Positions 1 to 64,000 of a stretch of 64,000 nucleotides of DNA are shown here, in pieces. The first letter of the stretch is position 1. Every line of letters begins with the position of its first letter. The notes below the pieces were generated by a model. That model saw only the letters and a program-made list of their open reading frames with translations. It was not told where the DNA came from and searched no databases. The stretch is from positions 159,745 to 223,744 of IMG/VR virus record IMGVR_UViG_3300028591_000080; one strand, written 5' to 3'. The position numbers were made by a program, and so were the translations under genes. The stretch is from a virus. Taxonomy: Duplodnaviria; Heunggongvirae; Uroviricota; Caudoviricetes.

Positions 1-178
1 AAATTATCTTTATAGGCAACTAAAAATAATTAGTTAAATATATCCTAGCATTCGTCTATCATATCTAGAATTGCGTTTTAAGTTTTCCATAAGTGTTTTA
101 TCAAGTCAAAAATAAAACGTTCCTAAAACGTAAAAAATAGAGGCTATCGCTAACCTCTATAATTTATTAATAATTTAT

Positions 179-664
179 TTAATTTCCAAATACTGTTTTA
201 CAGAAGTTAAGACATCTCATTCCATTTGGAGTCCACTTCTTAATTACGAACTCATTAGTTCCGTCGTGATGATAACCATACACTCTTAAGTTTCCAAATC
301 TATCTTCTGTAATTTTAACATAATCGATATCATTGTTTAGTATTTTACCTAAAGCTATTTCTAGATTATCACACTTAACATTATCAATTTTGTGTCTTCC
401 ATTCCAAAGTCCTAAAGTTCCTGTAATTACGACTGGAGTATTTTTCAAATCACTGTAATACCAATTTCCTTCAGGTCCAAAGTCATCTTCATAACAACTA
501 ATATTCCAATCATTTATTCTGTCTCTGATTTGGTCTTCTGTTAAACCTTCCATATCTTCTTCACAACCATCGAAATAATCTTTTATTAATTGTTTCTCTT
601 CTTCGATTGAAAATAAACCTAAGTCCTTATAAATTGTTTTCTCCTTTAAATTTACATGCTTCAT
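179..664 (-). CDS. hypothetical early protein (161 aa)
   Basis: Intact ORF with AGGAGG RBS just upstream and its own promoter at 694-725; no recognisable motif. Confidence 0.55.
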   Translation of the reverse strand: MKHVNLKEKTIYKDLGLFSIEEEKQLIKDYFDGCEEDMEGLTEDQIRDRINDWNISCYEDDFGPEGNWYYSDLKNTPVVITGTLGLWNGRHKIDNVKCDNLEIALGKILNNDIDYVKITEDRFGNLRVYGYHHDGTNEFVIKKWTPNGMRCLNFCKTVFGN

Positions 665-693
665 AATAATATTCCTCCTTTATTATTTACAAG

Positions 694-725
694 TATATTA
701 TACTACACTTTCAGTGATTTGTAAA
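694..725 (-). promoter_or_regulatory. sigma-A-type promoter for 179..664 (minus strand -35 TTTACA at 720-725, 17-bp spacer, -10 TATAAT at 697-702)
   Basis: Hexamers and spacing read directly from the sequence. Confidence 0.5.
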
Positions 726-736
726 TACTTTTTTAA

Positions 737-979
737 TTATTTTTTTAATTTCTTTTTTAATTCTTCTAATGAACCTCTGAAGATTGTTTCTTCTCCATAA
801 CAAGCAGAACCTTTACTAATCTTTAATGTAATGATTGGCTTATCATTTTCATCTAAGTCCATATAACTTACTAATGAACCATTCCAGCTTTGAATACTAG
901 CTCTCATACCAGAGTCTTTTGAACCACATCTTGTAGCTTCACCTCTACAACCTTGTAATGAACCATATAATTTACTCAT
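737..979 (-). CDS. hypothetical small protein (80 aa)
   Basis: ORF with GGAGG RBS; TAA stop. Confidence 0.5.
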   Translation of the reverse strand: MSKLYGSLQGCRGEATRCGSKDSGMRASIQSWNGSLVSYMDLDENDKPIITLKISKGSACYGEETIFRGSLEELKKKLKK

Positions 980-994
980 AATTTATTCCTCCTT

Positions 995-1234
995 TTAAAT
1001 CTGTTCTCCAGTTAAACTAGAAAAGTAAATAGTTTCCTTATCTTCATTCATATCATCAACACAATTGATAATTACATATTCATCATATTGATAAGGTTCT
1101 TGCTCCTTTGTGTTAACATATTCTACTAACCAGCTTCCACTCCACTTAGGCATTTCTTCAACTCTACTATTTAGTTCATCTAGAGTCTTTGATTGTGTTA
1201 AGTATTCCCAACAGTCATTAATATTATTAAACAT
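995..1234 (-). CDS. hypothetical small acidic protein (79 aa)
   Basis: ORF with GGAGG RBS. Confidence 0.5.
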   Translation of the reverse strand: MFNNINDCWEYLTQSKTLDELNSRVEEMPKWSGSWLVEYVNTKEQEPYQYDEYVIINCVDDMNEDKETIYFSSLTGEQI

Positions 1235-1252
1235 ATCTTTCTTCCTCCTTAA

Positions 1253-1456
1253 TTAAATATATCTGTAATAAATAAAACCGCTTCTATCTTTGTATTTTCC
1301 TACTTGCTTGAATGAATATCTATCGATAGAAAAACCGTTCCTATACGCTTCATTTTGGTCCTTCTTATTATCATTATCTAGAACTCTAATTAATTGAAGC
1401 TCTACTAGATTTCCATTTCTATCTGTATAAGATACATCAACTCTAAAATTACTCAT
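1253..1456 (-). CDS. hypothetical small protein (67 aa)
   Basis: ORF with GGAGG RBS at about 1466-1472. Confidence 0.45.
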   Translation of the reverse strand: MSNFRVDVSYTDRNGNLVELQLIRVLDNDNKKDQNEAYRNGFSIDRYSFKQVGKYKDRSGFIYYRYI

Positions 1457-1490
1457 AATTATATTCCTCCACTTATCTTTATCTACTATT

Positions 1491-1529
1491 ATTATATCAA
1501 AAAAAGGTATTTTTGTAAATACCTTTTTG
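1491..1529 (-). promoter_or_regulatory. promoter-in-terminator cassette (hairpin 1502-1529; minus-strand -35 TTTACA 1514-1519 in hairpin loop; 17-bp spacer; -10 TATAAT 1491-1496)
   Basis: Perfect palindrome aaaggtattt/aaataccttt followed by a T-run on the minus strand; hexamers read directly. Confidence 0.55.
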
Positions 1530-1537
1530 TAATTTTT

Positions 1538-1885
1538 TTAATCTAAATTAAATTGTTTTGCATACTTAAATGCATTCTCTATATTTTTACAGAATGTGTC
1601 TAGGTTAAATGCTTTATGCATACTGTCAATATTCTCTTCGCTCCAACCAATATATTCTCCGTCAGCGACTAAATCACTCCAGTCATATTCATAATCACAT
1701 TGTAATGAAGACTTATTGGTAGCCAACTTCGCACACAGTCCAAGTTCATCGCCAAGATTAGACATTACTAAATATATCGACTTACCTTCTCGATTAGTTC
1801 CTAGTTTTTTATAATAACAACCATCAAAATTAAAATTATAATTTTCTTTTAATACATTTTTAACAAATCTTCTAAAACACTCCAT
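1538..1885 (-). CDS. hypothetical protein (115 aa)
   Basis: ORF with TAA stop; start abuts the stop of the 1886..2122 gene. Confidence 0.5.
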   Translation of the reverse strand: MECFRRFVKNVLKENYNFNFDGCYYKKLGTNREGKSIYLVMSNLGDELGLCAKLATNKSSLQCDYEYDWSDLVADGEYIGWSEENIDSMHKAFNLDTFCKNIENAFKYAKQFNLD

Positions 1886-2122
1886 CTACTTGTCCTCCTT
1901 AACAAAATGTTCTGCAATGAATTTAGTACACATCCATACTCCACCATCTTCTCTAAGTTTACCAATAGCATATTCAATATCACCATCAGTTTCTACTCGT
2001 GTAGCATTGACTTTATACTTCTGTCCTTTACGACATACAACTCCCATGTTTGGATGAGTATAACCTTTAACACATACTAATCTTTCTCCAATATTCATAC
2101 CATAAAAATCTTCTTCATACAT
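1886..2122 (-). CDS. hypothetical protein (78 aa)
   Basis: ORF with GGAGG RBS. Confidence 0.5.
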   Translation of the reverse strand: MYEEDFYGMNIGERLVCVKGYTHPNMGVVCRKGQKYKVNATRVETDGDIEYAIGKLREDGGVWMCTKFIAEHFVKEDK

Positions 2123-2135
2123 AATTTTATTCCTC

Positions 2136-2345
2136 CTACTTAGATATAATAACTTCAGCGCCAGAACTTAATCTAAATATATTCTTACCAATATCTCCGG
2201 CTTCTTGGCGGTTTTCTCTAATTACACGCTTTGCGGTAGTTTTAGTTTCACCAGAGTCAATTGCTTCTTCAACCATATAATCTTCATATTCCTTTGAAGA
2301 GATTGGCATTGTCTTTCCTAATACTTGAATAAAATATTTAAACAT
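2136..2345 (-). CDS. hypothetical protein (69 aa)
   Basis: ORF with GGAGG RBS. Confidence 0.45.
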   Translation of the reverse strand: MFKYFIQVLGKTMPISSKEYEDYMVEEAIDSGETKTTAKRVIRENRQEAGDIGKNIFRLSSGAEVIISK

Positions 2346-2378
2346 AATTTAAGTCCTCCTCTATCTATCTTCACTATT

Positions 2379-2418
2379 ATTATATCACAAAAGAGGTATC
2401 TTGTAAATACCTCTTTGA
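2379..2418 (-). promoter_or_regulatory. promoter-in-terminator cassette (-10 at 2379-2384, -35 at 2402-2407, 17-bp spacer; hairpin aaagaggtatc/gatacctcttt)
   Basis: Read directly; same architecture as the other cassettes. Confidence 0.5.
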
Positions 2419-2427
2419 TAATTTTTT

Positions 2428-2754
2428 TTAAATCTCTATTTCGATTGTTTGTTCAGTTATAGTTAAATAAATATCAAGTTTCTGGTCTACATCTTCATTA
2501 TAATATTCAAAACTCTTTTCTAGTCCGTTATCACTTTCATAAGTATAACCATCAACAAAATCATGTTCGTCTTCTAAAAGATTTTCATTCTCTTCAATGA
2601 ATGCATCAAATCTTTCATCCATATATTTCTTTGCATCTTGAACAGTAGTAAATACCTTTGAACTAATATCTAAACAACCTTCATCAAGTCTTTCTTCACC
2701 GTCATAACTAACTTCATTAACTACATAAACTTTAATTTCATTCTTCATAAACAT
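2428..2754 (-). CDS. hypothetical acidic protein (108 aa)
   Basis: ORF with own cassette. Confidence 0.5.
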   Translation of the reverse strand: MFMKNEIKVYVVNEVSYDGEERLDEGCLDISSKVFTTVQDAKKYMDERFDAFIEENENLLEDEHDFVDGYTYESDNGLEKSFEYYNEDVDQKLDIYLTITEQTIEIEI

Positions 2755-2840
2755 TCTTCCTCTCTTTATCTTTATCTACATTAATTATACCACAAAAAAG
2801 GTATTTTGTAAATACCTTTTTAATAAATTTTTTATTTTTT

Positions 2841-3380
2841 TTATAAAGTTTTATATTTAACGACTATGTTATCAAAATATTCAGGGTCGTCTTCAGTTGG
2901 TGCAAACATTAATTCAACTCTTTCATTCTTATGAGTAGGCTTAGTTCTATTAAACTTCTTTAATGCTTCATCAAATGTTTGGAAAACTATTTCATTATAG
3001 TATTCTGTAGTTTCAGTATCATATTTTAACACATACCAATCTTTATCTTGATAACGATCCTCTACTGCGTGGTGAGCGGTTTCCTCTTCATAATTATCGA
3101 GACAATTAATCTCTAGACTTCTTTTAACCATCTTCTCATACTTCTTAAGTATAGTATTTACTAATTTTAGATCTGTCTTAAATTCATCTTCTGAATTATA
3201 TCTTGACTTAACTCCACGAACTTCATCTGTAAATACTGTAGTTATTCTTCCATCAGTTTCATCTTCAATTTCTTTAGTAAGGTTATCCCAACCTTCTTGT
3301 CCTAAAACATAAAACAAATGTTCTAATCTTATAATCTTATTATTATCAAATCTCTTGATACAATTATTCCAAGTTGACAT
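2841..3380 (-). CDS. hypothetical protein (179 aa)
   Basis: ORF with own cassette. Confidence 0.5.
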   Translation of the reverse strand: MSTWNNCIKRFDNNKIIRLEHLFYVLGQEGWDNLTKEIEDETDGRITTVFTDEVRGVKSRYNSEDEFKTDLKLVNTILKKYEKMVKRSLEINCLDNYEEETAHHAVEDRYQDKDWYVLKYDTETTEYYNEIVFQTFDEALKKFNRTKPTHKNERVELMFAPTEDDPEYFDNIVVKYKTL

Positions 3381-3384
3381 ATTA

Positions 3385-3717
3385 CTAATCCTCCAAATTC
3401 TCTTCTGTAATTTCTAATGTATATGAGTTCCAACCTTCAAGATGGCTCCACATATTTAAGTAGGCTTTAGTTGGTGTTAGATCTGTTTCTAGATAACCAT
3501 TATTTTCCTTATCATCTTCATAAGCTTTTAAATCATCTTCATCATCTAAATCATAACCAAGCTCTTCCATAATTTTTTCTTTATATAGGTCCTTAAGGCA
3601 TTCCTCGGCTTTTTCTTTTGAACCATAACAATAAACTTCAGTTCTTATTTCAGTGTCATCGATATGAGCACCTTCACAATTTGTTTCAACTTCTTTTACA
3701 ACGAATATTTTTTTCAT
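3385..3717 (-). CDS. hypothetical acidic protein (110 aa)
   Basis: ORF with GGAGG RBS. Confidence 0.5.
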   Translation of the reverse strand: MKKIFVVKEVETNCEGAHIDDTEIRTEVYCYGSKEKAEECLKDLYKEKIMEELGYDLDDEDDLKAYEDDKENNGYLETDLTPTKAYLNMWSHLEGWNSYTLEITEENLED

Positions 3718-3797
3718 AGATATATTCCTCCTTTATCTATCTTCATTATTATTATATCATAAAAAGGCTACTTTGTAAATAGCCTTTCGATATTTTT

Positions 3798-4388
3798 TTA
3801 AATTTTTTTAGAAATGCTGAAATGCTTTTTTTCTTCTTCTACAAATTCTGCACTGATTGTAGGGTAGCCATCTCCATCTTCATCCCACTCATCAGCAACT
3901 TTAACTAATCTATCTAGATCTTCTTCTTTTAGTTCACCTAATTCATATTCTGCATCCTCAAGATAAGCGTTCTTATAACAAATATTACCATCAACATTAA
4001 CTGAGTTCCACCAACAGTCAAGTAATTTACGTAAAGGCATTGTTTCACCAAGAGTCCAGGTTTTAGTATCTAAATCATAATAACAACCTTGATAATAATC
4101 ATCTCTTAAACCTTTTGTTTTAACCTTAGGCACCTCTTCAACTTCAACATCACCGAATTCTAAATTCTCTAGATATTCTGTAATATGTTGGTTATCATAA
4201 TTACCTACTAAAGTTATTGAAGTATCATTCATAGATCTATCATCAGGGTCGGAACCGTTAGTAAAATAAGCATTTTCTACTTCTTCTAATCCACAACTGA
4301 AAATTCTGATTTTTGTATTTCCACCGTATTCACTCTTAGCAATTTCTAGTCTTTTAATTAATTCATCTATAGTCATATTAGTTTCCAC
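3798..4388 (-). CDS. hypothetical protein (196 aa)
   Basis: ORF with own cassette. Confidence 0.5.
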   Translation of the reverse strand: METNMTIDELIKRLEIAKSEYGGNTKIRIFSCGLEEVENAYFTNGSDPDDRSMNDTSITLVGNYDNQHITEYLENLEFGDVEVEEVPKVKTKGLRDDYYQGCYYDLDTKTWTLGETMPLRKLLDCWWNSVNVDGNICYKNAYLEDAEYELGELKEEDLDRLVKVADEWDEDGDGYPTISAEFVEEEKKHFSISKKI

Positions 4389-4605
4389 CTCTCATTTGTC
4401 TTAACTTATATAATCTTCCTGGAATTACATAACGATGATCGCATTCATCGCAGCATCTAGCATCGATATTGAAAGTTGGTTCACAAACATTTCCATTTTC
4501 ATCTTTCCACATCGCACCAGCAGGGTTATTACCAAAGTAATTTGGACATCCTTCCTTTTTAATCTCATTACCACAAATACAACAGAATAATTTTTCTTTC
4601 TTCAT
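4378..4605 (-). CDS. small Cys-rich (zinc-binding-like) protein (75 aa)
   Basis: CCICGNE...CPNYFG...CCDECDH cysteine clusters; promoter with upstream phased A-tracts. Confidence 0.45.
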   Translation of the reverse strand: MKKEKLFCCICGNEIKKEGCPNYFGNNPAGAMWKDENGNVCEPTFNIDARCCDECDHRYVIPGRLYKLRQMRGGN

Positions 4606-4744
4606 AAAACATATCCTCCTTTGTTTTATCTACTATAATTATACCACAGTTTAATTAATATGTAAATACCTATTTTATATTTTTTTAAACTTTTTTAAGT
4701 TTTTAACTTTTTTAAACTTTTTAAATATCCCAACCAGGTTTATA

Positions 4745-4762
4745 GGTGACTAAAAATTTTTA
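4745..4762. repeat. perfect 18-bp palindrome gactaaaaatttttagtc, member of a 4-copy palindrome family
   Basis: Related copies at about 19-38, 15785-15804 and 16279-16300 (agtactaaaaacttttagtact). Confidence 0.5.
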
Positions 4763-4835
4763 GTCTTATTACTGAACCTAGAATCTCGGAGTCTATGCTT
4801 TAAAAAGTTAAAGTCAAATAAAATAAAAAAGCGAG

Positions 4836-5255
4836 TTATTCACTCGCTAATTCTCTATATGTATATCTATAAACTCCTGAGATTTCAAAGTATTCCTCTA
4901 ATGCACTATCTATCTCATCGTCAATAAGATCTCCAGATTTTAAATTTAGTTCAAATTCAAGAACTTGGTTTTCTACTTTACGTTGTAATTCCTCTTTTTC
5001 TGCTTCTGTATCATATTCGAAGAATGAAGGTTCTACGCTAATATTTCCAACTTGAACTTTAACTTTTCTTTCTTTAATCTCAGTAGTTATATCTGTCATG
5101 TCCATCTGTTTAATTATTGCACCTTCAGAAATTAGTTCTTCTAAAGTCATCTTATGTAATTTTTCTTTTGCCTCTTCTACCGAATTCGCCTCGATTTGAA
5201 GATTGCGAACCCACATTTCTAAATTAAAATCAAATTCTACTATCATAATTTCCAA
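4836..5255 (-). CDS. hypothetical acidic protein (139 aa)
   Basis: ORF; minus-strand terminator hairpin gcgagt/actcgc plus T-run at 4812-4834 immediately after it. Confidence 0.5.
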   Translation of the reverse strand: MEIMIVEFDFNLEMWVRNLQIEANSVEEAKEKLHKMTLEELISEGAIIKQMDMTDITTEIKERKVKVQVGNISVEPSFFEYDTEAEKEELQRKVENQVLEFELNLKSGDLIDDEIDSALEEYFEISGVYRYTYRELASE

Positions 5256-5261
5256 ATCTCC

Positions 5262-5471
5262 TTATTTCTCTTCATCATAACTAAATACACCACCACAATA
5301 CTCATATTGTTCTGTGTTAGTGTTAAATTCCAGTTTTTCAACCCAAGTTTTATCTCCTATATTTTCTTTTGCATATTTAATTGCTCTTTGCTTAGATCCA
5401 CGTCCTGTAAACTCACAACCTACGTTATTTTCGTCTACATCACTATGGACTGCATAAATAATTTGTTTCAT
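5262..5471 (-). CDS. hypothetical protein (69 aa)
   Basis: ORF. Confidence 0.45.
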   Translation of the reverse strand: MKQIIYAVHSDVDENNVGCEFTGRGSKQRAIKYAKENIGDKTWVEKLEFNTNTEQYEYCGGVFSYDEEK

Positions 5472-5484
5472 AACTAATTCTCTC

Positions 5485-5820
5485 CTATCTTTCTAAGAAT
5501 ATTCCTAGTCTGTTTGCAGTATCTTTAGTAATACTTTCAACTTGGTGTTCAACAGTATTTCCACCATATAGAATTACATAAGGGTAAGGGTATTCTTCTC
5601 CTTTTTGCCAGAAGTCTTCATCTCTGTTATCAAAAACTTGGTCTAGCATTGGATCGTTTGAAACATACCAAGGTTTATCTAAGTCCCATTTTGTTCCTTC
5701 CCATTCTCCTAATAAATTATCTACTAAAGCTTGCTTCTGTTCTTTTGTTAGTTCCTTAATTTCATAAGGTCCATTCTTTAATAAATCATTCATAATAAAT
5801 ACCTCCATATCTATCTTCAA
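5485..5820 (-). CDS. hypothetical protein (111 aa)
   Basis: ORF with own cassette. Confidence 0.5.
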   Translation of the reverse strand: MKIDMEVFIMNDLLKNGPYEIKELTKEQKQALVDNLLGEWEGTKWDLDKPWYVSNDPMLDQVFDNRDEDFWQKGEEYPYPYVILYGGNTVEHQVESITKDTANRLGIFLER

Positions 5821-5872
5821 TTATATTTTATCACAAAAAGGAGCTTTTGTAAACTCCTTTTTGCTATTTTTA

Positions 5873-6181
5873 TTATTTATTTTTTAATACACCTAAGTTA
5901 TCTCCACTAAGACGAGCATTCCATACGAATGTGATTATATCATTCTTAGTTCTTAATTTGTTTAGAGTCATTAAGAAACGTTTTGTTCCTGCAGATTTCT
6001 TATCTAAAGGCTTGTCATCCATTGCCATAACTAAATCATGAATGTATGCCTTGAACTGAATTGCATTTACTGCACGATTGTTATACATTTGCTCTATATT
6101 TGCGTTGTTTGCAACTAGCACATTAACAATTGTTCCTTCCTTTTCACTTAAATTAACTCCAAAACTCTTATTATCTAACAT
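5873..6181 (-). CDS. hypothetical protein (102 aa)
   Basis: ORF with own cassette. Confidence 0.5.
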   Translation of the reverse strand: MLDNKSFGVNLSEKEGTIVNVLVANNANIEQMYNNRAVNAIQFKAYIHDLVMAMDDKPLDKKSAGTKRFLMTLNKLRTKNDIITFVWNARLSGDNLGVLKNK

Positions 6182-6263
6182 ATTTAGATACCTCCTATAT
6201 CTTTATCTACTATCATTATACCACAAAAAAGGCATTTTGTAAATACCTTTTTTATATTTTTTA

Positions 6264-6998
6264 TTAAATTTTATAACCTTTTTCTCCAATGATTGGAAGT
6301 TCATATTCTCTAACTAGACTTAATACAAATGAAGTATCATTAATTATATATTTATCATTTAGTCTAGAATGATAACCATTTGGAATATGTTCTCTACCTT
6401 TCTTACTTATATGTAATGAAGCACCAATACTCCATTGTTTTTGGAAACCACCACTAGATAATATTGAAGTATCAACTACGTAAGGATGTGAGTCTGGAAA
6501 TAAACTCTTGAAATAATTTTCTAAGTAATCTGGAATTGCAACTCTTACTGAACAATATTCTCTTAAGAATTTTTCTTCTTCATCCATGTGTTCATAATCG
6601 AATTTATTTAAAGTAGCTTTTAGTTTATTAAAGTTTTCGATATCACGTTCAATTTGTTTTTGACGTTTTGCTTCCATCTTTTCCTTTAATTTTAATTGTT
6701 CAAGTTCTTTAGCTTTCTCTTCTGCAATTCTCTGTTTTTCGATTTTCTCATCTTTTAAAATCTGAGTATAATCATCAGAATATTGCTTTATTAACGTTTT
6801 TGTTTCTGAGTCTGATAATTTATCAAGAATAAGACCTAACGCCATATCTCGAGTATTTCCATTATCTTGAACCAATGTTGCCATCACATAATCAGAACCT
6901 AATCTAGTATTTGTGATAGTTAAACCACCTAAATTTGAATGTTCAACCTTTCTATTTATTAAGTTTCCTAAATTTTTAACTAATTCATCTCTATTCAT
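6264..6998 (-). CDS. hypothetical protein with central coiled coil (244 aa)
   Basis: Lys/Glu-rich heptad-like stretch (EKQRIAEEKAKELEQLKLKEKMEAKRQKQIERD). Confidence 0.5.
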   Translation of the reverse strand: MNRDELVKNLGNLINRKVEHSNLGGLTITNTRLGSDYVMATLVQDNGNTRDMALGLILDKLSDSETKTLIKQYSDDYTQILKDEKIEKQRIAEEKAKELEQLKLKEKMEAKRQKQIERDIENFNKLKATLNKFDYEHMDEEEKFLREYCSVRVAIPDYLENYFKSLFPDSHPYVVDTSILSSGGFQKQWSIGASLHISKKGREHIPNGYHSRLNDKYIINDTSFVLSLVREYELPIIGEKGYKI

Positions 6999-7080
6999 AA
7001 TTTAAATCTCCTTTTCTTTATCTACTATTATTATATAACATTTTTATCTAAAAGTAAATAGTTTTTTAAAAGAATTTTAT

Positions 7081-7344
7081 TTAATTTATTTCAGTTAACT
7101 CTATTCTATTAAAATCAAATGCAACAAGTCGTTCACTAACTGTTCCACCATACTCATTAACGATAATTCCTTCTTCTTTATCTAACCATTCTCCAAAAGT
7201 ATCATCGTCTTCCATATAGTTTTCTACTAAAGCTTTAACTTCAACATCAAAGTATTCTTTAGCTTCATCATAATTGTCAAATACTTCAGTTGTCACATCT
7301 TCAGTTGTATTACAATTAATACATGTTTTTACTAAATACTTCAT
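7081..7344 (-). CDS. hypothetical acidic protein (87 aa)
   Basis: ORF. Confidence 0.45.
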   Translation of the reverse strand: MKYLVKTCINCNTTEDVTTEVFDNYDEAKEYFDVEVKALVENYMEDDDTFGEWLDKEEGIIVNEYGGTVSERLVAFDFNRIELTEIN

Positions 7345-7357
7345 ATTGCTTCCTCCT

Positions 7358-7645
7358 TTATGCTTTATGAATTTTATATTTTAAGTAAGCAGTTCCACCA
7401 TTAGTAAGTTGAACCATAGTTTCACCATGATAAATCTCTTTATCAAAATATCCATATTTAAGAGTTTTATCTACATCATCTTTTAAGATTGCTTTTGCTT
7501 CATCTAAAGAGTCTGTAACTCCAAGAATATCGTCTTGAACATATTCTAATTTACCATCATAATAATTTTTAATCTCAATCTTTAATACTATCCACATAAT
7601 AGGTTCCTCCATATCTTTATCTACTATTATTATACCACAACTCAA
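7358..7645 (-). CDS. hypothetical protein (95 aa)
   Basis: ORF. Confidence 0.45.
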   Translation of the reverse strand: MSCGIIIVDKDMEEPIMWIVLKIEIKNYYDGKLEYVQDDILGVTDSLDEAKAILKDDVDKTLKYGYFDKEIYHGETMVQLTNGGTAYLKYKIHKA

Positions 7646-7671
7646 TCTATTTGTAAATACTTTTTTATAAT

Positions 7672-7712
7672 AAATGCAAAAAAAAAGAAGTCCTAACCGA
7701 ACTGGACTTCTT
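7672..7712 (-). terminator. intrinsic terminator (stem aagaagtcc/ggacttctt, then a 9-nt T-run on the minus strand)
   Basis: Hairpin followed by a T-run, read directly; ends the 7862..8641 transcription unit. Confidence 0.55.
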
Positions 7713-7861
7713 CTTATAGTTTTTACTAATAGTTAGAATGAGATTAGTCTGAATCGCATTTAATAGAAAGGAGGAATTATTGACACTATTAGTCGGGTAT
7801 TATTAAGGAATATTTTAATGAAATAAGTTAAAGTTAACTTACATTATATTATACAATATCT

Positions 7862-8641
7862 TTATACGTTTTTGAAGTTATCTAAGCACATTGGCACTAA
7901 ATTTCCTGTACTATTGCTCTCGATAGTTCCAATGATTTTACCATTAGACATCTTTTGCCATAAGAAGCCAAACTTAGCTTTATTATCAGTCATTGCTGCG
8001 GCTAAGTAGCCAGCATTAACGCATTTAAAGTAAGTTAAGTTATCACACATCCATGTAGCAACTTGTAATTGATAACCTTTTTCAATCTCGATAGCTTTAT
8101 CTGCAGCTCGATATACAGCATGAGGACATAAGTCGTTATCTTCTGAATTATCTGACTCTTGACTAAGTTCTTCTTGTTTAGCTTGAGATTGTGCTTCTTT
8201 CTTTGTTTCTGTATATTCATAGATAGTTTCAATCTCTTCTTCAACTTCACCGCCACGACCGTTCACAAGCTCTAGATCAAACTCCAGTAATTTAAATTTA
8301 GTCTTCTTAGGTATCTTAGGTAGATGTTCTATGTTTCCATCCCAAAACGAAATCGCCTTAATATCAGGTCGATAACTACAATACTCTTTAATAATCTTTG
8401 TTATCTTACCTAATTGCACTGCACTTAAGTTACCCATACCAATTAAATGATACAAGTCAACCATGAGAATATTAGTCTGTTTAACTTTCTCTGCTTTACA
8501 GAATTCTTTTGCTTCTAATGCTTGTTTAAGTGTAATATTTTCGATAGGATGGTCTTCATCTATCATTCCGATGTACTTATAACATAAATTTACACGTTCC
8601 ATTAAAGTATCTTCGATCTTTTGATAGGTTTCTTTATCCAT
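7862..8641 (-). CDS. hypothetical protein (259 aa)
   Basis: ORF; the nested antisense ORF 8035..8256 is ignored. Confidence 0.5.
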   Translation of the reverse strand: MDKETYQKIEDTLMERVNLCYKYIGMIDEDHPIENITLKQALEAKEFCKAEKVKQTNILMVDLYHLIGMGNLSAVQLGKITKIIKEYCSYRPDIKAISFWDGNIEHLPKIPKKTKFKLLEFDLELVNGRGGEVEEEIETIYEYTETKKEAQSQAKQEELSQESDNSEDNDLCPHAVYRAADKAIEIEKGYQLQVATWMCDNLTYFKCVNAGYLAAAMTDNKAKFGFLWQKMSNGKIIGTIESNSTGNLVPMCLDNFKNV

Positions 8642-8721
8642 AATTACTAATTCCTCCTTTCACTCATATTTTTATTACATTATCATTATAACATAAAAAG
8701 GATATTATGTAAATACCCTTT

Positions 8722-9546
8722 TTAAAAACTTATTTTATTATTTGAGTTTACATCAGCTTTAGGTTGAGGTATGGAAACCTGGTTTTGAGGAGATAAACCT
8801 TTGTTAACTCTATTATTATTGTTTTCAAAGTAGTTTCTAACATAACTAAAATCTCTATATCCAGTTTTTACAGCAATTTCTAGAAGTTCTCTTTGAATTT
8901 CTTCTTCTGTTGTGTAATAATTCATTTCATCGATAAACATTTTAATTACTACTTTTGTAAGGAATAAGCCACGAGCATAAACACTTTCAATCCAACCATA
9001 ATATAATTCTAATAAAGTTTCAGGAACGTTCATTTGCTCTCTAACTATTCTTTGAAAATTACTAATTATTACTTGATTCTTTGTTTGTCTTTGTTGAGCC
9101 TTAACCTCTCTTTGTTCTTCTCTCTTAACTGCTTTAACTTCGCGTTCAAGCTTCAATGCAACTTCACGATTTATTTTCTTTACTTCAGCATCTAATTTAA
9201 CTAATTCAGGAACCTTCTCTTTAAACTTTCCTTCTTCATCAATGATTATCTGGTTCATCATTGCAGGACTGATACGAATCAAATTCCTGTTGTTTGGATC
9301 GTACTCTAATACATTAATATTTTTTAGTACCGAATCACAATTATACTGTTGAACAAAAGATAAACCTACTTCGTCCTGAATATATTCTCTGTTTACTGGA
9401 AAATATCCATTCTCGTTGTAGGTTCGTTTGTCGTAAACTCGTTGAAGAATGAACATTAGCTCTGTCCAATACACTGCGTTTTCGGAACCTAATAGTCTTA
9501 CTAAAGCTTTATTGACTATTATATTATCATAAATATCTAAGTTCAT
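8722..9546 (-). CDS. hypothetical protein, possibly DnaD-like replisome organiser (274 aa)
   Basis: Weak resemblance in the C-terminal region (GYRDFSYVRNYF); coiled-coil centre. Confidence 0.3.
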   Translation of the reverse strand: MNLDIYDNIIVNKALVRLLGSENAVYWTELMFILQRVYDKRTYNENGYFPVNREYIQDEVGLSFVQQYNCDSVLKNINVLEYDPNNRNLIRISPAMMNQIIIDEEGKFKEKVPELVKLDAEVKKINREVALKLEREVKAVKREEQREVKAQQRQTKNQVIISNFQRIVREQMNVPETLLELYYGWIESVYARGLFLTKVVIKMFIDEMNYYTTEEEIQRELLEIAVKTGYRDFSYVRNYFENNNNRVNKGLSPQNQVSIPQPKADVNSNNKISF

Positions 9547-9568
9547 TCGAATTCACCTCGTTTTAGGT

Positions 9569-10450
9569 TTACTTATTAATATACATTTCTCTTGCCTCAT
9601 TTAAAGTGTTTTGAATGCAAGTATTTAATTGAGTAGAGTTATATTTAGATAAATTAGTCACAGTTTTGTTTAAAAGTTCGATTTCTGAGTCATCTAACTT
9701 AAACTTTTTGATAAATTCATCAACTCTTTCCTTAATTAAATATTTTATCTCTTTTCTTACTGCAAATAATGAGAATTCTGTCTTATTAGTCTTCTTATCA
9801 TACTTATAGCAATCAGCAGAACCAATTGCAGCGATGATAATACCCATATCAAACTTGTTTATTCTGAAAAAATCAGCAACAATGTCTGAAACAGAGCATC
9901 CTAATGGATTCTGTCTTGGATCTTCATCATCTGATAATGTATCTAATAATGTCATTTCATTATCGCCCTTAGTATTCGCAATAGTTTTATCTAATCTTGC
10001 TGTGCATAGGTTAGCTTTCTTCTTGTCAAACTTAGCAATACCACCAGTTAATTCATAGAAATGAGTATTGATAACCATATTAATACATTGCTGTGCATTT
10101 AAATATGTTCCATCTTCCTTAGGTTTTTGCCAAGCTCTATACTTACAAGCCTTATTTAATCTAAATAAGAAAATAGATGGAAGAGATTCATAATCAATAA
10201 CTGTAAAGTCTGATGCTGAATAAGTCTTCTTTACATTATTTAGTAAGTTAATCATAGACTTTCTAAATCTAATTGCTAATGCTGCAAAATAAATATTCTT
10301 ATTATATTCATCATTCATATCTAATGCTTCACAATACTTATTTGCTAACATATTAATTTCCTCTGTTGTAGCCTTCTTAGTAAAATCAATACCAAGTGGC
10401 TTTGCTACTTTTAAACATTCATCATAAAAATTCATAAAATATTCCTCCAA
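9569..10450 (-). CDS. hypothetical protein (293 aa)
   Basis: ORF. Confidence 0.5.
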   Translation of the reverse strand: MEEYFMNFYDECLKVAKPLGIDFTKKATTEEINMLANKYCEALDMNDEYNKNIYFAALAIRFRKSMINLLNNVKKTYSASDFTVIDYESLPSIFLFRLNKACKYRAWQKPKEDGTYLNAQQCINMVINTHFYELTGGIAKFDKKKANLCTARLDKTIANTKGDNEMTLLDTLSDDEDPRQNPLGCSVSDIVADFFRINKFDMGIIIAAIGSADCYKYDKKTNKTEFSLFAVRKEIKYLIKERVDEFIKKFKLDDSEIELLNKTVTNLSKYNSTQLNTCIQNTLNEAREMYINK

Positions 10451-10487
10451 TAATAATTTAAATTTTTTGTGTAAAAACTAGCCTACA

Positions 10488-10889
10488 CTAGTTAAAAGTG
10501 TAGGTAGTCTTTTGTGTTGCTTTCTTGTTGTGAGCACGCTTATCTGCAATCTTCTCAATGTCTAAAGTACCATTAGCTAACTTAGCCATATAAGATGCAT
10601 TAAGTCTTATTTGCTTAACAAACTTACCATCTGATGTAGGTCTTTCTAATAAATAGTAATAACCTCTATGATATGCATACTTTGCTCCTGCTCCTTGAAC
10701 AGTTGCAACTCCAATATGTGTTACTGTCCATCCTTCATAAGTATTACCTACATACTTTGAAGTTCTAGGCTTTCTAGCCATTAAATCTCTTGAACCAAAT
10801 TTTCTTGCCATTTTAATCATTCTCCTTTTTCTTTTATATAATACAATTTTTACAAGACTATTTAATATCAAATGCTTTTTGTATAACAT
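10488..10889 (-). CDS. hypothetical basic protein (133 aa)
   Basis: ORF; Lys/Arg-rich, possibly nucleic-acid binding. Confidence 0.4.
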   Translation of the reverse strand: MLYKKHLILNSLVKIVLYKRKRRMIKMARKFGSRDLMARKPRTSKYVGNTYEGWTVTHIGVATVQGAGAKYAYHRGYYYLLERPTSDGKFVKQIRLNASYMAKLANGTLDIEKIADKRAHNKKATQKTTYTFN

Positions 10890-11178
10890 CTAATCCACGT
10901 TTAGTTGTTTTATAATAGTATCTCTGACGTTTATCATCAGTATTAATATATCTGTCTAACAATCCTGCTCTACACATATCTCTTACTTGATGCATCAAAG
11001 GACACTTTGTATTAGGGTAAAGTGTACGTGAAGTTTGAAAATCAAGACACTTTACTAATATCTTAACAAACATCCTCTTTTTATTTATTCTAGTAAATGT
11101 TGCTTCTGTTTCAAACTTAACTCCATTCACCATTCGATAACCATAATAGTGGTCTTGAACTTGATTTAATACAAACAT
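10858..11178 (-). CDS. putative PadR-like winged-helix protein (106 aa)
   Basis: Wing-like motif R-YYYKTTKRG after a helix-turn-helix-like stretch. Confidence 0.35.
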   Translation of the reverse strand: MFVLNQVQDHYYGYRMVNGVKFETEATFTRINKKRMFVKILVKCLDFQTSRTLYPNTKCPLMHQVRDMCRAGLLDRYINTDDKRQRYYYKTTKRGLDVIQKAFDIK

Positions 11179-11247
11179 ATATTATTCCTCCTTTATCTAT
11201 CTTCATATATATTCTATCACATTATTATTGATTTGTAAATACCTATT

Positions 11248-11571
11248 TTAAATATTTTTTATAGAATATATATTATATTTATTAGAAGCAATAGCTTTTA
11301 AGAACCACTCAGTATCATTAGGATTTACTTGAGAGCTGTAAACCATCTTAGCAATTTCTTCAAAGATTGCTGCATTAGAGTTCCAATTGCAACATCTAGC
11401 TTGCTTAGCTCCACCAGTATAATTTACTACTACAAATTCCTCTGTATATCCTTGATCTTTATCCTCTAAAACTAAATATTCAAGACTTGCAATATTACTA
11501 ACTCGACCAGCTACCACCTTAGATAGATCATCGATAAATTTTATCTTTTCTTTTAATGTATCATTCAACAT
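11248..11571 (-). CDS. hypothetical protein (107 aa)
   Basis: ORF. Confidence 0.45.
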   Translation of the reverse strand: MLNDTLKEKIKFIDDLSKVVAGRVSNIASLEYLVLEDKDQGYTEEFVVVNYTGGAKQARCCNWNSNAAIFEEIAKMVYSSQVNPNDTEWFLKAIASNKYNIYSIKNI

Positions 11572-11662
11572 AATATATTCCTCCTGTTTTATTTACAGTT
11601 ATATTATATACCATTTTTATTAATTTGTAAATACTTATTTTATATTTTTTATAAAAAAGTTT

Positions 11663-12064
11663 TTAGTCATCTAATTTAAAATGTTCTAGTATTTTATTTA
11701 CAATATATTCTGCGGCTTCATAGTATTGATTATAGTGGAAAGACTTTGCATTATCATATGCTTCCTCACCATACTTATTATCGCCTGGCCAATCTTCTTG
11801 CATACACACTAAAATCTCATCTGAACCTCTAGCTTCACATACCCAAACATGTAAGAAACCTTTAACTCTATCTTCATTGTCCCAGTCTTCATTACTAATT
11901 GTTAAAGCTAAACCTGACTCACGACAATTATAGAATGGTTCAAGATAGCCTGATAACTTTTTACCATTATCAATATGCCAATCTAGTTTCTCTGTAGCAA
12001 TGCTCCAAACTCTTTCACTAACTTGTAAACTATGTACTTTATAAATACTTCTACCCATAAACAT
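11663..12064 (-). CDS. hypothetical protein (133 aa)
   Basis: ORF. Confidence 0.45.
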   Translation of the reverse strand: MFMGRSIYKVHSLQVSERVWSIATEKLDWHIDNGKKLSGYLEPFYNCRESGLALTISNEDWDNEDRVKGFLHVWVCEARGSDEILVCMQEDWPGDNKYGEEAYDNAKSFHYNQYYEAAEYIVNKILEHFKLDD

Positions 12065-12126
12065 GTCCTCCTATATCTATCTTCATATACATTATAACAC
12101 AAAAAAGGTATTTTGTAAATACCTTT

Positions 12127-12936
12127 TTACCATCTATCTTCATTTTCTTTTGGAATATATTTTCCTAATATATTTGCTCTAACCCATCTCTCAAGAGTTC
12201 CTTTGTTTACTCTCTTTGTCTTACACCATCTGAATTGACCATTATAAATGTTTCCTAGAGATAGATATTGATAATTCTCAGTTTCCTTTTCAAACATTAT
12301 ATAAGAGTAATCATCTGAGTTATTGCGCTTCCAATAATATGTATTATAATCACCTTGAGGAGTGTAGATTAATGTTTTATCAAAAGTTTTTAAAAACTCT
12401 TCCTTCGCAATTCTTTCTTCTTCATCCTTTACTTCACGTGCTGCTTTATCTTCTAGATTGCTAGCTTTATTATAATCATCATTTAATGGTTTGTATTTAT
12501 CTAAATCTTCGTTTAATACTTCTTCAATCATTTCGAAGTTTTCACATAAGATTCCCATCATTAAATACTTATTTCTTTCGCCAATATTAGTTTTATCAAA
12601 TGCACCACATGTTCCTACATTATAAGTTAATGTTCTCTTATTCTCTTCTTCCTTTTTAACTCTAGAGCTCCAAGGACGAGAGATGTGTAATGAAATGTCT
12701 GTACCAAATATTCTTTGCTCTTTTTCATCTAAAAGACCTACCTCAATATAAACATCATCGCCATAATTAAAATTAATTCTAGCGTCAATTTTTAAAGAGC
12801 AAGTGCTCAATGTCTTAAATAAAGTTGTCCACTTTTCTTTTAATTGATCCTGCATAGCTTTCACAGGTTCCCATTTCTTTTGAGCTAATGCTGTAGCTGC
12901 CTCAAGTTGTAATTTTAATTCATCTAATTTTGTCAT
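12127..12936 (-). CDS. hypothetical protein (269 aa)
   Basis: ORF. Confidence 0.5.
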   Translation of the reverse strand: MTKLDELKLQLEAATALAQKKWEPVKAMQDQLKEKWTTLFKTLSTCSLKIDARINFNYGDDVYIEVGLLDEKEQRIFGTDISLHISRPWSSRVKKEEENKRTLTYNVGTCGAFDKTNIGERNKYLMMGILCENFEMIEEVLNEDLDKYKPLNDDYNKASNLEDKAAREVKDEEERIAKEEFLKTFDKTLIYTPQGDYNTYYWKRNNSDDYSYIMFEKETENYQYLSLGNIYNGQFRWCKTKRVNKGTLERWVRANILGKYIPKENEDRW

Positions 12937-13016
12937 AATAAATATTCCTCCTATCTTTATTACAATTACATTATATCACAAAAAAAGAGGTTTGTAAATA
13001 CCTCTTTTAATATTTT

Positions 13017-13205
13017 TTAATAAATTATATCTTCAATTACTTCCCAATCTGAATTCCTATGAGTTACCCAGAAATCATGTTTGTCTGCATCATTCTTATG
13101 TTCTTCATAAAACTTTAATGCTGACTTACGAGTGTAGAAATCTCGAGACTCATAATCTCCATCTTCTTTATACCACAGTACTTCAAATCTAGGTTCTCTT
13201 GGCAT
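13017..13205 (-). CDS. hypothetical protein (62 aa)
   Basis: ORF. Confidence 0.4.
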   Translation of the reverse strand: MPREPRFEVLWYKEDGDYESRDFYTRKSALKFYEEHKNDADKHDFWVTHRNSDWEVIEDIIY

Positions 13206-13220
13206 GTACTAAGTTCCTCC

Positions 13221-13583
13221 TTAAATTACATATGATGTTTCAAAAATCTTTCCTTCATCGAATTCACCGAATGATTGTGTCACAATAATAGTTCTTACTT
13301 CTATTACTAACTCTTTTGTTCCGACAGGAGGTTTTCCAAGCACGTCATAAATATCTTTAATAGATATTGATAATGCATAAGCCTTAGCATCTTCGACGTG
13401 ACTAAAAGTTTTTAGTTCTTTTTCATATTCCAATGGCTCTCTTGTCACATCGCAACCGTACACATAGACACTATACTTAGTGTCATATGCAACGTCGATG
13501 CCTTCTGGAATTACTCTTTCATCCTCTTCATCATCAAAACTAATATCTAGATCTTCATCTTCAGTTATAATTGGTTCTACCAT
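13221..13583 (-). CDS. hypothetical acidic protein (120 aa)
   Basis: ORF. Confidence 0.45.
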   Translation of the reverse strand: MVEPIITEDEDLDISFDDEEDERVIPEGIDVAYDTKYSVYVYGCDVTREPLEYEKELKTFSHVEDAKAYALSISIKDIYDVLGKPPVGTKELVIEVRTIIVTQSFGEFDEGKIFETSYVI

Positions 13584-13585
13584 TT

Positions 13586-14140
13586 TTATTCTCCTGAGGC
13601 TAAAGTATATTTATGTTGATAAAGATAATTAATCATATCTGACACATCATATTTATCTGTATCACATAAGGTCTTTATTGCTGCATAAATACTCTTTGCT
13701 GTTTTTTCATAAGCGATGTTGTCTAAGCATTGTGACTTAATATAATCTACTGCTTCTTCGACAGCTTGCTCTAGAGAGATGTCAGCCTTATAACAAGTCT
13801 TTGCTGAATAAATATCTACATCAACACCTTTAACTGACCAGTCATAATAACCACCGCCAAAGTAACCACTGTGATATTTACCTTTAGCTTTAGATATACC
13901 TACTCTAGCAATGTAAGTCTTAACATTCTTACCACCGCTTCTTGTATAAATATACAAAGATGTATGTTGGTTCTCTTCGTCTGCACCTACTGTAAGTCCT
14001 TTAGGAAGTAACTTCTCAACCATCTCTTTTATATCACGAGCTGCTTCCCAAGAGCTAACTTGCTCACCACATCCATATCTACTAAAAGGCTTTCCAATAT
14101 ACTTCTCATCTAATAATTTCTTAATTTCTGCTGTGTTCAT
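13586..14140 (-). CDS. hypothetical protein (184 aa)
   Basis: ORF. Confidence 0.5.
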   Translation of the reverse strand: MNTAEIKKLLDEKYIGKPFSRYGCGEQVSSWEAARDIKEMVEKLLPKGLTVGADEENQHTSLYIYTRSGGKNVKTYIARVGISKAKGKYHSGYFGGGYYDWSVKGVDVDIYSAKTCYKADISLEQAVEEAVDYIKSQCLDNIAYEKTAKSIYAAIKTLCDTDKYDVSDMINYLYQHKYTLASGE

Positions 14141-14203
14141 AAATCATTCCTCCATTTATTCTACTATTATTATAACATATTTAAATTAAAATGTAAATAC
14201 TTT

Positions 14204-14746
14204 TTAAAAGAATTTTACAATCTTTTTTCCATGACTAGTGCAATGGAACTCTAGATCTTCGGCAGTCTTAGAGCCTTTCTTACAGAACCAAATAGGTCTA
14301 TCTTCACCTTCTCTAGTATAAGCTTGTAATATATCTTTATTAGCTTCCCATTCCTCTTTACTAAAATATCTACGCTTAGAGTGTGAGATATCTACTGTAA
14401 CTCTCTTTTTATTATTTAGTCTCTGAATGTGCTGTCCATATGCACGCTCAATTTGTCTTCCATACTTTTGCCATGTATAACCGTGATTATTACAACCAGG
14501 ACAAGTGTGTAGTAACTCATGGAAGATTGTATTTTCTATCTCTGAGTCTTCACTTAATAATCTACTAATAGAGATTACATGATCATCCTTACCTATATGC
14601 TGACAATAGCCATTACGTCTTTCTGCTGAGTCTGTCTTAAAAACTATATTCTTAGCTATTGGAATATTAATTGCTTCGCACTTGGCAATGCAATCTAACA
14701 CCATCTTTTCTATTTTATTATTTACATCTGATTTAAAAGCATACAT
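14204..14746 (-). CDS. SprT-like zinc metalloprotease-domain protein (180 aa)
   Basis: HExxH motif FHELLH followed by CPGC zinc-ribbon-like cysteines. Confidence 0.5.
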   Translation of the reverse strand: MYAFKSDVNNKIEKMVLDCIAKCEAINIPIAKNIVFKTDSAERRNGYCQHIGKDDHVISISRLLSEDSEIENTIFHELLHTCPGCNNHGYTWQKYGRQIERAYGQHIQRLNNKKRVTVDISHSKRRYFSKEEWEANKDILQAYTREGEDRPIWFCKKGSKTAEDLEFHCTSHGKKIVKFF

Positions 14747-14808
14747 AATTATATTCCTCCTATATTTTATATTTCTATTATATCATATTTAAATTAATTT
14801 GTAAATAC

Positions 14809-15609
14809 CTAGTGTGCAAAAACTGCAGTAATTTTTCCTGTCTTTTTATAACATCTCATGCATTGGTCGCAAGTCACTTTACTTCTAACTCCTGTTTTTA
14901 ATACTGCTGGACAATGAACTAACTTACTTAATCTCTCTACATCTTCATCTAAGAAGTTGTGATTACGTCTATTAGTGCCATCATACTCAAATACATTGAA
15001 TTGTCCAGGGTACTTAGCTAAAAACTCGTCAGCTTCATGGTTCCATTGACTAATATTTATTACGAAGTTGTCTGCAAGTGTTTTACCACTATTTAATAAT
15101 TCTTCTATCACTTCATAGTTCTTAGTATAAATACTGAATATGATTTCAGGATGTTTGATTGCTAGATCGTTCCATCCATTTAATTGTTCTATGTTTTCTA
15201 GCTCACCTGAAGTATTAATTCTAAACTTAGCTATTTTATCTTTCTTAGTTTGTTGAAGAGTAATTGCCTTATCTAATTCTTCGAATAACTTACCACTTCT
15301 TAAAAGTAAAGTATTCTCACTCCAAGCTTTAGCACATCTGTTATGATGCTGTACTAGAGAGTGGAATGCATAGCAAGCAGCAGAGTTAGCACATTGGCTA
15401 CAGTGCTTTGAGCATGTACCTACTACATTAGTAATATAAACCTCTTCACCAGTTAACTTCTTATAATCCTCAGAGTCATGAACTTTCATTGTAGGTCTGT
15501 GCTCTTCATTACCAGGTACGAAGTTGATATTCCATATTGTTCTTCCTAGCTTATCATTGCCGTGACTTAAGTGTAGTCCAGCTTCATTAAAATCATATAT
15601 TGTTCTCAT
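14809..15609 (-). CDS. putative radical SAM / 4Fe-4S protein (266 aa)
   Basis: CSKHCSQC (C-x3-C-x2-C) in the N-terminal third plus additional Cys pairs. Confidence 0.35.
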   Translation of the reverse strand: MRTIYDFNEAGLHLSHGNDKLGRTIWNINFVPGNEEHRPTMKVHDSEDYKKLTGEEVYITNVVGTCSKHCSQCANSAACYAFHSLVQHHNRCAKAWSENTLLLRSGKLFEELDKAITLQQTKKDKIAKFRINTSGELENIEQLNGWNDLAIKHPEIIFSIYTKNYEVIEELLNSGKTLADNFVINISQWNHEADEFLAKYPGQFNVFEYDGTNRRNHNFLDEDVERLSKLVHCPAVLKTGVRSKVTCDQCMRCYKKTGKITAVFAH

Positions 15610-15884
15610 ACCAATACATCTCCTCTGTTTTATTACATTATCATTATACTACAAAAAATAAAAAATGTAAATACTTTTTTGATAAAAATATAAAAAAATA
15701 TTGTATATTATTATATTATACAATTTTATTATATATTATACGCGCGTGTAAAGGGTCGGTATATTATACTAAGTATCTCCCTCGGCAACTAAAAATAATT
15801 AGTCTCTTAAATCACCTAGATTGAAACATGCACTCCGAGATTCAAGGTCCGGAAGTTGCTCGAAAAAATCTGTAAATACTTTGT

Positions 15885-15900
15885 ATAATATAGTGTAAGT
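15885..15900 (+). promoter_or_regulatory. plus-strand extended -10-like element (tttgTATAATat)
   Basis: Read directly; about 200 nt upstream of the plus-strand terminator at 16095-16131. Confidence 0.3.
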
Positions 15901-16094
15901 TCTAATGACTTAGAAAAATACTGAAAAGTAAATTTACTAAGCAGCCATTCCTCCTGGCTGATAGAACTTATAAAACGACTAAGAGCGAGTGATCCTAAAG
16001 ATATAGAATTTTTCTTTATCTATAACTAATAGGTGACTCGGTACTAGTGGTACACTCTTAGGAAGTTTTTCATTCATCTTTCCTCCTTTCTATA

Positions 16095-16131
16095 GAACTA
16101 GACAATTCCTCCTGTCTAGTTCTTTTTTTTT
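16095..16131 (+). terminator. intrinsic terminator on the plus strand (gaactagaca/tgtctagttc stem, 9-nt T-run)
   Basis: Perfect 10-bp stem followed by tttttttttt, read directly. Confidence 0.55.
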
Positions 16132-16354
16132 CGCCTAGAAAATATTTAAAACCCTACCCGTAGCTAACTAAATTATTTTAGTACATTAGCTAGCTCGGTG
16201 GTCCGTGTCTCTCCAGGAAAAACACCAGCCGAATCCACTGTGATTTGGTCCGCTCATCCTCGCGCCAAAATAAAAAAGTACTAAAAACTTTTAGTACTCT
16301 TACTCTCGCGCACGCGCCTGTACACGCACCCAAAACACTGTAAATTGGAAAACG

Positions 16355-16500
16355 CTGTAATGTCCAAATCCCGGCAATTTGGCTGAAAACCAGGTGGATT
16401 CCAAAACCCGGCGATTTCGACCAGGCTAAAATGCAGTAAATTCCAAAACCCGGTAAATTCGGCCTATAAAAACAAAAATCCAAATCCCGGTAAATTCAGG
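16355..16500. repeat. four direct iteron-like repeats (tccaaaWcccggYRaWttYRg) at 35-41 bp spacing
   Basis: Copies at about 16364, 16399, 16440 and 16477; the local GC content is well above the rest of the window. Confidence 0.55.
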
Positions 16501-16514
16501 ACTCGGATTTTTTC

Positions 16515-17351
16515 TTACTCGTAAAAGTGTATGAAACCGTTAAATAAACCTATAAGATCTTTTATAGAATTTATTCTATTATTATAATTACTCCAGTCAA
16601 GCGTGTCGTCAGTATCTTTTAAATGAACAATACATCTAATACCTAGAGAATTAAATGATCTACTAATTCCACTTATACCATTGTCCGCCCATTCACTACC
16701 TTTAACTAATCCACTGTATGGAGCTTTATTATCTTCGTCAAATTCTCTTATAGCATCAGGTCTATAATAAGAATCTAAAATAAATTCTATTCTAATTAAA
16801 TCCTCTTTCAACCCACCAGCATTCTTTACATTAATATTTACTGTAGTACACTCTTCGTCAGTAGACACGCTAGTAATAAAAGCATTTATGTCATACTTGC
16901 TGGTAATTCTATTCTTATTAACTAATAACCACTTATTAAATAATCCTACAAAAGTATAAAAAACTTTTAGATAACATACGACCCATGCTGTGATGTTAAC
17001 CTCATGTCCGAAGGTTATATACTCGTCAGGAGTAATTCGCTGAGCCTTCATCATGTCCTCAGTAACTCTAGTCGGAAGAAGTATGTTAGCATCTACGTCA
17101 TGATCTACGCTCGAGTTAGCCACTGACTGTCCGTTGTTATACCAAGCGTCATAATCGCAAGTCATTCCCGGCAAGTAGTAATCGTTCTTATCTAAGTATT
17201 CATCGAGCGCTGCTAGGACCACGTCGTCCCAGTAGTCGAACATGACCTTCGGCAAGATGCAATCCTGCACGGAGTTGCTGAATCGAGCTCGCAATTCCTT
17301 GTACGGCATCACGTTTCCGGCGAATAGCTTGATGTAATTGTTATTGTTCAT
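16515..17351 (-). CDS. hypothetical protein (278 aa) with a GC-rich 5' third
   Basis: ORF; the composition shifts sharply (5' third GC-rich) against the 30 % background. Confidence 0.5.
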   Translation of the reverse strand: MNNNNYIKLFAGNVMPYKELRARFSNSVQDCILPKVMFDYWDDVVLAALDEYLDKNDYYLPGMTCDYDAWYNNGQSVANSSVDHDVDANILLPTRVTEDMMKAQRITPDEYITFGHEVNITAWVVCYLKVFYTFVGLFNKWLLVNKNRITSKYDINAFITSVSTDEECTTVNINVKNAGGLKEDLIRIEFILDSYYRPDAIREFDEDNKAPYSGLVKGSEWADNGISGISRSFNSLGIRCIVHLKDTDDTLDWSNYNNRINSIKDLIGLFNGFIHFYE

Positions 17352-17489
17352 TGTACACTATCTCCAATCTGTCTCTCGCCTTCGTTAAATTTAGCTAATT
17401 ATTTCTCGGAGGGCGGAAAATTTGCCTATTTCTATATTTCTATATATTCTGATCTATATCTCTGATCTTTTACTCTTCTGTACTCTCTA

Positions 17490-18629
17490 TTACTTTATAT
17501 TCTGTATTATATAGTCTAAGTAAGGAGTTAGTAGTTCTTTATATTTATCTAGAGAGAATTTTGTTTGTAGTCTAGATATATCTACTGCTGTTTTTATTAA
17601 TAATTCTTTTTTTACTTCTAGTAGCTGTGCTTTAGTACTAAAACTAAAATATTTTCCGTAAGTATAGGTAGTTAGCCATAGCCAGTCTCCAGCCCACATT
17701 GTTATTGGTGTTTTTGCTGTTCTTCCTTCTTTAATACCTATACCAGGTTTACTTACTCAAGTATCTGTTATTTTACCTGTAATATCTTTTATTTCTACTA
17801 CGAAAGGTTGTTCGACATGTTTGTGGTGTATTGCTTCTATAAAATATATATTTATATCTACTTTTAATTTATTTATTGCTCCACCATTAACCGTCTTTAT
17901 TAACTGTAATACTGGTTTATAGAATATTAAAGAATTTTTTATTAGATTCTTTATAGCGAGTTTTACTGCTGTAAGTACTTGATCTCTCGGACTAACTCGA
18001 GTTAATACTATATCATTAAAACAGTTTATAAAGCGTTCTATCGTTTCCATCTTGTCGTCATTATCTATTCCGAAATAATATATTCTATCTTTTAATGGCC
18101 ATTTTTCCTGATTATGACGATAAGTTGCATGTTCTACTTCATCATTTCCAAGTTGAATATCTATATTATTTATTTCTATATTTGAGTCGGTAAAGAACTT
18201 ATTTAGCTCTGCATCATTTTTTAATAACTTACTTACTTTATCTCTAGTTTCGTACATCTCCATATAAGAATCATATAAAAGACCACTTACAATCCCATCA
18301 TATTCTTGTACTGTACGTTTTGATGACATTTCTACTTGATCAAGTAGTAAGCCATGTTGTTTTACATATGTATAAGAGTCTTTTTGAATAATTCTTACAT
18401 AGTTTAATATTTTTTGATTAACTTCTATTCCTAAGGTTATTTTTAATTCTACAGGGTGTCCTAAGAAATAAGTACTATATAAAAAGTATTGTGATATTAT
18501 TTCTAATTCTGTTAGGTTTCCTTCAGGAGATAGATCCATTTTTCCAGTTGTAAAAGCTGATTTTAGTTTTGATTGACTGAATACTTCTATCTTCATTTGT
18601 TTCTCCATGTGTCCTTCAGCGAAAGACAA
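17490..18629 (-). CDS. paralog-array member P1, about 379 aa, with one in-frame TGA read as Trp at 17757-17759
   Basis: Track ORFs 17757..18629 and 17490..17699 share a frame and are separated only by the TGA; the fused C-terminus (DKYKELLTPYLDYIIQNIK) matches the C-terminus of paralog P2 (NDYYDLLKPYVGQIINDL). Confidence 0.6.
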
Positions 18630-18632
18630 TTA

Positions 18633-19763
18633 CTATAGATCATTTATGATCTGTCCTACATAAGGTTTTAAAAGATCATAATAATCATTGAAGTTTTTAG
18701 GTTGGAATTTTGCTAATGCCATGATTGTTTTTTCAAATAAAACTGATTTATTATTTTGTATTTTTGTTTTAGTATTTAAAATTATTCGATCAAAAATATA
18801 TTCTGGATACATTCCAGGATTATTCCAAAGCTTTCCAATTGTTATTCCTATAATATCATTTGTTACTGGAGCATTTGTTAGTTCTTTTACATCAAAGATA
18901 AATGTTGCATATAAATTTGGAATAAGATGTTCAACTCTTCCATCTGTTATCTCTACTCCTATTGGAAGAGTTTTCTCAGTGAAGTCAGGTTGAAAATAAA
19001 TATTTATACTTATACTAGGTATTTGTGTTTGTATAGCATGCCACTTATTTACTTTACTAATTAACTGCATAGCTTGTGGAGTAAATAAGAGTAATACATT
19101 TATAGATTTTATTATTATCTCTTCTAATCTTTCTTCTAGTCTTTCATTAGGTTGGCGGTATTGTACTTGTTGAGAAAAATATAGTGGAAGTCTTTCGTCT
19201 AGATCATTTAAACTATCTACATAAGTTAGTCCACTTGAATTATCGGCTAATGGTTTTAAAAAATATCTATCTATAGCTATATCAAGATGTTGAACCGTAT
19301 TAAGTTCTATTCTCTCTTGATCCATGTAAGATTCGTATTTTAAATTTATTTCATATAAAGATAATCTATGATCTGATACACATTTAAGTATGTTGGGATT
19401 CTTAGCTAATTTAAGTCCAACTTTAGCATTTAGTTTTTGAAGATCTTTTTTTCTTACATCTAGATTTTTAGCATAGTCATAAACTTTCTGTACAGTAACA
19501 CAACCATTAATCTCTTCATCCTCATATCCAGTTTGCATTAACCAAGTATATGTTTCATCTATTATTGTTTTTAAATTAGTTAAGATTGCATTAGTTATAG
19601 GTAAATGTAATCTTTCTTTTATTTCATTTGTATAAGTTAAGAAAAATGCTGCATACACAAGTTGATGTATTGCATCATCTGCATGAATAATAGGATTTTT
19701 CCATTTTCCAGTTTTATATATTTGTTCTAACTTTTCTGGCGATAAATTTTTTATCCATATCAT
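18633..19763 (-). CDS. paralog-array member P2 (376 aa)
   Basis: Shares N-terminal (HQLVYAAFFLTY), central and C-terminal blocks with P1 and P3. Confidence 0.6.
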   Translation of the reverse strand: MIWIKNLSPEKLEQIYKTGKWKNPIIHADDAIHQLVYAAFFLTYTNEIKERLHLPITNAILTNLKTIIDETYTWLMQTGYEDEEINGCVTVQKVYDYAKNLDVRKKDLQKLNAKVGLKLAKNPNILKCVSDHRLSLYEINLKYESYMDQERIELNTVQHLDIAIDRYFLKPLADNSSGLTYVDSLNDLDERLPLYFSQQVQYRQPNERLEERLEEIIIKSINVLLLFTPQAMQLISKVNKWHAIQTQIPSISINIYFQPDFTEKTLPIGVEITDGRVEHLIPNLYATFIFDVKELTNAPVTNDIIGITIGKLWNNPGMYPEYIFDRIILNTKTKIQNNKSVLFEKTIMALAKFQPKNFNDYYDLLKPYVGQIINDL

Positions 19764-19773
19764 ATTTTATCTC

Positions 19774-20826
19774 CTAAAATTTCATTCGATCAACAAGTGC
19801 ATCAACTGCATTTGCCCAATGAATATTATCTTCATGTTGCATTAAACCTAAAGCTAATGTGAGATTACGGAAGATAGATTTAGCATTCGACTTCATACTA
19901 GCTTTATTACTACAATCATACCCAAAGATTGTTGTAACTGGTTCACCTATTCTAGTAATAGGTTTAGTTTTATCTGTTTGTGTTTTATATGTACAATCTA
20001 CACTTGCTCTTGAAATATATGGAATAGCATCAATGTGTGCATCTTCGAATTCAATTACTATTCTTAATTCATCTAAAAATTTATCTAGATCTAAATTAAC
20101 AACAACTTTAAGTTCTAGACTATTTAAATAAACCTTATGATTATTATGGTTCTTTAAAATTAAATATACTAATTGTGTAGCTTGCTTATTTAATAAGAAT
20201 ATTCTTTTAAGTCCATCTAAAACTAAATGTTTTATTTCTGTATGTAAATAACTATTCTGAGTTAAAAGTGTATATATATTTCCAAATCTTAATGAACGAT
20301 TTTTATCATTAACAAGTGCTAAGAATTCTTTATCTATTGCTATTGTTAATGGTAGATTTAGTGCCAAGTCGAATCTATTTAATTTAATATCTAAGTCTTC
20401 TAATTCAATACGTGATTCTTTAAGAAATTTTACTAAATCTGGACTTGTTGAAATAGTATCATATAAATCTTGTTCGTTATTTATTATGGCTTTATTATGT
20501 TCTAGTCTATGCTTTACAAATTCGTAAACATCTCTAAGTGTACATTGATCATTGACAACATTATCTAATAAATTTAAATCTTTTAATTCATAATAAGCTT
20601 CCATAAAGACACTATCAACATTAACTAAAACACTATATACCCAGCTTATTCCAAGTCTATTATATAATTCATCTTTATAATGTAAAAAGTAGGCACTATA
20701 TATAAAATAGTGCACTAACTCATTAATTTTTTCAGCCTCAGTTAAATTAGGATCAAATTGTCCGATTCTACCATTCGTGAACGCTACACTTAATGCATGT
20801 TTGCTGAATGCTTGTAATTTAAACAT
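19774..20826 (-). CDS. paralog-array member P3 (350 aa)
   Basis: ELVHYFIYSAYFLHY aligns with the P1 and P2 N-terminal blocks; the C-terminal KTKPITRIGEP block also matches. Confidence 0.6.
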   Translation of the reverse strand: MFKLQAFSKHALSVAFTNGRIGQFDPNLTEAEKINELVHYFIYSAYFLHYKDELYNRLGISWVYSVLVNVDSVFMEAYYELKDLNLLDNVVNDQCTLRDVYEFVKHRLEHNKAIINNEQDLYDTISTSPDLVKFLKESRIELEDLDIKLNRFDLALNLPLTIAIDKEFLALVNDKNRSLRFGNIYTLLTQNSYLHTEIKHLVLDGLKRIFLLNKQATQLVYLILKNHNNHKVYLNSLELKVVVNLDLDKFLDELRIVIEFEDAHIDAIPYISRASVDCTYKTQTDKTKPITRIGEPVTTIFGYDCSNKASMKSNAKSIFRNLTLALGLMQHEDNIHWANAVDALVDRMKF

Positions 20827-20836
20827 AAATCTCCTC

Positions 20837-21913
20837 CTAATTTATTTGACTAAGTATTGGTTGTAATTCATTATACCAGCTTATGGCAGTTGTAGAATTA
20901 TTACCAATTAAACCACAAATGTTTGATAATATTTGTTTCTTATTCTTTCCGAGTTCTGTTACTGATGTAAATTGTACTCCAAATACCCAAGAAGATTTAA
21001 TCGTAGTAATTATTCTACCTGTAGCATCGATTTCAAAATCTACTAAAGATATGAGTTTAGATGAACGATATTTATCTGATAAGAAATTAAAATAAACATG
21101 GTATTTATTTAATTGACCAGAATCTTTAGTAATATCTATAAATAATGATAAATTAAAATTAGAATCAGAAGAAGTTAAATTTTTATTAGTAATGATTTTG
21201 TCTACAATCTTTTTTGAAGCTGGCCATAATGCAAATAATAAAGTTGTAGCATTTATATATGCACTTGATAAAGCAGATTTGAATTGTGGTTGATTTAATA
21301 ATTCATCTTCTGGTAAATCAAATTTATAACCATTAGCTTTCCAAGCATTTACATCTTTAAATAGATTATTTAGTCCAGAATAAAGGCCTTGAGATTGATT
21401 TAGATTAAGTTGAATATCTGTAATTCCGATTTTATTATCTACAAAAAATTGTTTACTTCTAGCTGTATCTATTGTTATTTTTCTAATATCTAATGCTTTA
21501 GTATTAATTTCTGAAGCTTTAAAGTCAAAATACTTTTTAGTATATTGATATAAGTCAGAAACTGTAACTCTTTGAGAATCAAAACTTAATATTTCATTTA
21601 TACCATTTTGGACTGGATGCTTATTTTTAGAACTTGGATTATCTATCGCATTAAATGCTGCCTCTACTACTCTTAAAGCTCCTTTAGTATAAGCCTTATC
21701 ATATTTATGAGCTCCACTATGTTTATCTCCAAACTCCATTAATGCATTTTTATTTACTGTAAATAAGCATGCCCAAGCAAATAGATCTAATAATTTTTGA
21801 GGGTTCATATTATAATTTCTTGCTGCTCCATCAAAAATTTGTTTAGATAATTTGAATTGAAAGTCAGGACTTCCTTCATAACTATAAGCAATATTTGTTA
21901 TATAAGTACTCAT
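20837..21913 (-). CDS. hypothetical protein, possible distant member of the same array (358 aa)
   Basis: Same size, tightly packed in the same operon; similarity weak. Confidence 0.45.
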   Translation of the reverse strand: MSTYITNIAYSYEGSPDFQFKLSKQIFDGAARNYNMNPQKLLDLFAWACLFTVNKNALMEFGDKHSGAHKYDKAYTKGALRVVEAAFNAIDNPSSKNKHPVQNGINEILSFDSQRVTVSDLYQYTKKYFDFKASEINTKALDIRKITIDTARSKQFFVDNKIGITDIQLNLNQSQGLYSGLNNLFKDVNAWKANGYKFDLPEDELLNQPQFKSALSSAYINATTLLFALWPASKKIVDKIITNKNLTSSDSNFNLSLFIDITKDSGQLNKYHVYFNFLSDKYRSSKLISLVDFEIDATGRIITTIKSSWVFGVQFTSVTELGKNKKQILSNICGLIGNNSTTAISWYNELQPILSQIN

Positions 21914-22181
21914 TCTATATTTCTCCTTAAATTATTTTTATCTCAAATAATGGATTTATTATTTTTTCTATACTACTATTTCCTAAATATCTTATTGGAT
22001 AATCAATAGCTCTTTTAAGCATATAGTGAGAGATAGAAATCCTTGATAAATTATTATTAGCATCTATATTATTATACACATTTTTTGCTCTTGGATCTTC
22101 TTTTACAACGAAAATTATATCACAATCTGCAGTCTCTAATTTAGATGTATCTTGATCTAAGCTATTGATACGAAAACTAGA

Positions 22182-22922
22182 TTTAACTCTTAAATAATTT
22201 TCACCATTTTTAGAAGGTTCTATTGAATAATATCATTGAGTTGTAAAATATTCATAATCTAGTTTCTTTTTCTTTCCGTTCTTAGTTGTTATTATTTCTA
22301 GTCCATGTATAAAATTATTTATTAATACATTTGATTTATATGCTGCGATCATAAAAATATCGTTTGTCATATCTGCATTTATAGAACAAGAGGCTTCCGA
22401 AATAGAACTTAATTTTCCATCTAAAACATCAAAAAATAATTGACGAACATCTTTACTATCTGACCTATCATTCCAAAGTCTAACAGGATTTTTAAACTTT
22501 ATTATTTTTAATTTATCTAAATTTTTTATTGCAGTAATATATTTATTAGAGTTCTTATTCATAGTATAATTTTTCTCTATATTACTTGTAACACTTTTAT
22601 AAACATCATTTCCTAATTTTTCAAGATCTCAAATTCTTCATCTTGAGTTAGGGCTTTGAACATGGCAAATATAACTTGAAACAATTTCATTCATATCTCT
22701 AGCAGCTTGCATACATGGAAGATATACTTTTTCATAGTAGTCCATATTACAAGTATTATAAAAAGTAACTAAAGAATAAAAGATAATTCTTAAAACCATT
22801 TCACTACCTTTATTAGGAATTCTAGATAGTTTTTTATATCCATTTGCTCAGTTACTAAGGTCTGTTACTAATGATACACTACGGTTTCCATCATTTGGAA
22901 GTCTAATTTGTATAACAGCCAT
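22182..22922 (-). CDS. hypothetical protein, about 246 aa, with 4 in-frame TGA codons
   Basis: Extends track ORF 22233..22562 upstream to an ATG with AGGAG RBS and downstream through its TGA to a TAA; Trp-plausible contexts (LSNWANGY, NSRWRIWDLEK). Confidence 0.5.
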
Positions 22923-22999
22923 TTTTAACTCCTTTAAGATTTTTAAACTTTTTATATATTTTAAATACTTTACAAAGTTTAAATATTTTAAATACTTTT

Positions 23000-23480
23000 A
23001 TTTTTTTACTAATTTTCAACCTAAGTCTGTGTAGAACTTAATTTTATCTATAAAAACTTCTCTAGTTTTACCGTCACGTTCTAATAAGACTCAGTTGCTA
23101 GGATCATTTAATCTTTTCATTCTAGCTTTTTCTGGATCTTTATCATTTAAGTATTCTCTTAATTCTTTAGCTTCAAAGTCTCTTCTATAAGTTAATTTAG
23201 AATCGTTTTCTCTACCACCATAAGATTGATTATAACCAACTAAAGGATTACGTGAATCGAATTTTTTAATTCAATATTGTTCTCTTTCATCTAATTGTTC
23301 TTGAGATGAGCATCTTTCTATTAATTCTACTATGAAGTTTTCTCTTCCATACTTTAACATAGCAGCTTGAATTAATGTTCCAGAACCTTTATATTTTTTA
23401 GTAAACTTTGCTCTAGCATGTTGACCAATATAAATTTTCTTATTTATTAGGTTTGTAGTTTTATAAATATAACCTCACAT
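23000..23480 (-). CDS. GIY-YIG homing endonuclease, about 160 aa, with 4 in-frame TGA codons
   Basis: GYIYKTTNLINKKIYIGQ matches the GIY-YIG motif; the conserved Trp of the ExxxWI block (EQYWIKKF, compare I-TevI ENFWIKEL) is encoded by TGA; GGAGAG RBS. Confidence 0.6.
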
Positions 23481-23489
23481 AAAACTCTC

Positions 23490-23774
23490 CTAAGATTTTA
23501 TTCATGTTCTTTCATCATCAGCTTCTTCATAATCATAATCAGGATCGCGCCTAGGAGCGTTTTGTTCTTTAGGTGTATAAATTAATTCATTCTTTGTTTC
23601 GGACAAATAGGCGCCGTCTATATAAATAAGTTGATGAAATCTATTACGACTTAATCTTCATCTAATATTATTAAAAGCTTTTTGAGGAGAGTCTGCAGTC
23701 GTGCCAACGTTTACTCAAGCTATTTCTCTATCATCTTTATCAAAAACAGGTCCATTGTATGTATAAGCACTCAT
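23490..23774 (-). CDS. hypothetical protein, about 94 aa, with 3 in-frame TGA codons
   Basis: ATG with RBS; reading through TGA gives EIAWVNVG, NIRWRLS, ERTWIKS; ends at TAG. Confidence 0.45.
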
Positions 23775-23852
23775 ACTAAATCTCCATAATAATTAAATAA
23801 TCAATACAGATAATTTAGCAATTATAAAAAGAAAAGTAAGGATCAAATGTCC

Positions 23853-24893
23853 TTACTTTTTATCTCTTAATGTTTCAGCTAATTCCAATACAAGCTTTTC
23901 TGTCTTTTCCCAACCAAGACATGGATCTGTGATTGATTTACCATATACTCCACCGTCTGGCTTTTGACAACCATCTTCAATATAAGATTCAATCATTAGT
24001 CCTTTAACTAATTTCTTAATATCTGGATTGTGGTTCATACTATATAAAACTTGTTTAGCAATTCTGATTTGTTCTTCAAATTTCTTATTTGAATTAGCAT
24101 GATTACAATCTACGATACAAGCTGGATTTTTTAGTTCAGTTTGCTTATATAATTCATCTAATAATTCTAGATCTTCATAGTTGTAATTAGGTCTATTCTC
24201 ACCATGCTTGGTATTATAACCTCTTAAAATACTATGTGCATATTCATTACCTTTAGATTCGACTTCCCAATTTCTATAAATAAATGTATGAGGATGTTGA
24301 GCAGCTTTAATTCCATTAATCATTACTGATAGATTTCCGGATGTAGGATTTTTCATACCAACAGGAATATTTAAACCAGAAGCTACTAATCTATGTTCTT
24401 GGTTTTCAACTGATCTTGCACCGACAGCTACATAACTTAACAAATCATTTATATATCTATGGTTTGCTGGATATAATAATTCATCTGCAGTTGAGAAACC
24501 TGTTTCTTCTAAAACCTTCATATGTAATCGTCTTACAGCAATAATACCTTCAAGCATATCAGGTTTATCTGTAGGATTTGGTTGGTGTAATAGTCCTTTA
24601 TAACCATCACCTGTAGTTCTTGGTTTATTCGTATAAACTCTTGGAACTATAAATATTACATCTTTAACTTTTTCATAAAGCTTTCTTAATCTCTTACAAT
24701 AATCTAATACTGCGTCTTCTCTATCGGCAGAACAAGGACCTATAATTAATAATAATTTATTACTCTTACCACTAATAATATTTTTTACTTCGTTATCATT
24801 AGCTTCCTTTACTTTAACTAAATCTTCTCTTAATGGAAACATCTCTTTAATTTCCATTGGTATTGGAAGCTTACGTTTAAATTCCATATTCAT
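23853..24893 (-). CDS. 3-deoxy-7-phosphoheptulonate (DAHP) synthase, class I alpha (AroG-like)
   Basis: Collinear with E. coli AroG: LLLIIGPCS, KPRTT, GARSVENQEHR, CIVDCNHANS, GKSITDPCLGWE. Confidence 0.8.
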   Translation of the reverse strand: MNMEFKRKLPIPMEIKEMFPLREDLVKVKEANDNEVKNIISGKSNKLLLIIGPCSADREDAVLDYCKRLRKLYEKVKDVIFIVPRVYTNKPRTTGDGYKGLLHQPNPTDKPDMLEGIIAVRRLHMKVLEETGFSTADELLYPANHRYINDLLSYVAVGARSVENQEHRLVASGLNIPVGMKNPTSGNLSVMINGIKAAQHPHTFIYRNWEVESKGNEYAHSILRGYNTKHGENRPNYNYEDLELLDELYKQTELKNPACIVDCNHANSNKKFEEQIRIAKQVLYSMNHNPDIKKLVKGLMIESYIEDGCQKPDGGVYGKSITDPCLGWEKTEKLVLELAETLRDKK

Positions 24894-24896
24894 AAT

Positions 24897-25391
24897 CTAT
24901 TCAACCTCCAATATGTTATAAGTTCTAGCTTTATATTCTTCTAATTCTATTCCAGCATTAGTTAATAAAATTCTTGATGCTCTGAATGAATCTTGGTTCC
25001 AGTATTTATCCGATAAATAAACTACCTTCTTGATCTTAGCTTGAATTAATAGCTTAGCACATTCAGCACATGGAAATAATGTAACATAAATAGTTGCGTC
25101 TTTTAACTTAGAAAGATTTTCTGCATTTAATAATGCATTAGCTTCTGCATGTACTATATAGAAATATTTATTATTAATACCTTCACCCTTTTCCCAAGTA
25201 AAATCTAATCCACTTGGAAAACCATTATAACCCATAGAGACTAATTTATTATTATTGACAATAGCACATCCAACTTTAGTACTTGGATCCTGACTTCTTA
25301 ATGAAGCTAGCTTTGCTGTTGTCATAAAGTATTCATCCCAAGTAGGACGTTTATAATTTGATTGGTCCATCACTATACCTCCAATCTCCAT
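24897..25391 (-). CDS. dCMP deaminase (zinc-dependent CDA fold)
   Basis: HAEANAL ... PCAECAK zinc-binding motifs. Confidence 0.75.
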   Translation of the reverse strand: MEIGGIVMDQSNYKRPTWDEYFMTTAKLASLRSQDPSTKVGCAIVNNNKLVSMGYNGFPSGLDFTWEKGEGINNKYFYIVHAEANALLNAENLSKLKDATIYVTLFPCAECAKLLIQAKIKKVVYLSDKYWNQDSFRASRILLTNAGIELEEYKARTYNILEVE

Positions 25392-25797
25392 TCTTAATAA
25401 ATACTAATTCATAAGATTGAGTAAGTGGATTACACTTATTCCAAAGAATAACTACTGCATGGTCTTTGTTTGTTTTAGTTTCTAAAACTCCAATTAAATA
25501 TTCACAAGTTCCAGAACTTAATGTCTCATCAATTTTAAAACTATCTGAAACTTTATCTACTAATGGATAAACTTTAAAATCATCTGTTTCATAAATAGTT
25601 TTTGAGTCGTCATAAACTACTCGATCATTTACAAGGTTTCTAAACATCTTTAATCCATAATCTGTACCAAAATAAGTAGGCACCAAATCGTTAAATGAGA
25701 AGTATTGGTTTTCTCTAGTCTTATCACATAGCTTTATAATAAAACCAATTAGCTTTATATTTTTAAATTCATTCTTTGTAATATAATAAATACCCAT
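25351..25797 (-). CDS. hypothetical protein; likely start MGIYYITK (GIY-like N-terminus)
   Basis: ORF overlaps the preceding gene; AGAGGTGA RBS before the internal ATG; degenerate GIY...LIG pattern. Confidence 0.4.
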   Translation of the reverse strand: MGIYYITKNEFKNIKLIGFIIKLCDKTRENQYFSFNDLVPTYFGTDYGLKMFRNLVNDRVVYDDSKTIYETDDFKVYPLVDKVSDSFKIDETLSSGTCEYLIGVLETKTNKDHAVVILWNKCNPLTQSYELVFIKNGDWRYSDGPIKL

Positions 25798-25827
25798 GCT
25801 ATTCACCTCTTATATATTATAATACAA

Positions 25828-27159
25828 TTATTTGTCATCTCTCCAGTCAAGATATACTGGAAATCTTAAAGATTGTTTACCTTGCTTATTAGTAGTTATT
25901 TCAAAGTATTGAACTATGATAGTTCTTCCTAACCATTCTTCTTGATGATTCCATATTTCATCTTTTAATTCATCTGAAATACCAGAACCAACTTCAACTT
26001 CATTACCATTAAAATCTACAATTAATGCACCTAAAGTATTTTCATTCTTAGTATGTTCTGTTCCACGCTTAAATCCAATAACCTCTAAATCAATATCATT
26101 CATACGCTTTACTTTTAATAAACTATCAGTTCTATCAAATTGATATGTTGAATTAGCTAGGTTAATCATAACTCCTTCTTCACCATGAGAAGTTTCTGAA
26201 TTTAATAATTCAATAATTTTATTTGTATCAGTTCCATGATATAAAACTGGAACTTTAATAAAATATTTTAAATCTGGAGTACAATCGAATAATGTATCTA
26301 GTTCATATCTACGATGAGAATAATTATTAACACTTCTTTGATTATAGAATTCTTGTGCAGTCATTATATCAAATACTCTCATACATAAACCGTGCTTTGC
26401 TATATCTTTAGTTCTAGCTAGCTTTTGTGTTTCAGTAAATTGGTCCTTAGAATGTTTATTTTCACTATCTAGTATAATTAACTCTCCATCTAAACAAACG
26501 CCATCAGGGAGCTTCCTAGACATCTCATCCTCTAAATCTACAAGACCTACATATTCTTTACCACTTCTACTATAGAACTTTACATTACCATTATCTTTAA
26601 TTGCAATAATTCTATTACCATCTAATTTGGTTGTAATATAAAATTCTTGTCCATTAACTTTAGATGGATCATCAAAATATTTATTTGCTAATTGAACATG
26701 GAATGTAGGAACTAAATTAGGTATAATCTTATTTATTGTTTTAACATCCACACCAATAGTTAAAGATTTAATAATAATTTTTTCAAATAATAATTCTAAT
26801 TCTGAATTAGCTTTAATATTATAATCAGACATAAATGAAGCAATCTTTTCTAATGTTCCATCTGTTCCAGTATTATTCTTTAATAGATAATCTAGTAATT
26901 GACTTACAGATGTAAATTGATTTTGAGATAAAGAGTCTCCGAATAAACTTATTTTTTGTGTTTTAGAAATTAAGTCTTTTACTTTCTTAAACTTTAATAT
27001 AGATATTCCTGTTATCTTATATGGATTGAAAATAAATTCTAAATAGAACTTAATATTTTCATTATCTTTATATTTTTCAAGTATTGAAATCTTATAATTT
27101 CTACCATTCTCTAAATTAATTTCATCCACAAAGTTTTTAAATTCTAATAATGTTTGCAT
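25828..27159 (-). CDS. ATP-dependent DNA ligase
   Basis: Adenylation motif I TTKLDGNRI (KxDGxR) at the expected position; 443 aa. Confidence 0.7.
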   Translation of the reverse strand: MQTLLEFKNFVDEINLENGRNYKISILEKYKDNENIKFYLEFIFNPYKITGISILKFKKVKDLISKTQKISLFGDSLSQNQFTSVSQLLDYLLKNNTGTDGTLEKIASFMSDYNIKANSELELLFEKIIIKSLTIGVDVKTINKIIPNLVPTFHVQLANKYFDDPSKVNGQEFYITTKLDGNRIIAIKDNGNVKFYSRSGKEYVGLVDLEDEMSRKLPDGVCLDGELIILDSENKHSKDQFTETQKLARTKDIAKHGLCMRVFDIMTAQEFYNQRSVNNYSHRRYELDTLFDCTPDLKYFIKVPVLYHGTDTNKIIELLNSETSHGEEGVMINLANSTYQFDRTDSLLKVKRMNDIDLEVIGFKRGTEHTKNENTLGALIVDFNGNEVEVGSGISDELKDEIWNHQEEWLGRTIIVQYFEITTNKQGKQSLRFPVYLDWRDDK

Positions 27160-27233
27160 AATTATTCCTCCAATTATTTTATATATTTATTATACAACAA
27201 AAAAAGGTATATGTAAATACCTTTTTATAATTT

Positions 27234-27809
27234 TTATTGAACTATCATATCTTTATCTTGGTCTTCATCAAAGACAACGTTTTCATAAATATCTGCAATA
27301 ATCTTATCTAGCTCACGAGTTGCAGAAAATAATTTGTCATCGCTTATATCACTAGATTCAGAAATAAAACATGTTTTATTTTCATTATTTGTTAATACTA
27401 AAATTTTTGCTGAATTACATTCACACATCTTCATTAGCTTCTTAGCTTCATCTGACTCTAATGTTAATAAACTTTCACCAATACTATCTAATAACATCAT
27501 CTGATCTGTCAATGCTGCAGAAGAAACTTCATCTAAACCAGAAGAAGAGGCTTCTGTAATTTTTTTCTTTAATTCAAATTTTAGTACAGCTAAATAATAT
27601 TTTATTAAACCACTAAATATTATTTTTGTTGCTTCAGAACCAGTATATGCTGATTCATGGTAATTTATCTCATCATTATTATCTAACATTTGATTTAAGT
27701 CTGAAATTAAATCATAACCATTCAAATCAAAATCAAACTTAAATTCTTTAAAAGTTCTATGTGGATATAATTCTTTTACTTCATTAATTGTTAATTGAGT
27801 ATCTTTCAT
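27234..27809 (-). CDS. hypothetical acidic protein (191 aa)
   Basis: ORF. Confidence 0.45.
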   Translation of the reverse strand: MKDTQLTINEVKELYPHRTFKEFKFDFDLNGYDLISDLNQMLDNNDEINYHESAYTGSEATKIIFSGLIKYYLAVLKFELKKKITEASSSGLDEVSSAALTDQMMLLDSIGESLLTLESDEAKKLMKMCECNSAKILVLTNNENKTCFISESSDISDDKLFSATRELDKIIADIYENVVFDEDQDKDMIVQ

Positions 27810-28081
27810 TATTTATCACTCATTTCCTTTAAATAATTTATATAATAATTGAGATACCACACAGCTTTTTCTAAATCTTGGATCTTTTTACTTTCTAATG
27901 ACTGACTTGAAGAAAGCTTTTTACCGGATCTAGAAACATACTTAATAACATTACCTAAACAAAATCCTTCAATAAATCCTTTATCTTGAATATAAGTTAT
28001 AACCTCTATATTACCATCTGTATAATGACTTGGATGGCTTACTGGGTCATTTAATTTATCTTTTAATGTTTTCTCTTCCAT
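27809..28081 (-). CDS. DUF3310-like small phage protein (90 aa)
   Basis: PSHYTDGNIEVI motif typical of DUF3310. Confidence 0.4.
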   Translation of the reverse strand: MEEKTLKDKLNDPVSHPSHYTDGNIEVITYIQDKGFIEGFCLGNVIKYVSRSGKKLSSSQSLESKKIQDLEKAVWYLNYYINYLKEMSDK

Positions 28082-28117
28082 GAGTATATCTCCAATTACA
28101 TTATAATATACAACTTA

Positions 28118-28555
28118 TTATTTTCTATTTCTTTTATTTATATATAACTTTTTATCTGCATCTAAAAGAGCTTCATCAAAAGAATTATATATAGTTTTAA
28201 TTGAAGTTCCAAAACTGAAAGTAAAATTAGTTAATGTTTTAAATTCTCTTTGATATAGTTCAAAATTAATTTTTTCTTTATGTATAATAATGAATTCATC
28301 TCCACCATACCTACATAAATAATTAATCGCTGGGTCTTGTTTTAAAACATCAATAAATTGTTTTAAAGCTCGGTCTCCAGCGACATGTCCTAAATCATCA
28401 TTTATCTTTTTAAAATTATCAATATCAATAACTGAAATATATACTTGTTTATTTTCTAATTTATTTTTTAGTTTATTTTCAATAAAATTTCTGTTATAAC
28501 AATCACACAGTAAATCGTAATAGGCTAATTTTTTATATTTAAAATAATGGATCAT
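28118..28555 (-). CDS. minimal GGDEF-domain protein (putative diguanylate cyclase-like, 145 aa)
   Basis: DIDNFKKINDDLGHVAGDRAL and RYGGDEFII match the GGDEF signature blocks. Confidence 0.6.
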   Translation of the reverse strand: MIHYFKYKKLAYYDLLCDCYNRNFIENKLKNKLENKQVYISVIDIDNFKKINDDLGHVAGDRALKQFIDVLKQDPAINYLCRYGGDEFIIIHKEKINFELYQREFKTLTNFTFSFGTSIKTIYNSFDEALLDADKKLYINKRNRK

Positions 28556-28609
28556 GTTAAGTATTCTCCAATCTATTTAGGATACTTAATTTAGCTTATC
28601 GACTAAAAA

Positions 28610-28855
28610 CTACTCTTCAACGGTATATGATTCATAACCTAAGTCACCTAAAAAACTACCAATAGTGTCTTCTAAAATCTTAGTTAATGCGGATAACTTA
28701 TGGTCATATCTATATGTGACAAGTGGTACTTTCTTTAAAGTAATCCAAACTTGTAGTGTGTGATTTCCTTTTTCAATATGTTTTACAAAATAATAAGTTT
28801 TATCTGTTTTTGAAGGTTCTACGCAGAAAAATCCTAATTTTTCAAAACGTTCCAT
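28610..28855 (-). CDS. hypothetical protein (81 aa)
   Basis: ORF. Confidence 0.4.
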   Translation of the reverse strand: MERFEKLGFFCVEPSKTDKTYYFVKHIEKGNHTLQVWITLKKVPLVTYRYDHKLSALTKILEDTIGSFLGDLGYESYTVEE

Positions 28856-29035
28856 TAATTTTTCTCCTCTACATTTTTTTCTAAGTATTCAAATATCTCT
28901 TCAATCTTTTCTGTTGGAGATACTTTATATAAATCTTCTCTATTATATTTTTCAATAATTTTATTTAATCTATTATAATTATTATTGCTCAAACCAGCTC
29001 TAGACATAAAATAAACAATCTCTAAAATATCCATA

Positions 29036-29254
29036 TTACTTTCCTAACTCATTTAATTTATAATCTAAGAATGCTTCAATATCACAATGATCAGATGCGT
29101 TTAATACACCTTTATCATATAAATTTAAAGCTATAGTTTTTAATAATTCAATTAACTCAATCGAGCTTTCAGATCCTTCTAAAGCTTGATATAAAAACTT
29201 AGTTAATTTTTCATTAAACATTTTAGTCTCCCCAATTAGATTGATACTCAGCAA
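29036..29254 (-). CDS. hypothetical protein (72 aa)
   Basis: ORF. Confidence 0.4.
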   Translation of the reverse strand: MLSINLIGETKMFNEKLTKFLYQALEGSESSIELIELLKTIALNLYDKGVLNASDHCDIEAFLDYKLNELGK

Positions 29255-29966
29255 TTAAAGCGAAATATCTATTAATATCATCTTGTCTAGCTTTCCAAGC
29301 TTCTTCAAAACGTCTAGTGTACTCAGCGTGATTTTCTTCTTCAGATTTTCCATTGATCCATTCACCAGAATAAGCTACATGAACATCTTTTTCTGTTAAA
29401 TTATTAGCTTCTAACCATTCAGCTACGCTTCTAGTATCTTTATCTTTAATAAATTCTTTACGCATTTCAAAAGCTTCTTTTGACATAGGATCATCTAAGT
29501 ATAATTCAGCTGGAGATATAATATCTTCAAACATACCTCTATTATATAACTTTACTAATAACTCTGCATCTTTAATTGCTTTACCTTTATATATAAGAGT
29601 TATAGAACATTCATTTTCTCTTAACCACTTATGAGCTTCATCTTCATATTTATCTTCTAAGATTTTATATCCAAGATTAATAACTTCGCTCATTTCTCTA
29701 ACTTGCTTAGCAATTTCTTCTTCAGCAAGCCAGCCATAATGAATCATATAATCTCTCATCTCAATAATCTTAAATTGATTTAGTTCGATTATACCATACC
29801 AAGGATATTGTCGTTTAATAAAATATTTCCAACGACTCTTCCAGCTTTTATTAACTGTTTTATCATAACCAATTAATTTATCTGCTGCTTCCTTTAATGT
29901 TTGTTTGGTTTGAGGACTAGGCTTCCACCAATGATATTTATCTTTCTTTTTGTTTTTTCTAAACAT
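29223..29966 (-). CDS. hypothetical protein (247 aa)
   Basis: ORF. Confidence 0.5.
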   Translation of the reverse strand: MFRKNKKKDKYHWWKPSPQTKQTLKEAADKLIGYDKTVNKSWKSRWKYFIKRQYPWYGIIELNQFKIIEMRDYMIHYGWLAEEEIAKQVREMSEVINLGYKILEDKYEDEAHKWLRENECSITLIYKGKAIKDAELLVKLYNRGMFEDIISPAELYLDDPMSKEAFEMRKEFIKDKDTRSVAEWLEANNLTEKDVHVAYSGEWINGKSEEENHAEYTRRFEEAWKARQDDINRYFALIAEYQSNWGD

Positions 29967-30131
29967 ATTATCACCTCTTAGATAATAGCGATTAATGTAA
30001 TTACTAATAAGATAGTCATTCCGACTAGTGCAATTTTAGGCATAACTCTATTATGTCTATTATAAGCTAAGTCTTCATTATCTGTATTATAATTATCTCT
30101 CCATTCATCAAAGCATGCATCTTGTGCTTTT

Positions 30132-31148
30132 TTAATTTTCATTAGTTGGTTCATATGAATCTCCTTCTTTTTTAATAGTTACAGTTTGAACATCCATCCA
30201 CTTAGGACGCTTTGGTTCTTTTTCTACTAGTTTCTTTCCATTAGAATAACAAATACCATCTTCAATAACTAATACATTTACTTGCTTACTCCAAGCCGTT
30301 GTAGCATCTATGGCAATTAAATTTTTACCAAAGTAAATATCTGAGTTATCTGTAAAGTCATATAAATAATGTTCATTAAACTCAGAGCAACGATAGTGAC
30401 CACAAACTAATATTTTATCATTCTTAAGTTCTTGATTAAATAATCCTGCATCAAAGAACTTATATGGACAACCCCATGCTGCAACACTCCACTCTTTTGT
30501 AGTTGCATTACGCCAATCCGGTCTTTCTTTAAACATTTGGGTCCAAGCATAATATACACAATAATCCTCAGTTAAGCCACGTTCACTTTCCCAAGTTAAT
30601 GGAATGAACGAATGTACAAAGATATACTTACCTAATTCATAATAATTAATCCAACGATCTGATTTTAACCACTTAGTAACTTCAGAATTCTTTACAGCCT
30701 TTTTAATTTTATTCCATAAATCTTCTAGTGTCCAAACATCATCACTATAATGATGTCTAACAAAATGAAAATGCTTAGGATCATATTTTAAATCATAAGG
30801 AGCTTTATCTATTATATCCATATCATTTAATTCAGAACCTGCAATATGACAGAATGTTCTAACTGTTCCATTACTAAAATCATGGCTTTGTGGAAAATCT
30901 TTATTTAGTAAATCAAAATATAATTGTTCATGATTACCACGAATTAAAATACATCTATCTTCTGGTATTGACTTTAAAAAATTATAAACTTCAGCAGTTT
31001 CATCGCCTCTATCAAAAACGTCTCCACATACAATTAAGATATGTTCAGGATTTTCTTTATCATATCCATTATCTTTTAAAGCATTTTTCATAATAGAAGC
31101 AAAGCTATGAATATCGGAAATAACAAAATATTTCTTCATTGTAATCAC
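30132..31148 (-). CDS. PPP-family metallophosphoesterase (calcineurin-like; ApaH/PrpE or Pnkp-phosphatase-like)
   Basis: ISDIHS, CGDVFDRG and RGNHE signature motifs. Confidence 0.65.
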   Translation of the reverse strand: MITMKKYFVISDIHSFASIMKNALKDNGYDKENPEHILIVCGDVFDRGDETAEVYNFLKSIPEDRCILIRGNHEQLYFDLLNKDFPQSHDFSNGTVRTFCHIAGSELNDMDIIDKAPYDLKYDPKHFHFVRHHYSDDVWTLEDLWNKIKKAVKNSEVTKWLKSDRWINYYELGKYIFVHSFIPLTWESERGLTEDYCVYYAWTQMFKERPDWRNATTKEWSVAAWGCPYKFFDAGLFNQELKNDKILVCGHYRCSEFNEHYLYDFTDNSDIYFGKNLIAIDATTAWSKQVNVLVIEDGICYSNGKKLVEKEPKRPKWMDVQTVTIKKEGDSYEPTNEN

Positions 31149-31213
31149 ACTCCTATATATTATAATACAATATTATAAAACAAAAAAGAGGCACTAGGCC
31201 TCAATTTTATTTA

Positions 31214-32785
31214 TTAGTCCTTCTTAGTTGTAGAAGGCTTCTTTGTTGTAGGTGATTCCTTAACTTCGAAAGCATCATTCTTTACTGAGTTAGAAATTAG
31301 CTTTCCACCTAAAGTACCTACCAATAATGACTTAATATCTAAGCCAGTTGCTTGTTCAAGACCAGCGAAGATTTGAGTACCGTTCTTAGTAATTTCTTCA
31401 TTAAGCTTTGCAGTATTGCCTTCACCATACATTGTAATATTACCAATATGAGACATAGCTTCAGCCATAGGCTTAGAGTATGCTTCAACAACCTTAGGTA
31501 ATACATCAGATTCTAGAATCATCTTTAATGTAGCAGCTTCACCATATTGCTTCATCGCATCAGCTTTCTTTAAGATAGCTTCAGCTTCAGCCTTACCTTT
31601 AGCTTCAATACCTTCAGCTTCAGCAAGTGCAGCTTGCTTCTTAGCTTCAGCTTCTGCAACCATTGCTTCCTTCTTAGCATTAGCTTCGATAATTTGAGCT
31701 TCAGCAGCTTGTTGACGAGCAGCTTTTTCTGCAGCAGCCTTAACCTTAGCCATTTCAGCTTGACGTTGTGCTTCTGCTAATTCAGCTTCAGCAGCCTTAG
31801 TTCTCTTGTAAAGATCCGCATCAGCAGCCATTTGTGCAGCATACTTTTCAGCATCAGCTTTCTTATTAACTTCAGCTTGTAATCTCTTTTCAGTTAATTC
31901 AACTTCTTGAATTCCTAATTGAACTTCTCTTTGACGCTTAGAAATCTCAGCATTAATTGTTGCAGTATTAATAATTTCTTGTTGCTTTTGTTGTTGAATC
32001 TTATAAGCAGCATCTGCATCAGCTCTTGCTGTATCAGACTTTTGCTTTAATGAAGCAGCTCTTAATTCATATTCAGTATTTTGCTGAATGATTGTTGTAT
32101 CAGACTTAACCTTAGCTTCATTTGCATCTTGTCTAGCTTGTGCTTGAGCAATGTTTACATCTCTATCAGCATTTGCTTTAGCAATAGCAGCATCCTTAGA
32201 GATTTGAGCGATGTTATCGATACCTAAGTTTTCAATAACACTATTGTCATCAGTAAAGTTTTGAATATTAAAGTTTACTACTTCGATACCAATTGCAGCC
32301 ATATCTGGAGTAACATTTTCCTTAACCTTATCAGCAATACCTTTACGATCTTGAACCATATCTCTAATCTTAGATGCACCAACGATTTCACGAATATTAC
32401 CTTCAAGTACTTGGATAACTTGATCTTCAATATCTTTCTTAGACTTATTTAATAATGATTCTGCAGCTCGTTGTAACATTTCTGGAGTAGAACCAATTTT
32501 AATATTTGCAACGGCATCTACATTAACATTAATGAATTCATTTGTAGGAACTGAATTTCTAGTCTTAATATCAATAGACATTAAAGATAATGATAACTTA
32601 TCAACTCTCTCAAAGAAAGGAATTCTAAAACCTGCCTTACCAACAAGTACACGTTGTCTACGAGGACCTGTGATAATAACAGCCGTATCTGTTGGAGCCT
32701 TAGTATATCCTGCTGCTAAGAATATAATTAATAAGAATAAAAGCGCTCCGGCGATACTTAAACCAATTATTAAACCTAAATTCAT
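31214..32785 (-). CDS. flotillin-like SPFH/band-7 membrane protein with long Ala/Glu/Lys coiled coil
   Basis: N-terminal TM helix, SPFH core (VIITGPRRQRVLVGKAGFRIPFFERV), then a roughly 200-aa AEAK-rich coiled coil. Confidence 0.65.
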   Translation of the reverse strand: MNLGLIIGLSIAGALLFLLIIFLAAGYTKAPTDTAVIITGPRRQRVLVGKAGFRIPFFERVDKLSLSLMSIDIKTRNSVPTNEFINVNVDAVANIKIGSTPEMLQRAAESLLNKSKKDIEDQVIQVLEGNIREIVGASKIRDMVQDRKGIADKVKENVTPDMAAIGIEVVNFNIQNFTDDNSVIENLGIDNIAQISKDAAIAKANADRDVNIAQAQARQDANEAKVKSDTTIIQQNTEYELRAASLKQKSDTARADADAAYKIQQQKQQEIINTATINAEISKRQREVQLGIQEVELTEKRLQAEVNKKADAEKYAAQMAADADLYKRTKAAEAELAEAQRQAEMAKVKAAAEKAARQQAAEAQIIEANAKKEAMVAEAEAKKQAALAEAEGIEAKGKAEAEAILKKADAMKQYGEAATLKMILESDVLPKVVEAYSKPMAEAMSHIGNITMYGEGNTAKLNEEITKNGTQIFAGLEQATGLDIKSLLVGTLGGKLISNSVKNDAFEVKESPTTKKPSTTKKD

Positions 32786-32880
32786 TTAATCACCTCTTAT
32801 TTATTTTTATTAAGTTTACATATATATTATACAACAAAAAAGGTAGAGACTTAATAAATTCTCTACCTAAATATTAATTT

Positions 32881-34002
32881 TTAATTGAACTCTAGTTTAA
32901 TTGCATATAAGATTGTATTTGTTGTAGACTTTCGGATAATATGTTCACCAGCTTGGAAGTTTAGTATGGTTACAATTCCATTTTCATCAACTGTTTTCTT
33001 TACGTTATCAACAACAATTGCTTTTGCTGGAGTAACATGTAATGTCAATGTAGATTCAGCACCAGTTTCAAAAGTTACCATTGAGAATCTTGTATCAGAA
33101 CCTTCCATCTTTAAACCTGTTGTATAATTAGTTCCATCGATAGTTATTGGATTATTTTCATAAGAACCATGAGCGATAAATTTATTATCTGATGGAGCTT
33201 GATTGAATGTACAAATTGTATCAGTATCAATCTTTACGCTACGTTCAATTTCTATTTCATTCATCCTTTCAATACAATTTATTAGTTTATCATGATTTGA
33301 AATTCGTGCATGAACATATTCCCAAGCAGCAGTTGTAACTGCATCTAATTGATCAACATATTCATAAGTTAAATTATCTGGATCTGGTAATGCATTAATT
33401 AAATTATATACAGCTTGAGCTTCAGTGTCTTCACTTTGTTCTGGAGCATAGGTTCCAGTTACACCTAAAATACTTACACCTTCTTTAATATTTTCAGCTT
33501 TAATTGCTGAGTCAATAGCACTTGTTACAGCTTTAACCGTTACAGTTCCTAATCCATCATAATTCTTATCAAATGTTATTTCTTGGTTATTTAATGTAGG
33601 ATTAACAGTTTTATCTTGAAGAACAACTTCAGCAGGTACTGGCTGAACTCCTGAATCCTTTACAACCTCCCAACCATCTTCATCATAAATATAGGCTTTA
33701 CTTTTATCTATTTCAACAAATATAGAACCTAATCCAATATTATATTGATTACCTATCTTAGTTGGTTTTTCATCTGTACTTAATCCAAAGAAACAAAAAA
33801 CATCACGAGCGATAGGAGTATAGAAATCAAGAATTGGACCTGTGTACTTAATCCACTCACTTGTTTCTTCATTAAAAAAATATCTATCTTGAGTATCTGT
33901 TTCAAACACCATAGAACCAGTTTTAATATTTTTAGTTGGTTTAATGTCTTGTGATGTTAAATTATAACCATTAACACCTTCTTGAGGAACATATCTAATC
34001 AT
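32881..34002 (-). CDS. hypothetical protein (373 aa)
   Basis: ORF. Confidence 0.5.
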   Translation of the reverse strand: MIRYVPQEGVNGYNLTSQDIKPTKNIKTGSMVFETDTQDRYFFNEETSEWIKYTGPILDFYTPIARDVFCFFGLSTDEKPTKIGNQYNIGLGSIFVEIDKSKAYIYDEDGWEVVKDSGVQPVPAEVVLQDKTVNPTLNNQEITFDKNYDGLGTVTVKAVTSAIDSAIKAENIKEGVSILGVTGTYAPEQSEDTEAQAVYNLINALPDPDNLTYEYVDQLDAVTTAAWEYVHARISNHDKLINCIERMNEIEIERSVKIDTDTICTFNQAPSDNKFIAHGSYENNPITIDGTNYTTGLKMEGSDTRFSMVTFETGAESTLTLHVTPAKAIVVDNVKKTVDENGIVTILNFQAGEHIIRKSTTNTILYAIKLEFN

Positions 34003-34127
34003 GTATAGTTCTCCTTATAAAGTCTTCTACTAGTAAATTTAGCATTAAATTTTAATAAAAAAGCAGAGAAATTAATTTTCTCTGCTTAAGCCTCAGAATT
34101 TTATTTATTTTTTATTTATTTATTTTA

Positions 34128-34538
34128 TTAGTCCCAAATACTATTCCAGAAACGGTTAAATCTCTTATTTACCTCTTCCATTTCCTTGAAATAATCTTCT
34201 AATGTTTTTTGCTTTACTTCCTCTATTTGGAACTCAACATTATCACCGTCACGCTTATAAGTTAGATGATATCCTTGATGCTTTTCAGCAAAATCATCTA
34301 ATTCTTTTCTATATGTTTTATAAGCTTCTTGTTCAGCTTTTCTTAATTCTGCACGCTTTTGATTATTTTCTTTTACAAGTTTTAAATAATCATTTGCAGT
34401 AGTATTAATCTTAGCTAAATCAGCTTTCTTCTCAGCTAATGCAGTTTCCTTCTTAGCTTTTTCAACCTCTAATTTCTTTTCAGCTTCTTGAGCCTCTTCC
34501 ATTGTTGCGTACTTAACGCCATTTACTAAAAATTCCAT
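34128..34538 (-). CDS. coiled-coil protein (136 aa)
   Basis: Lys/Glu heptad-rich; hairpin plus T-run terminator downstream at about 34047-34075. Confidence 0.5.
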   Translation of the reverse strand: MEFLVNGVKYATMEEAQEAEKKLEVEKAKKETALAEKKADLAKINTTANDYLKLVKENNQKRAELRKAEQEAYKTYRKELDDFAEKHQGYHLTYKRDGDNVEFQIEEVKQKTLEDYFKEMEEVNKRFNRFWNSIWD

Positions 34539-34705
34539 TGTTAATCTCCTATTATTATTTTATATCAAATTTGCAAGTCCTATCTTGCATGCTTGATACC
34601 AATGAATTGTAACTGAGGTGCTTATTCCTCATTGATATTAAGTTCTGTAGTTATCTTAGCTACATATTAATTTAGCATATCTAACTACATATTATTATAC
34701 AATAT

Positions 34706-35077
34706 TTATTTAATTTTTTCTAAAGCATTTTTTAGTTCTGTTTTAGCACTAACAGCTTTAGGTGTTAAAATTCTAAATTTTTCTAATTCATCAAAAACTT
34801 CTAGACAATTAAACAAAGCTTTATTAATATTCTTAACTAATTCTTGATCTAAAGTCTTATCTGACTTCTTTGGTTCTTCAATTGGAGATTCATGAATTAA
34901 TGAAGATTGAGCACGATCTATAACTTTTAAGTTTTCACTTAAACCTATAATCTCATCATCATTAAATACATATCTACCATTAAATTGTTTAGTAGCTTTT
35001 ATTAAACCTTGATCAATATATTTATTTAAAGTAGGTCTCGAAATCTTTAATCGTACCAGTACTTCTTTAGTATTCAT
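34706..35077 (-). CDS. MerR/AlpA-type helix-turn-helix DNA-binding protein
   Basis: N-terminal VRLKISRPTLNKYIDQGLIKA helix-turn-helix. Confidence 0.5.
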   Translation of the reverse strand: MNTKEVLVRLKISRPTLNKYIDQGLIKATKQFNGRYVFNDDEIIGLSENLKVIDRAQSSLIHESPIEEPKKSDKTLDQELVKNINKALFNCLEVFDELEKFRILTPKAVSAKTELKNALEKIK

Positions 35078-35213
35078 AAATACCTCCTAATCAAAATTAA
35101 CTAATCCATATTTACTAGTATATAACAAATAAGAATTATATAATGACCAATTGCCAGTCCAAAGACCAACAATTAAATGTCCATACAATAATACAACATT
35201 CTTAAAATAATTT

Positions 35214-35660
35214 TTAATTTTCTTCATTTGCTTTTACCTCCACAAATATCTTAGAAATAACTTCCTTATGTAATTTGATATTTATATCATGCTTGCCGAA
35301 TGTTTTAATATTATCCATCATGATTTGCTTAGACTCAAGTCCTGGAACTATTTTAATTAATTCTGGCATTAAGTCTTTCTTAGTCACAGCTTTATTAGCT
35401 GAACCATCTGGCATTGGCTTTCTATAGAATGTAAAAACCTTACCTTTTAATTGATCATCTTGCTCCCAACACATTTGTAAGAAATCATTAGCTTCATCTT
35501 GTGCTCTATCAATATCTCTTTGTCTCTTAGCAAGATTTAATTCTGTAGCAGGTTCTGCTTTACCTTGAGTGATTAAGAAATTAGCATAGCCATTTGCAAA
35601 TTCCTTTATATCTAATGCTTTACCTTTACCTTTGACATCTTGTGTTAAAATTACTTTCAT
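35214..35660 (-). CDS. hypothetical protein (148 aa)
   Basis: ORF. Confidence 0.45.
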
Positions 35661-35691
35661 AAAATCACCTCATATATAATATTATACAATT

Positions 35692-36072
35692 TTATTCTAA
35701 TGCAGATCTAATATCTGAATAAACTTCTTGTAAATGTAATACAGTATTTTTTATTCTATTAGCCATAAACATTTCAAACTTTTCGATAATTTCATCATTA
35801 GTTAATGGCTTAAGAGAGTAAATGCTATATTCATCTGTGGTAAATTCACAACACTTTCCAAGGTCCTCACTATTAAAAGCATAGTCATAAAAATTATCAT
35901 CTTCTTTATAATATCTTATATAATAGTTTATTTCATCAGCAATTGGATGCTTGTCATCGCCATAGAAATAATGCTTAGATGAATATAATGTATAGTCTCT
36001 TTTGTGTTTCTTAAGATTATATTCATAAGATAATGTATAAGAATAAACTAATTTTTTAATCATAGGTATCAC
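35692..36072 (-). CDS. hypothetical protein (126 aa)
   Basis: ORF. Confidence 0.45.
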   Translation of the reverse strand: MIPMIKKLVYSYTLSYEYNLKKHKRDYTLYSSKHYFYGDDKHPIADEINYYIRYYKEDDNFYDYAFNSEDLGKCCEFTTDEYSIYSLKPLTNDEIIEKFEMFMANRIKNTVLHLQEVYSDIRSALE

Positions 36073-36078
36073 CTCAAA

Positions 36079-36678
36079 TTAATGTGGGTTATAACCGTAG
36101 TCTATAACAGTACAAACTGGCACATAAATTACAGTATAAATCTCAGTAGAGTTTGCATCTTTTCTTTCCTCTACTCTTGGACTTGTATCACTTTCTTTTA
36201 GATATACATTTGAATTAATTTTAACTTTTGTTAAAGAAAATAAATCTTTTGAATTCTTTATATAAAAGTAATAATAATTATCAGTGCTAACACTTCCATT
36301 ACCTAATAAGAAATGACCATTGACTTCTGAATTTAAATCTAATGAATAAATATGGTCATATTGCACTTCTACTATCTCAGATTTATACCATTCTGGATAA
36401 TGTTTGTTATTATCTATTGTAGCAATTAGTGCCCAAATTGGAAGTAATATAAGTCCACTAAGAGCAAGAGTACCAAATAAACAAGGTTTTAAATCATCGT
36501 CATCGTCAATTAAACCAAATATTCCAGCAGCTAATGTACCTAAGATACCTAAACCGATAAATACTATACATATAATCCATAGTGCTACAAAAGCAGTACT
36601 AGGTTCTTGGTAAGTTGGTATTGATAAAATTGTATTTAACATATTAATAATCTTCCTTTCTTTTATCTGCAGTTTCAA
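36079..36678 (-). CDS. integral membrane protein (at least 3 TM helices)
   Basis: Hydrophobic stretches VALWIICIVFIGLGILGTLAAGIFGLI and LALSGLILLPIWALIATI. Confidence 0.5.
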   Translation of the reverse strand: MKLQIKERKIINMLNTILSIPTYQEPSTAFVALWIICIVFIGLGILGTLAAGIFGLIDDDDDLKPCLFGTLALSGLILLPIWALIATIDNNKHYPEWYKSEIVEVQYDHIYSLDLNSEVNGHFLLGNGSVSTDNYYYFYIKNSKDLFSLTKVKINSNVYLKESDTSPRVEERKDANSTEIYTVIYVPVCTVIDYGYNPH

Positions 36679-36850
36679 TTACATCAACATAATACTTTTG
36701 ACCATCTGCAATTTGATCTTTCGATAGTTCTTTATTTAACTTATTTGCGGCTCTTTCAGCTCTTATTGGGTCTAAGTATATAGCCTCAATATAACCACTA
36801 ACAAAATCAAAATCCCAAACTAAATCACTTTTAACAGCATATAATTTCAT
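36644..36850 (-). CDS. hypothetical protein (68 aa)
   Basis: ORF. Confidence 0.4.
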   Translation of the reverse strand: MKLYAVKSDLVWDFDFVSGYIEAIYLDPIRAERAANKLNKELSKDQIADGQKYYVDVIETADKRKEDY

Positions 36851-36862
36851 ATGTTATTCCTC

Positions 36863-37234
36863 CTACTTTAAATAATTTCTTTTCTTAAACCATTTTCTTA
36901 ATGTATAGAAGTCTCCTTCAATTTCACCATTACTTCTATCGTATTTATTTCCGCTACGATATGTATAAGTTAATTTGTAAATATGGTCACCAGTTATTTC
37001 TAATTTGAATTTTCTATTCTTACTTTCAAATGTAACATAACTTAATTCTTCCATAACTACCTTCTTAAATTTTGTATCATCGCCAAGATAATTCCACCAG
37101 CCAACTACTTGATTTTCTCTATTAGATAAACCATTGCCAGTTAATCTTTCCATTTCTTCTTTATCATTAATTATCTCTTTCATATGATCAATGATATTTT
37201 CTAAACTTAAATCTAAATTAAATAAACCAAACAT
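36863..37234 (-). CDS. hypothetical protein (123 aa)
   Basis: ORF. Confidence 0.45.
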   Translation of the reverse strand: MFGLFNLDLSLENIIDHMKEIINDKEEMERLTGNGLSNRENQVVGWWNYLGDDTKFKKVVMEELSYVTFESKNRKFKLEITGDHIYKLTYTYRSGNKYDRSNGEIEGDFYTLRKWFKKRNYLK

Positions 37235-37237
37235 ATT

Positions 37238-37564
37238 TTAGTCCTCCTCTAAAGCATATAACTTATAACCATCATCAGTTTGCGCTATCTTGAATCTTCT
37301 ATTATACTCTGGTACATTATCAAATTCTAAATCACAATTAGTAGCAAAATCACAAGTTCGATTATATACATTTTCACAACAAATTAGTCTTGCGTCTTCT
37401 ATTGGACCGAGATTAGCTGAGGCTTTTCTAATAGGATTTTTATATTGTTTGCCTTTTTTACTTACAATATAATCTGTACTTCCTGTTTCAAACCAACACA
37501 CAAGTAATCTTCCACCACAAACTGGACATATAAAATCTAATTGTTTCATAATTAGTTCCTCCAA
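37238..37564 (-). CDS. zinc-ribbon protein (108 aa)
   Basis: CPVCGG ... CCENVYNRTCDFATNC cysteine pairs. Confidence 0.45.
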   Translation of the reverse strand: MEELIMKQLDFICPVCGGRLLVCWFETGSTDYIVSKKGKQYKNPIRKASANLGPIEDARLICCENVYNRTCDFATNCDLEFDNVPEYNRRFKIAQTDDGYKLYALEED

Positions 37565-37654
37565 TTATTAATAATCATATTGACTATCATCTTTACATTA
37601 TATTATACAACAAAAAAGAACGCTTTTGGCGTCCTTTAAGAGAAAATATGAAAA

Positions 37655-38218
37655 TTATTCAAAATATTTCTTAACAATAATTTGGCAGTCTCTCATAACT
37701 GTTAATGCGGCTTCATGAGCTTCAGGAGATAAACCTGCACATAAGTCATCATAAACATATACATCGATTTCTGGAAGTAAAGACTTAAGAATTAATGCAT
37801 TACTAATTACACAAATATCTGTACAAGTTCCTACAAGATTAATTCTCTTTACATCTGCAAGACCGTAATAGAAGTGTTCGTAGATAACTTCTTTCCAACG
37901 ATCCATGCTCATACCAAACGAAGGCTTAGTAACTAAGAAGCCATAACGAGAAGCTTCTAATAATTCCTTAACTACCTTATGTCCATCAGTTCCTTGAATA
38001 CAATGAGGAATAGGTAAGAACTTTCCTTCTCTTGAAGCCATATATCCTTGTTGGTGAGTATCTTGTGTAAATACTACAACTTCACCTCTTGCTTCAGATT
38101 CTTTAATAAATTGTACCATTGGTTTAACGATTGCTTGTGCAGCTGGATTAGCTAAGCTACCAGTTACAAAATCATTTTGCATATCAATGATAATTGTTAA
38201 TGTCTTATTATTTTCCAT
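37655..38218 (-). CDS. pncA: nicotinamidase (isochorismatase family, PncA)
   Basis: TLTIIIDMQNDF, catalytic Cys in VGTCTDICV; likely start MENNKT directly after the pncB stop (the track ORF has a spurious N-terminal extension). Confidence 0.7.
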   Translation of the reverse strand: MENNKTLTIIIDMQNDFVTGSLANPAAQAIVKPMVQFIKESEARGEVVVFTQDTHQQGYMASREGKFLPIPHCIQGTDGHKVVKELLEASRYGFLVTKPSFGMSMDRWKEVIYEHFYYGLADVKRINLVGTCTDICVISNALILKSLLPEIDVYVYDDLCAGLSPEAHEAALTVMRDCQIIVKKYFE

Positions 38219-38220
38219 AA

Positions 38221-39474
38221 TTAAGCCTCCTCGTTTTCTAATCTCCAGTTGATTGCATCCTTTAGATGAACTGTATATGCTGGATCTGGACATAATGTTT
38301 TACCCTTATCATCAGATACCTTTGCAACTGGCTTACCATTTACATATTGTAATTTCATAACAATATTTAATGGTCTGACAGTAGAGTCATTTGTAATGAA
38401 GGTACCAATACCCGCAGCAAATTTCATACGACCATCTACATAGTTATAGATTTCTAAACACTTATCAAAGTCATAAGAGTTAGATACTAAGAATGTTTTA
38501 GTCTTTGGATCAACACCTTCAGCTTCATAAGCCTTAACAAAGTTATCAATATGTTCGTGGTCATCGCCAGAGTCTGTTCTAACACCCATAAATTGTCTCA
38601 TGAATAATCTCTTGAATCCTCTTAAGAATAACTTAGTTGTTAATGTATCTGTTAATGCAATACCTAAGTCACCTTCAAATGTTTCTAGCCATTCTTGTAA
38701 TGCAGCTTCTACTGAATATGCTACTTGAATTCCTTTAACACCTTGGAATAGCATTGTATATTCATGAGCGAATGTTCCGATAGGAGTAACACCATATTTC
38801 ATAGCTAAATAGATATTTGAAGTACCACTAAAGATTCCAGATTCACAACCATTAGCTACGATAAAATCTTGAAGCTCTGGTAAGTTTCTACGTCTTGTAC
38901 CAAATTCTGCGATCTTACCTTTAAGTGGCTCATACTTTCCACCTTTTTCAAAACCAGCAGCCTTTGCAGCCCAACGCTTAATTCCTTCATTATAAATATT
39001 ATCATAAGTATCATTAAATAAATTCCATACATAAGATACAATTGATAAAGTATAGATTTCAAATTGAGATACAATATATACTGGACCTTCAGCTTCGATA
39101 TGTAAATCTCCATTTTCATCTAATTCAAATCTAGTTAAATATCTTAAATCTAATGTAAGGTGTCTTAATAATTCTAATGCACCTTTATGTTTTCTTAAGT
39201 GACGAATATTCTTTAAGTAATCAAGCTCAGCATCTGTCCAGTGTAATGTTGCTAAGTGTTCAAACTGTCTCTTTATTTCTCTGAACATTTCTGGAGTGAA
39301 CTTTGCATCCTTTGTTCTATTAACAAAGATATACTTTGTGATATCATTTGCATGATGTTCTAATTGAGGAATAAACATATATACTTTATAAGCATCCTCT
39401 TCAGATAAATAATGGATAGCATAACCATCTTTGTAATTAATAGGGCACTTTAACCCAGCTTCTGTAATTTTCAT
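38221..39474 (-). CDS. pncB: nicotinate phosphoribosyltransferase (PncB)
   Basis: Collinear with E. coli PncB: EFGTRRR, GTSN, TPIGTFAHEY, LGIALTD, RTDSGD, KPLNIVMKL, NGKPVAKVSDDKGKTLC. Confidence 0.85.
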   Translation of the reverse strand: MKITEAGLKCPINYKDGYAIHYLSEEDAYKVYMFIPQLEHHANDITKYIFVNRTKDAKFTPEMFREIKRQFEHLATLHWTDAELDYLKNIRHLRKHKGALELLRHLTLDLRYLTRFELDENGDLHIEAEGPVYIVSQFEIYTLSIVSYVWNLFNDTYDNIYNEGIKRWAAKAAGFEKGGKYEPLKGKIAEFGTRRRNLPELQDFIVANGCESGIFSGTSNIYLAMKYGVTPIGTFAHEYTMLFQGVKGIQVAYSVEAALQEWLETFEGDLGIALTDTLTTKLFLRGFKRLFMRQFMGVRTDSGDDHEHIDNFVKAYEAEGVDPKTKTFLVSNSYDFDKCLEIYNYVDGRMKFAAGIGTFITNDSTVRPLNIVMKLQYVNGKPVAKVSDDKGKTLCPDPAYTVHLKDAINWRLENEEA

Positions 39475-39564
39475 ATTTTAATTCTCCTTAATTATTTATT
39501 TAATATAGTCATCTTGACTATTATATTATACAATAAAATTTAGGAAATTTTATTCTTAATTTCC

Positions 39565-40080
39565 TTAAATCTTAATTAATTCTTGAACATTGCCTTTTAA
39601 ATTAAATATTATATAATTCTCATTGTCCCAGCAATTAGTAATATGGACAATCGAATCCCAGTCTGCTTCGCTTGGATTAGGAAATTCCATTCTATGCCAA
39701 TCTTTAATTAATTTATCTTCAGGCATTGTTCTATATCTATTTTTATTACCTTCTAAACATTTTTCGAGTGGAGCTGTGACCCAAAGTAAATGATGCTTGA
39801 AAGTTGGAAACCATTCAATTAATTGCCTACGTTGAGCAACAGTTAATGCATTAGTAGTTAATAATACATCATGGTCTTCCAATTCTACTTCATGTAGAAC
39901 TTTAAATAATAAATGCCAAACCTCAAAACTATTTTTATGGATTCGCTCATCACCATTTATTAATTTATAAAAATCATCAACGTCATAAAAAACTATATTA
40001 GGATTTTTACCGATTATTCTTTTACTTAATACAGTTTTTCCACCACCTGATATTCCACATACTAAATAGAAATTAGCCAT
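39565..40080 (-). CDS. P-loop nucleotide/nucleoside kinase-like protein
   Basis: Walker A GISGGGKT at the N-terminus; 171 aa; substrate unknown (nicotinamide-riboside or polynucleotide kinase are options). Confidence 0.45.
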   Translation of the reverse strand: MANFYLVCGISGGGKTVLSKRIIGKNPNIVFYDVDDFYKLINGDERIHKNSFEVWHLLFKVLHEVELEDHDVLLTTNALTVAQRRQLIEWFPTFKHHLLWVTAPLEKCLEGNKNRYRTMPEDKLIKDWHRMEFPNPSEADWDSIVHITNCWDNENYIIFNLKGNVQELIKI

Positions 40081-40505
40081 TATAACACCTCAAAATAGTT
40101 TAAAAACTTAGTTATATCTAAATAATATTCATGACCTTCTTTTATATCCTCATCAGAATATTTTAAAACTTTAATTGCATTATCAGAAAGTCTTGCATCA
40201 AAATTTTTATGAATCCAATCATATACATAGGTATTTGCATTATTCCAAATATAAACTAATTGCTTTGGAAGGCCATACTTTTTAAATAGTTCAGTCACTA
40301 AATATTTCATAGTCAATCTTCCATAACCTTGATGCTGATAATTCTTATTAGCATACCATTGAGAGATTGTCCACTTATTATTTGTGTCAACGCTTATTGT
40401 GCACTTACAAATATATTCATTTAAAAATTCTTCTGTAAGTAAACTTTCATAAACAAAAGTTAACTTAGAATTATTTATTAATTTGTAAGTTAACACAATA
40501 ACCAC
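40080..40505 (-). CDS. GNAT-family N-acetyltransferase
   Basis: QHQGYGRL acetyl-CoA-binding motif. Confidence 0.5.
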   Translation of the reverse strand: MVIVLTYKLINNSKLTFVYESLLTEEFLNEYICKCTISVDTNNKWTISQWYANKNYQHQGYGRLTMKYLVTELFKKYGLPKQLVYIWNNANTYVYDWIHKNFDARLSDNAIKVLKYSDEDIKEGHEYYLDITKFLNYFEVL

Positions 40506-41225
40506 CTACTTTAATCTATACACTTTACTAGGTCTCTTAGAAAATTCTGTACTTTCTAATCCATCAATAACTTCTAATCGATCACCATATCTTTTCAAGA
40601 TGTCTCTTCTAAAATTAGCTAAGCCGATTTTCTTATTTAAAATAGCTTCATATACTAATTTTAATTCATATAATGTAAATGATTTTTTTGATTTTAAAAA
40701 TTCAAAAGCAATATCTGTATAATCTAATTTTCCTTGTAATCTTTTTACTGTATCTTCAATGATTTGTTTATGATCAAAAGCCATAGAACAATTAAATGTA
40801 AATGGACATACCCATCCACTATTAGTTTCAGCTTTAGATTCTTCTGGTAAATAACACATAGCATTTACTGGTAGGATAGAATAATAAACTACTGATATAA
40901 CTCTTGTTCTTGGATCTCTATCTACTGCACCATAAGTATATAATTGTTCAATATGAATTTTATCTGGATCTAAATTTGGATAAGTTATTTTATCTTTTAA
41001 TTTAAATCTAACATTATCCTCTAAAGAAAGATTAGGCTGAACAAATCCTCCAGGAATTTGTAGCATGTCTTTAAATGGATAATCTTTTCTTTTAGTTACT
41101 AAAACTTCTAATTTATAAGAATTACCTAATTGATGCATACTTAAGATTACAACGTCTGTTGCAATAGATGGTCTATCCTTAAATTCATTAACATTATAAT
41201 CTTTTAAAAAGTCTTGTTCAGTCAT
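40506..41225 (-). CDS. Nudix-fold protein with C-terminal winged helix, NrtR-like (ADP-ribose-responsive regulator family)
   Basis: Nudix-like N-domain (GGFV), C-terminal blocks MAFDHKQII, FTLYELKLVYEAIL, NFRRDI that I recall as NrtR signatures. Confidence 0.45.
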   Translation of the reverse strand: MTEQDFLKDYNVNEFKDRPSIATDVVILSMHQLGNSYKLEVLVTKRKDYPFKDMLQIPGGFVQPNLSLEDNVRFKLKDKITYPNLDPDKIHIEQLYTYGAVDRDPRTRVISVVYYSILPVNAMCYLPEESKAETNSGWVCPFTFNCSMAFDHKQIIEDTVKRLQGKLDYTDIAFEFLKSKKSFTLYELKLVYEAILNKKIGLANFRRDILKRYGDRLEVIDGLESTEFSKRPSKVYRLK

Positions 41226-41235
41226 AACCTAACTC

Positions 41236-42375
41236 CTAACCTACTATACTTAAAATACTTAAATAACCTAACAATCCTGAAGCTGTTAAATAGATTTGAT
41301 TATTTTTAATTAAAGAATTTAGTTCGTCTAAAGAATAAACTTTAATCTTAATATCTTCTGTTGCTTCTAAATGTTGTTTACCGATTGAAGATAGTTTTAC
41401 AACAGCCATATAGTTTGCTTCATCACACATACCAGCACACATTGATAAAGGATAGTTTTGAAGTAATGTAATCTTTTCAACCTTACCACCAACTTCTTCA
41501 TAAACTTCTCTTTCAATAGCTTTATTAACATCTTCATTATTTTCAATTAATCCAGCAACGAATGAATTTACATATCTTCCTAAAGCACTACGGAATTCTT
41601 CAATCATAACAACTTTAATTTCCATAGTCTCTGGATCTACATAATAAGTAAATGCTTCAATAGCTGTTGGCTTAACCATATCATGATTGATTGCTAAATC
41701 CTTCATATTATTTCTTGATACAAAGAAATAATCTCTAGGCTGATTATTAGTCATATAGTGAGCCGTATAGAACTTTAAAAATTTCTTATCTAAATTTAAA
41801 TCTACAGATAATAATGTTTGATTTTCTGATTTAACAATAGGTTTAATTTTTAAAGTTTTTATCCAATTAAATGCTCTAATAATTGTATCAGCATGCTTTT
41901 CTGGATTTGAATTAGTTTCAACAAAGTCTTGACCTTTCATAGCTAACTTAGATTGAATAACTACATCTTGTTCTCTACTATAACCTTGTTCTACACTAAC
42001 AGTAATTCTATTCATATAATCATTTGGAAATCTTACTTCCATCTTTGCTAAATTTCTTCCTAATTCATACATACAGATAGGTTGAACGGATTTAGGACTA
42101 TTTGCAAAATACATTGAGAAAATATCCATTTGTTCTAACATATTAAATTCCCAAGTTATTTGTTCATTAGAAGCATTAGGATCATGAATAGGGAAGTTTT
42201 TACGTCTTGGATTGAATAATACTAATCCAGTTAAATCAACGTCAACGTTCTCTAAATAATTAATTACTTCATCTTGCCATTCACCACAATCTGTGATACC
42301 TCCAGCTAAGAAACAAGTAATTTCTCCTGGCTTCTTTTCATATTTTTCTACAGCTGTAATTACTTTTATATTCAT
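41236..42375 (-). CDS. Nudix hydrolase (ADP-ribose pyrophosphatase-like) fused to an N-terminal Rossmann-like (nucleoside deoxyribosyltransferase/LOG-like) domain
   Basis: Complete Nudix box AGLIENNEDVNKAIEREVYEEVGG; N-terminal FLAGGITDCGEW resembles YLAGP-type Rossmann folds. Confidence 0.55.
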   Translation of the reverse strand: MNIKVITAVEKYEKKPGEITCFLAGGITDCGEWQDEVINYLENVDVDLTGLVLFNPRRKNFPIHDPNASNEQITWEFNMLEQMDIFSMYFANSPKSVQPICMYELGRNLAKMEVRFPNDYMNRITVSVEQGYSREQDVVIQSKLAMKGQDFVETNSNPEKHADTIIRAFNWIKTLKIKPIVKSENQTLLSVDLNLDKKFLKFYTAHYMTNNQPRDYFFVSRNNMKDLAINHDMVKPTAIEAFTYYVDPETMEIKVVMIEEFRSALGRYVNSFVAGLIENNEDVNKAIEREVYEEVGGKVEKITLLQNYPLSMCAGMCDEANYMAVVKLSSIGKQHLEATEDIKIKVYSLDELNSLIKNNQIYLTASGLLGYLSILSIVG

Positions 42376-42376
42376 A

Positions 42377-43360
42377 TTAATTTTTACTCCTCTTTAATTC
42401 TGATATTTCTAAAGCTTGTTCAACAACTAAAGCTTTAAGTCTTTCAACTTCATGTTCTAATGCATGGTACTTTTCTGCTGGAACGTCTGCCTCTTTTACT
42501 GCACTTATCTTCATACAAAGACTACTATCATCAACTTTATCTGCAATGCGCTTAGAATCTCCAATTGATGTTAATGAATCACTACCAGCAATTTGAACAA
42601 GACTGCCATAAGGAAGACCTTCATCTAAAAGATAATTTAAACCTTTTTTAATTTCACAATCTGATTTATTAAATAGTTCTGGAACTATTCCATGCTTACT
42701 CATCCACTCTCTAGCAGCTTTAGGACCAGCTAAAATCTTTCGATCTAATTTAAATCTAGGTTCATAATCTGATGGTGGTAATGCTTCTCTCCAGCAAGTA
42801 TTTAAAATTCTAGCTATCTCAACACCACTTGAATTTGATTTAGATTCTACTAAAATAAAATCACGTTTATTTTTAAGTCTATCTTCTTCAAGATTTAATA
42901 ATTCAGCTTCTCTAGCTGGAACCATAATAAATCTCTTAGACCAATCATCATATTTCTTTTTATTTAAATATTCAAAGTATACACATAAATAATTCTTTTC
43001 AATAGGATCAATTACCTCAATACCAGTACGAGCTATATACTGATAGTTTTGTTTTTCAATATACCATAAACCACCTTGAGCTCTTGGATTTAACCACTTA
43101 CTTCCATCATCATTATAACAACAGAACTTACGAGTAATGTGGATTCTAATACTATTTGATACTTTATCATTAAATGTATATTTATAGCTTCCATTTAGTT
43201 CAGAAATACCATAAGTATCATCTTCGAATATCTCAGCTTCAAAAATAGTTGATGGATCTAAATTAGGAAAGTATGTTAAAAAACCTCTAATTCTTTTTGC
43301 TTTAATTAAAATTGGAAATCTAAATTTCATATTGTTCACCTCATATATAATAATATACAA
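42377..43360 (-). CDS. hypothetical protein (327 aa)
   Basis: ORF inside the NAD island; no motif recognised. Confidence 0.5.
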   Translation of the reverse strand: MYIIIYEVNNMKFRFPILIKAKRIRGFLTYFPNLDPSTIFEAEIFEDDTYGISELNGSYKYTFNDKVSNSIRIHITRKFCCYNDDGSKWLNPRAQGGLWYIEKQNYQYIARTGIEVIDPIEKNYLCVYFEYLNKKKYDDWSKRFIMVPAREAELLNLEEDRLKNKRDFILVESKSNSSGVEIARILNTCWREALPPSDYEPRFKLDRKILAGPKAAREWMSKHGIVPELFNKSDCEIKKGLNYLLDEGLPYGSLVQIAGSDSLTSIGDSKRIADKVDDSSLCMKISAVKEADVPAEKYHALEHEVERLKALVVEQALEISELKRSKN

Positions 43361-43368
43361 TATGACTA

Positions 43369-43851
43369 TTAATAAATCTCATTTGTTAATAAATAACTTA
43401 TTAAATAATCATAAGCCATTTGTGCTGCATACTCTCTAACTTTTTCTCTATCATCATTAAATATTTGATATTCAAATCCACCAGCTTGAGTCATATTATT
43501 ATATTTTTTAATTAATAAACTAACATAGAATTTTCCAGCTGGAGTTCCACGATTAGAACCAGGTCCAGCTACACCAGAAATTGCCACTGCGATATTAGCA
43601 CCAGTTAATTCTAAAAGACCATCACACATTTGACGTGTTGTTTGACTATTATAAGGTCCATATCTAACTAAGAAATCTGAATCAACATTTAATACTTTAG
43701 ATTTAATTTCATCTGTATAAGATGTGACAGAACCTAGATAAACAGAACTTATTCCAGGTTCTTCACAAATCTTTGCAGATAACTTTCCACCAGTTAAAGA
43801 TTCAGCTACAGCTAACTTAAGGTTATATTTTTCCAACAATTCTTTTAGCAT
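43369..43851 (-). CDS. CinA C-terminal domain protein (PncC-type NMN deamidase family)
   Basis: LAVAESLTGGKLSAKI matches the CinA_C signature. Confidence 0.6.
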   Translation of the reverse strand: MLKELLEKYNLKLAVAESLTGGKLSAKICEEPGISSVYLGSVTSYTDEIKSKVLNVDSDFLVRYGPYNSQTTRQMCDGLLELTGANIAVAISGVAGPGSNRGTPAGKFYVSLLIKKYNNMTQAGGFEYQIFNDDREKVREYAAQMAYDYLISYLLTNEIY

Positions 43852-44648
43852 TAAATCTTCACCTCTAAATCATCAGGTTCATACTTAGGCATTAGTACTA
43901 ACTTATGTAAATTAGCTCTGTGCATTCTATCAATCTTTTCTTTATGTTCTAGATTTTCAATAACACCAGTTCGAATATAAGTATCTAATTCATCATAAGT
44001 AAATCCTAACTTCTCTTCATCAGACTTACCACTCATTCCATCGCTAGGAACTTTTTCAATTAAATCCTTTGGTAAACCTAATTCATAACCTAATTCTTTA
44101 ACTTCATGAACAGTTAAATTTGCAAGTGGTGAAAAGTCTCCTGCACTATCTCCATACTTAGTTGAATAACCAACCCAGTCCTCAGATAAATTACAAGTAT
44201 TGGCTACTCTTGCATTACCAAGAATTGCTGCAACTCCGTATAAAGTTGTCATACGAATTCTTGCTGGAGTATTAGTTTCATATACATCATTAAACTTTGT
44301 TGCATAATTAGTTATATAACTTGAGCAAGTTCTATTTATTCTATGTCTAGACTTAAATCCTTCAAATATTGATTGTCTTAACATTAAAGTAGCATAACCA
44401 ATATTTATACAAGTATAATCAATACCTAAATGCTTAACTAATTCTAATGATTTATCAATATCCTTTTGTTCACCATCTGGCATTAATACGCCAAATACTT
44501 TATCCTTACCAAGTGCTTCCACACATAAAGCAGCACAAACTGAACTATCTTTGCCACCACTAATTCCAATAACAACTGTACAATCACCTACAGTCTTTCT
44601 AACCCATTCAACTAAATCTTCTTTACATTTCTTTGCATTAAATTCCAT
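43851..44648 (-). CDS. nadE: NH3-dependent NAD+ synthetase
   Basis: PP-loop GISGGKDSSV; 265 aa, NadE-sized. Confidence 0.8.
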   Translation of the reverse strand: MEFNAKKCKEDLVEWVRKTVGDCTVVIGISGGKDSSVCAALCVEALGKDKVFGVLMPDGEQKDIDKSLELVKHLGIDYTCINIGYATLMLRQSIFEGFKSRHRINRTCSSYITNYATKFNDVYETNTPARIRMTTLYGVAAILGNARVANTCNLSEDWVGYSTKYGDSAGDFSPLANLTVHEVKELGYELGLPKDLIEKVPSDGMSGKSDEEKLGFTYDELDTYIRTGVIENLEHKEKIDRMHRANLHKLVLMPKYEPDDLEVKI

Positions 44649-44678
44649 ATTGTTCTCCTTTAAACTCTTTTAATTTAT

Positions 44679-45227
44679 TTATACCTTTCTAAATATACTA
44701 TCGTCTGCTGGTTCAAAATCTGGTTGCCAACTTCTTTTAGTAACTGTCCATGAATAATTAGTTATAGTTGGAATAGTTTTTTCTTCAATTAAATTATCAA
44801 AAACATATAACCTATTATCTCTAGAACTAAATCTTGAGTAATCTTTCATTTTATAAAAAGCTTCTACATCTGCTTTAGTTTTAATCGATATATTATAACC
44901 ATCAATATCATTACTATAAGTTATATAATTTCTACGGCAAAAATCATATAATTCTAAAGCATTTGTATATACATAAACCTTTTTAATGTTAGGATATCTC
45001 TTTTTATAATAAGATGTAATTTTTTCAGGATTAGTAAACTCAAAAGGTTCACCACCAGTTAGGCAAAGCACTTCGCATTGTTTTAACTCTTCATCTGTAA
45101 CATAAGGAATATCATCTAAACTATATTGCTTATTACAACAATGAGGACAATTTCTTAAACACAAACTTGTTACCATTAAGTGGATAACTCTTTTAGTTTT
45201 ATTAGTATATTCATTTAACTTACTCAT
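44679..45227 (-). CDS. small radical SAM protein (QueE/NrdG-like activase)
   Basis: CLRNCPHC (C-x3-C-x2-C) near the N-terminus and GGEP motif. Confidence 0.5.
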   Translation of the reverse strand: MSKLNEYTNKTKRVIHLMVTSLCLRNCPHCCNKQYSLDDIPYVTDEELKQCEVLCLTGGEPFEFTNPEKITSYYKKRYPNIKKVYVYTNALELYDFCRRNYITYSNDIDGYNISIKTKADVEAFYKMKDYSRFSSRDNRLYVFDNLIEEKTIPTITNYSWTVTKRSWQPDFEPADDSIFRKV

Positions 45228-45318
45228 GATTTATTCTCCTTAGTCATTTATTTTAGCAAATTATAAATAGTCATTTTGACTATTATATTATACAATAAAA
45301 AATAGAATTTTTCGAATT

Positions 45319-45714
45319 CTATTTTTCTCCATATAATAATCGATGTTTTGCATCAGATAATATAATTTCTTTCTGAGGTCCAACAAACTTATCTCTACCA
45401 TCCAATAAGTATATCTTAATAACTCTTGAACGATGAGTTAATTGTAAGTCATCATAACCATTATTATCAAACCATCTAAGTTCTGCTCCATAAACACCTT
45501 GATCTTTTAATTCTGGAAATCTTGTTACAACATCTAATTTATTATCTATAATATGTTTCATATCATCAATATAATTAGAATTATAAGCTCCAAAACCAAT
45601 CTCTTCACCATCAAAGACTGTATAGATTTGCTGACCTGGATCATCAAAATAAAAGTCTACGTGATATCCTCTGTAATCTAATTCTTCATCTATTTTATCT
45701 TTCTTATTCATCAT
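45319..45714 (-). CDS. hypothetical protein (131 aa)
   Basis: ORF. Confidence 0.45.
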   Translation of the reverse strand: MMNKKDKIDEELDYRGYHVDFYFDDPGQQIYTVFDGEEIGFGAYNSNYIDDMKHIIDNKLDVVTRFPELKDQGVYGAELRWFDNNGYDDLQLTHRSRVIKIYLLDGRDKFVGPQKEIILSDAKHRLLYGEK

Positions 45715-45940
45715 CTTTACCTCCTAAAACTCGATGAGTACCTTGTAAGGCAGAACCAATCTTTTCACATCTAATAGAAACTACATCTTTATCATGACCT
45801 TCAATACCATCATCTAAAGAATATTCATTAAAGCGATCTGTAAAACAAATTTTGGTTTGATATCCAAAAGCTTTTCCTAACTTTAATGTTAAATTAAGTA
45901 AATCTTGTACTGTCACTATTTTCATATAAAATACCTCCAT
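45704..45940 (-). CDS. hypothetical protein (78 aa)
   Basis: ORF. Confidence 0.4.
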   Translation of the reverse strand: MEVFYMKIVTVQDLLNLTLKLGKAFGYQTKICFTDRFNEYSLDDGIEGHDKDVVSIRCEKIGSALQGTHRVLGGKDDE

Positions 45941-46065
45941 ATTTTGAGTTTTATTATTAAAATAATAAAATATCCATTGAATGATTAAAAACGTTCCTAA
46001 ACGTTAATTTCTAGTTAATTTCTAGTATATAATACAATAAAAAAGAACTATATTTCTATAGTTCC

Positions 46066-46614
46066 TTAAATTTTTTCAAATACATCCAATACATCATCGG
46101 TGCTAATAGCAATTAAAGCATATGGATTACCTTTAATATAATATAAGTCATAAACTTTACCGTCATAATCTTTAGTAGCTTTCCAAGTAAATTGAGTTCC
46201 TTTTGGGATTGTAATTACATCTGCATTATCAATTAAACCTAATTTGCTATAAGCACTTAAAATCTTTTCATCACTAATTCTAGTAATTTTATTTACAATT
46301 TCTTGTTTTGCTAAGAATTCATCTATTGAAGAATAAATTAAATCTTTCTTTAAAGTTTGTCTTTGGATTTCCTCGTTAATTACATTTAATGCTTCGAAAG
46401 TACTTGCAAAACTACCATTAGTAATATGATCTTTGGTTGGAATATCCACACCAAAATATTCAGCATATCTCTCTAAAACCTTTGGATCATTAAAATCTGG
46501 TAGTTTTATTTGAGCGGCTAACTCATGTAATTTTTCTGCATCTGATTTAGGTTTTAAATCATCGAAAGTCATTCCATCTGGTAATCTATCGATATCACGT
46601 ATAAATTCTTTCAT
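46066..46614 (-). CDS. hypothetical protein (182 aa)
   Basis: ORF with AAGAGG RBS. Confidence 0.5.
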   Translation of the reverse strand: MKEFIRDIDRLPDGMTFDDLKPKSDAEKLHELAAQIKLPDFNDPKVLERYAEYFGVDIPTKDHITNGSFASTFEALNVINEEIQRQTLKKDLIYSSIDEFLAKQEIVNKITRISDEKILSAYSKLGLIDNADVITIPKGTQFTWKATKDYDGKVYDLYYIKGNPYALIAISTDDVLDVFEKI

Positions 46615-46624
46615 AATATATCCT

Positions 46625-47435
46625 CTTAATTTCCAAGTTTACTTAGTAATGAATCTAAAACTATTTCTTTAATTAATGGCATTAGTTCCATCATATAGTC
46701 ATCTTCTATTTTATCATTAGCTCATTTAATTTCTAAGTGTCCACCACATTCTTTTGGACATGGTGCATCATGCATTATAATAGCTACAATTACTTTAACC
46801 ATTGTCATATCTTTAAATTTAAGAAATGAGCGTGGTGTTTTTTCATATAATTCTATTTCATCAATGTCGCCATTTGAACATCCGATAGTAAGAGCTACTT
46901 CATCTTTATTTCTTGCTGCATAGATAGCATTTTCTACAGCACCTGGATGAGCTTGAATTGGATAAGTTAATCCTAAAATTCGAGTAATTTCTGCTGCGTA
47001 TTTTAGTCAACATTCTCCATGACCATCATCAGCTCTATAATAATCTTCTATCTCTTTTGTTGGAAATACTTTTTCACCGTGTTCTTCATCTGCTCAAATG
47101 TTTAGACGTTTATCATTTAACATTTCAACATCTACTAAATAATGACAATATTCATGTGCAAAAGTATTTTCAAATAATTCTTCCAATCCGTTCTTTAATA
47201 CATATTGACTAACTTCTATTTGAATCATAGCCTCATGATGTAATACGTCTCTACCAAATAAAGTACTACCTAAAGTATTGGTTGAATCATATCCTTTAAG
47301 TGATACTCCTAATAAACTAGGATTTGGTTTTCAATCTGGATGAGCTTTAGATATTTTAAATAAAACTTGATTAGCAATAAACATTGCTAAATCTTCTTCC
47401 ATATAATCATTTTTATCTTCAAATAAATTAACCAT
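46625..47435 (-). CDS. HExxH zinc-metallopeptidase-like protein, about 269 aa, with 4 in-frame TGA codons
   Basis: ATG with AAGGAG RBS 9 nt upstream; FAHEYCHYLVD HExxH motif; all four Trp positions (HPDWKPN, LNIWADE, GECWLKY, EIKWAND) are TGA; ends at TAA; invisible to the standard-code ORF track. Confidence 0.55.
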
Positions 47436-47475
47436 AAGTAGAAACTCCTTACAGTATAATTTAGCAATCTAAATA

Positions 47476-48765
47476 TTAACTTGTATGTTCGACATTATAT
47501 CTTGTAGTTTGATCACTTGCAAATTTAATTAAATCTTCCTTATTATTTTTTAAGATTCCACTATAAACTTCAATTAATGTCATCTCTAATGCAGTTCTAA
47601 TTTGTTTTCCTTTATAACCTAAAGCAATCATATCATTACCATCAACTGCTAATTGATTTAAAGAATAACAACCGCTTTCAAATACTAAATTAATAACTTC
47701 TGTTGAATTAAAATAATATCTGTTAATAGCGTCAATAAATACAAAAGCATCTTGAATTTCAAGTAATTTTCTTACTAGCCATTCAGCATCTTTATTAGAA
47801 TAACCATATGTATCAACTAATCTATGACCTAAAGCTCCAACACTGTCTGAGTCATCAAGATTAACCTTTCTAACTTCTCTACTTAATACTTTAATTAATT
47901 TTGTATCTTTTGTTGAAAATTTTAAACGAGTTAAAATAGCTTCAGTTTGTTCAGGAGTTAAGTATGAACAAATTCCAATAAAGTTATCAACATAATGATC
48001 AGTCACAAGCTTAAATAATTGCTTATTTAAGTACTTAAATTCAGGAATAATATGATAAATAATAGCACCAGGCATAAATCCTTGCATTAAATCACCAACA
48101 GTCTCATAATCAAAGATTCTAATAATCTCATCATGGATTCTTTCTGCAGAAATACTATCTAATAAATCTTCTTGGAAAAACATTGCGTACATAGTTCCAT
48201 TCTCAATATGGAAATTATACTTGCATGCAAATCTAAGACCACGCAAGATTCTTAGAGCATCCTCTTTAAATCTTTCTTTAGGGTCTCCAACTGCACGAAC
48301 AATACCTTCTTTTAGGTCCTTTAATCCACCAAATGGGTCAATTACAGTATCACCGCTGTTATATGCCATCGCGTTGATAGTAAAGTCACGTCTAGCTAAA
48401 TCTTTTACAATATCTTTAGTAAATTCAACAGATTCAGGGTGTCTATTATCTTTATATTCGCCATCAATACGATATGTAGTGATTTCAATATTCTCTTCAT
48501 TGTATCTAACTGTTACAGTTCCGTGCTTTTCTCCATTGTTATTAATGATAGGATAATCTTTAAATACTTCTTTAATTTCATCAGGAGTCGCATTAGTAGT
48601 TAAGTCAATATCTTTAATTGAATGACCTAATAAAAGGTCCCTTACCGCTCCGCCGACAATATAAGCTTCATATCCAGCAGTTTCAAGTTTATTAAAAACA
48701 AATTGTACAATATCTTTTTGCTTAGCTGTAAGTAAATCAAATAAATTATTTGACACTTTAATCAC
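47476..48765 (-). CDS. cca: tRNA nucleotidyltransferase (CCA-adding enzyme)
   Basis: Pol-beta-type head YIVGGAVRDLLLG ... DIDL ... RDFTINAMAY; 429 aa. Confidence 0.75.
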   Translation of the reverse strand: MIKVSNNLFDLLTAKQKDIVQFVFNKLETAGYEAYIVGGAVRDLLLGHSIKDIDLTTNATPDEIKEVFKDYPIINNNGEKHGTVTVRYNEENIEITTYRIDGEYKDNRHPESVEFTKDIVKDLARRDFTINAMAYNSGDTVIDPFGGLKDLKEGIVRAVGDPKERFKEDALRILRGLRFACKYNFHIENGTMYAMFFQEDLLDSISAERIHDEIIRIFDYETVGDLMQGFMPGAIIYHIIPEFKYLNKQLFKLVTDHYVDNFIGICSYLTPEQTEAILTRLKFSTKDTKLIKVLSREVRKVNLDDSDSVGALGHRLVDTYGYSNKDAEWLVRKLLEIQDAFVFIDAINRYYFNSTEVINLVFESGCYSLNQLAVDGNDMIALGYKGKQIRTALEMTLIEVYSGILKNNKEDLIKFASDQTTRYNVEHTS

Positions 48766-49546
48766 CTTCTTTTAAATAATATTTTTTAAAGCGTAATAAA
48801 CTTTCATTTGTAAAAGTTATTTGTCCTGCTTTATATAACTCAACTATAAAAGGACGAGTTAACTGTTTAAAATCTTTGTTTGAAAATAAAACATATTCTA
48901 GATTATTATTTGAACAGTAGGTTTCAGCCGCTTGCTTTTTTAATAAAACAACCTCTGAACTTAACTCTCTAAAATCTTTAATCTCATATAAATATTTATT
49001 ATCGACCAAAAAGTCTGGTCTATATTGATGGATAGTTCCACTGGTATCACTATAATAAATGGTCATAGTTTCTGCTGATTTAATTGTATGATTTTCATTT
49101 AACATTTTATAGATAAATGATAATTCAACAAGAGACCTAAATAGATATCCAGAATACCAACCAGCATAACCACGACCATTAACTGGGTTATCTTCAGTAA
49201 ATTTATGTGGATTATTTATTCCTTTTGCAAAATAATGATGATTAGCTTTTCAATCATCACTCTTAAAACGTTCTGTCAAAGACTTACCTAATTGTTTCTT
49301 ATTATATTCTGCCCAAGTATAAGTACGTATACCTTTTTGATAATCTTCATGTTGACGACAGCCTCTACATAGGTCTCTATCATCTCTTTTTTTAAAATTT
49401 AATTGTTGTGAATGATAATTTATCTTATAAATTTTACCGCATACATCACATCTAACTTCGATAATATCACCAGTACTAAATCCTACCCTTCCTTTTTTAA
49501 ATCCATGTGCACCTGCTTGTAATATTCTTGGTTTACTAAGTATCAT
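48758..49546 (-). CDS. zinc-finger plus PD-(D/E)xK nuclease-domain protein (homing-endonuclease-like), about 262 aa, with one in-frame TGA
   Basis: Track ORFs 49250..49546 and 48758..49105 share a frame, separated only by TGA; N-terminal CDVCGK...CRGCRQ, C-terminal YRPDFLVDNKYLYEIKDF (PD...EIK). Confidence 0.55.
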
Positions 49547-49706
49547 AAATAATCTCCTTATTTTTTATTCATTTAATTTAGCAAACAAAACGCAGCCACC
49601 AACAAAATAGGTTACTCTATATAAATAATACAATAATTCCTAATATAAGTGTAACACTTGTTATAACTAATTTAACAATATCATTAATTAATTTTAATTT
49701 CATAAG

Positions 49707-49907
49707 CTAATCCTCCAGACCTTCTTTTGCACCTAAGCAGCATAGACCAATAAATAAGATAGAAAGCACATGTATACTATATAAAAATAACCAATACCAA
49801 CTTCCTAATACAATACTTAAAACAATAGGAAGACCAGCAAAACTAATACTAATTGCAAATACTAAAAACATTATTAATAGCGCACATATTTTTTTAAGTG
49901 TTTTCAT
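49707..49907 (-). CDS. small two-TM membrane protein (66 aa)
   Basis: Two hydrophobic helices. Confidence 0.45.
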   Translation of the reverse strand: MKTLKKICALLIMFLVFAISISFAGLPIVLSIVLGSWYWLFLYSIHVLSILFIGLCCLGAKEGLED

Positions 49908-49919
49908 TACTTAATCTCC

Positions 49920-50213
49920 TTATAATTTAAAAATTTGTTCTTCGTCTATGCTCATACTTTTTTCTGTCTTAGTATAAACATCATATAAATCCGAACCAGC
50001 GTCTTCATCGTAATATTCAACTCTAATAGAATGATATTCTTTGCTTAATTTATATTTTGAAGTTCCTATTGATTTAACTTTTGAACTCTTTTTTGCATCT
50101 TCAAGTATCTTGTTAAATTCTGCATCACGTTTTTCAACTGAAGTAAAATAATAAGTATGTGTATAATCTGGATAACTATAATAGACTTCAATAATTGGAA
50201 CGATTTTAGTCAT
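49920..50213 (-). CDS. hypothetical protein (97 aa)
   Basis: ORF. Confidence 0.45.
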   Translation of the reverse strand: MTKIVPIIEVYYSYPDYTHTYYFTSVEKRDAEFNKILEDAKKSSKVKSIGTSKYKLSKEYHSIRVEYYDEDAGSDLYDVYTKTEKSMSIDEEQIFKL

Positions 50214-50589
50214 CGTTATTCTCCCATTTTTTCCAATAGATCTTCTCTAGTTCACCGAGTCTTGAATAAACTTGATAAAGATTATCCATATCATCATATA
50301 ATTCTGGATCATCATTATCTTTTAATATATCTAAATTGAAGTCTTCAGTTAATCTTTTTTTACTTAAAATCTTTTCATATTGACTTAAGGTAATTAAAGC
50401 TTCCTTAAGTTTACTTAGATTCCAATTACGTCCAACAGTTGTTAAATGTGTAAAAGCACCTTTACCGTTATCATTTGGATTCATATAAACGGTACTTCTA
50501 TCTCTAACGACTATTTCTTGTTCAGATAAATAGTCAATAAATTCAATTAATGTCATTTCTCTTTCTGGCATATTAATTATTCTCCTCAA
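50206..50589 (-). CDS. hypothetical protein (127 aa)
   Basis: ORF. Confidence 0.45.
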   Translation of the reverse strand: MRRIINMPEREMTLIEFIDYLSEQEIVVRDRSTVYMNPNDNGKGAFTHLTTVGRNWNLSKLKEALITLSQYEKILSKKRLTEDFNLDILKDNDDPELYDDMDNLYQVYSRLGELEKIYWKKWENNDD

Positions 50590-50755
50590 TCTTTGTGTTT
50601 AAAGTATTAGATACTTCTTGTTTAATATTTAAATAACCATTCTCATCAATATCTTTTTCTGTAAGAATTTTATAATCTCCACAGCCTGTTGGAATCATAT
50701 CTCCAGGATGTAAGTCTGACCAAAATACTTGGCCATATCTATACTCTAATTTCAC
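50573..50755 (-). CDS. hypothetical protein (60 aa)
   Basis: ORF. Confidence 0.35.
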   Translation of the reverse strand: MKLEYRYGQVFWSDLHPGDMIPTGCGDYKILTEKDIDENGYLNIKQEVSNTLNTKIEENN

Positions 50756-51152
50756 CTGATTTAACTCTCCTAATTATTTCATTCATTAATTCAGTAGATG
50801 AGAAAGCAGATAAAATGTTTGTATCGTACTTTCTGCAAACATAAACATTAGCTTTACTTACCATAGCATCTGAAGTATGAACCCAGCAAGAAAATGATAT
50901 AAAGTAACTTTCAATTACTCTTTGCTTAGTTTGTTTATCTGTGTAACTAATTATCATTTTATCTTCATCTAATATAAAATCTCTTTCAGCTAGATCTGGA
51001 CCATATTCACCTTCATACAAGCATTCATAGTTTCTAGAAATACATGGACCTGTAATAAAGAAGTTAAAATCTTTTAATGGATATTTATCTTTAAATGTTG
51101 TACCAGTATCATCTATTTGTTTTTCAAAAATCTCATCTAAAAAATACCCCAT
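50739..51152 (-). CDS. hypothetical protein (137 aa)
   Basis: ORF. Confidence 0.45.
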   Translation of the reverse strand: MGYFLDEIFEKQIDDTGTTFKDKYPLKDFNFFITGPCISRNYECLYEGEYGPDLAERDFILDEDKMIISYTDKQTKQRVIESYFISFSCWVHTSDAMVSKANVYVCRKYDTNILSAFSSTELMNEIIRRVKSGEIRV

Positions 51153-51154
51153 AG

Positions 51155-51544
51155 TTATTCACCACTTTCTTTATATCTAATAGAATTAAATAATATTTTT
51201 AAAGCATCTTCTGTTGTTTTAAGTGTTTTTGGACACCAGTAAGCAATTTCATCTAATTCTGTAATACCTCCAATGTTTCCACCATTATCTCTATATTCTC
51301 TGTATGTTTCTTGTAAAGGATAATATTCTCTTGTCTTTAATGTTTTATCTACTAAATATGCTACATGTGAAGCTTTATCAACACAACAACTACGTCCTTC
51401 TACTTTTTGAAAATACTCTTCAAGAATATGTTTAAATATAGAACGTCTATCTTCAAAAATATCTTGGTACATATCCAGATCTTCATATTTAGTATTATCG
51501 ATAATTGCTTTTATTACTTCAGCTAGTCCATCTTTTATATCCAT
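51155..51544 (-). CDS. hypothetical protein (129 aa)
   Basis: ORF. Confidence 0.45.
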   Translation of the reverse strand: MDIKDGLAEVIKAIIDNTKYEDLDMYQDIFEDRRSIFKHILEEYFQKVEGRSCCVDKASHVAYLVDKTLKTREYYPLQETYREYRDNGGNIGGITELDEIAYWCPKTLKTTEDALKILFNSIRYKESGE

Positions 51545-51546
51545 AA

Positions 51547-51753
51547 TTAGTTACCTCTATATTCTTTTTTATCTGGATTATCTATAATAATACCACAATT
51601 AGGACATTTAATATATGGAGCATCACCATCATACATAGGATATGGAGATGTTTTTATATCTTCATTTTGATAAGTAAAAACACAATTACAGTGTGCACAC
51701 TCAGTTATATATGTTTTTGTATTTTTTGATTTAACTTCTAAAATTTTATACAC
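51547..51753 (-). CDS. zinc-ribbon small protein (68 aa)
   Basis: CAHCNC ... CPNCG. Confidence 0.4.
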   Translation of the reverse strand: MYKILEVKSKNTKTYITECAHCNCVFTYQNEDIKTSPYPMYDGDAPYIKCPNCGIIIDNPDKKEYRGN

Positions 51754-51755
51754 AA

Positions 51756-52034
51756 TTATTTACCTCCATCAAGTGATATTTCTCCTGTATCAATATCTAT
51801 TGCTAAGTTTGGATAATCTTCTAAATTCCAAAGTAATGATAAATTTTCTTTAAAAATATTTTCACGCTTTGTATTATACTTTTTCTTGCTTTCAAATAAT
51901 TTTTTCTTTGGTAAATTTCTAAAGAATACAAGACAAGTCAAAGCCATTCCAGAATCCCAATTACCATCACATGCTCTTAGATTACCATATTGATCATAGT
52001 CATTTATTGTCCAATCTTTTACTAATTTAAACAT
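51756..52034 (-). CDS. hypothetical protein (92 aa)
   Basis: ORF. Confidence 0.4.
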   Translation of the reverse strand: MFKLVKDWTINDYDQYGNLRACDGNWDSGMALTCLVFFRNLPKKKLFESKKKYNTKRENIFKENLSLLWNLEDYPNLAIDIDTGEISLDGGK

Positions 52035-52036
52035 AA

Positions 52037-52435
52037 CTACTCACTCTTATCCTCTTTTAGCCACCAAGTTTTCTTATAGTCCTTTAAATATAAAACATAG
52101 GTTGCTACATCATAAACACCATAGTGTTGTTTAATTTCAAAATTACCATCTATAAATACTGGTTTTGCAAAATATAATTGATGCCAATCATCCATAATAT
52201 ATATTCCATCAAATGCTTTGAAAAACACATTTAATGGACAACCTAGTTTATCTTGTAAATCGACAACCTCTTTAATAGTTTCTAATGCATCAACCATCTC
52301 ATATGCATCTTTGCAAAAGTCTTCATCATGAGTATCTTTATAAGCATCAAAAAAATTAGAATTACCACTACTATTTAAGCAGCATAAGTTATCTATTTTA
52401 TTATAAGCTAATTTTAAATCCATTCTATTCACCAT
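52037..52435 (-). CDS. hypothetical protein (132 aa)
   Basis: ORF. Confidence 0.45.
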   Translation of the reverse strand: MVNRMDLKLAYNKIDNLCCLNSSGNSNFFDAYKDTHDEDFCKDAYEMVDALETIKEVVDLQDKLGCPLNVFFKAFDGIYIMDDWHQLYFAKPVFIDGNFEIKQHYGVYDVATYVLYLKDYKKTWWLKEDKSE

Positions 52436-53024
52436 CTTCTTTTTTCATATAAGGCTCAATATTTCTAACTAATGATTCAATCCATAAATCAAACATTCTT
52501 AATTGACTTGCATACTCATAGTAAGTATGTTGTGCGTATTTAATTAATGGATAAACAAAATCTTCAGTTTCTTTTAAATATTTTGCTTTCTTTACTTCTG
52601 AGAAATTAAATAATGTTGAAAGATTATGTGTTCTATCTGCAAGTTTAACTAATGTTGCTATTTCATTATTTTGAATTCCTTCATAATATAATACATTATT
52701 ATATCCTTTAGGTTTAGATAAAGCTAGAACGGCACTTACAATCTTTGAGCTAAAAGTAGCAATAAGCTTTGCTTTAAGTTGTTCATCCTCACTATCCTCT
52801 AATACATCATGTAATAAGGCCACAGCTAATATATCATCATCTCTAATTCCTAACTCAAATAATAATGATGCAACCTTAACTGGATGCTCTATATATGGAG
52901 TTACATTATCTTTTCTAAAAACACCTTCATGAGCTTTCTCAGCTAATGCAAATGCTTTAAGAGCTGTATATTTTTCAGCTCCCATTAATTTTCCTCTAAA
53001 TAATTCAAATGATGTTTTGCTCAT
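52425..53024 (-). CDS. HD-domain phosphohydrolase, RelA/SpoT-type small alarmone hydrolase-like
   Basis: TPYIEHPVKVA ... AVALLHDVLEDS matches the (p)ppGpp hydrolase HD motif arrangement. Confidence 0.55.
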   Translation of the reverse strand: MSKTSFELFRGKLMGAEKYTALKAFALAEKAHEGVFRKDNVTPYIEHPVKVASLLFELGIRDDDILAVALLHDVLEDSEDEQLKAKLIATFSSKIVSAVLALSKPKGYNNVLYYEGIQNNEIATLVKLADRTHNLSTLFNFSEVKKAKYLKETEDFVYPLIKYAQHTYYEYASQLRMFDLWIESLVRNIEPYMKKEDGE

Positions 53025-53100
53025 AATATCACCTCTTATATCTTATATATATTATTATACAACAAAAAAGAAGGTATGTAAACACCTTCTTTAATCTTTT

Positions 53101-53652
53101 TTATTCACCAGCTTCTAACCAAAGTTCAAAACTATCAAAATAATCATAGATAGCTTTATTCTCAGTTTTAAGTGATTCCACTTTATATAATACATCTTGT
53201 ATATCTTCTAAGATGGATTTTGCTCTTGAATAATCTTCATTATCTAACCAATTCTTTACATTGTCGATAGCTTCATTAAACTTTTGATAATCGTCAAATG
53301 ATTTACAGTTCTTTTTAGCTTCTTTTAGGCTTTCTAACTCTTCATAAGCTTTGTCTATTTCTTCCATATCTTTATCTGAATATTCACAAAGTCTTTCCAT
53401 GATCTCTTTTACTAAATTCATATCATGTTCTTGTTTTAATTCAAAAGGAATAGAAAAATATTCAGCTCTTTCAAAATCATTAAATTTATCAATTTGCTCT
53501 TCAGTATATCCACCATGAGCTTTCCACGTATGATTATATAAGCTTAAGATGTACTCAGTTGCATAATCACGACCACAAGTATATCCATCAAAAAATTCTA
53601 TCTTATCTTTGCCTTTAATCGCAACACCTTTAATTGTAATTTCTCTTCCCAT
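53101..53652 (-). CDS. hypothetical protein (183 aa)
   Basis: ORF. Confidence 0.45.
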   Translation of the reverse strand: MGREITIKGVAIKGKDKIEFFDGYTCGRDYATEYILSLYNHTWKAHGGYTEEQIDKFNDFERAEYFSIPFELKQEHDMNLVKEIMERLCEYSDKDMEEIDKAYEELESLKEAKKNCKSFDDYQKFNEAIDNVKNWLDNEDYSRAKSILEDIQDVLYKVESLKTENKAIYDYFDSFELWLEAGE

Positions 53653-53658
53653 AATTAA

Positions 53659-53856
53659 TTACTCCATTAAATCATCAAGTCTATACAAACTTTCAATAAG
53701 TGTCTCTATCTTATCTTTATCTTCTTTACGAATCATAAAAATAATACCACTAAAAAGGAAGTTACAACATTGAGACTCTTCATTAAGATTAGCTAGATAA
53801 TAATAGTTGTACTTATATAATACATCTGTAATTAATTCTTTAGTTTCTTTAGTCAT
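53659..53856 (-). CDS. hypothetical protein (65 aa)
   Basis: ORF. Confidence 0.35.
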   Translation of the reverse strand: MTKETKELITDVLYKYNYYYLANLNEESQCCNFLFSGIIFMIRKEDKDKIETLIESLYRLDDLME

Positions 53857-53879
53857 TGAAATCTTCCTTTTCAGCTATT

Positions 53880-54908
53880 TTACTTATTTTTCTCATTTTT
53901 CTTTTTTCTTTCTAAGCATTCATCAATAAAGTCTTCTTTATTTAATACTCTTACACACTTGCCATATTGATAAGTTCCAGGTAATGGTAATCCCGGGATT
54001 TGAGAATCATTTAAGATACATTCAAACTTAACAACACCTTTTTCATCAACATAAGGCTCTTCACCTTCTGCTACCTTAGCATTATAGAATGCTTGGAATT
54101 CTTTACATACATCATGAGGATTCATCTTATTCTTACAAGATTTTACTAAGATATGATATCCACCAGATGTCTCAACTACAACATAATTTCCTTTACCATA
54201 AAACTTATTAAAAGTCTCAGTTAAGAATGAGAAATATTTTTCTTTAAACCATGCTGGAACATCTAAGTCAAAGTCCATCCAATAGTTTGATCCTTTGCAA
54301 TTAGCCTTTAAATGTTTTACTGCACTTTCGATATTACCATAAGTTTGATATGATTGTAAGTTATCTTCTAATGATTTACCATTTAACATAGCCTTGATGA
54401 TTGCATCACCAGTATCATCTAATTTATGAATTAATTGTCTTGCAACCTTGATATCGTCACAAGGGTTTACATAGAAAATTGTTACTAATGCCTTATCTGG
54501 TAATGGTTGGCCTTCAGTAGTTAAATAAGCTTCCTTATTAACTTCAAATCTTCTAACATGTTGTAAGAACTTGAAGAAAGTCCAGTTAGTTGCATTATCA
54601 ATTACACTTGCACTATGAAACTTAGCTAATCTTAATGTTTGTGTTGCTAAGAACTCAGTTTCATTGCTTGCCATACCTAATGTTGCTTGTTCTTCTTTTG
54701 TTAATTTTTTATGTCTACAAACGAAAACCATTGAATAAGATTCATTAACCTTTGGCTTTTGAATTACATGGTCGAAAAACCATTTTAATTCCTTCTCATC
54801 TGCTACTACATTATAAACTTCTTTTGTCATAATATCACCTGCTTTATCTTTCTCCACCACTGTATGTAAAGTCATACAGAACTTATTTACATTTATATTA
54901 TAACACAA
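53880..54908 (-). CDS. archaeo-eukaryotic primase (AEP)/PrimPol-like protein
   Basis: DxD motif (WMDFDLDV) followed by the sGxGxH motif (VVVETSGGYHILV); the true start is probably the internal Met MTKEVYNVV. Confidence 0.45.
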   Translation of the reverse strand: MCYNINVNKFCMTLHTVVEKDKAGDIMTKEVYNVVADEKELKWFFDHVIQKPKVNESYSMVFVCRHKKLTKEEQATLGMASNETEFLATQTLRLAKFHSASVIDNATNWTFFKFLQHVRRFEVNKEAYLTTEGQPLPDKALVTIFYVNPCDDIKVARQLIHKLDDTGDAIIKAMLNGKSLEDNLQSYQTYGNIESAVKHLKANCKGSNYWMDFDLDVPAWFKEKYFSFLTETFNKFYGKGNYVVVETSGGYHILVKSCKNKMNPHDVCKEFQAFYNAKVAEGEEPYVDEKGVVKFECILNDSQIPGLPLPGTYQYGKCVRVLNKEDFIDECLERKKKNEKNK

Positions 54909-54932
54909 TAATTTAATTATGTAAATATCTTT

Positions 54933-55205
54933 TTAATTAAATTTAATTTTTATTCCGTTACTTGTTAATATTGTTAAAATTTTTGGCAAAATATCATTTA
55001 ATAAATCATTCTCATCTTCAAACTGATCTAAATATTCATCAGTTAAAAATGGTTCAAATAAGGCTCTAATATCATTATCACTCATATCGCCTGGAACGAT
55101 ACAAGTATTTCTTACTCCTAAGATCATTTGATCAATAGCAGCCTTTTTTGCCTCAGCTTCGTCAGCATCTAATCCTTCTAATAACTTGTCTAGATTCATA
55201 GCCAT
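54933..55205 (-). CDS. hypothetical acidic protein (90 aa)
   Basis: ORF. Confidence 0.4.
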   Translation of the reverse strand: MAMNLDKLLEGLDADEAEAKKAAIDQMILGVRNTCIVPGDMSDNDIRALFEPFLTDEYLDQFEDENDLLNDILPKILTILTSNGIKIKFN

Positions 55206-55261
55206 TCACCTCTCATTAGTTATATTATAATATACAATAAAATAGTTTGTTTGTAAATATT

Positions 55262-55882
55262 TTAATGATATTTCTTATAAGTTAATGAAAATTCTTCTCG
55301 TCCAATTCGATAATATCCATTATCAGAAACAACTATTGCATCACCATATTCAAGTTTACAATCTTCTGCTTCACACCATTCATTGCAAATCGTCCAACCT
55401 AAAGCTTTACCTATAGTTGTATCTACAATAATAACTTTTCTTACTTCAGCTGGTGTTGGACAAACTAAGAAATCTCTAGTTGAATTTGCCATCATATCTG
55501 CAAATTCTTCTCTTTCTTTTATGTCTCTTATTGTAGATAAAAATTTACTAAGATTTAATAAACTTTTACCATCATGAACTCCAATAGGATATGCATTTCC
55601 TATATTATCATGAACTCTTTTACTACTCCAAGTATAAGCATCTAATAAATTATTAATTAATAATTTTCCATCTAAAATTCTTAAAACTGTTCTATACTCA
55701 AGTTCATCATAAATTTGTCCATTTGGATTTTCTTTAGTTTTAATCGCTTGAGTATAAATCTTTCCTATCAAACCTAATTGATTCCAGCTTGGTAATAATA
55801 TATTATCAATAGGTAATTTTATATAAGGCTTAGCCATATATCTAAATTCGCTTAAAATTTTATTTGTTTCTTCTTTTTTCAT
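55262..55882 (-). CDS. hypothetical protein (206 aa)
   Basis: ORF. Confidence 0.45.
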   Translation of the reverse strand: MKKEETNKILSEFRYMAKPYIKLPIDNILLPSWNQLGLIGKIYTQAIKTKENPNGQIYDELEYRTVLRILDGKLLINNLLDAYTWSSKRVHDNIGNAYPIGVHDGKSLLNLSKFLSTIRDIKEREEFADMMANSTRDFLVCPTPAEVRKVIIVDTTIGKALGWTICNEWCEAEDCKLEYGDAIVVSDNGYYRIGREEFSLTYKKYH

Positions 55883-55888
55883 AAATGT

Positions 55889-56353
55889 TTACCTTTTCTT
55901 AAATAATTCTTCAATATCTTTTTTAATTAATTCATCATTCTTTTTTCTAAGCTCTTCATCAATTCCGTCTGATGTTGCTTCATATAATATTTCATCAAGC
56001 TCTTCCTCTGAATAACCAGGATATTTAATTTTACAATCTTTTATACAGTCTTGTATACCTAGATAATCTTTTAAATAGCTACAATATTGAAGCAATTTAT
56101 TTCCAGCTGGTATATCATAGTATACTACTGTTTCTCCTGTCTTTGGATTGTTAAATACTTTCTTAAACTTGTCTAATCTAGGTCCAGTCTGCTTCCTCCA
56201 TTGTAAAAATGGGCATTCTGTACCTCCAACAGAACTACATTCAGCTCCATCACCGGTACAGAAATAACCTTCTGGAATAACTTCTTCTGCTTTATCTATA
56301 ATAGATTTAATTGGTGGTTTTCTATATTGATGTATTACTTTATATTTACTCAT
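55889..56353 (-). CDS. hypothetical Cys-rich protein (154 aa)
   Basis: ORF. Confidence 0.45.
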   Translation of the reverse strand: MSKYKVIHQYRKPPIKSIIDKAEEVIPEGYFCTGDGAECSSVGGTECPFLQWRKQTGPRLDKFKKVFNNPKTGETVVYYDIPAGNKLLQYCSYLKDYLGIQDCIKDCKIKYPGYSEEELDEILYEATSDGIDEELRKKNDELIKKDIEELFKKR

Positions 56354-56936
56354 GATGCTTTACCTCAAATGCGGCTTTCTTTGTCTTATTAAATACTCCA
56401 GAGTGTCCATATTGAGAAAGGTATACATACTTATCTTTCATCTCATCTAATTTTTTCTTAGTATTAAAACGATTCATCCATCCACCATTAATGAATTCTA
56501 GAGTACAACGTCTAATATATAAATGCCAAGTAAAAACTTTCTCTACAGCATCTTTGAATTCTTTGTCATATTGAGTTTCTAATTGATCTACATCGTCATA
56601 GCCATAAAGCATATAATGATGTTTATCTGGTGCTATTACTTCTAATCGATTTCCAGTTAAACTTCCATCATAAAGATTGACTAAAAATGAAGATCGTAAT
56701 ATAAAACCAGATAATACTTCAAAACAAGGACAGTCTTTTGGACTTAAATCTTTTTGAAAAATCTCAAATTGTTGTGTCACACTTTCGCCTTGATAACAGT
56801 TAGAGTAATATCTTAATTGTTCTTTAAAATAATGTCTGATCACTTGTCCGCTTGGAGCTAAGTTTACTTTTGGACTGTAAAGATCTATTTTTATTCCTCG
56901 TGTTCTAGTTAATTTATCCATAATAAAAACCTCCAA
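56346..56936 (-). CDS. hypothetical protein (196 aa)
   Basis: ORF. Confidence 0.45.
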   Translation of the reverse strand: MEVFIMDKLTRTRGIKIDLYSPKVNLAPSGQVIRHYFKEQLRYYSNCYQGESVTQQFEIFQKDLSPKDCPCFEVLSGFILRSSFLVNLYDGSLTGNRLEVIAPDKHHYMLYGYDDVDQLETQYDKEFKDAVEKVFTWHLYIRRCTLEFINGGWMNRFNTKKKLDEMKDKYVYLSQYGHSGVFNKTKKAAFEVKHHE

Positions 56937-56984
56937 TAGTTAATATATAATACAATAATTGGTGGACTTAAATCCACCAATTAT

Positions 56985-57263
56985 CTAAATATTTAACTTT
57001 TCAATTAAATCATCTATAGCATCTTCCACTTCATCGACACCATCAAGCTCACCATCATCAGGATCTGCAGAGATATCGTCAACTAGTGAATAAATATTAT
57101 TTAAATCACTAACTATATCTGCATGACTTACAGTCTCATAATCATCAATAGCAATTTCAGAATGACTCTTATTAATCACTATATTAAAATTATAAGGACA
57201 ATTTTCTTCAATAAACTTTTTAAGTTTATCTTCAAAATCAAATGTTAATTGTAAAGCTGACAT
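56985..57263 (-). CDS. hypothetical highly acidic protein (92 aa)
   Basis: ORF; Asp/Glu-rich C-terminus. Confidence 0.4.
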   Translation of the reverse strand: MSALQLTFDFEDKLKKFIEENCPYNFNIVINKSHSEIAIDDYETVSHADIVSDLNNIYSLVDDISADPDDGELDGVDEVEDAIDDLIEKLNI

Positions 57264-57272
57264 TAATTACAC

Positions 57273-58538
57273 CTACTTCCAAGTTGCTTGAACTTTTGCA
57301 ATTTCTTTTAAGCCTTTTTCAGCATAAGCTAAGTTCTTAACTTTGAATGAGAAACCAGTTCCTCTTTCTTTGTTATAGTTATCTGACTTGACCACAATAC
57401 CCTCATGTTGAGCGTATTGCTTCCATAACTTTTCATTTGCTGTTGGAATATGAATAATAGCCTCTTTGTTCCAATATACATTTTCAGCATATTTTACTAA
57501 AGAATCAACAGTATCAAATTTGCTACCCATATCTTCAACGGTCTCAACTAATGGTACACAATTTAATCCTAACTTATCTGCAACTTCATGCATTTTAGGA
57601 TATGGATATTCTACCCATTGTCCATTTTCAAAACCTTTCATTCTGAATACAAACCATTGAACTTGCTTATATCCATAAATATTTTCTTGAATACCAGGGC
57701 CAACTTGCTCACCTTGAATCATTAATCTAATTCCAGTTTTCTTTAAATAAGCCTTTAACTTATTTGCAATATCATATCTTTCAGCTGTTGCCCAGAATAC
57801 TTTTGAAGTATCATCAACTCTATCAAATCTGTTGTTTCTTGAACATACATAGAAAGCATCTTTCTTCTTTGCATCTAATGAGCATGTGAATGATTGACCT
57901 TCCATCTTAGCTGTAATATAAGCTTTAGTTCCTGGGAACATAGAAATAACACTCTTATAATTTTGAATAGTTGTTTCATCAGACTTAGAAATAATTTCAG
58001 TTGGGAAGTTACCTTTAGAGAACTTTCTCTTTCGGTTCTCCATGTAGATATTTCCGATCCATCTAGTTAACTTATGCTTTAAGAAGAACTTGATAATTCT
58101 AGGAATCTTTGGCATCTTCTTAGGTGATGCGTCTTCGGCTGGCTCATACTTTCTAATATTTAACTTATCAGTTACATCTGTTCCAGCTTTTAAGTTTTCA
58201 GGTAATCCTGCTTCAGCTAATGTTACACATAAACCCCAAGACTTAACTCTTTCACCAGAATCTGTTCCATCTTCATTTGCTTTCTTACCCATAGTCATGC
58301 ACTTAATTAAGAAACCTTGTAAGTCTTCTCTATAGCATCTCTTTCTTAAGAATTCCCATTTTTCTTCTATAGGTAAAATACTGTCAGCTTCAATGAATAC
58401 CATTTTATCACCAACATTTACAGTATTAGGAACAATACATTCATAAGCATTTTCTTCAAAGGATACATAACAAATTCTATCCTTTTCAAACATCTTTCCT
58501 TTACTAGCTACGGTAACAATTTTAGCCATATCTCGCAT
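57273..58538 (-). CDS. ATP-dependent polynucleotide ligase of the RNA-ligase (Rnl) family
   Basis: Motif I ITAKMEGQS (KxxG), motif IV QHEGIVVKS, motif V FSFKVKN; a separate DNA ligase exists at 25828..27159. Confidence 0.5.
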   Translation of the reverse strand: MRDMAKIVTVASKGKMFEKDRICYVSFEENAYECIVPNTVNVGDKMVFIEADSILPIEEKWEFLRKRCYREDLQGFLIKCMTMGKKANEDGTDSGERVKSWGLCVTLAEAGLPENLKAGTDVTDKLNIRKYEPAEDASPKKMPKIPRIIKFFLKHKLTRWIGNIYMENRKRKFSKGNFPTEIISKSDETTIQNYKSVISMFPGTKAYITAKMEGQSFTCSLDAKKKDAFYVCSRNNRFDRVDDTSKVFWATAERYDIANKLKAYLKKTGIRLMIQGEQVGPGIQENIYGYKQVQWFVFRMKGFENGQWVEYPYPKMHEVADKLGLNCVPLVETVEDMGSKFDTVDSLVKYAENVYWNKEAIIHIPTANEKLWKQYAQHEGIVVKSDNYNKERGTGFSFKVKNLAYAEKGLKEIAKVQATWK

Positions 58539-58567
58539 AATATCACGTCCTTTTTAATTACAATTTA

Positions 58568-59509
58568 TTATACAATAAAATCTTCTTTTTTATAGCCATT
58601 TTTATAAAACCAATCTAAATATTTCTGATAGTCTGACTCAGTTAAAATTTTAACATTATTATTTATTGCACACCAGTATTTCGCTTCTACTAGACCAGAA
58701 TTTTCTGCATCGAATGGATTATACCAAACTCCATGCTCATTAATAAAACATTTGCCTTTTATCTCAACCAACTGGCCTTTAATACTAAAGTCTGGGTAAT
58801 ATTCATGAGTGACTCCATCATAATAATAAATCAATTTTATAGGTTCACGTATAATTTCTATATTATTTTTTATACAATATAAATATAAACATAACTCAGG
58901 AAAAGAATCAAATGATATATTTTTATAATTAAATTTATTTGATAGTCCGTGTCGTACACCATAGCGTAATTCCATAGTATCAAAAGCTTTAGTTTTAAAA
59001 ATATCTAATTCAAATGGATGAGATACGCCATATTTAGTTTGCATGCCACCCTCCCTAAATTCAGCCAACTTAAGTGGATTATCAACACCATATTTTTTAA
59101 TACAAGTATTTTTATATGATTCTTTATAAGTATCCGTTTTAGAATAATGTGTTACACCAAAATGTTCTAAATAAGTTTTTTCTTTTGTAAGTTTGACTAT
59201 CTCTGCTTTTGATGGGTTATCTACACCATACTTTTTAATATTTGATTCTTTTATTTTTTGTTTTATAGTATCAGCTGCAAAAGCGTTAGTTACTCCATAT
59301 TTTTTTAAACAAGTCTGTATATAAGCTTGCTTATACAATATTTTATTTTCTTCATTAGTATGTCTTGAAATATTATACTTTTGTAAAACTCTTAAGATTC
59401 TTGGGATGAAATGACAATTAAAATGAGTACCAGTATTGCTATCAGTATGAGTTTTATAATATTCGATTATTTCTAATTCTTCTTGCTCAGTAAATTCTTT
59501 TCTAGCCAT
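58568..59509 (-). CDS. tandem-repeat (KKYGVxNP x6) protein with C-terminal PD-(D/E)xK nuclease-like domain (homing-endonuclease-like)
   Basis: Six roughly 30-aa modules (CLKKYGVTNAF, NIKKYGVDNPS, LEHFGVTHYS, CIKKYGVDNPL, QTKYGVSHPF, ELRYGVRHGL); C-terminal HEYYPDF...LVEIKG resembles the nuclease domain of 48758..49546. Confidence 0.5.
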   Translation of the reverse strand: MARKEFTEQEELEIIEYYKTHTDSNTGTHFNCHFIPRILRVLQKYNISRHTNEENKILYKQAYIQTCLKKYGVTNAFAADTIKQKIKESNIKKYGVDNPSKAEIVKLTKEKTYLEHFGVTHYSKTDTYKESYKNTCIKKYGVDNPLKLAEFREGGMQTKYGVSHPFELDIFKTKAFDTMELRYGVRHGLSNKFNYKNISFDSFPELCLYLYCIKNNIEIIREPIKLIYYYDGVTHEYYPDFSIKGQLVEIKGKCFINEHGVWYNPFDAENSGLVEAKYWCAINNNVKILTESDYQKYLDWFYKNGYKKEDFIV

Positions 59510-59566
59510 GTCGTGTTCTCCTTAAAAATAAAAGGTTAGATGAGAACACGACTAATCATCTAACCT
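59510..59566 (-). promoter_or_regulatory. 5' leader hairpin/terminator with loop complementarity to the downstream SD region (pseudoknot or attenuator) for 58568..59509
   Basis: Stem aggttagatga/tcatctaacct plus U-run; loop gtcgtgttc(tc) is the exact reverse complement of gagaacacgac, which overlaps the AAGGAG RBS. Confidence 0.5.
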
Positions 59567-59689
59567 TGTATATAAAAATATCCGAAGATATAATTACTTA
59601 ATATTATACAATTTATTTTTGCCGTGTTCTATATAGTCTTTCAACTACATATAATTTAGCAGATCATTTTTTAATATTTTTTTAATTTT

Positions 59690-60268
59690 TTAATGTTTTT
59701 TCTTACCATCAAGTAGAGCATACACAGAAGAATTATTATATTTATATTGTCCATTTAACTCTTGATCTACTTTAATTAGCCCTTTTTTAACATAAGCACA
59801 TAAGGTAGGTCTAGTAATATGTAATATTTCCATTACTTCCTCTGCTTTTAAACTTCTATTATAGTAATATTTTATTGCATTATTCATATTTATCCTATCA
59901 CAAGAATTTACTGTGTTACTTGATGCTAGATCAACTTCATGCATGAATTGATTTAGTTGATTTTCAAATTCAATTTTATTTTCTATTGTCTCTGGTTGAT
60001 ATAATGCATACCAAAAATTTACTGTAAAATAACCAGCATATACATTATTACATCTACCACATCCGCTAGGAACATTTATATAATCTTCATCCGCAATTAT
60101 TTCACCTTTGTCTTGTCTTTCTTTTATTTTTAAACAGTATTCATAAATACCATTATAGCCAGACTCTGATGCAGGTCTACGTCCGAATCTAGCATAATAG
60201 TCATTCATGACTTTTTCTAATGCAACCGTTTTGGGGTAATTTAAATTTAATTTTTCTGATAAATTCAT
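59690..60268 (-). CDS. DNA-binding protein with C-terminal MerR/AlpA-type helix-turn-helix
   Basis: VMEILHITRPTLCAYVKKGLIKV helix-turn-helix, similar to 34706..35077. Confidence 0.45.
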   Translation of the reverse strand: MNLSEKLNLNYPKTVALEKVMNDYYARFGRRPASESGYNGIYEYCLKIKERQDKGEIIADEDYINVPSGCGRCNNVYAGYFTVNFWYALYQPETIENKIEFENQLNQFMHEVDLASSNTVNSCDRINMNNAIKYYYNRSLKAEEVMEILHITRPTLCAYVKKGLIKVDQELNGQYKYNNSSVYALLDGKKKH

Positions 60269-60287
60269 ATCTTAAAAATCCTTTCTT

Positions 60288-62966
60288 TTATAAATTTATT
60301 TGAACTGACTTATTACTTACACAGTCATATACTATGACTCTTTTTATATTTAAGTCACTTCTTTTTGTAGATAAATAATGGTAAGCTAGGACTTGCTTTA
60401 ACATTTTTAAGTTAATTTCATTTGTAGTTTTAACATCTAAAATAGTATCTTCTGTGATATAATCTGCTAATCCGGAAATATGCTTTATTGACAAATTTGG
60501 ATCAATATTATCTATAGCTTCACTATTTTTATATAAATTTTCTTTGATGAAATCGGCAGTTTTTGTGCCTAATTCAACTACAGTGTTTACAAAAGTATCA
60601 TACTCAGTTTGAATTAACTGAGAAACGCTTATAGTTTTAATAATTTTACTTAATGTCTGCCCATATGAATTACACATCATTTGTCTATATTTAAGCATGC
60701 AAGCTCTAATAATTAATCTATCATTTGTAAAAGAAGCATCTTTTATTTTAGCTTCTTTTCTAGCTAAGTCTAAGAAATGTTCTAAATAGGAATTACCATA
60801 AACTAAATATTTAGAATAATACTCTACACAGTATCCCAAGCAGCTATTACATTTTGTATCAAAATTAAATTTATTTTTTCCTGTAAACAAATACTGTTTT
60901 GCATTCTCAATCTCATTATTATATTTTTTAGATAAGAATGTTCCGAATTTAGAATATTGACTAATTTTGCTACTGACAGCCTTATCTTCGATCCAAATAA
61001 CTTTATTATTATCATCTTTCACTGCCTTCATTCTATCAACACCAACAATAGCACTTTCTCTATCATTAATTACTTTTTTATAATTTTTATAAGAGGTCTG
61101 AGTTAAATCATTCACATCCACATAATGAGCAAACTTTCCTTGCAATACGAGTTTATTATTTTTATTTCTATCAATAGAAAATAGTTTTATTTTTCTGTCA
61201 ACCTTAGCTTTAAAATTGTCTATATAAATATTTTCTATCAACTTATGTTCAATTTTCTGCTCAAATATATTATTTCGTATGAAATCGTGACTATTTAAAT
61301 CCAAGTAAAGAAATTTAATATATTCATCTAATTGTTCTTTAGCTGACTCCTCAGTTTTATAGTATCTGGTAGTGATACTAAAATAATGTTTAAAGAAATC
61401 CTCTGAAGAAAATTTAGTAGCCTGAAAATCTTGTTCGAAAGTAAGACCAGCACAAGTTAATGTTTTTATTCCATATCTTCCTTTTTTAGTTTTTTGTACA
61501 GCTGAATTTCTTATGTCTTCTATTGTGTTATCGATTAATTTATAAACATCATTAACATATTTTTTCGTTCTTTTTACTATGATAGAAGTTGTTTCATAAA
61601 GGTCTAATAGTGTAACTTCTTCTACATGATTACCTCTTACCCAATCAAATTTTTCAACCTGGTATTTTTTTGGTGTTAATTTTTGTAAGTCAGTTAGTCG
61701 ATAAATACGAGGAAAACTTTTATCAAGATTTCCATCCAATAATTGAATTAGTAATTCATTGCCTGCAGTACATTTACTATAGAAGTTTCCCTCTGGCTTG
61801 ATAACGTTGAAACCAGTTTTTTCATCAACTAAAACTTCATAATAACCTGTTTCGTTCTCAAGTTCTATTATCTTTAGTCCATTATCCATTATTCCCTTAT
61901 TAACATAAATTTTACTGTTAGGTTTTAATTTTTCTACTGAAATAATATCACAAAATTCTGTCTGTAATTCTCCATTTTCGTCAGTATCTACTTTCATATT
62001 CTCGACATTATAATAAACATAACATTGTCTAGTACTTGCTAATAGTTTTTTATTTGAGCTATCAAAAATATTAATGTCATTTCTATATAGCAAAGCATTT
62101 CTTCTTGATCGACCTATAACTTGAATTGTTGTAGCACTATTTGATGGCTGATTGTCCATATATATCACATGGCATCTTCTTAAATCAATACCTTCAGTAA
62201 TTTTAAATTTATTAATTATAACATCATATTCGTTATCATCTTTACATAACTCGGACATATCATAATTTTCATCAATAATATTTTTATATCTTAAATTATA
62301 TTTATCACATAAAGCAATTAAGTCATTTACAAAAGTTTTTTTATCAATTAGTCTGAATAATGCACAAGGATTATAGTTCGCTACATTCTTATGCGCTTTT
62401 TTTACTTCTAATAGCTTCAAAATTGCATCTTCAATCGTTCCAGTTTCTTGGTGCACAGTTCTTAACATCATGGTATTTGTAAAATTACAGCTAATATTTG
62501 CTTGTCGCAAAGTCGCACTTATATTTATTGTTTTATAGCATTTGCTAATTAATAATTCTTCAAATTTATTAGTATTAATATGACCATCATCTCTTAGCCA
62601 GATACATTTGCTATTCTTAGGGATTCGACCTAGGATATCTGCAGCCTTTAACTTTGAATTTATTTTATAATCGCAAGAACCGTAAACATAAAAATTATCT
62701 TTAATAATATCTTTATTAAGACCTTGTATAATTTGATTATTTAATTGTCCTTTAGATAGTGTAGTTATAATAAAATAATAATTTTCATTTGATGAAGAAT
62801 TTAGTTTATTGATAAATTTACTGATCATTTTTGTTTTACCAGTGCCGGTAGGTGATTGAAAGTTAATATACTTATTAACGGTATCATTGTTCATATATTT
62901 AATTAACTCATCTACATAAAAATCTTGTGTGTCATTTATTTCTTTAAAAGCTTCCTCTTTAGTCAT
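60288..62966 (-). CDS. SF2 helicase (N-terminal half) with large C-terminal extension ending in a PD-(D/E)xK-like motif
   Basis: Walker A FQSPTGTGKT, DEAH-like WLRDDGH, motif VI QVIGRSRRN; C-terminal ILDVKTT. Confidence 0.6.
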   Translation of the reverse strand: MTKEEAFKEINDTQDFYVDELIKYMNNDTVNKYINFQSPTGTGKTKMISKFINKLNSSSNENYYFIITTLSKGQLNNQIIQGLNKDIIKDNFYVYGSCDYKINSKLKAADILGRIPKNSKCIWLRDDGHINTNKFEELLISKCYKTINISATLRQANISCNFTNTMMLRTVHQETGTIEDAILKLLEVKKAHKNVANYNPCALFRLIDKKTFVNDLIALCDKYNLRYKNIIDENYDMSELCKDDNEYDVIINKFKITEGIDLRRCHVIYMDNQPSNSATTIQVIGRSRRNALLYRNDINIFDSSNKKLLASTRQCYVYYNVENMKVDTDENGELQTEFCDIISVEKLKPNSKIYVNKGIMDNGLKIIELENETGYYEVLVDEKTGFNVIKPEGNFYSKCTAGNELLIQLLDGNLDKSFPRIYRLTDLQKLTPKKYQVEKFDWVRGNHVEEVTLLDLYETTSIIVKRTKKYVNDVYKLIDNTIEDIRNSAVQKTKKGRYGIKTLTCAGLTFEQDFQATKFSSEDFFKHYFSITTRYYKTEESAKEQLDEYIKFLYLDLNSHDFIRNNIFEQKIEHKLIENIYIDNFKAKVDRKIKLFSIDRNKNNKLVLQGKFAHYVDVNDLTQTSYKNYKKVINDRESAIVGVDRMKAVKDDNNKVIWIEDKAVSSKISQYSKFGTFLSKKYNNEIENAKQYLFTGKNKFNFDTKCNSCLGYCVEYYSKYLVYGNSYLEHFLDLARKEAKIKDASFTNDRLIIRACMLKYRQMMCNSYGQTLSKIIKTISVSQLIQTEYDTFVNTVVELGTKTADFIKENLYKNSEAIDNIDPNLSIKHISGLADYITEDTILDVKTTNEINLKMLKQVLAYHYLSTKRSDLNIKRVIVYDCVSNKSVQINL

Positions 62967-63126
62967 ATAAAAAAATCACTCCTTAATTGTACCATGTTTA
63001 TTTTACATTATATTATACAATTAAAAGTGATTATTTTTTAATATTTTTTTAATTTTTTAATATTTTATTTTCGGCCACCATCTAGTTTATAGTTCTAGAA
63101 AACTTTACTTTATATTATACAATATA

Positions 63127-64000
63127 TTATTCAATAAACTTTGTGTTTTCACCAACTTGATCATTAGACTCTATCTTAATAGTTTCTTTACCAGTTAACT
63201 TAAGTTTTAAATAACCTTTTCTAACATCAAATGGCATAAATACACCAGAGTACTCTTCACATTCAAGAGTCTCTTGATCAATCAGTGTGAACTTATTACC
63301 ATGGTTGTCTTTAATAACAGTTCCAACAGGAAGAGTATTAATATAAGCTTTTCTTCCTACATAGTTAATCTTATAATCAAAATTAGGATATAATTTAAAA
63401 AACTTATTTGCTAATTCTGGCAAGTGCTTTCTAAGACACTCAGCTAAATATGGAAGGGTTTCAGTTTGATAACTTCTTATTGGCTTACGATCAAAGATTG
63501 TTAATGGTGTTTCAACAAATAATCTATATAATAAACCATCTTTACTTAAATCTTCTAAGTCAGTCTTTAAAATAAAACTTGGATCACAGCCACCAAAAGG
63601 AACATGAAGTGCAACTTCTAAACCAGAAGGTAATTTGAAGAAATTGAAATCCCAATTTCTATCGTCAGGTCTGCGTTCTCTTATCTCTATAGTATGAAGA
63701 TTTATATAAACATAATCACCCATAACACCAAGTAAATTATGAGATGCAGGTCTCTCTAATTTATCATAAGCTGGATCTTCTTTATATTTCCACTTAAAGT
63801 CAGAATATTTACTAGCATACTTAGTAAAACCTTTTACTTTGCTCAAATGTCCATAAATACATTTTGTACTTGCAAAACCACTTGTTACTTTAAGACAGGT
63901 ATTATTCTTATAAAAAGAACATGAATCACAGTGGTCACAAGAGATTATTTCAGCTCTTAATGGACAACCACGATCTCCGCTTCCATAAAGTGAAACATTA
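63127..64000 (-). CDS. hypothetical Cys-rich protein, N-terminus beyond the window edge (partial)
   Basis: The frame stays open upstream of the track's Met to position 64000 (…CPLRAEIISCDHCDSC…IYGHLSKVKGFTKYAS…). Confidence 0.45.
   Translation of the reverse strand, partial: NVSLYGSGDRGCPLRAEIISCDHCDSCSFYKNNTCLKVTSGFASTKCIYGHLSKVKGFTKYASKYSDFKWKYKEDPAYDKLERPASHNLLGVMGDYVYINLHTIEIRERRPDDRNWDFNFFKLPSGLEVALHVPFGGCDPSFILKTDLEDLSKDGLLYRLFVETPLTIFDRKPIRSYQTETLPYLAECLRKHLPELANKFFKLYPNFDYKINYVGRKAYINTLPVGTVIKDNHGNKFTLIDQETLECEEYSGVFMPFDVRKGYLKLKLTGKETIKIESNDQVGENTKFIE

What the first reader, a model, noticed from the sequence alone, without database searches (positions are those of the whole stretch)
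40506..42375. NrtR-like Nudix/winged-helix protein and Rossmann-Nudix fusion inside the NAD island: a possible ADP-ribose-sensing switch
The 239-aa protein pairs a Nudix-like fold with a C-terminal winged-helix block (MAFDHKQII, FTLYELKLVYEAIL, NFRRDI) that I recognise as NrtR-like. NrtR is the ADP-ribose-responsive repressor of bacterial NAD genes. In a phage this could couple expression of the salvage genes to ADPR appearing when a NADase defence fires. The neighbouring 379-aa protein has a complete Nudix box plus an N-terminal nucleoside-deoxyribosyltransferase/LOG-like Rossmann domain. That is the same fold class as the SLOG sensor domains of Thoeris, so binding or degrading an ADPR-derived immune signal is also conceivable.
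Basis: inference. Interest (0 to 1): 0.6.

Follow-up and report, generated by a model that had tools for sequence, protein, structure and literature searches.

The report
Phage-encoded NrtR repressor guarding NAD salvage genes
A probable jumbo phage carries its own copy of the bacterial ADP-ribose-sensing repressor NrtR, with matching operator sites on three promoters of its NAD-recycling genes, so it probably raises expression of these genes when the cell's NAD is being cleaved; the neighbouring two-domain enzyme most likely breaks down ADP-ribose.

Summary
ORF 40506-41225 (239 aa) is a full-length NrtR homologue (PDB 3GZ5, E=2.4e-20; NrtR_WHD above cut-off). Its Nudix box is completely degenerate, but 7 of 8 ADP-ribose contact residues are kept. 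ORF 41236-42375 (379 aa) fuses a PF15891 nucleoside-deoxyribosyltransferase-like domain to an intact ADP-ribose-pyrophosphatase-type Nudix.

A 17-bp palindrome, ATAGTCA-N3-TGACTAT, contains the NrtR family core GT-N7-AC. It sits on or just after the -10 of three phage promoters, upstream of:
- the nadE…nrtR operon
- pncB-pncA
- a downstream operon of small unknown genes

That is 3 sites against 0.03 expected. The same box recurs at equivalent places in related phages. It also lies next to nrtR in 15 of 16 Lachnospiraceae loci. Bacillus phage G has the same NrtR-plus-salvage island, unrecognised in its annotation.

The SLOG/Thoeris analogy holds only at fold-class level. The N-domain is closest to 4MCJ, YtoQ, TIR and deoxyribosyltransferases, and its substrate is unknown. 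No report of a phage-encoded NrtR was found in the library searched. The effector and the repression itself remain untested.

The parts
40506..41225 (-). nrtR-like gene (239 aa): catalytically dead Nudix-like effector domain plus C-terminal winged-helix DNA-binding domain
   Evidence: Pfam PF21906 and PF00293. PDB 3gz5 full length, E=2.4e-20. 164 homologues. Alignment A3.
40980..41051 (-). degenerate Nudix box of NrtR (residues 59-82, GGFVQPNLSLEDNVRFKLKDKITY). Compared with an intact homologue the changes are E->L, RE->FK, EE->DK, G->T.
   Evidence: Column-by-column comparison with the intact box of P0090 in A3
40512..40685 (-). NrtR winged-helix domain (residues 181-238) with recognition motif ANFRRDI
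   Evidence: PF21906, 5.7e-11. The WHD alignment shows a 2-residue insertion and a Tyr shared only with the Lachnospiraceae NrtRs that use the same box.
41236..42375 (-). fusion gene (379 aa): PF15891 domain plus ADPR-pyrophosphatase-type Nudix
   Evidence: Pfam. Only 6 clusters carry the full-length fusion. AF2 model.
41851..42375 (-). N-terminal PF15891 ('DrHyd'-type Rossmannoid) domain, residues 1-175. Invariant residues: FLAGGI 22-27, W75-E76, Q98-P-I, E104-L-G106, R134, D137.
41236..41835 (-). C-terminal ADP-sugar/ADPR pyrophosphatase-type Nudix module (residues ~181-379). Intact Nudix box at residues 275-297 (41485-41553).
   Evidence: Foldseek top hits are NUDT5, NudF, NudE and YffH over ~200 columns, E down to 6e-10. 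phmmer hits PDB ADPRases. Best NCBIfam match is NudE, below cut-off. 56% identical to the stand-alone Nudix beside PncA in L004.
45267..45283 (.). operator O1, ATAGTCA-TTT-TGACTAT (perfect palindrome). It overlaps the 3' end of promoter P1 by 2 nt.
   Evidence: Conserved in L003, L013 and L014.
45282..45295 (-). promoter P1 (TTGTATAATATAAT, extended -10 type), heading the genes radical-SAM-like, nadE, pncC, ORFan, fusion, nrtR, GNAT and P-loop kinase
   Evidence: The motif occurs 33 times (<=2 mismatches) against 8.6 expected, mostly upstream of minus-strand genes. Sequence context.
39505..39521 (.). operator O2, ATAGTCA-TCT-TGACTAT (perfect palindrome), overlapping promoter P2 (39520-39533) upstream of pncB-pncA
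   Evidence: Conserved in L003, L013, L014 and L015.
37571..37587 (.). operator O3 (1 mismatch), 9 nt downstream of promoter P3 (37597-37610) and upstream of the small-gene operon starting at 37238-37564
   Evidence: Perfect at the equivalent place in L003, L014 and L019.
43353..43369 (.). weak site (2 mismatches: one good half-site ATAGTCA joined to a promoter-like TTGTATATTATTAT) in front of the ORFan gene. Significance uncertain.
   Evidence: The same arrangement is present in L003.
37615..37637 (-). intrinsic-terminator-like hairpin ending the pncB-pncA unit, just before P3
43851..44648 (-). nadE (NAD synthetase), in the P1/O1 unit
   Evidence: PF02540 6e-50; TIGR00552 above cut-off
43369..43851 (-). 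pncC / CinA-type NMN deamidase, in the P1/O1 unit
   Evidence: PF02464 2e-36; TIGR00199 above cut-off
38221..39474 (-). pncB (nicotinate phosphoribosyltransferase), first gene behind P2/O2
   Evidence: TIGR01514 296.9 bits against cut-off 269.55
37655..38293 (-). pncA-like nicotinamidase/isochorismatase. The true start is probably the ATG at about 38218, just after the pncB stop.
   Evidence: PF00857 1e-22. Gene call in L002. Sequence after the pncB stop.

Best explanation
SHOWN BY SEQUENCE. The 239-aa protein belongs to the NrtR family of Nudix-related transcriptional repressors. Its Nudix box is destroyed, so it should bind ligand rather than hydrolyse it. It keeps the residues that contact ADP-ribose in Shewanella NrtR. 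Three copies of a 17-bp palindrome, ATAGTCA-N3-TGACTAT, sit on or just downstream of the -10 of three promoters of the phage's standard type. This palindrome is the box that accompanies the nearest bacterial nrtR genes.

INFERRED MECHANISM. An NrtR dimer occupies O1, O2 and O3 and represses three units:
- its own eight-gene unit (radical-SAM-like, NadE, PncC, ORFan, fusion, NrtR, GNAT, P-loop kinase)
- pncB-pncA
- a downstream unit of small unknown proteins

When NAD is cleaved to nicotinamide plus ADP-ribose (by NADase defences or by NAD-consuming phage reactions), ADP-ribose binds the Nudix-like domain. NrtR then leaves the DNA and the deamidated salvage route is expressed: PncA converts Nam to NA, PncB converts NA to NaMN, and NadE converts NaAD to NAD, with PncC feeding NMN in. 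Lachnospiraceae nrtR loci use the same box. A host NrtR of this subfamily, if the host belongs to that lineage, could therefore already hold the island off at entry.

THE FUSION. Its C-terminal half is an ADP-ribose (ADP-sugar) pyrophosphatase. It most likely converts ADPR to AMP plus ribose-5-phosphate, which would recycle carbon towards PRPP for PncB and remove the inducer (negative feedback). Its N-terminal PF15891 domain keeps an invariant Glu in an E-x-G motif like the nucleophile motif of deoxyribosyltransferases. It is therefore probably an N- or O-glycosidase working on the same ADP-ribose-containing metabolite or on the AMP product. Its substrate is not known.
For: NrtR identity:
- Full-length match to 3gz5 (E=2.4e-20) and NrtR_WHD above cut-off.
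- NCBIfam NrtR model is the best hit, 1.3e-29.

Ligand site:
- SoNrtR ADPR contacts are listed in PMC4666351.
- In A3 they map to Y10, F15, R46, K79, R103, R106 and H152; only N43 becomes D48, in a variable column.
- Y10, R46, R103, R106 and H152 are invariant in the phage clade, K79 nearly so, and position 15 stays aromatic (F or Y).
- Every catalytic Nudix residue is replaced.

Operators in the window:
- 3 sites with <=1 mismatch against 0.03 expected; 5 with <=2 against 0.62.
- All three good sites lie in the island and abut the promoter motif. The other exact promoter copies (7843, 15710, 63007) have no box.
- The box contains the family core GT-N7-AC (PMC2330246).

Conservation:
- Same three positions, all perfect, with a varying spacer in L003, whose NrtR is 53% identical.
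- One site in front of the 2-gene nrtR unit of L006/L007, which has no NAD island.
- Three sites in L019, in front of DUF5662, pncB-pncA-nadE, and a unit ending in NAD kinase-CoaE-NadD-NrtR.
- 25 sites in 14 of 80 metagenome loci fetched by NrtR homology alone.
- 15 of the 16 Lachnospiraceae genome loci and none of the 64 others. In Acetatifactor the box lies between the -35 and -10 of nrtR-pncB.
- The winged-helix domains of phage and Lachnospiraceae NrtRs share an insertion that NrtRs without this box lack.

Fusion:
- Intact Nudix box.
- Fold and sequence matches to NUDT5, NudF and NudE.
- Its Nudix half is the orthologue (56%) of a stand-alone Nudix in another phage NAD island.
- PF15891 is also fused to an ADP-ribosyltransferase domain in a polyvalent protein of phage Tunturi_5. 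A Klosneuvirus protein named 'Nudix hydrolase' contains a similar fold.

Generality: Bacillus phage G has gp273 (NrtR-like) followed by PncA, PncB, KptA, NadD and NadE.
Against: - No binding, repression or ligand data exist; everything is inferred from sequence.
- The protein scores far below the NCBIfam equivalog cut-off (103 against 400).
- The Asn that contacts the alpha-phosphate in SoNrtR is Asp here.
- Some family members use other effectors: NAD in Corynebacterium NdnR and arabinose in BtAraR.
- A repressor encoded inside the operon it represses is absent at the moment of infection, so the circuit needs time, or a host NrtR, to work as a switch.
- The window contains no NaMN/NMN adenylyltransferase or PRPP synthetase, so the encoded route is incomplete without host enzymes.
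- The fusion is not tied to the island. Its 60%-identical homologue in L001 has no NAD genes within 10 kb, and L003 has a DUF5662 gene in its place.
- Stand-alone PF15891 proteins sit among anonymous phage genes, and their other fusion partners are unrelated to NAD.
- The Nudix half of the model has modest confidence, and NCBIfam ADPRase models are hit below cut-off.
- No box was found in L004 or phage G.
Confidence: 0.6

Rival explanations
1. The regulator and operators are the same, but the effector differs. The phage NrtR would respond to NAD or NaAD as co-repressor (as in Corynebacterium NdnR), or to another ADPR-containing molecule such as 2'/3'cADPR, His-ADPR, ADPR-1''-phosphate or ADPR>p from KptA-type RNA repair, rather than to free ADPR.
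For: - Family members with other effectors exist.
- The alpha-phosphate contact Asn43 is Asp48 here.
- KptA sits inside the equivalent islands of L004 and phage G, and the window encodes RNA-repair enzymes.
Against: Seven of eight ADPR contacts, including both adenine contacts and the terminal-ribose Arg/His pair, are conserved. ADPR is the effector shown for the two NAD-regulating NrtRs tested in vitro.
Confidence: 0.2
2. The phage NrtR acts mainly on the host. Because it recognises the Lachnospiraceae NrtR box, it would take over the host NrtR regulon (nrtR-pncB and others) during infection. The phage operators would be secondary, or would serve to recruit the host repressor.
For: The identical box is found in 15 of 16 Lachnospiraceae nrtR loci, including nrtR-pncB of Acetatifactor. 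The winged-helix domains share features.
Against: The host is not identified. Three perfect or near-perfect boxes sit on the phage's own promoters and are conserved in phages whose NrtR is only 37-53% identical, which argues for a phage-internal regulon. The two roles do not exclude each other.
Confidence: 0.15
3. The 379-aa fusion is a counter-signalling enzyme. The PF15891 glycosidase domain would open a cyclic or conjugated ADPR immune signal (2'/3'cADPR, canonical cADPR or His-ADPR) to ADPR, and the Nudix half would destroy it. This would parallel RyDEP, a glycosidase inserted in a NARP1 NAD-reconstitution operon.
For: - The fold class is shared with TIR enzymes, which make these bonds.
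- An invariant Glu is kept.
- The precedent of RyDEP inside a phage NAD operon (PMC13232231).
- PF15891 is fused to an ADP-ribosyltransferase in an apparently injected polyvalent protein encoded next to the portal gene.
- Stand-alone copies lie in accessory regions of many phages.
Against: - There is no biochemical evidence, and no co-occurrence with Thoeris-related genes was seen.
- Other fusion partners (GDSL, pentapeptide, Ras-like) do not point to ADPR.
Confidence: 0.15
4. The PF15891 domain is a nucleotide-pool enzyme unrelated to NAD, such as an NMP or dNMP N-ribohydrolase like DNPH1/Rcl or MilB, or a base-exchange transferase. Its fusion to the island's Nudix would be a recent accident of gene order.
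For: - The family is large and mostly stand-alone (2774 clusters).
- The fusion is limited to 6 clusters of one phage clade.
- The L001 homologue lies outside any NAD island.
Against: The fusion is maintained at 60-100% identity across several contigs, including one without the island, so it is a stable functional unit. Fusions or co-folds with ART and Nudix recur independently.
Confidence: 0.25
5. The palindromes belong to the promoter/terminator architecture or bind some other factor, and have nothing to do with the NrtR-like protein.
For: They directly abut a common promoter motif in very AT-rich DNA.
Against: - The other exact copies of the promoter lack the box.
- Loci fetched solely by NrtR homology carry it 25 times in 770 kb and 17 times in 623 kb, only in one NrtR subfamily.
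- It carries the published NrtR core GT-N7-AC.
Confidence: 0.03

Closest known systems
Shewanella oneidensis NrtR (PDB 3GZ5/3GZ6), the ADP-ribose-responsive repressor of prs-nadV
   Same: Same two-domain architecture over the full length (E=2.4e-20). Degenerate Nudix box. ADPR-contact residues conserved (7 of 8). Palindromic operator with the GT-N7-AC core in front of NAD salvage genes.
   Different: Only ~34% identity. Different box sequence and different target genes (deamidated PncA/PncB/NadE route instead of prs-nadV). Encoded by a phage, inside the operon it appears to control. Asn43 replaced by Asp.
Lachnospiraceae NrtR (e.g. the Acetatifactor nrtR-pncB locus, L093)
   Same: Same operator, ATAGTCA-N3-TGACTAT. 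Same winged-helix insertion. These are the nearest cellular homologues (33-38% identity) and also control pncB.
   Different: The two bacterial proteins scanned score much higher against the Pfam Nudix model (65-76 bits against 23.7 here). Their box lies between -35 and -10 of a sigma-70 promoter. They are chromosomal regulators of housekeeping NAD homeostasis.
Bacillus phage G gp273-gp283 island
   Same: An NrtR-like gene (30% identity) directly heading PncA, PncB, KptA, NadD and NadE in a cultured jumbo phage. This is the same kind of regulated deamidated salvage island.
   Different: It contains NadD and KptA and has no PF15891-Nudix fusion. No matching box was found in a quick scan. It is annotated only as MutT/NUDIX hydrolase.
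Phage NAD reconstitution pathways NARP1 (Adps+Namat), NARP2 (Nampt+Nmnat) and NARP3 (PnuC+NadR-like)
   Same: Phage-encoded NAD restoration, interpreted as counter-defence against NADase immunity.
   Different: The chemistry differs: Preiss-Handler-type salvage through nicotinate (PncA, PncB, NadE, PncC). None of the papers read here on these pathways describes a dedicated metabolite-sensing repressor.
RyDEP (a RyR-domain glycosidase inside a NARP1 operon)
   Same: An accessory enzyme embedded in a phage NAD operon that processes ADPR-type molecules and feeds salvage.
   Different: Unrelated fold. RyDEP's activity on 2'/3'cADPR has been demonstrated, whereas the activity of the fusion here is unknown.
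ADP-ribose pyrophosphatases NudF, NUDT5, NudE and the Nudix half of NadM-Nudix
   Same: The C-terminal ~200 residues have the two-part ADPRase fold and an intact Nudix box.
   Different: Below family cut-offs by sequence. The usual Pro in the downstream S-P-G motif is replaced (C-A-G). Fused to a PF15891 domain rather than to an adenylyltransferase.
PF15891 (4MCJ) / YtoQ / nucleoside 2-deoxyribosyltransferase / TIR fold class; ThsA SLOG sensor

Membership tests
NrtR family (Nudix-related transcriptional regulators) | N-terminal Nudix-fold effector domain homologous to ADPR pyrophosphatases | tested here: met
   PF00293 23.7 bits (cut-off 21.1). Full-length alignment to 3gz5 and to the effector-domain-only entry 3gz8.
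NrtR family (Nudix-related transcriptional regulators) | C-terminal winged-helix DNA-binding domain of NrtR type | tested here: met
   PF21906 42.8 bits (cut-off 27), residues 181-238. Conserved NFRR motif.
NrtR family (Nudix-related transcriptional regulators) | Perturbed Nudix signature (non-catalytic sensor; typical of the family but not obligatory) | tested here: met
   All signature positions are replaced (E->L, RE->FK, EE->DK, G->T).
NrtR family (Nudix-related transcriptional regulators) | Conserved ADP-ribose-contacting residues | tested here: met
   Y10, F15, R46, K79, R103, R106 and H152 are conserved. Asn43 becomes Asp48. Residue list from PMC4666351; alignment.
NrtR family (Nudix-related transcriptional regulators) | Cognate palindromic operator (core GT-N7-AC) upstream of NAD-metabolism genes | tested here: met
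   Three sites against 0.03 expected. They are conserved in related phages and in Lachnospiraceae nrtR loci. The core motif comes from PMC2330246.
NrtR family (Nudix-related transcriptional regulators) | Sequence-specific DNA binding that is relieved by ADP-ribose | not testable with these tools
   Needs EMSA or ITC with purified protein.
NCBIfam NF050029 'ADPR responsive transcriptional repressor' (equivalog level) | Score above the curated cut-off (400 bits) | tested here: not met
   103.4 bits, E=1.3e-29, full-length match. It is a family member but not an equivalog of the curated group.
Nudix hydrolase, ADP-ribose/ADP-sugar pyrophosphatase type (C-half of the fusion) | Intact Nudix box GX5EX7REUXEEXGU | tested here: met
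   Residues 275-297, GLIENNEDVNKAIEREVYEEVGG.
Nudix hydrolase, ADP-ribose/ADP-sugar pyrophosphatase type (C-half of the fusion) | ADPRase-type fold with N-terminal beta-domain, and family-level sequence match | tested here: inconclusive
   Foldseek top 50 hits are all NUDT5, NudF, NudE, YffH or Bdellovibrio NDP-sugar hydrolase, E 6e-10 to 1e-7 over ~200 columns. The model pLDDT in this half is modest, and NCBIfam NudE and NudF are hit below cut-off.
Nudix hydrolase, ADP-ribose/ADP-sugar pyrophosphatase type (C-half of the fusion) | Hydrolysis of ADP-ribose | not testable with these tools
   Needs an enzyme assay.
PF15891 Nuc_deoxyri_tr2 (DrHyd-type) | Pfam score above gathering threshold, and the fold | tested here: met
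LOG / SLOG (including the ThsA sensor domain) | Sequence or closest-fold membership in the LOG/SLOG families | tested here: not met

The most novel reading that the evidence does not exclude
The module is a virus-encoded immune-activation sensor circuit. The phage has captured a host-type NrtR and its operator, so that the product of NADase or TIR immunity (ADPR or a cyclic/conjugated ADPR signal) switches on a counter-defence regulon. That regulon comprises nicotinamide/nicotinate salvage plus a two-step signal-destroying enzyme: a PF15891 glycosidase opens the signal and the fused Nudix cleaves the resulting ADPR. It would be a second enzyme class, after RyDEP, that degrades Thoeris-type signals, and the first phage counter-defence shown to be induced by the defence's own metabolite.
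Probability: 0.15. Interest if true: 0.85.

Novelty: new variant of a known kind. Interest (0 to 1): 0.62.

Why it matters
The papers read here present phage NAD-restoring pathways (NARP1-3, RyDEP) as counter-measures to NAD-depleting immunity and describe no dedicated metabolite-sensing regulator for them.

This window gives a concrete, testable case of a phage carrying a metabolite-sensing repressor with mapped operators on its salvage genes. The virus could thereby read out NAD cleavage and answer it transcriptionally.

The same regulator-plus-island arrangement is present, unrecognised, in the cultivable Bacillus phage G. That makes experiments feasible.

The analysis also shows:
- a deamidated (PncA/PncB/NadE/PncC) salvage route in phages, absent from the 2022 viral NAD survey read here;
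- a defined operator shared between phage and Lachnospiraceae, which hints at host range and at cross-talk with the host regulon;
- a large, uncharacterised phage protein family (PF15891, about 2800 clusters at 50% identity) whose rare fusions to Nudix and ADP-ribosyltransferase domains suggest NAD/ADPR chemistry.

Tried and rejected
- Near-identity DNA search of the island in the phage collection found nothing.
- An exact promoter+operator pattern scan of IMG/VR gave only two unrelated-looking hits.
- No ATAGTCA-type box was found in L004, whose island promoter lies beyond the locus end. A quick palindrome scan of the phage G island also found none.
- The generic sigma-70 promoter scan is uninformative in this AT-rich DNA (54 found against 64 expected).
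- Literature: nothing on PF15891, YtoQ has no known function, no paper describes a phage PncA/PncB/NadE pathway, and no paper describes a phage-encoded NrtR.
- Gene neighbourhoods of three stand-alone PF15891 homologues contain only anonymous small phage genes.
- Fusion partners among the best 150 family representatives are heterogeneous: GDSL, pentapeptide, Ras-like, DUF1653 and tandem copies.
- A search for a hidden NadD, NAD kinase or DUF5662 in the window, including TGA=Trp translation, found none.
- I considered that NrtR and the downstream GNAT might be one read-through protein, since they are in the same frame with one stop between them. I rejected this because the stop is TAG, while the recoded codon in this genome is TGA.
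Full report
**Setting.** The window is 28% G+C with essentially all genes on the minus strand. Its gene content is phage-like: RNA and DNA ligases, a CCA-adding enzyme, a PHA02142 OB-fold, GP88 and many small ORFans. Identical or near-identical proteins occur on metagenome contigs of 230-245 kb. It is therefore probably part of a jumbo phage. It has no near relative in the phage collection.

**Observation.** Both ORFs are as described: 40506-41225 (239 aa) and 41236-42375 (379 aa), with the quoted peptides present.
- The 239-aa protein hits NrtR_WHD (42.8 bits against cut-off 27) and NUDIX (23.7 against 21.1).
- It aligns over its whole length with Shewanella NrtR 3gz5 (E=2.4e-20) and with BtAraR.
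- The NCBIfam NrtR model is its best hit (1.3e-29), though far below the equivalog cut-off.
- The 379-aa protein hits PF15891 (residues 21-111) and NUDIX. Its best NCBIfam matches are NudE and ADPR diphosphatase, below cut-off.

The surrounding minus-strand genes, in order of transcription, are a weak radical-SAM-like gene, NadE, PncC, a 317/327-aa ORFan, the fusion, NrtR, a GNAT, an AAA_33 P-loop kinase, PncB and PncA. All stop at TAA or TAG.

**Is the NrtR-like protein a sensor?** An alignment was made with phage relatives, bacterial homologues and SoNrtR (A3).
- Every catalytic position of the Nudix box is replaced (E->L, RE->FK, EE->DK, G->T). Hydrolysis is therefore not expected. SoNrtR and Synechocystis NrtR, which also have perturbed signatures, behave this way (PMC2330246).
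- The ADPR contacts of SoNrtR are listed in PMC4666351: Tyr10, Phe15, Arg41, Asn43, Lys76, Arg98 and the terminal-ribose Arg/His pair.
- These map to Y10, F15, R46, D48, K79, R106, R103 and H152. Seven of eight are conserved. Y10, R46, R103, R106 and H152 are invariant in the phage clade, K79 is nearly invariant, and position 15 stays aromatic (F or Y).

**Operators.** Reading the island's intergenic regions showed a common promoter-like motif, TTGTATAATATAAT. It has 33 matches against 8.6 expected, mostly in front of minus-strand genes. In the island only, it is followed at once by the palindrome ATAGTCA-N3-TGACTAT.

| Site | Coordinates | Mismatches | Position |
|---|---|---|---|
| O1 | 45267-45283 | 0 | before the radical-SAM/nadE…nrtR unit |
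| O2 | 39505-39521 | 0 | before pncB-pncA |
| O3 | 37571-37587 | 1 | after a terminator-like hairpin, before a unit of small genes |

- Three sites with at most 1 mismatch compare with 0.03 expected.
- The other exact promoter copies lack the box.
- The palindrome contains GT-N7-AC, the conserved core of NrtR boxes (PMC2330246).

**Conservation of the box.**
- L003 (NrtR 53% identical) has three perfect boxes at the same three places, with different spacers.
- L006/L007 (45% identical, no NAD island) have one box before a two-gene unit ending in nrtR.
- L019 (37% identical) has three boxes. They precede DUF5662, pncB-pncA-nadE, and a long unit ending in NAD kinase, a CoaE-like gene, a NadD-like gene and nrtR.
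- Among 80 metagenome loci fetched purely by NrtR homology, 14 carry 25 boxes.
- Among 80 genome loci, 15 carry it. All 15 are Lachnospiraceae (of 16 Lachnospiraceae loci); none of the 64 loci from other taxa has it.
- In Acetatifactor the box lies between the -35 and -10 of nrtR-pncB.
- The winged-helix domains of phage and Lachnospiraceae proteins share a two-residue insertion and a Tyr that are absent from NrtRs without this box.

The palindrome is therefore the cognate operator of this NrtR subfamily. The phage uses it on its own promoters, in positions typical of repression.

**Generality.** Bacillus phage G gp273 (30% identical, annotated MutT/NUDIX) heads PncA, PncB, KptA, NadD and NadE. 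L004 has NadD-NrtR-PncA-Nudix beside NadE, PncC and PncB. The viral NAD/ADPr survey (PMC9503650) lists NadV, NadM and NadR as the phage NAD enzymes and mentions NrtR only for host systems. The NARP3 and RyDEP papers do not describe such a regulator either. Two literature searches found no phage-encoded NrtR.

**The fusion.**
- Only six protein clusters have the full architecture, all in this phage clade.
- The C-half (~181-379) has an intact Nudix box at residues 275-297.
- Its fold search returns only NUDT5, NudF, NudE, YffH and a related NDP-sugar hydrolase, over ~200 columns. phmmer finds ADPRases.
- This half is 56% identical to the stand-alone Nudix of the L004 island.
- It is thus the island's ADPR/ADP-sugar pyrophosphatase, although model confidence in this half is modest.

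The N-half (1-175) models at pLDDT 93.6.
- All homologues hit only PF15891.
- Invariant residues include FLAGGI, W75-E76, Q98-P-I, E104-L-G106, R134 and D137.
- The E-x-G at the start of the helix after strand 3 resembles the nucleophile motif of deoxyribosyltransferases. This comparison rests on my own recollection of that family, not on a superposition.

The family is large (2774 clusters at 50% identity), mostly stand-alone and phage-borne, and lies in uninformative contexts. Its fusion partners are heterogeneous. Two links to NAD/ADPR chemistry exist: a fusion to an ADP-ribosyltransferase in the polyvalent protein gp225 of phage Tunturi_5, encoded next to the portal gene, and a Klosneuvirus 'Nudix hydrolase' containing a similar fold. 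The fusion is not bound to the island: L001 has it without NAD genes, and L003 has DUF5662 in its place.

**Mechanism proposed.** NrtR represses P1, P2 and P3. ADPR, produced when NAD is cleaved, releases it. PncA, PncB, NadE and PncC then rebuild NAD from nicotinamide, with host NadD and Prs presumably filling the gaps, since neither is in the window. The Nudix half turns ADPR into AMP plus ribose-5-phosphate and thereby also removes the inducer. The PF15891 domain probably cleaves a glycosidic bond in the same or an adjacent metabolite. The operators, the dead Nudix box and the conserved ligand residues are shown. Repression, the effector and both enzyme activities are inferred.

**Verdict.** The SLOG/Thoeris analogy is only a fold-class resemblance. 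This is a new variant of a known regulator type in a new setting, and it can be tested directly.

Noticed in passing
46626-47468; also 21927-22997, 22998-23489, 23490-23792, 48758-49564, 28610-28924 (all minus strand): Apparent 'intergenic' gaps are genes if TGA is read as Trp. The SprT-like gene at 46626-47468 has four in-frame TGAs, one of which aligns exactly with Trp (GHGECWLKY) in the L003 homologue. A GIY-YIG-like and a TnsA-like gene are also affected. Most genes, including the whole NAD island, contain no TGA, and no tRNA gene is in the window.
   Followed up: partly
L173 (Bacillus phage G, NC_023719: 200123-207372): A cultured 497-kb phage has the same module: gp273 (NrtR-like, annotated MutT/NUDIX) followed by PncA (gp275), PncB (gp277), KptA (gp280), NadD (gp281) and NadE (gp283). 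No matching operator was found in a quick scan.
   Followed up: partly
40080-40505 (-): A GNAT acetyltransferase gene follows nrtR directly, in the same frame with a single TAG between them. Mycobacterial NrtR needs acetylation of a conserved junction lysine (K134, PMC6800001), and the phage NrtR has a nearly invariant K166 at the Nudix/winged-helix junction. The GNAT is absent from the L003 island.
   Followed up: no
42377-43360 (-): A 317/327-aa ORFan always follows pncC in this phage clade (9 homologous clusters, 36-93% identity). It has no Pfam, NCBIfam or PHROG match. A half-operator plus promoter-like motif lies in front of it (43347-43369), and this arrangement is also present in L003.
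   Followed up: partly
window as a whole; compare L004 7478-8011, L019 9364-10008: The island lacks a NaMN/NMN adenylyltransferase (NadD/NadM) and a PRPP synthetase, although related phage islands (L004, L019, phage G) carry a NadD-like gene next to nrtR. The encoded route is incomplete without host enzymes or an unrecognised enzyme.
   Followed up: partly
35692-37564 (-), behind operator O3: The third NrtR-box promoter drives small unknown genes. The 199-aa protein (36079-36678; the two transmembrane helices are my reading of the sequence, no prediction was run) and the 126-aa protein (35692-36072) are 82% and 76% identical to genes behind the third operator of L019. They are therefore conserved members of the predicted regulon with no known function.
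   Followed up: partly
44679-45227 (-): The first gene of the O1-controlled unit is a short protein with a CxxxCxxC motif and only a weak radical-SAM match (19.9 bits, below cut-off). Radical-SAM-like genes also head the islands of L003 and L004. Their role in NAD metabolism is unknown.
   Followed up: no
L174 5001-8789 (Tunturiibacter phage Tunturi_5 gp225): A 1262-aa polyvalent protein next to the portal gene combines PF15891 (residues 16-115) with ART-PolyVal (ADP-ribosyltransferase, residues 207-380). This is an independent link between this domain family and NAD/ADPR chemistry.
   Followed up: partly
35214-35660, 23853-24893, 31214-32785, 47476-48765 (all minus strand): Other unusual cargo in the window: a ribosomal protein L9 homologue, a DAHP synthase, an SPFH/flotillin-like protein and a CCA-adding tRNA nucleotidyltransferase.
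   Followed up: no
L006 11580-11948: In the related phage contig that has nrtR but no NAD island, a NADAR-domain gene lies about 3 kb downstream of nrtR, and a GGDEF-domain gene lies upstream.
   Followed up: no

What the first reader, a model, noticed from the sequence alone, without database searches (positions are those of the whole stretch)
46625..47435. Hidden 269-aa HExxH metallopeptidase-like gene with four TGA codons directly downstream of the CCA-adding enzyme gene
The track shows an 860-bp gap. The minus strand encodes a protein with a canonical AAGGAG RBS and the HExxH motif FAHEYCHYL. All four of its Trp codons are TGA, and it ends with TAA. It is not a homing endonuclease, so TGA use is not confined to mobile genes.
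Basis: seen in the sequence. Interest (0 to 1): 0.7.

Follow-up and report, generated by a model that had tools for sequence, protein, structure and literature searches.

The report
Hidden TGA-coded SprT-like phage protease gene
The 860-base "gap" holds a real, conserved gene for a Spartan/SprT-type zinc protease in a large uncultured phage, missed by standard gene callers because all four of its tryptophans are written TGA; both the protein family and TGA-to-tryptophan recoding in phages are already known.

Summary
Window 46626-47435 (minus strand) is a 269-codon ORF with four in-frame TGA, no TGG, a TAA stop, an AAGGAG ribosome-binding site and an HEYCH motif.

The gene is real. Homologs sit in the same place in related phage contigs, and changes between them are mostly synonymous. 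Each of the four TGA codons aligns with TGG (Trp) in at least one homolog, in a graded series of 0, 1, 2 and 4 TGA. So TGA is read as Trp.

It forms a conserved two-gene module with the downstream 182-aa gene. The CCA-adding enzyme is a frequent but not constant upstream neighbour.

In the window, none of 102 genes ends in TGA. Seventeen sense TGA codons fall in just six genes. Four of those six ORFs, including this one, use TGA for nearly all their Trp codons.

This fits the published picture of TGA-recoded gut phages (Borges et al.). No suppressor tRNA was found in the ~80 kb examined. Whether the TGA codons delay translation of the protease is inference.

Verdict: a new member of known kinds, of moderate interest.

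The parts
46626..47435 (-). SprT-like zinc metalloprotease gene: 269 codons plus a TAA stop, read with TGA = Trp
47445..47450 (-). Shine-Dalgarno sequence AAGGAG, 9 nt upstream of the ATG
   Evidence: 72% of window genes carry an SD core against an 11% background
47331..47333 (-). TGA codon 35 (Trp)
   Evidence: TGG in L012 and L013; TGA in L002, L003, L010, L011; Phe in L001
47094..47096 (-). TGA codon 114 (Trp)
   Evidence: TGG in L002
47007..47009 (-). TGA codon 143, the near-invariant Trp of the GHGxxW motif
   Evidence: TGG in L002, L003, L012, L013 and L001. W143 conserved in at least 90% of 30 family members
46722..46724 (-). TGA codon 238 (Trp)
   Evidence: TGG in L003, L012 and L013; Phe in L001
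47142..47156 (-). HEYCH (H94, E95, H98): two predicted zinc ligands and the catalytic glutamate
   Evidence: Invariant in 30 sequences; aligned with Spartan HEMIH
47019..47021 (-). H139 of the GHG motif, the predicted third zinc ligand
   Evidence: Invariant; aligned with the EGHG segment of Spartan
46746..46880 (-). C-terminal zinc-ribbon-like region (C186 ... C226-x3-C230). Most family members have CxxC...CxxC; this subgroup has lost the second Cys (CSNGD)
46066..46614 (-). Conserved 182-aa downstream partner gene. It starts 11 nt after the SprT-like stop, has its own GAGGA, and uses TGG only
   Evidence: It follows the SprT-like gene in L001, L002, L003, L014, L017 and L018 at 42-92% identity. 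No Pfam match. The model shows a weak SH3/Tudor-like barrel
47476..48765 (-). Upstream CCA-adding enzyme / class II nucleotidyltransferase gene (context; a frequent but not constant neighbour)
   Evidence: Adjacent in L001, L003, L014 and L015; 6 kb away in L018; replaced by another gene in L017

Best explanation
Window 46626-47435 (minus strand) is an intact, vertically inherited gene of a large (over 200 kb), AT-rich, uncultured phage. The sample names suggest rumen or gut metagenomes. The gene encodes a 269-aa SprT/Spartan-type zinc metalloprotease. H94, H98 and H139 are the predicted zinc ligands and E95 the catalytic base, followed by a Cys zinc-ribbon-like domain and a long C-terminal helix. 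The mRNA can give full-length protein only if UGA is decoded as tryptophan. This lineage no longer uses TGA as a stop and has begun converting TGG to TGA in a handful of genes, this one completely. By analogy with Spartan and Wss1, the most likely activity is proteolysis of proteins bound or cross-linked to DNA, with the zinc ribbon providing nucleic-acid contact. It probably acts together with the co-conserved 182-aa downstream protein. The gene appears to be co-transcribed with TGA-free neighbours, so its four UGA codons would make its translation depend on efficient UGA suppression. That suppression would come from a phage suppressor tRNA elsewhere in the genome or from another code-switch device. 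Shown here: the ORF, the family and fold, the conservation, TGA = Trp, and the window-wide TGA pattern. Inferred: DNA-dependent protease activity, the substrate, cooperation with the partner, a standard-code host, and any timing role for the TGA codons.
Against: No tRNA of any kind was found in the window or in about 17 kb of flanks, so the decoding agent is unidentified. In published cases recoding is concentrated in structural and lysis genes, whereas this gene sits among RNA-repair and NAD-metabolism genes. In relatives outside the window strain, TGA preference in the SprT-like gene over neighbouring genes is not significant (6/12 against 3/14, P = 0.22), so gene-specific gating is not demonstrated. 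The window subgroup lacks one of the four zinc-ribbon cysteines. The Pfam match covers only residues 54-104. No biochemical data exist for this subfamily, and no function has been shown for any phage SprT-like protein that I know of (my own knowledge).
Confidence: 0.8

Rival explanations
1. The phage infects a host that itself uses genetic code 4 (Mycoplasma/Spiroplasma-type Mollicutes). TGA is then an ordinary Trp codon with no switch or gating, and the gene is hidden only from code-11 software.
For: 0 of 102 genes end in TGA, and TGA aligns with Trp. Heavy Shine-Dalgarno use and DNA-ligase affinities point to the Bacillota side of the tree, to which Mollicutes are related. No suppressor tRNA was found.
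Against: In a 28% GC genome with TGA freely usable, AT pressure should make TGA the main Trp codon. Here TGG outnumbers TGA 220 to 17, and TGA is confined to 6 of 102 genes. Relatives L001 and L018 have essentially no sense TGA. A phage genome over 200 kb would be very large for hosts with genomes of about 0.6-1.4 Mb (my own knowledge). Borges et al. report about 90% of genes recoded when the host shares the alternative code.
Confidence: 0.1
2. TGA is Trp, but the four TGA codons have no regulatory meaning. After TGA was freed from its stop role and a suppressor became available, TGG-to-TGA mutations drifted to fixation in weakly expressed or late-read genes, and this gene happens to have fixed all four.
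For: The graded 0/1/2/4 series among lineages looks like stepwise neutral substitution under AT pressure. The gene's GC3 (0.104) is on the low side of the genome's range (0.171 +/- 0.052). The cross-lineage preference test is not significant.
Against: Within the window strain, the 12 genes around it have 0 TGA among 20 Trp codons while this gene has 4 of 4. Overall clustering is extreme (P < 5e-5). The distant L017 ortholog also has 2 of 2 TGA.
Confidence: 0.4
3. The ORF is a decaying pseudogene, or the TGA codons are genuine stops giving a 34-aa peptide, and the apparent long frame is fortuitous.
For: Table 11 breaks it into fragments. Large contigs of the same phage in public data carry no gene call here (one search shows the same behaviour for the other TGA-rich cluster).
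Against: Full-length homologs at 44-99% identity have the catalytic residues invariant. There is an excess of synonymous change. TGA interchanges with TGG only at Trp columns. There are no TAA or TAG codons across 269 codons of an AT-rich sequence. The four TGA are identical in a strain variant with 97% nucleotide identity.
Confidence: 0.02
4. TGA encodes glycine (code 25, as in phages of Absconditabacteria/Gracilibacteria) or selenocysteine rather than tryptophan.
For: Code-25 phages exist in gut metagenomes.
Against: All four TGA columns hold TGG (Trp) or Phe in homologs, never Gly or Cys. One of them is the near-invariant W143 of the family.
Confidence: 0.01

Closest known systems
Human SPRTN (Spartan) protease domain, PDB 6mdw/6mdx, and the Pfam SprT-like family PF10263
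   Different: About 13% identity. None of the SPRTN regulatory modules (SHP, PIP, UBZ) is present. The insert between HExxH and GHG is about 40 residues, compared with about 15 in SPRTN. The zinc ribbon is split by a helical insert of about 35 residues and, in this subgroup, has only three Cys. The protein is phage-encoded and has a dedicated small partner gene. DNA dependence is untested.
Wss1 and archaeal minigluzincins (proabylysin, selecase, projannalysin)
   Different: These proteins are about 100-130 aa, use an HExxHxxxxxH-type third ligand, and have no C-terminal zinc ribbon.
SprT-like proteins annotated in other viruses (e.g. Halogranum tailed virus 1, Vibrio phage VAP7, Aeromonas phage Aeh1, baculovirus SprT/XE)
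   Same: Same fold class by Foldseek (E 6e-6 to 4e-3), and encoded by large DNA viruses.
   Different: Not detectable by sequence (no tblastn hit in 50,697 phage records; no PHROG). The present subfamily is rare, with 31 cluster representatives among 1.84 billion.
TGA-to-Trp recoded gut phages (Jade, Sapphire and Agate clades; Borges et al., bioRxiv 10.1101/2021.08.26.457843)
   Same: Low GC, large genome, animal-gut-type metagenomes, TGA lost as a stop, in-frame TGA aligning with Trp in only a fraction of genes, and close relatives that are still compatible with the standard code.
   Different: In this window the recoded genes are not structural or lysis genes. The coding-density gain is only 4.0 points, below the 5% screening threshold that paper used for contigs of 100 kb or more. 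No suppressor tRNA, RF1 or TrpRS was seen in the ~80 kb available. Clade membership was not tested because no terminase gene is available.
ArdC antirestriction protein (PDB 6sna)
   Different: Different domain order and a far weaker match than to Spartan. No sequence similarity was detected.

Membership tests
SprT-like family (Pfam PF10263; Spartan/SprT zincins) | Scores above the curated Pfam gathering cut-off | tested here: met
   30.0 bits against 25.6. All 30 aligned family members match, best E 2.4e-9
SprT-like family (Pfam PF10263; Spartan/SprT zincins) | HExxH motif with a catalytic Glu | tested here: met
   H94-E95-Y-C-H98 is invariant in 30 sequences and aligned to Spartan HEMIH
SprT-like family (Pfam PF10263; Spartan/SprT zincins) | Third zinc-binding His downstream of HExxH | tested here: met
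   H139 in the GHG motif is invariant and aligned with the EGHG segment of Spartan. Metal-site geometry in the model was not inspected
SprT-like family (Pfam PF10263; Spartan/SprT zincins) | Spartan-like metalloprotease fold | tested here: met
SprT-like family (Pfam PF10263; Spartan/SprT zincins) | Accessory zinc-binding / nucleic-acid-binding module | tested here: inconclusive
   The family consensus is CxxC...CxxC. The window subgroup keeps C186, C226 and C230 but has Gly in place of the second Cys
SprT-like family (Pfam PF10263; Spartan/SprT zincins) | DNA-dependent proteolytic activity | not testable with these tools
   Needs biochemistry
   No Pfam hit at E <= 1. IrrE-like viral models appear only at rank 31 or lower with E > 0.01
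TGA-to-Trp (code 4) recoded phages | In-frame TGA in conserved genes aligning with Trp | tested here: met
   All four TGA columns align with TGG in homologs
TGA-to-Trp (code 4) recoded phages | TGA depleted or absent as a stop codon | tested here: met
   78 TAA, 24 TAG and 0 TGA among 102 genes
TGA-to-Trp (code 4) recoded phages | Phage-encoded suppressor tRNA(UCA) or other code-switch genes (RF1, TrpRS) | tested here: inconclusive
   No tRNA in the window or in L004-L009, but this covers only ~80 kb of a genome over 200 kb. Borges et al. detected suppressor tRNAs in only 35% of code-4 phages
TGA-to-Trp (code 4) recoded phages | Host uses the standard code | not testable with these tools
   Indirect evidence only: TGG outnumbers TGA 220 to 17, SD use in 72% of genes, and ligase best hits in phages of Bacillota
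TGA-to-Trp (code 4) recoded phages | Recoding concentrated in late structural and lysis genes | not tested
   No structural genes lie in the window or the flanks that could be reached

The most novel reading that the evidence does not exclude
The four UGA codons are a translational lock. A promiscuous, DNA-activated protease is co-transcribed with early or middle RNA-repair and NAD-metabolism genes, but can be translated only after the phage switches the cell to UGA = Trp. The 0/1/2/4 TGA series among sister lineages would then capture the installation of that lock, and the earliest steps of a codon reassignment, outside the structural and lysis genes where recoding has been described.
Probability: 0.25. 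Interest if true: 0.6.

Novelty: new member of a known kind. Interest (0 to 1): 0.4.

Why it matters
There are three practical points.

1. Public assemblies of this phage annotate the long contigs with code 11. They therefore miss this gene and a second TGA-rich cluster. The coding-density gain of only 4 points would escape the usual screens for recoded phages, so weakly recoded phages are probably under-counted.

2. The lineages with 0, 1, 2 and 4 TGA codons in one orthologous gene, within a genome that has already stopped using TGA as a stop, give a clean natural series for studying how a stop codon is captured as a sense codon.

3. The protein defines a rare phage subfamily of Spartan-like proteases with a fixed small partner. 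No function has been established for viral SprT-like proteins as far as I know. A DNA-associated protease that may be gated by the genetic code is a testable candidate for a host-takeover or genome-maintenance function.

Tried and rejected
- **Megablast** of window 45000-50000 against 50,697 phage records gave no match. **tblastn** of the protein against the same records also gave none.
- **PHROGs** gave no significant family.
- **IMG/VR** scans with the SprT-like alignment and with a flank gene gave no relatives.
- The **PDB sequence search** with the 8-sequence profile returned only spurious Izumo hits. The 30-sequence profile was needed to reach Spartan.
- The **afdb50 fold library** was unavailable.
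- Alignment A3 was **too diverse** for the metagenome scan; A2 was used instead.
- The **tRNA search** of the window and flanks found no tRNA. **Rfam** found nothing in the window, L004 or L001.
- The attempt to **reach structural genes or a suppressor tRNA** by walking out from the window edges gained only about 10 kb on the left and about 6 kb on the right.
- The **test for TGA preference** of SprT-like orthologs over neighbouring genes in other lineages was not significant (P = 0.22).
- **Recent horizontal acquisition from a code-4 organism** was rejected because of native GC content and conserved synteny.
- **Pseudogene, code 25 and selenocysteine** readings were rejected by the codon alignment.

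Full report
**1. The observation**

On the minus strand, an ATG at 47435-47433 opens a frame of 269 sense codons that ends with TAA at 46628-46626. The finding's lower coordinate is one base off. The frame contains four TGA codons, at positions 35, 114, 143 and 238. It has no TGG and no other stop.

AAGGAG lies 9 nt upstream of the ATG. FAHEYCHYL is residues 92-100. The gene starts 40 nt after the stop of a 429-aa class II nucleotidyltransferase with tRNA-nucleotidyltransferase domains, the 'CCA-adding enzyme' (PolyA_pol head domain, E 1.4e-42).

Under table 11 the locus yields only minus-strand fragments of 44 aa or less. A simple ORF map leaves an 861-nt hole at 46615-47475, and that hole closes under code 4.

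**2. The gene is real and native**

A search of 5.8 billion proteins found seven full-length relatives at 44-99% identity. An exhaustive profile search of 1.84 billion cluster representatives found 31, nearly all 245-290 aa.

In the contigs that encode them, the gene keeps its place:
- L001: CCA enzyme, SprT-like gene, 182-aa gene, radical-SAM-like gene, NAD synthase, CinA, NAPRTase. This is the same order as window 48765 down to 38221.
- L002, L003 and L015 show the same local order.
- L014, a strain variant with 97% nucleotide identity, carries the gene with the same four TGA codons.

Codon differences are biased towards synonymous change: 10 against 3 versus L010, and 31 against 39 versus L002. 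The gene's GC content (0.293) equals the genome mean (0.294). It is therefore neither a pseudogene nor a recent import.

**3. TGA is read as tryptophan**

In a codon alignment of eight orthologs, each of the four TGA columns holds TGG in at least one lineage:

| Column | Other lineages |
|---|---|
| 35 | TGG in L012 and L013 |
| 114 | TGG in L002 |
| 143 | TGG in five lineages |
| 238 | TGG in L003, L012 and L013 |

Where the residue is not Trp it is Phe. Column 143 is the near-invariant Trp of the family's GHGxxW motif.

The TGA count per ortholog forms a series:
- 0 in L012, L013, L001 and L018
- 1 in L003 and L015
- 2 in L002 and L017
- 4 in the window, L010, L011 and L014

. This excludes glycine (code 25), selenocysteine and termination.

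**4. What the protein is**

- **Sequence family.** Pfam SprT-like (PF10263) scores 30.0 bits against a cut-off of 25.6, and all 30 aligned family members match it. ImmA/IrrE does not match.
- **Closest solved relative by sequence.** A profile of the 30 sequences finds the human Spartan protease domain (6mdw, E 0.001), with HExxH aligned to HEMIH and the family's GHG motif aligned to Spartan's EGHG segment, which I take to hold the third zinc ligand.
- **Other viruses.** Foldseek against viral models returns SprT-like proteins of many phages, haloviruses, baculoviruses and giant viruses.
- **Conserved residues.** Across 30 sequences down to about 20% identity, G56, H94, E95, H98, H139, C186 and C226 are invariant. 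L84, N90, G138, W143 and C230 are at least 90% conserved.
- **Zinc ribbon.** Most members have a CxxC...CxxC ribbon split by a helical insert. The window's subgroup has lost the second Cys (CSNGD).

I therefore place it as a member of the SprT-like family, in a rare phage-specific subfamily. DNA-dependent proteolysis is inferred from the family and was not tested.

**5. The conserved module**

The downstream 182-aa gene (46066-46614) begins 11 nt after the SprT-like stop. It follows the SprT-like gene in every contig long enough to show it: L001, L002, L003, L014, L017 and L018, at 42-92% identity.

It is better conserved than the protease (72% against 44% in L001). It always writes its single Trp as TGG.

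The CCA enzyme is a less constant neighbour. It is 6 kb away in L018, and a different gene lies upstream in L017.

**6. The genome-wide code pattern**

All 102 ORFs of the window lie on the minus strand, and coding density is about 91-92%. Their stops are 78 TAA, 24 TAG and 0 TGA. After trimming 5' extensions there are 17 sense TGA codons against 220 TGG, confined to six genes (permutation P < 5e-5):

| Gene | TGA / Trp codons | Note |
|---|---|---|
| 46626-47435 | 4/4 | This gene |
| 22998-23480 | 4/4 | GIY-YIG endonuclease |
| 23490-23774 | 3/3 | |
| 21927-22922 | 4/5 | |
| 48758-49546 | 1/3 | TnsA-like / PD-(D/E)XK endonuclease |
| 17490-18629 | 1/5 | |

Code 4 raises coding density from 86.7% to 90.7% and closes exactly three gaps. 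Relatives L001 and L018 have essentially no sense TGA and at most one ambiguous TGA stop.

A 28% GC genome in which TGA was freely readable would be expected to prefer TGA for Trp. The opposite bias points to a setting where TGA is not always readable. That is the model Borges et al. proposed for phages of standard-code hosts: low GC, then loss of TGA stops, then acquisition of a suppressor, then sense TGA in a subset of genes.

Host clues are indirect:
- 72% of genes have a Shine-Dalgarno core, against an 11% background.
- The DNA ligase is closest to ligases of phages of Geobacillus, Clostridioides and Bacillus, at 37-40% identity.

Window genes occur on many metagenomic contigs, including one of 0.2-1 Mb, so the phage is very likely a jumbo phage.

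**7. How it most likely works**

*Shown:* this is an intact SprT/Spartan-type zincin gene that needs UGA = Trp decoding. No terminator and no above-chance promoter lies between it and its TGA-free neighbours.

*Inferred:*
- The protein cleaves DNA-associated or DNA-cross-linked proteins, helped by its zinc ribbon and perhaps by its partner.
- Its translation waits for efficient UGA suppression.

The gating idea is attractive because Spartan-type proteases are promiscuous once activated (abstract of PMC7826251). It is not demonstrated. No tRNA was found in the roughly 80 kb examined. In other lineages, the TGA excess in this gene over its neighbours is not significant (P = 0.22). Neutral TGG-to-TGA drift in a weakly or late-expressed gene remains a serious alternative.

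**8. Comparison with what is known, and novelty**

SprT-like proteins are already annotated in many phages and viruses. TGA-to-Trp recoding in large gut phages is published. Neither is new in kind.

What is specific to this case:
- a rare subfamily with a fixed partner gene;
- complete TGA usage in a non-structural, non-mobile gene inside an otherwise TGA-free region;
- a graded TGG-to-TGA series among sister lineages;
- an overall recoding level low enough to escape coding-density screens.

Verdict: a new member of known kinds, with interest 0.4.

Noticed in passing
L008 983-1357 (+), about 6 kb beyond the window's right end: A phage-encoded tmRNA. ARAGORN predicts the tag AKSIFNKIANFFRGFGAQRVAALA. 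Rfam RF00023 scores 86 bits against a gathering score of 47, full length.
   Followed up: partly
window 47468-49612 compared with L014 8664-9968: Two strains 97% identical in DNA differ sharply here. The window has an extra TnsA-like / PD-(D/E)XK endonuclease gene (48758-49546, one TGA), and its CCA-adding enzyme is only 48% identical in protein to L014's. Identity resumes 33 nt upstream of the SprT-like ATG. This looks like an endonuclease-associated replacement of the whole gene.
   Followed up: partly
window 21927-23774 (-): A second TGA-rich cluster of three ORFs: 94 aa (3/3 Trp as TGA), a GIY-YIG endonuclease of 160 aa (4/4), and an unknown 331-aa protein (4/5). It is present in all six strain contigs examined. 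It is uncalled on the long contigs (annotated with code 11) and called on the short ones (code 4).
   Followed up: partly
window 17490-20826 (-): Three consecutive genes of 350-380 aa are distant paralogs of each other (blastp E 7e-6 to 8e-12). One of them (17490-18629) carries a single sense TGA at codon 291. They have no PHROG or Pfam family.
   Followed up: no
window 38221-45227 (-): A block of NAD-metabolism genes conserved with L001: a radical-SAM-like gene, NAD synthase (NadE), then further genes that L001's annotation suggests are CinA, an NrtR/NUDIX-like protein, an AAA_33 kinase-like protein and NAPRTase.
   Followed up: no
window 57273-58538, 30132-31148, 47476-48765, 25828-27159 (-): An RNA/tRNA-repair-type gene set: RNA ligase, a metallophosphatase that also matches an RNA-ligase PHROG, the CCA-adding enzyme, and an ATP-dependent DNA ligase.
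   Followed up: no
window 23853-24893, 31214-32785, 28118-28555 (-): Unusual auxiliary genes: DAHP synthase (PHROG E 1e-80), a 523-aa SPFH/flotillin-like protein, and a 145-aa ORF that appears to correspond to a product with a recorded GGDEF Pfam hit in strain contigs.
   Followed up: no
L004 about 15930-17420 (beyond the window's left end): A stretch of about 1.5 kb without a convincing ORF in either code, holding only short Trp/TGA-rich frames. No Rfam family and no tRNA were found there.
   Followed up: partly
L001 8770-9973: In the distant relative L001, the CCA-adding enzyme is called as two ORFs (136 and 203 aa) separated by about 180 nt. In-frame TGA does not explain the split. The cause was not examined.
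   Followed up: no
window 15610-16189: A 580-nt stretch with no ORF of 60 aa or more in either genetic code.
   Followed up: no

What the first reader, a model, noticed from the sequence alone, without database searches (positions are those of the whole stretch)
48758..49546. Zinc-finger ORF and PD-(D/E)xK ORF joined by one TGA into a homing-endonuclease-like protein
Track ORFs 49250..49546 (CDVCGK...CRGCRQ zinc-finger-like) and 48758..49105 (YRPDFLVDNKYLYEIKDF, a PD...EIK nuclease motif) are in the same frame with only a TGA between them. The joined 262-aa protein has the DNA-binding-finger-plus-nuclease architecture typical of freestanding homing endonucleases. A related nuclease domain sits at the C-terminus of 58568..59509.
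Basis: partly seen in the sequence, partly recalled or inferred. Interest (0 to 1): 0.65.

Follow-up and report, generated by a model that had tools for sequence, protein, structure and literature searches.

The report
Intact phage nuclease gene; TGA encodes tryptophan
The two ORFs are one intact 262-residue zinc-ribbon plus TnsA-like endonuclease gene of a large animal-gut phage that reads TGA as tryptophan, so the "stop" is an ordinary sense codon; the gene looks like a free-standing homing endonuclease, and both features are of known kinds.

Summary
Minus-strand ORFs 49250..49546 and 48758..49105 share a frame and are separated by one TGA (49250..49252).

They are one gene, because this phage reads TGA as Trp (genetic code 4):
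- Codon 99 is TGA in the window and its 89% relatives, but TGG in uninterrupted 55-57% homologues.
- Codon 130 is TGG in the window and TGA in the 89% relatives.
- dN/dS across the TGA is 0.11-0.13, including the 48 start-less codons between the TGA and the ATG at 49105.
- No ORF in the window needs TGA as a stop.
- Five other genes carry 1-4 in-frame TGAs. Where homologues could be checked, these sit at conserved Trp positions (GIY-YIG, SprT-like, 17490..18608).
- JGI/IMG already holds the 262-aa product, on a 230-kb contig.

Homing-endonuclease behaviour is inferred, not shown:
- A syntenic relative (L094) lacks the gene.
- A sharply bounded 88% identity block covers the gene plus the first third of the neighbouring CCA-enzyme gene.
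- Some phage contigs carry two copies of the family.

The verdict is a new member of known kinds, of modest interest.

The parts
48758..49546 (-). One gene: 262 codons plus TAA stop (48758..48760). Encodes a zinc-ribbon / NUMOD3-like linker / TnsA-like PD-(D/E)xK endonuclease.
   Evidence: The exact 262-aa product, with W at codon 99, is already in JGI/IMG on a 230,252-bp contig.
49250..49252 (-). Codon 99, TGA, read as Trp.
   Evidence: TGA in the window and in L001, L002, L091, L092 and L093. TGG in the uninterrupted homologues L003 and L004. W at this column in the four homologues aligned there (P0001-P0003, P0005).
49157..49159 (-). Codon 130, TGG in the window. The same codon is TGA in the 89%-identical relatives.
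   Evidence: A TGG/TGA swap at one Trp position within one gene lineage.
49554..49559 (-). Shine-Dalgarno AAGGAG, 7 nt upstream of the ATG at 49546.
   Evidence: The internal ATG at 49105 has no such sequence.
49349..49465 (-). Four-cysteine zinc ribbon (residues 28-66; C33, C36, C60, C63).
   Evidence: C60 and C63 invariant, C33 and C36 at least 90% conserved in 63 family members. The model shows a beta-hairpin (residues 28-43) followed by helices, pLDDT 80-96.
49163..49249 (-). Linker with a NUMOD3-like GxxNP motif (residues 100-128, KGINNPHKF). Contains no start codon.
   Evidence: G109 invariant and N112 nearly invariant. It aligns to the NUMOD3 (PF07460) region of P0004 and P0005. Low pLDDT of 54-58 fits a flexible linker. 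dN/dS 0.10.
48881..49162 (-). TnsA-like PD-(D/E)xK nuclease core (residues 129-222). Candidate catalytic residues: E159 (49070..49072), D178 (49013..49015), E188 (48983..48985), K190 (48977..48979).
48240..49616 (-). Sharply bounded block, 85-95% identical to relative L001. It covers the gene's upstream region, the whole endonuclease gene, and the first ~175 codons of the CCA-enzyme gene.
   Evidence: blastn: 87.8% over 1384 nt, against 70-76% for the other shared segments. 60-nt sliding identity falls to about 40-50% on both sides. CCA head domain 90.7% identical; the tail has only weak local matches (26-38%).
47476..48765 (-). Downstream neighbour: tRNA nucleotidyltransferase (CCA-adding enzyme). 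The likely true start is GTG at 48756, one base after the endonuclease stop, with its SD (GAAGGTGA) inside the endonuclease 3' end.
   Evidence: PHROG 2244, E 1e-58. The L001 gene begins one base after the endonuclease stop, and window residue 4 aligns to L001 residue 1.
49617..49703 (-). 28-codon hydrophobic mini-ORF that marks the left edge of the insertion. In L094 its stop is followed within about 10 nt by the SD and ATG of the CCA gene, with no endonuclease between.
58568..59509 (-). Second endonuclease-like gene in the window: DUF7487 repeats at the N-terminus and a related TnsA-like nuclease domain at the C-terminus (about residues 192-257, 58739..58936).
46626..47435 (-). SprT-like metalloprotease gene (HExxH) with 4 in-frame TGA and no TGG. 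Supporting evidence that TGA is Trp.
   Evidence: The TGAs align to W. At three of the four positions the W is in TGG-encoded homologues (P0164 at all three, P0165 at one; P0165 has F at the other two); the fourth has W only in close relatives whose codon was not checked.
21927..23774 (-). Three adjacent genes with 11 in-frame TGA and 1 TGG, including a GIY-YIG endonuclease at 22998..23480. Supporting evidence that TGA is Trp.
   Evidence: The TGA at 23271 aligns to the conserved W of I-TevI (ERENFWIKE).
17490..18608 (-). Gene with one in-frame TGA (17757) followed by a conserved 88-residue extension. Supporting evidence that TGA is Trp.

Best explanation
The interval 48758..49546 (-) is a single intact gene. 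The phage that carries it is a jumbo phage of at least 230 kb from ruminant and pig gut samples, and it decodes TGA as tryptophan (genetic code 4). Codon 99 is therefore an ordinary Trp codon, and the product is a 262-residue protein.

Domain order, N to C:
- a four-cysteine zinc ribbon;
- a flexible NUMOD3-like linker;
- a TnsA-like PD-(D/E)xK nuclease core with E159, D178 and E188-x-K190;
- a short C-terminal helical region.

Shown here:
- It is one reading frame under purifying selection.
- TGA and TGG interchange at Trp positions.
- The window has no TGA stops.
- The predicted fold is TnsA-like.

Inferred:
- The protein is a free-standing homing endonuclease. It sits in the intergenic slot upstream of the CCA-adding-enzyme gene. 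It probably cuts the endonuclease-less allele at or near the 5' part of that gene. It would then be copied in by recombinational repair together with the adjacent CCA head-domain sequence (co-conversion).
- Full-length synthesis needs UGA suppression, most likely by a tRNA-Trp(UCA) encoded elsewhere in the phage genome. A code-4 host would serve equally well.
For: TGA is Trp, and this is one gene.
- Codon 99 is TGA in the window, L001, L002, L091, L092 and L093, but TGG in the uninterrupted 55-57% homologues L003 and L004. Codon 130 is TGG in the window and TGA in the 89% relatives.
- dN/dS between window and L001 is 0.13 overall, 0.10 for codons 100-147 and 0.11 for everything after the TGA.
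- Under code 11 only 4 of 94 ORFs of at least 80 aa end in TGA, and all four read through into long conserved extensions. A code-4 gene model gives 100 genes and 89% coding.
- In-frame TGAs in other genes fall at conserved Trp positions. One is the I-TevI W in the GIY-YIG gene. Three of the four SprT-like sites match TGG-encoded W in homologues. One is a W followed by a conserved extension in 17490..18608.
- Relative L001 shows the same pattern: none of 25 genes ends in TGA, and five carry in-frame TGA.
- JGI/IMG already holds the exact 262-aa product on a 230-kb contig, whereas ENA and Logan called 98-aa and 115-aa fragments.
- The ATG at 49546 has a strong SD; the ATG at 49105 has none. Conserved nuclease residues 124-143 lie upstream of that ATG.
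- Partly TGA-to-Trp recoded large gut phages are described in the literature (bioRxiv 10.1101/2021.08.26.457843).

Nuclease identity.
- PF08722 scores above its gathering threshold.
- PHROG 15427 matches residues 31-229.
- The AF2 model of the 89% homologue has mean pLDDT 86.
- Top viral matches are NUMOD3 / TnsA-N phage endonucleases.

Homing-endonuclease behaviour.
- The syntenic relative L094 has the mini-ORF followed directly by CCA, SprT-like, o182 and o131, with no endonuclease.
- The 88% identity block starts exactly at that insertion edge (about 49616) and ends inside the CCA gene (about 48240).
- The endonuclease is far more similar between relatives than its neighbour: 88.6% against 48.5%, and 55-57% against 33-34%.
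- Five IMG/VR phage contigs carry two copies of the family.
- One pig-gut strain (L092) carries a disrupted copy.
Against: - No suppressor tRNA, and no tRNA at all, was found in the 64-kb window or in about 17 kb of flanking sequence from the same phage. The decoding agent is therefore unidentified.
- Only about 7% of Trp codons in the window are TGA (17 against 216 TGG), concentrated in six genes.
- There is no proteomic evidence for the full-length product.
- The structure was predicted for P0001 (89% identical), not for the window protein itself.
- Cleavage activity, the target site and homing are all untested.
- The endonuclease-CCA adjacency is kept in three different genomic backbones. 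This could mean a functional link rather than site-specific mobility.
- The L094 comparison rests on one contig, which has a scaffold gap inside its CCA gene.
- NUMOD3 (PF07460) itself does not score on the window protein.
Confidence: 0.82

Rival explanations
1. Pseudogene: a TGG-to-TGA nonsense mutation has inactivated a formerly intact endonuclease gene.
For: TGG to TGA is a single transition. Homing endonuclease genes often decay, and one strain (L092) carries a disrupted copy.
Against: dN/dS after the TGA is 0.11, with no frameshift or TAA/TAG in 163 codons, at dS about 0.55 from L001. The relatives have acquired a second TGA at another Trp codon and are still conserved. The same 'lesion' type occurs 16 more times in five other genes and is never TAA or TAG.
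Confidence: 0.03
2. Two separately translated proteins: a 98-aa zinc-ribbon protein and a 115-aa nuclease starting at ATG 49105.
For: Code-11 pipelines (ENA, Logan) call exactly these two ORFs. In a cell with active RF2 and no suppressor, the 98-aa fragment would be made.
Against: There is no SD before ATG 49105. The 48 start-less codons between TGA and ATG are under purifying selection (omega 0.10). A 115-aa product would lack invariant nuclease-domain residues G124-L142. Homologues are contiguous.
Confidence: 0.04
3. Gene-specific programmed UGA readthrough or selenocysteine insertion in an otherwise standard-code genome.
For: A single in-frame UGA within a gene is the classic signature of either.
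Against: TGA never serves as an unambiguous stop in about 100 genes. Other genes carry 3-4 TGAs each at Trp positions. The aligned residue is Trp (TGG), not Cys or Sec. Rfam finds no SECIS or other element in the window.
Confidence: 0.02
4. The code is the host's, not the phage's: the phage infects a code-4 bacterium (a Mycoplasma or Spiroplasma-like Mollicute), so no phage-driven code switch or suppressor tRNA is involved.
For: GC content is 28.8%. The nearest cultured relatives of the DNA ligase are phages of Bacillota, the lineage that gave rise to Mollicutes. No suppressor tRNA was found in the sequence available.
Against: 93% of Trp codons are TGG, whereas code-4 Mollicutes strongly prefer TGA (general knowledge). 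Only about 6% of genes in this window carry in-frame TGA. For comparison, phages matched to a TGA-recoded host (code 25, TGA = Gly) average 90% of genes with in-frame TGA, and recoded phage clades on standard-code hosts average 26-71% (10.1101/2021.08.26.457843). Only about 81 kb of a genome of at least 230 kb was searched for tRNAs.
Confidence: 0.2
5. It is not a selfish homing endonuclease but a housekeeping nuclease. It could be a T4 gp4-like head-completion nuclease, or a partner of the tRNA-repair genes next to it (CCA enzyme, RNA ligases).
Against: gp4 is about 150 aa, has no zinc ribbon or NUMOD3 region, and sits among structural genes. This gene lies among nucleotide-metabolism genes and is absent from the syntenic L094 locus. 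The catalytic residues are the E/D/ExK set typical of DNA nucleases. A second family-related nuclease domain in the same window and two-copy contigs elsewhere argue for a mobile family.
Confidence: 0.15

Closest known systems
TGA-to-Trp (code 4) recoded large gut phages, such as the Jade and Agate clades (Borges et al., bioRxiv 10.1101/2021.08.26.457843)
   Same: Animal-gut origin and a large genome (contigs of 230-245 kb). In-frame TGA at Trp positions in only a subset of genes. TGA abandoned as a stop codon. The suppressor tRNA is not always detectable.
   Different: In the published clades the recoded codons concentrate in structural and lysis genes. In this window they sit in an early/metabolic region, in endonuclease-like and accessory genes. 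Clade membership was not tested, because the window holds no terminase or capsid gene.
TnsA N-terminal catalytic domain (Pfam PF08722; PDB 1t0f, 1f1z)
   Different: No neighbouring gene tested is TnsB-like, and no transposon ends were looked for. The protein carries an N-terminal zinc ribbon and a NUMOD3-like linker instead. Identity to TnsA is 16-19%.
Phage NUMOD3 / TnsA-N endonucleases (PHROG 15427; e.g. Bacillus phage Moonbeam 'endonuclease', Campylobacter phage CP20 TnsA-N protein, uncultured-phage 'Nuclease associated modular domain 3' proteins)
   Same: Same overall architecture and fold. PHROG 15427 E 6e-12 over residues 31-229. BFVD top hit E 1e-14. About 4000 related protein clusters.
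   Different: At most 37% identity to anything outside its own small clade. As far as my searches show, the family has no biochemically characterised member.
Free-standing homing endonucleases of T4-like phages (Seg and Mob proteins; e.g. SegB in the T4 tRNA region, PMC2330249)
   Same: An intergenic gene with its own translation signals. Nuclease plus modular DNA-binding region. Presence/absence between relatives. A tract of elevated identity running into the neighbouring gene, as expected from co-conversion.
   Different: A different catalytic fold (Seg is GIY-YIG, Mob is HNH). No cleavage or homing data exist for this protein.
T4 gp4 head-completion nuclease (PHROG 218)
   Same: A homologous TnsA-like nuclease core.
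   Different: gp4 is about 150 aa with no DNA-binding extension and sits in the structural module. This gene is dispensable at its locus in a relative.
I-Bth0305I / EDxHD (Vsr-like) homing endonucleases (PMC3239194)
   Different: A different catalytic motif (EDxHD against E...PD...ExK). I-Bth0305I is encoded in an intron. Vsr-like structures match less well than TnsA.

Membership tests
Genetic code 4 (TGA = Trp) phage genome | In-frame TGA at positions where homologues have TGG-encoded Trp. | tested here: met
   Codons 99 and 130 of this gene. SprT-like gene against TGG-encoded P0164 and P0165. GIY-YIG gene against the I-TevI W.
Genetic code 4 (TGA = Trp) phage genome | TGA is not used as a terminator. 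| tested here: met
   All four TGA-ended ORFs of at least 80 aa read through into conserved sequence. Real stops are TAA 76 and TAG 24. One short case, 23502, is ambiguous. L001 has 0 of 25 genes ending in TGA.
Genetic code 4 (TGA = Trp) phage genome | A UGA-decoding tRNA (anticodon UCA), encoded by the phage or the host. | tested here: inconclusive
   ARAGORN finds no tRNA in the window, L001-L004 or L085-L089. Only about 81 kb of a genome of at least 230 kb was available.
Alternatively coded phage on a standard-code host (Borges model) | The host uses the standard code, and the phage switches code during infection. | not testable with these tools
   The host is unknown. The indirect indication is 93% TGG usage and recoding in only 6% of genes.
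TnsA-like endonuclease N-terminal domain (PF08722) | Profile score above the Pfam gathering threshold. | tested here: met
   31.2 bits against a cutoff of 26.5, E 3.4e-7, residues 158-222.
TnsA-like endonuclease N-terminal domain (PF08722) | PD-(D/E)xK fold with conserved acidic and Lys catalytic residues. | tested here: met
Tn7-type transposase TnsA | Operates with a neighbouring TnsB (DDE transposase) and TnsC inside a transposon with terminal repeats. | tested here: not met
   The downstream neighbour is the CCA enzyme; the two upstream ORFs have no TnsB-like match (one weak unknown-function PHROG hit, one no hit). No TnsB/TnsC family appears among the called genes of L001, L003 or L004.
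Free-standing homing endonuclease | A nuclease domain fused to modular DNA-binding elements, encoded between genes rather than inside an intron or intein. | tested here: met
   Zinc ribbon plus NUMOD3-like linker plus nuclease. Intergenic position with its own SD. No intron family in Rfam.
Free-standing homing endonuclease | Presence/absence polymorphism at a fixed site among otherwise syntenic relatives. | tested here: met
   L094 has the mini-ORF followed directly by CCA. This rests on a single contig.
Free-standing homing endonuclease | Elevated similarity of the gene plus adjacent flank between diverged genomes (a co-conversion tract). | tested here: met
   An 88% block at 48240..49616, against at most 76% (or unalignable) elsewhere.
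Free-standing homing endonuclease | Site-specific cleavage of the endonuclease-less allele, and preferential inheritance in mixed infection. | not testable with these tools
   This needs biochemistry or genetics.
NUMOD3 (PF07460) DNA-binding module | A profile match to PF07460. | tested here: not met
   No PF07460 hit at E up to 1 for the window protein. Only the distant homologues P0004 and P0005 carry it, and the GxxNP motif aligns to them. I therefore call the linker 'NUMOD3-like', not NUMOD3.
T4 gp4 head-completion nuclease (PHROG 218) | A stand-alone nuclease of about 150 aa in the head/neck gene module, essential for head-tail joining. | tested here: not met
   Only the core matches (residues 121-197). 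This protein is 262 aa with extra domains, sits among metabolism genes, and is absent from the syntenic locus in L094.

The most novel reading that the evidence does not exclude
The in-frame UGA may act as a timing gate on a selfish nuclease. Early in infection, under standard host decoding, translation would stop at codon 99 and yield only the 98-residue zinc-ribbon fragment, which is harmless and might occupy the target site. After the phage switches the cell to UGA = Trp, the full-length nuclease would be made. More broadly, in this early/metabolic region the recoded codons are concentrated in mobile and accessory genes: this gene, a GIY-YIG endonuclease with 4 TGA and 0 TGG, and a SprT-like protease with 4 TGA and 0 TGG. 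That would suggest code 4 either restrains such genes or marks a gene pool exchanged only among recoded phages.
Probability: 0.15. Interest if true: 0.6.

Novelty: new member of a known kind. Interest (0 to 1): 0.35.

Why it matters
**Annotation.** This is a concrete case where standard-code gene calling breaks real genes. ENA and Logan hold this gene as 98-aa and 115-aa fragments. They also hold 17490..18608 as truncated products, while JGI's code-4 call gives the intact proteins. Anyone annotating this phage lineage should use table 4.

**Biology.**
- It adds a sheep-rumen and pig-gut jumbo phage to the known TGA-to-Trp recoded phages.
- In the 64 kb examined here, an early/metabolic region, the recoded codons sit in homing-endonuclease-like and accessory genes. 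Late genes lie outside the window and could not be compared.
- It gives in-silico mobility evidence for a very large, biochemically uncharacterised family of phage endonucleases (zinc ribbon, NUMOD3-like linker, TnsA-like nuclease; about 4000 clusters). The evidence is an empty site, a co-conversion-like tract and a probable target next to or in the CCA-enzyme gene. The family could be tested as a new class of site-specific nucleases.

Tried and rejected
**Searches that found nothing useful**
- Megablast of 47400..50300 against 50,697 phage records gave no match. tblastn gave only distant hits.
- An exact 40-mer across the TGA was not found in IMG/VR.
- tRNA searches of the window and nine related loci found no tRNA; the only ARAGORN hit was a tmRNA in L088, outside the window.
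- Rfam found nothing in the window.
- The promoter scan of 48500..50000 was at chance level (10 found, 9.6 expected), and no terminator was found.
- A PDB sequence search with the family profile was not significant (TnsA E 0.2), so the fold claim rests on the structure comparison.
- tblastn of each nuclease protein against the window found only itself; the relation between the two needed pairwise BLASTP and hhalign.
- The TGA-rich genes do not differ clearly in GC or GC3 from the rest, so there is no compositional sign of recent foreign origin.

- P0155 was not in the contig index.
- ORF 63127..63846 was not on record.

**Readings rejected:** pseudogene, two separate ORFs, selenocysteine or local readthrough, code 25 (TGA = Gly; homologues have W or F), Tn7 transposase, and gp4 head-completion protein. 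See the rival explanations.
Full report
**1. The observation**

On the minus strand, the ORF listing gives a 98-aa ORF (49250..49546) containing CDVCGK...CRGCRQ. It also gives a 115-aa ORF (48758..49105) containing YRPDFLVDNKYLYEIKD. Translating 48758..49546 gives one frame of 262 sense codons, interrupted only by TGA at codon 99 (49250..49252) and closed by TAA. Between the TGA and the ATG at 49105 lie 48 sense codons with no possible start codon. Using the off-frame TAA plus TAG frequency inside genes of this window (about 9.1%, counts), a 163-codon open stretch after the TGA has a chance probability near 2e-7.

**2. One gene or two?**

Several lines say it is one gene.
- PHROG 15427 ('endonuclease') matches residues 31-229, straight across the TGA (E 6e-12).
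- A search of 5.8 billion proteins found contiguous homologues of 259-263 aa at 89%, 57% and 55% identity, each with Trp at the aligned position.
- Their DNA is decisive. The 55-57% homologues (L003, L004) have TGG at codon 99 in an uninterrupted ORF. The 89% relatives, from five contigs in five separate samples or assemblies (L001, L002, L091, L092, L093), have TGA at codon 99. They also have TGA at codon 130, where the window has TGG.
- Nei-Gojobori dN/dS between the window and L001 is 0.13 overall. It is 0.10 for the start-less codons 100-147 and 0.11 for everything after the TGA, at dS about 0.55.
- The ATG at 49546 is preceded by AAGGAG, whereas the ATG at 49105 has no Shine-Dalgarno sequence.
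- Starting at 49105 would remove invariant nuclease-domain residues G124-L142.

**3. Why TGA? The window as a whole**

The window is 28.8% GC, and all genes lie on one strand. Under code 11 only 4 of 94 ORFs of at least 80 aa end in TGA, and each of these reads through into a long open extension. Treating TGA as sense gives 100 genes, 89% coding, with stops TAA 76 and TAG 24. There are 17 genuine in-frame TGAs against 216 TGG.

The TGAs are concentrated in six genes:

| Gene (window, minus strand) | TGA | TGG |
|---|---|---|
| 48758..49546, this gene | 1 | 2 |
| 46626..47435, SprT-like protease | 4 | 0 |
| 23490..23774 | 3 | 0 |
| 22998..23480, GIY-YIG endonuclease | 4 | 0 |
| 21927..22922 | 4 | 1 |
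| 17490..18608 | 1 | 4 |

For the four TGA-rich genes against the rest, Fisher's exact test gives p = 1e-20.

Where homologues allow a check, the TGAs fall at Trp positions.
- The GIY-YIG TGA at 23271 aligns with the W of I-TevI ERENFWIKE.
- The four SprT-like TGAs align with W in homologues (F in one homologue at two sites, which fits Trp rather than Gly). At three of the four positions the W is TGG-encoded, in P0164 at all three and in P0165 at one.
- The TGA at 17757 is W in two relatives that keep a conserved 88-residue extension. Code-11 pipelines truncated three other relatives at exactly that codon.
- Relative L001 shows the same pattern.
- The exact 262-aa product is already in JGI/IMG on a 230,252-bp contig, while ENA and Logan hold the 98-aa and 115-aa pieces.

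The phage therefore reads TGA as Trp. Partial TGA-to-Trp recoding is established for large phages of human and animal guts (bioRxiv 10.1101/2021.08.26.457843). The sample labels point to sheep rumen and pig gut.

I found no tRNA in the window or in about 17 kb of flanks. What decodes UGA is therefore unknown. The paper reports detectable suppressors in only 35% of code-4 phages. The strong TGG preference, and the 6% of genes recoded in this window, favour a standard-code host with a phage-encoded switch. I cannot exclude a code-4 host and give that about 0.2.

**4. What the protein is**

Pfam places residues 158-222 in the TnsA-like N-terminal endonuclease family (31.2 bits against a cutoff of 26.5). 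A profile search of 1.84 billion cluster representatives found 4023 relatives, 520 of them at E no greater than 1e-30. Most are single 260-310-aa proteins spanning the whole architecture.

In 63 aligned members:
- C60 and C63 are invariant, and C33 and C36 nearly so. These form the zinc ribbon.
- G109 and N112 mark a GxxNP motif. It aligns with the NUMOD3 modules of distant members.
- G124, G126, G129, F136-R137-S138, E141, D178, E188, K190 and K203 are invariant.
- E159 is nearly invariant.

The C-terminus of 58568..59509 carries a related nuclease domain behind DUF7487 repeats.

**5. How it probably works (inference)**

The gene behaves like a free-standing homing endonuclease.
- *Empty site.* A syntenic relative, L094, has the upstream 66-aa gene, then a 28-codon mini-ORF, then the CCA-enzyme gene within about 10 nt. 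It goes on with the same downstream genes as the window (SprT-like, o182, o131). There is no endonuclease.
- *Mosaic block.* Window and L001 share a sharply bounded 85-95% identity block from about 49616 to about 48240. The start is exactly the insertion edge, and the end lies 175 codons into the CCA gene. Other shared segments are 70-76% identical or unalignable. The CCA head domain is 90.7% identical, while the rest of that protein gives only weak local matches.
- *Uneven divergence.* The endonuclease is much more similar between relatives than its neighbour.
- *Copy number.* The family occurs twice in five IMG/VR contigs.
- *Decay.* One strain, L092, carries a disrupted copy.

This is the pattern known for the Seg and Mob genes of T4-like phages. 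There, the endonuclease-less allele is cut near the insertion site, and repair copies the gene together with its flanking markers (PMC2330249). The likely target lies at the junction with, or in the 5' part of, the CCA-enzyme gene.

Cleavage, specificity and homing are all untested. The adjacency to CCA is conserved in three genomic backbones. That fits site-specific homing, but it equally fits a functional link, so I give a housekeeping role about 0.15.

The gene is not a Tn7 transposase, since no neighbouring gene tested is TnsB- or TnsC-like. It is not the T4 gp4-type head-completion protein either. The size, domains and location are wrong, and the gene is dispensable at this locus.

**6. 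Comparison with what is known, and novelty**

Both ingredients are known kinds: TGA-to-Trp recoded gut phages, and NUMOD3 / TnsA-like phage endonucleases (PHROG 15427). The phage itself has no close relative among 50,697 deposited phage genomes or in IMG/VR. Its DNA ligase is 36-40% identical to ligases of Bacillota phages.

One feature is mildly unusual. Within this early/metabolic region, the recoded codons sit in endonuclease-like and accessory genes, not in the late genes emphasised in the literature. This allows, but does not show, a reading in which UGA gates nuclease synthesis until the code switch. I give that probability about 0.15.

**7. Verdict**

The TGA is explained by window-wide code-4 decoding. 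The gene is a new member of known kinds, and I score interest at 0.35. The practical lesson is that this lineage must be annotated with translation table 4.

Noticed in passing
window 16363..16490 (minus strand), within the gene-poor gap 15609..16515: Four copies of CCGGG(A/T)TTTGGA spaced 37-42 nt apart in a locally GC-rich (45-47%) stretch. These are the only four matches in the window, against 0.09 expected. The RNA fold z-score is -4.7, and a terminator-like hairpin follows. Rfam finds nothing even at E up to 1. It could be an iteron-like protein-binding array or an undescribed RNA.
   Followed up: partly
window 35214..35660 (-): A full-length ribosomal protein bL9 homologue encoded by the phage (Pfam L9_N 2e-16, L9_C 8e-11). 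L001 has one too. It is worth noting in a phage that alters decoding.
   Followed up: no
L088 983..1356 (same phage, about 6 kb beyond the high-coordinate end of the window): A phage-encoded tmRNA (Rfam RF00023, 86 bits; ARAGORN tag AKSIFNKIANFFRGFGAQRVAALA).
   Followed up: partly
window 21927..23774 (-): Three adjacent genes that use TGA almost exclusively for Trp (11 TGA, 1 TGG). They include a GIY-YIG homing-endonuclease-like gene at 22998..23480 whose product begins M-W(TGA)-GYIYK. Under code 11 this region looks like a 1.3-kb gene-free gap.
   Followed up: partly
window 46626..47435 (-): An SprT-like zinc metalloprotease gene (HEYCH) with 4 TGA and no TGG. It is present at the same position in L094 but absent from the L001/L091 lineage, where the CCA gene is followed directly by the o182 homologue.
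   Followed up: partly
window 17490..18608 (-), TGA at 17757: A gene of unknown function read through one TGA into a conserved 88-residue extension. NCBI, ENA and Logan records hold relatives truncated at that codon, one of them on a 244,932-bp contig.
   Followed up: yes
window 38221..44648 (-): An NAD-salvage gene cluster: NAPRTase, a nucleoside deoxyribosyltransferase-like/NUDIX fusion, CinA/PncC-like and NAD synthase. The same set lies next to the endonuclease locus in L091 and L094.
   Followed up: no
window 47476..48765 (-): The CCA-enzyme gene start is probably GTG at 48756 rather than 48765. It lies one base after the endonuclease stop, with its SD (GAAGGTGA) inside the endonuclease 3' end. 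The endonuclease cassette therefore supplies the neighbour's translation signal.
   Followed up: partly
L092 923..1790 (pig-gut scaffold XIAO16-1_SAMEA3663011 scaffold_15809): A copy of the endonuclease gene with local frame disruptions in the nuclease core and a truncated C-terminus. It is either a decaying copy or an assembly error.
   Followed up: no
L094 about 2180..2360: The CCA gene of the endonuclease-less relative contains a run of N (a scaffold gap) and is called as two ORFs. The gap lies close to where the window/L001 high-identity block ends.
   Followed up: no
L085 15928..17423, L086 16471..17986, L087 16087..17603 (same phage, beyond the low-coordinate end of the window): A 1.5-kb stretch with no called gene in three independent assemblies. 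It holds no tRNA (L085-L087) and, in L085, no Rfam hit. It may be another gene broken by TGA, or non-coding DNA.
   Followed up: no
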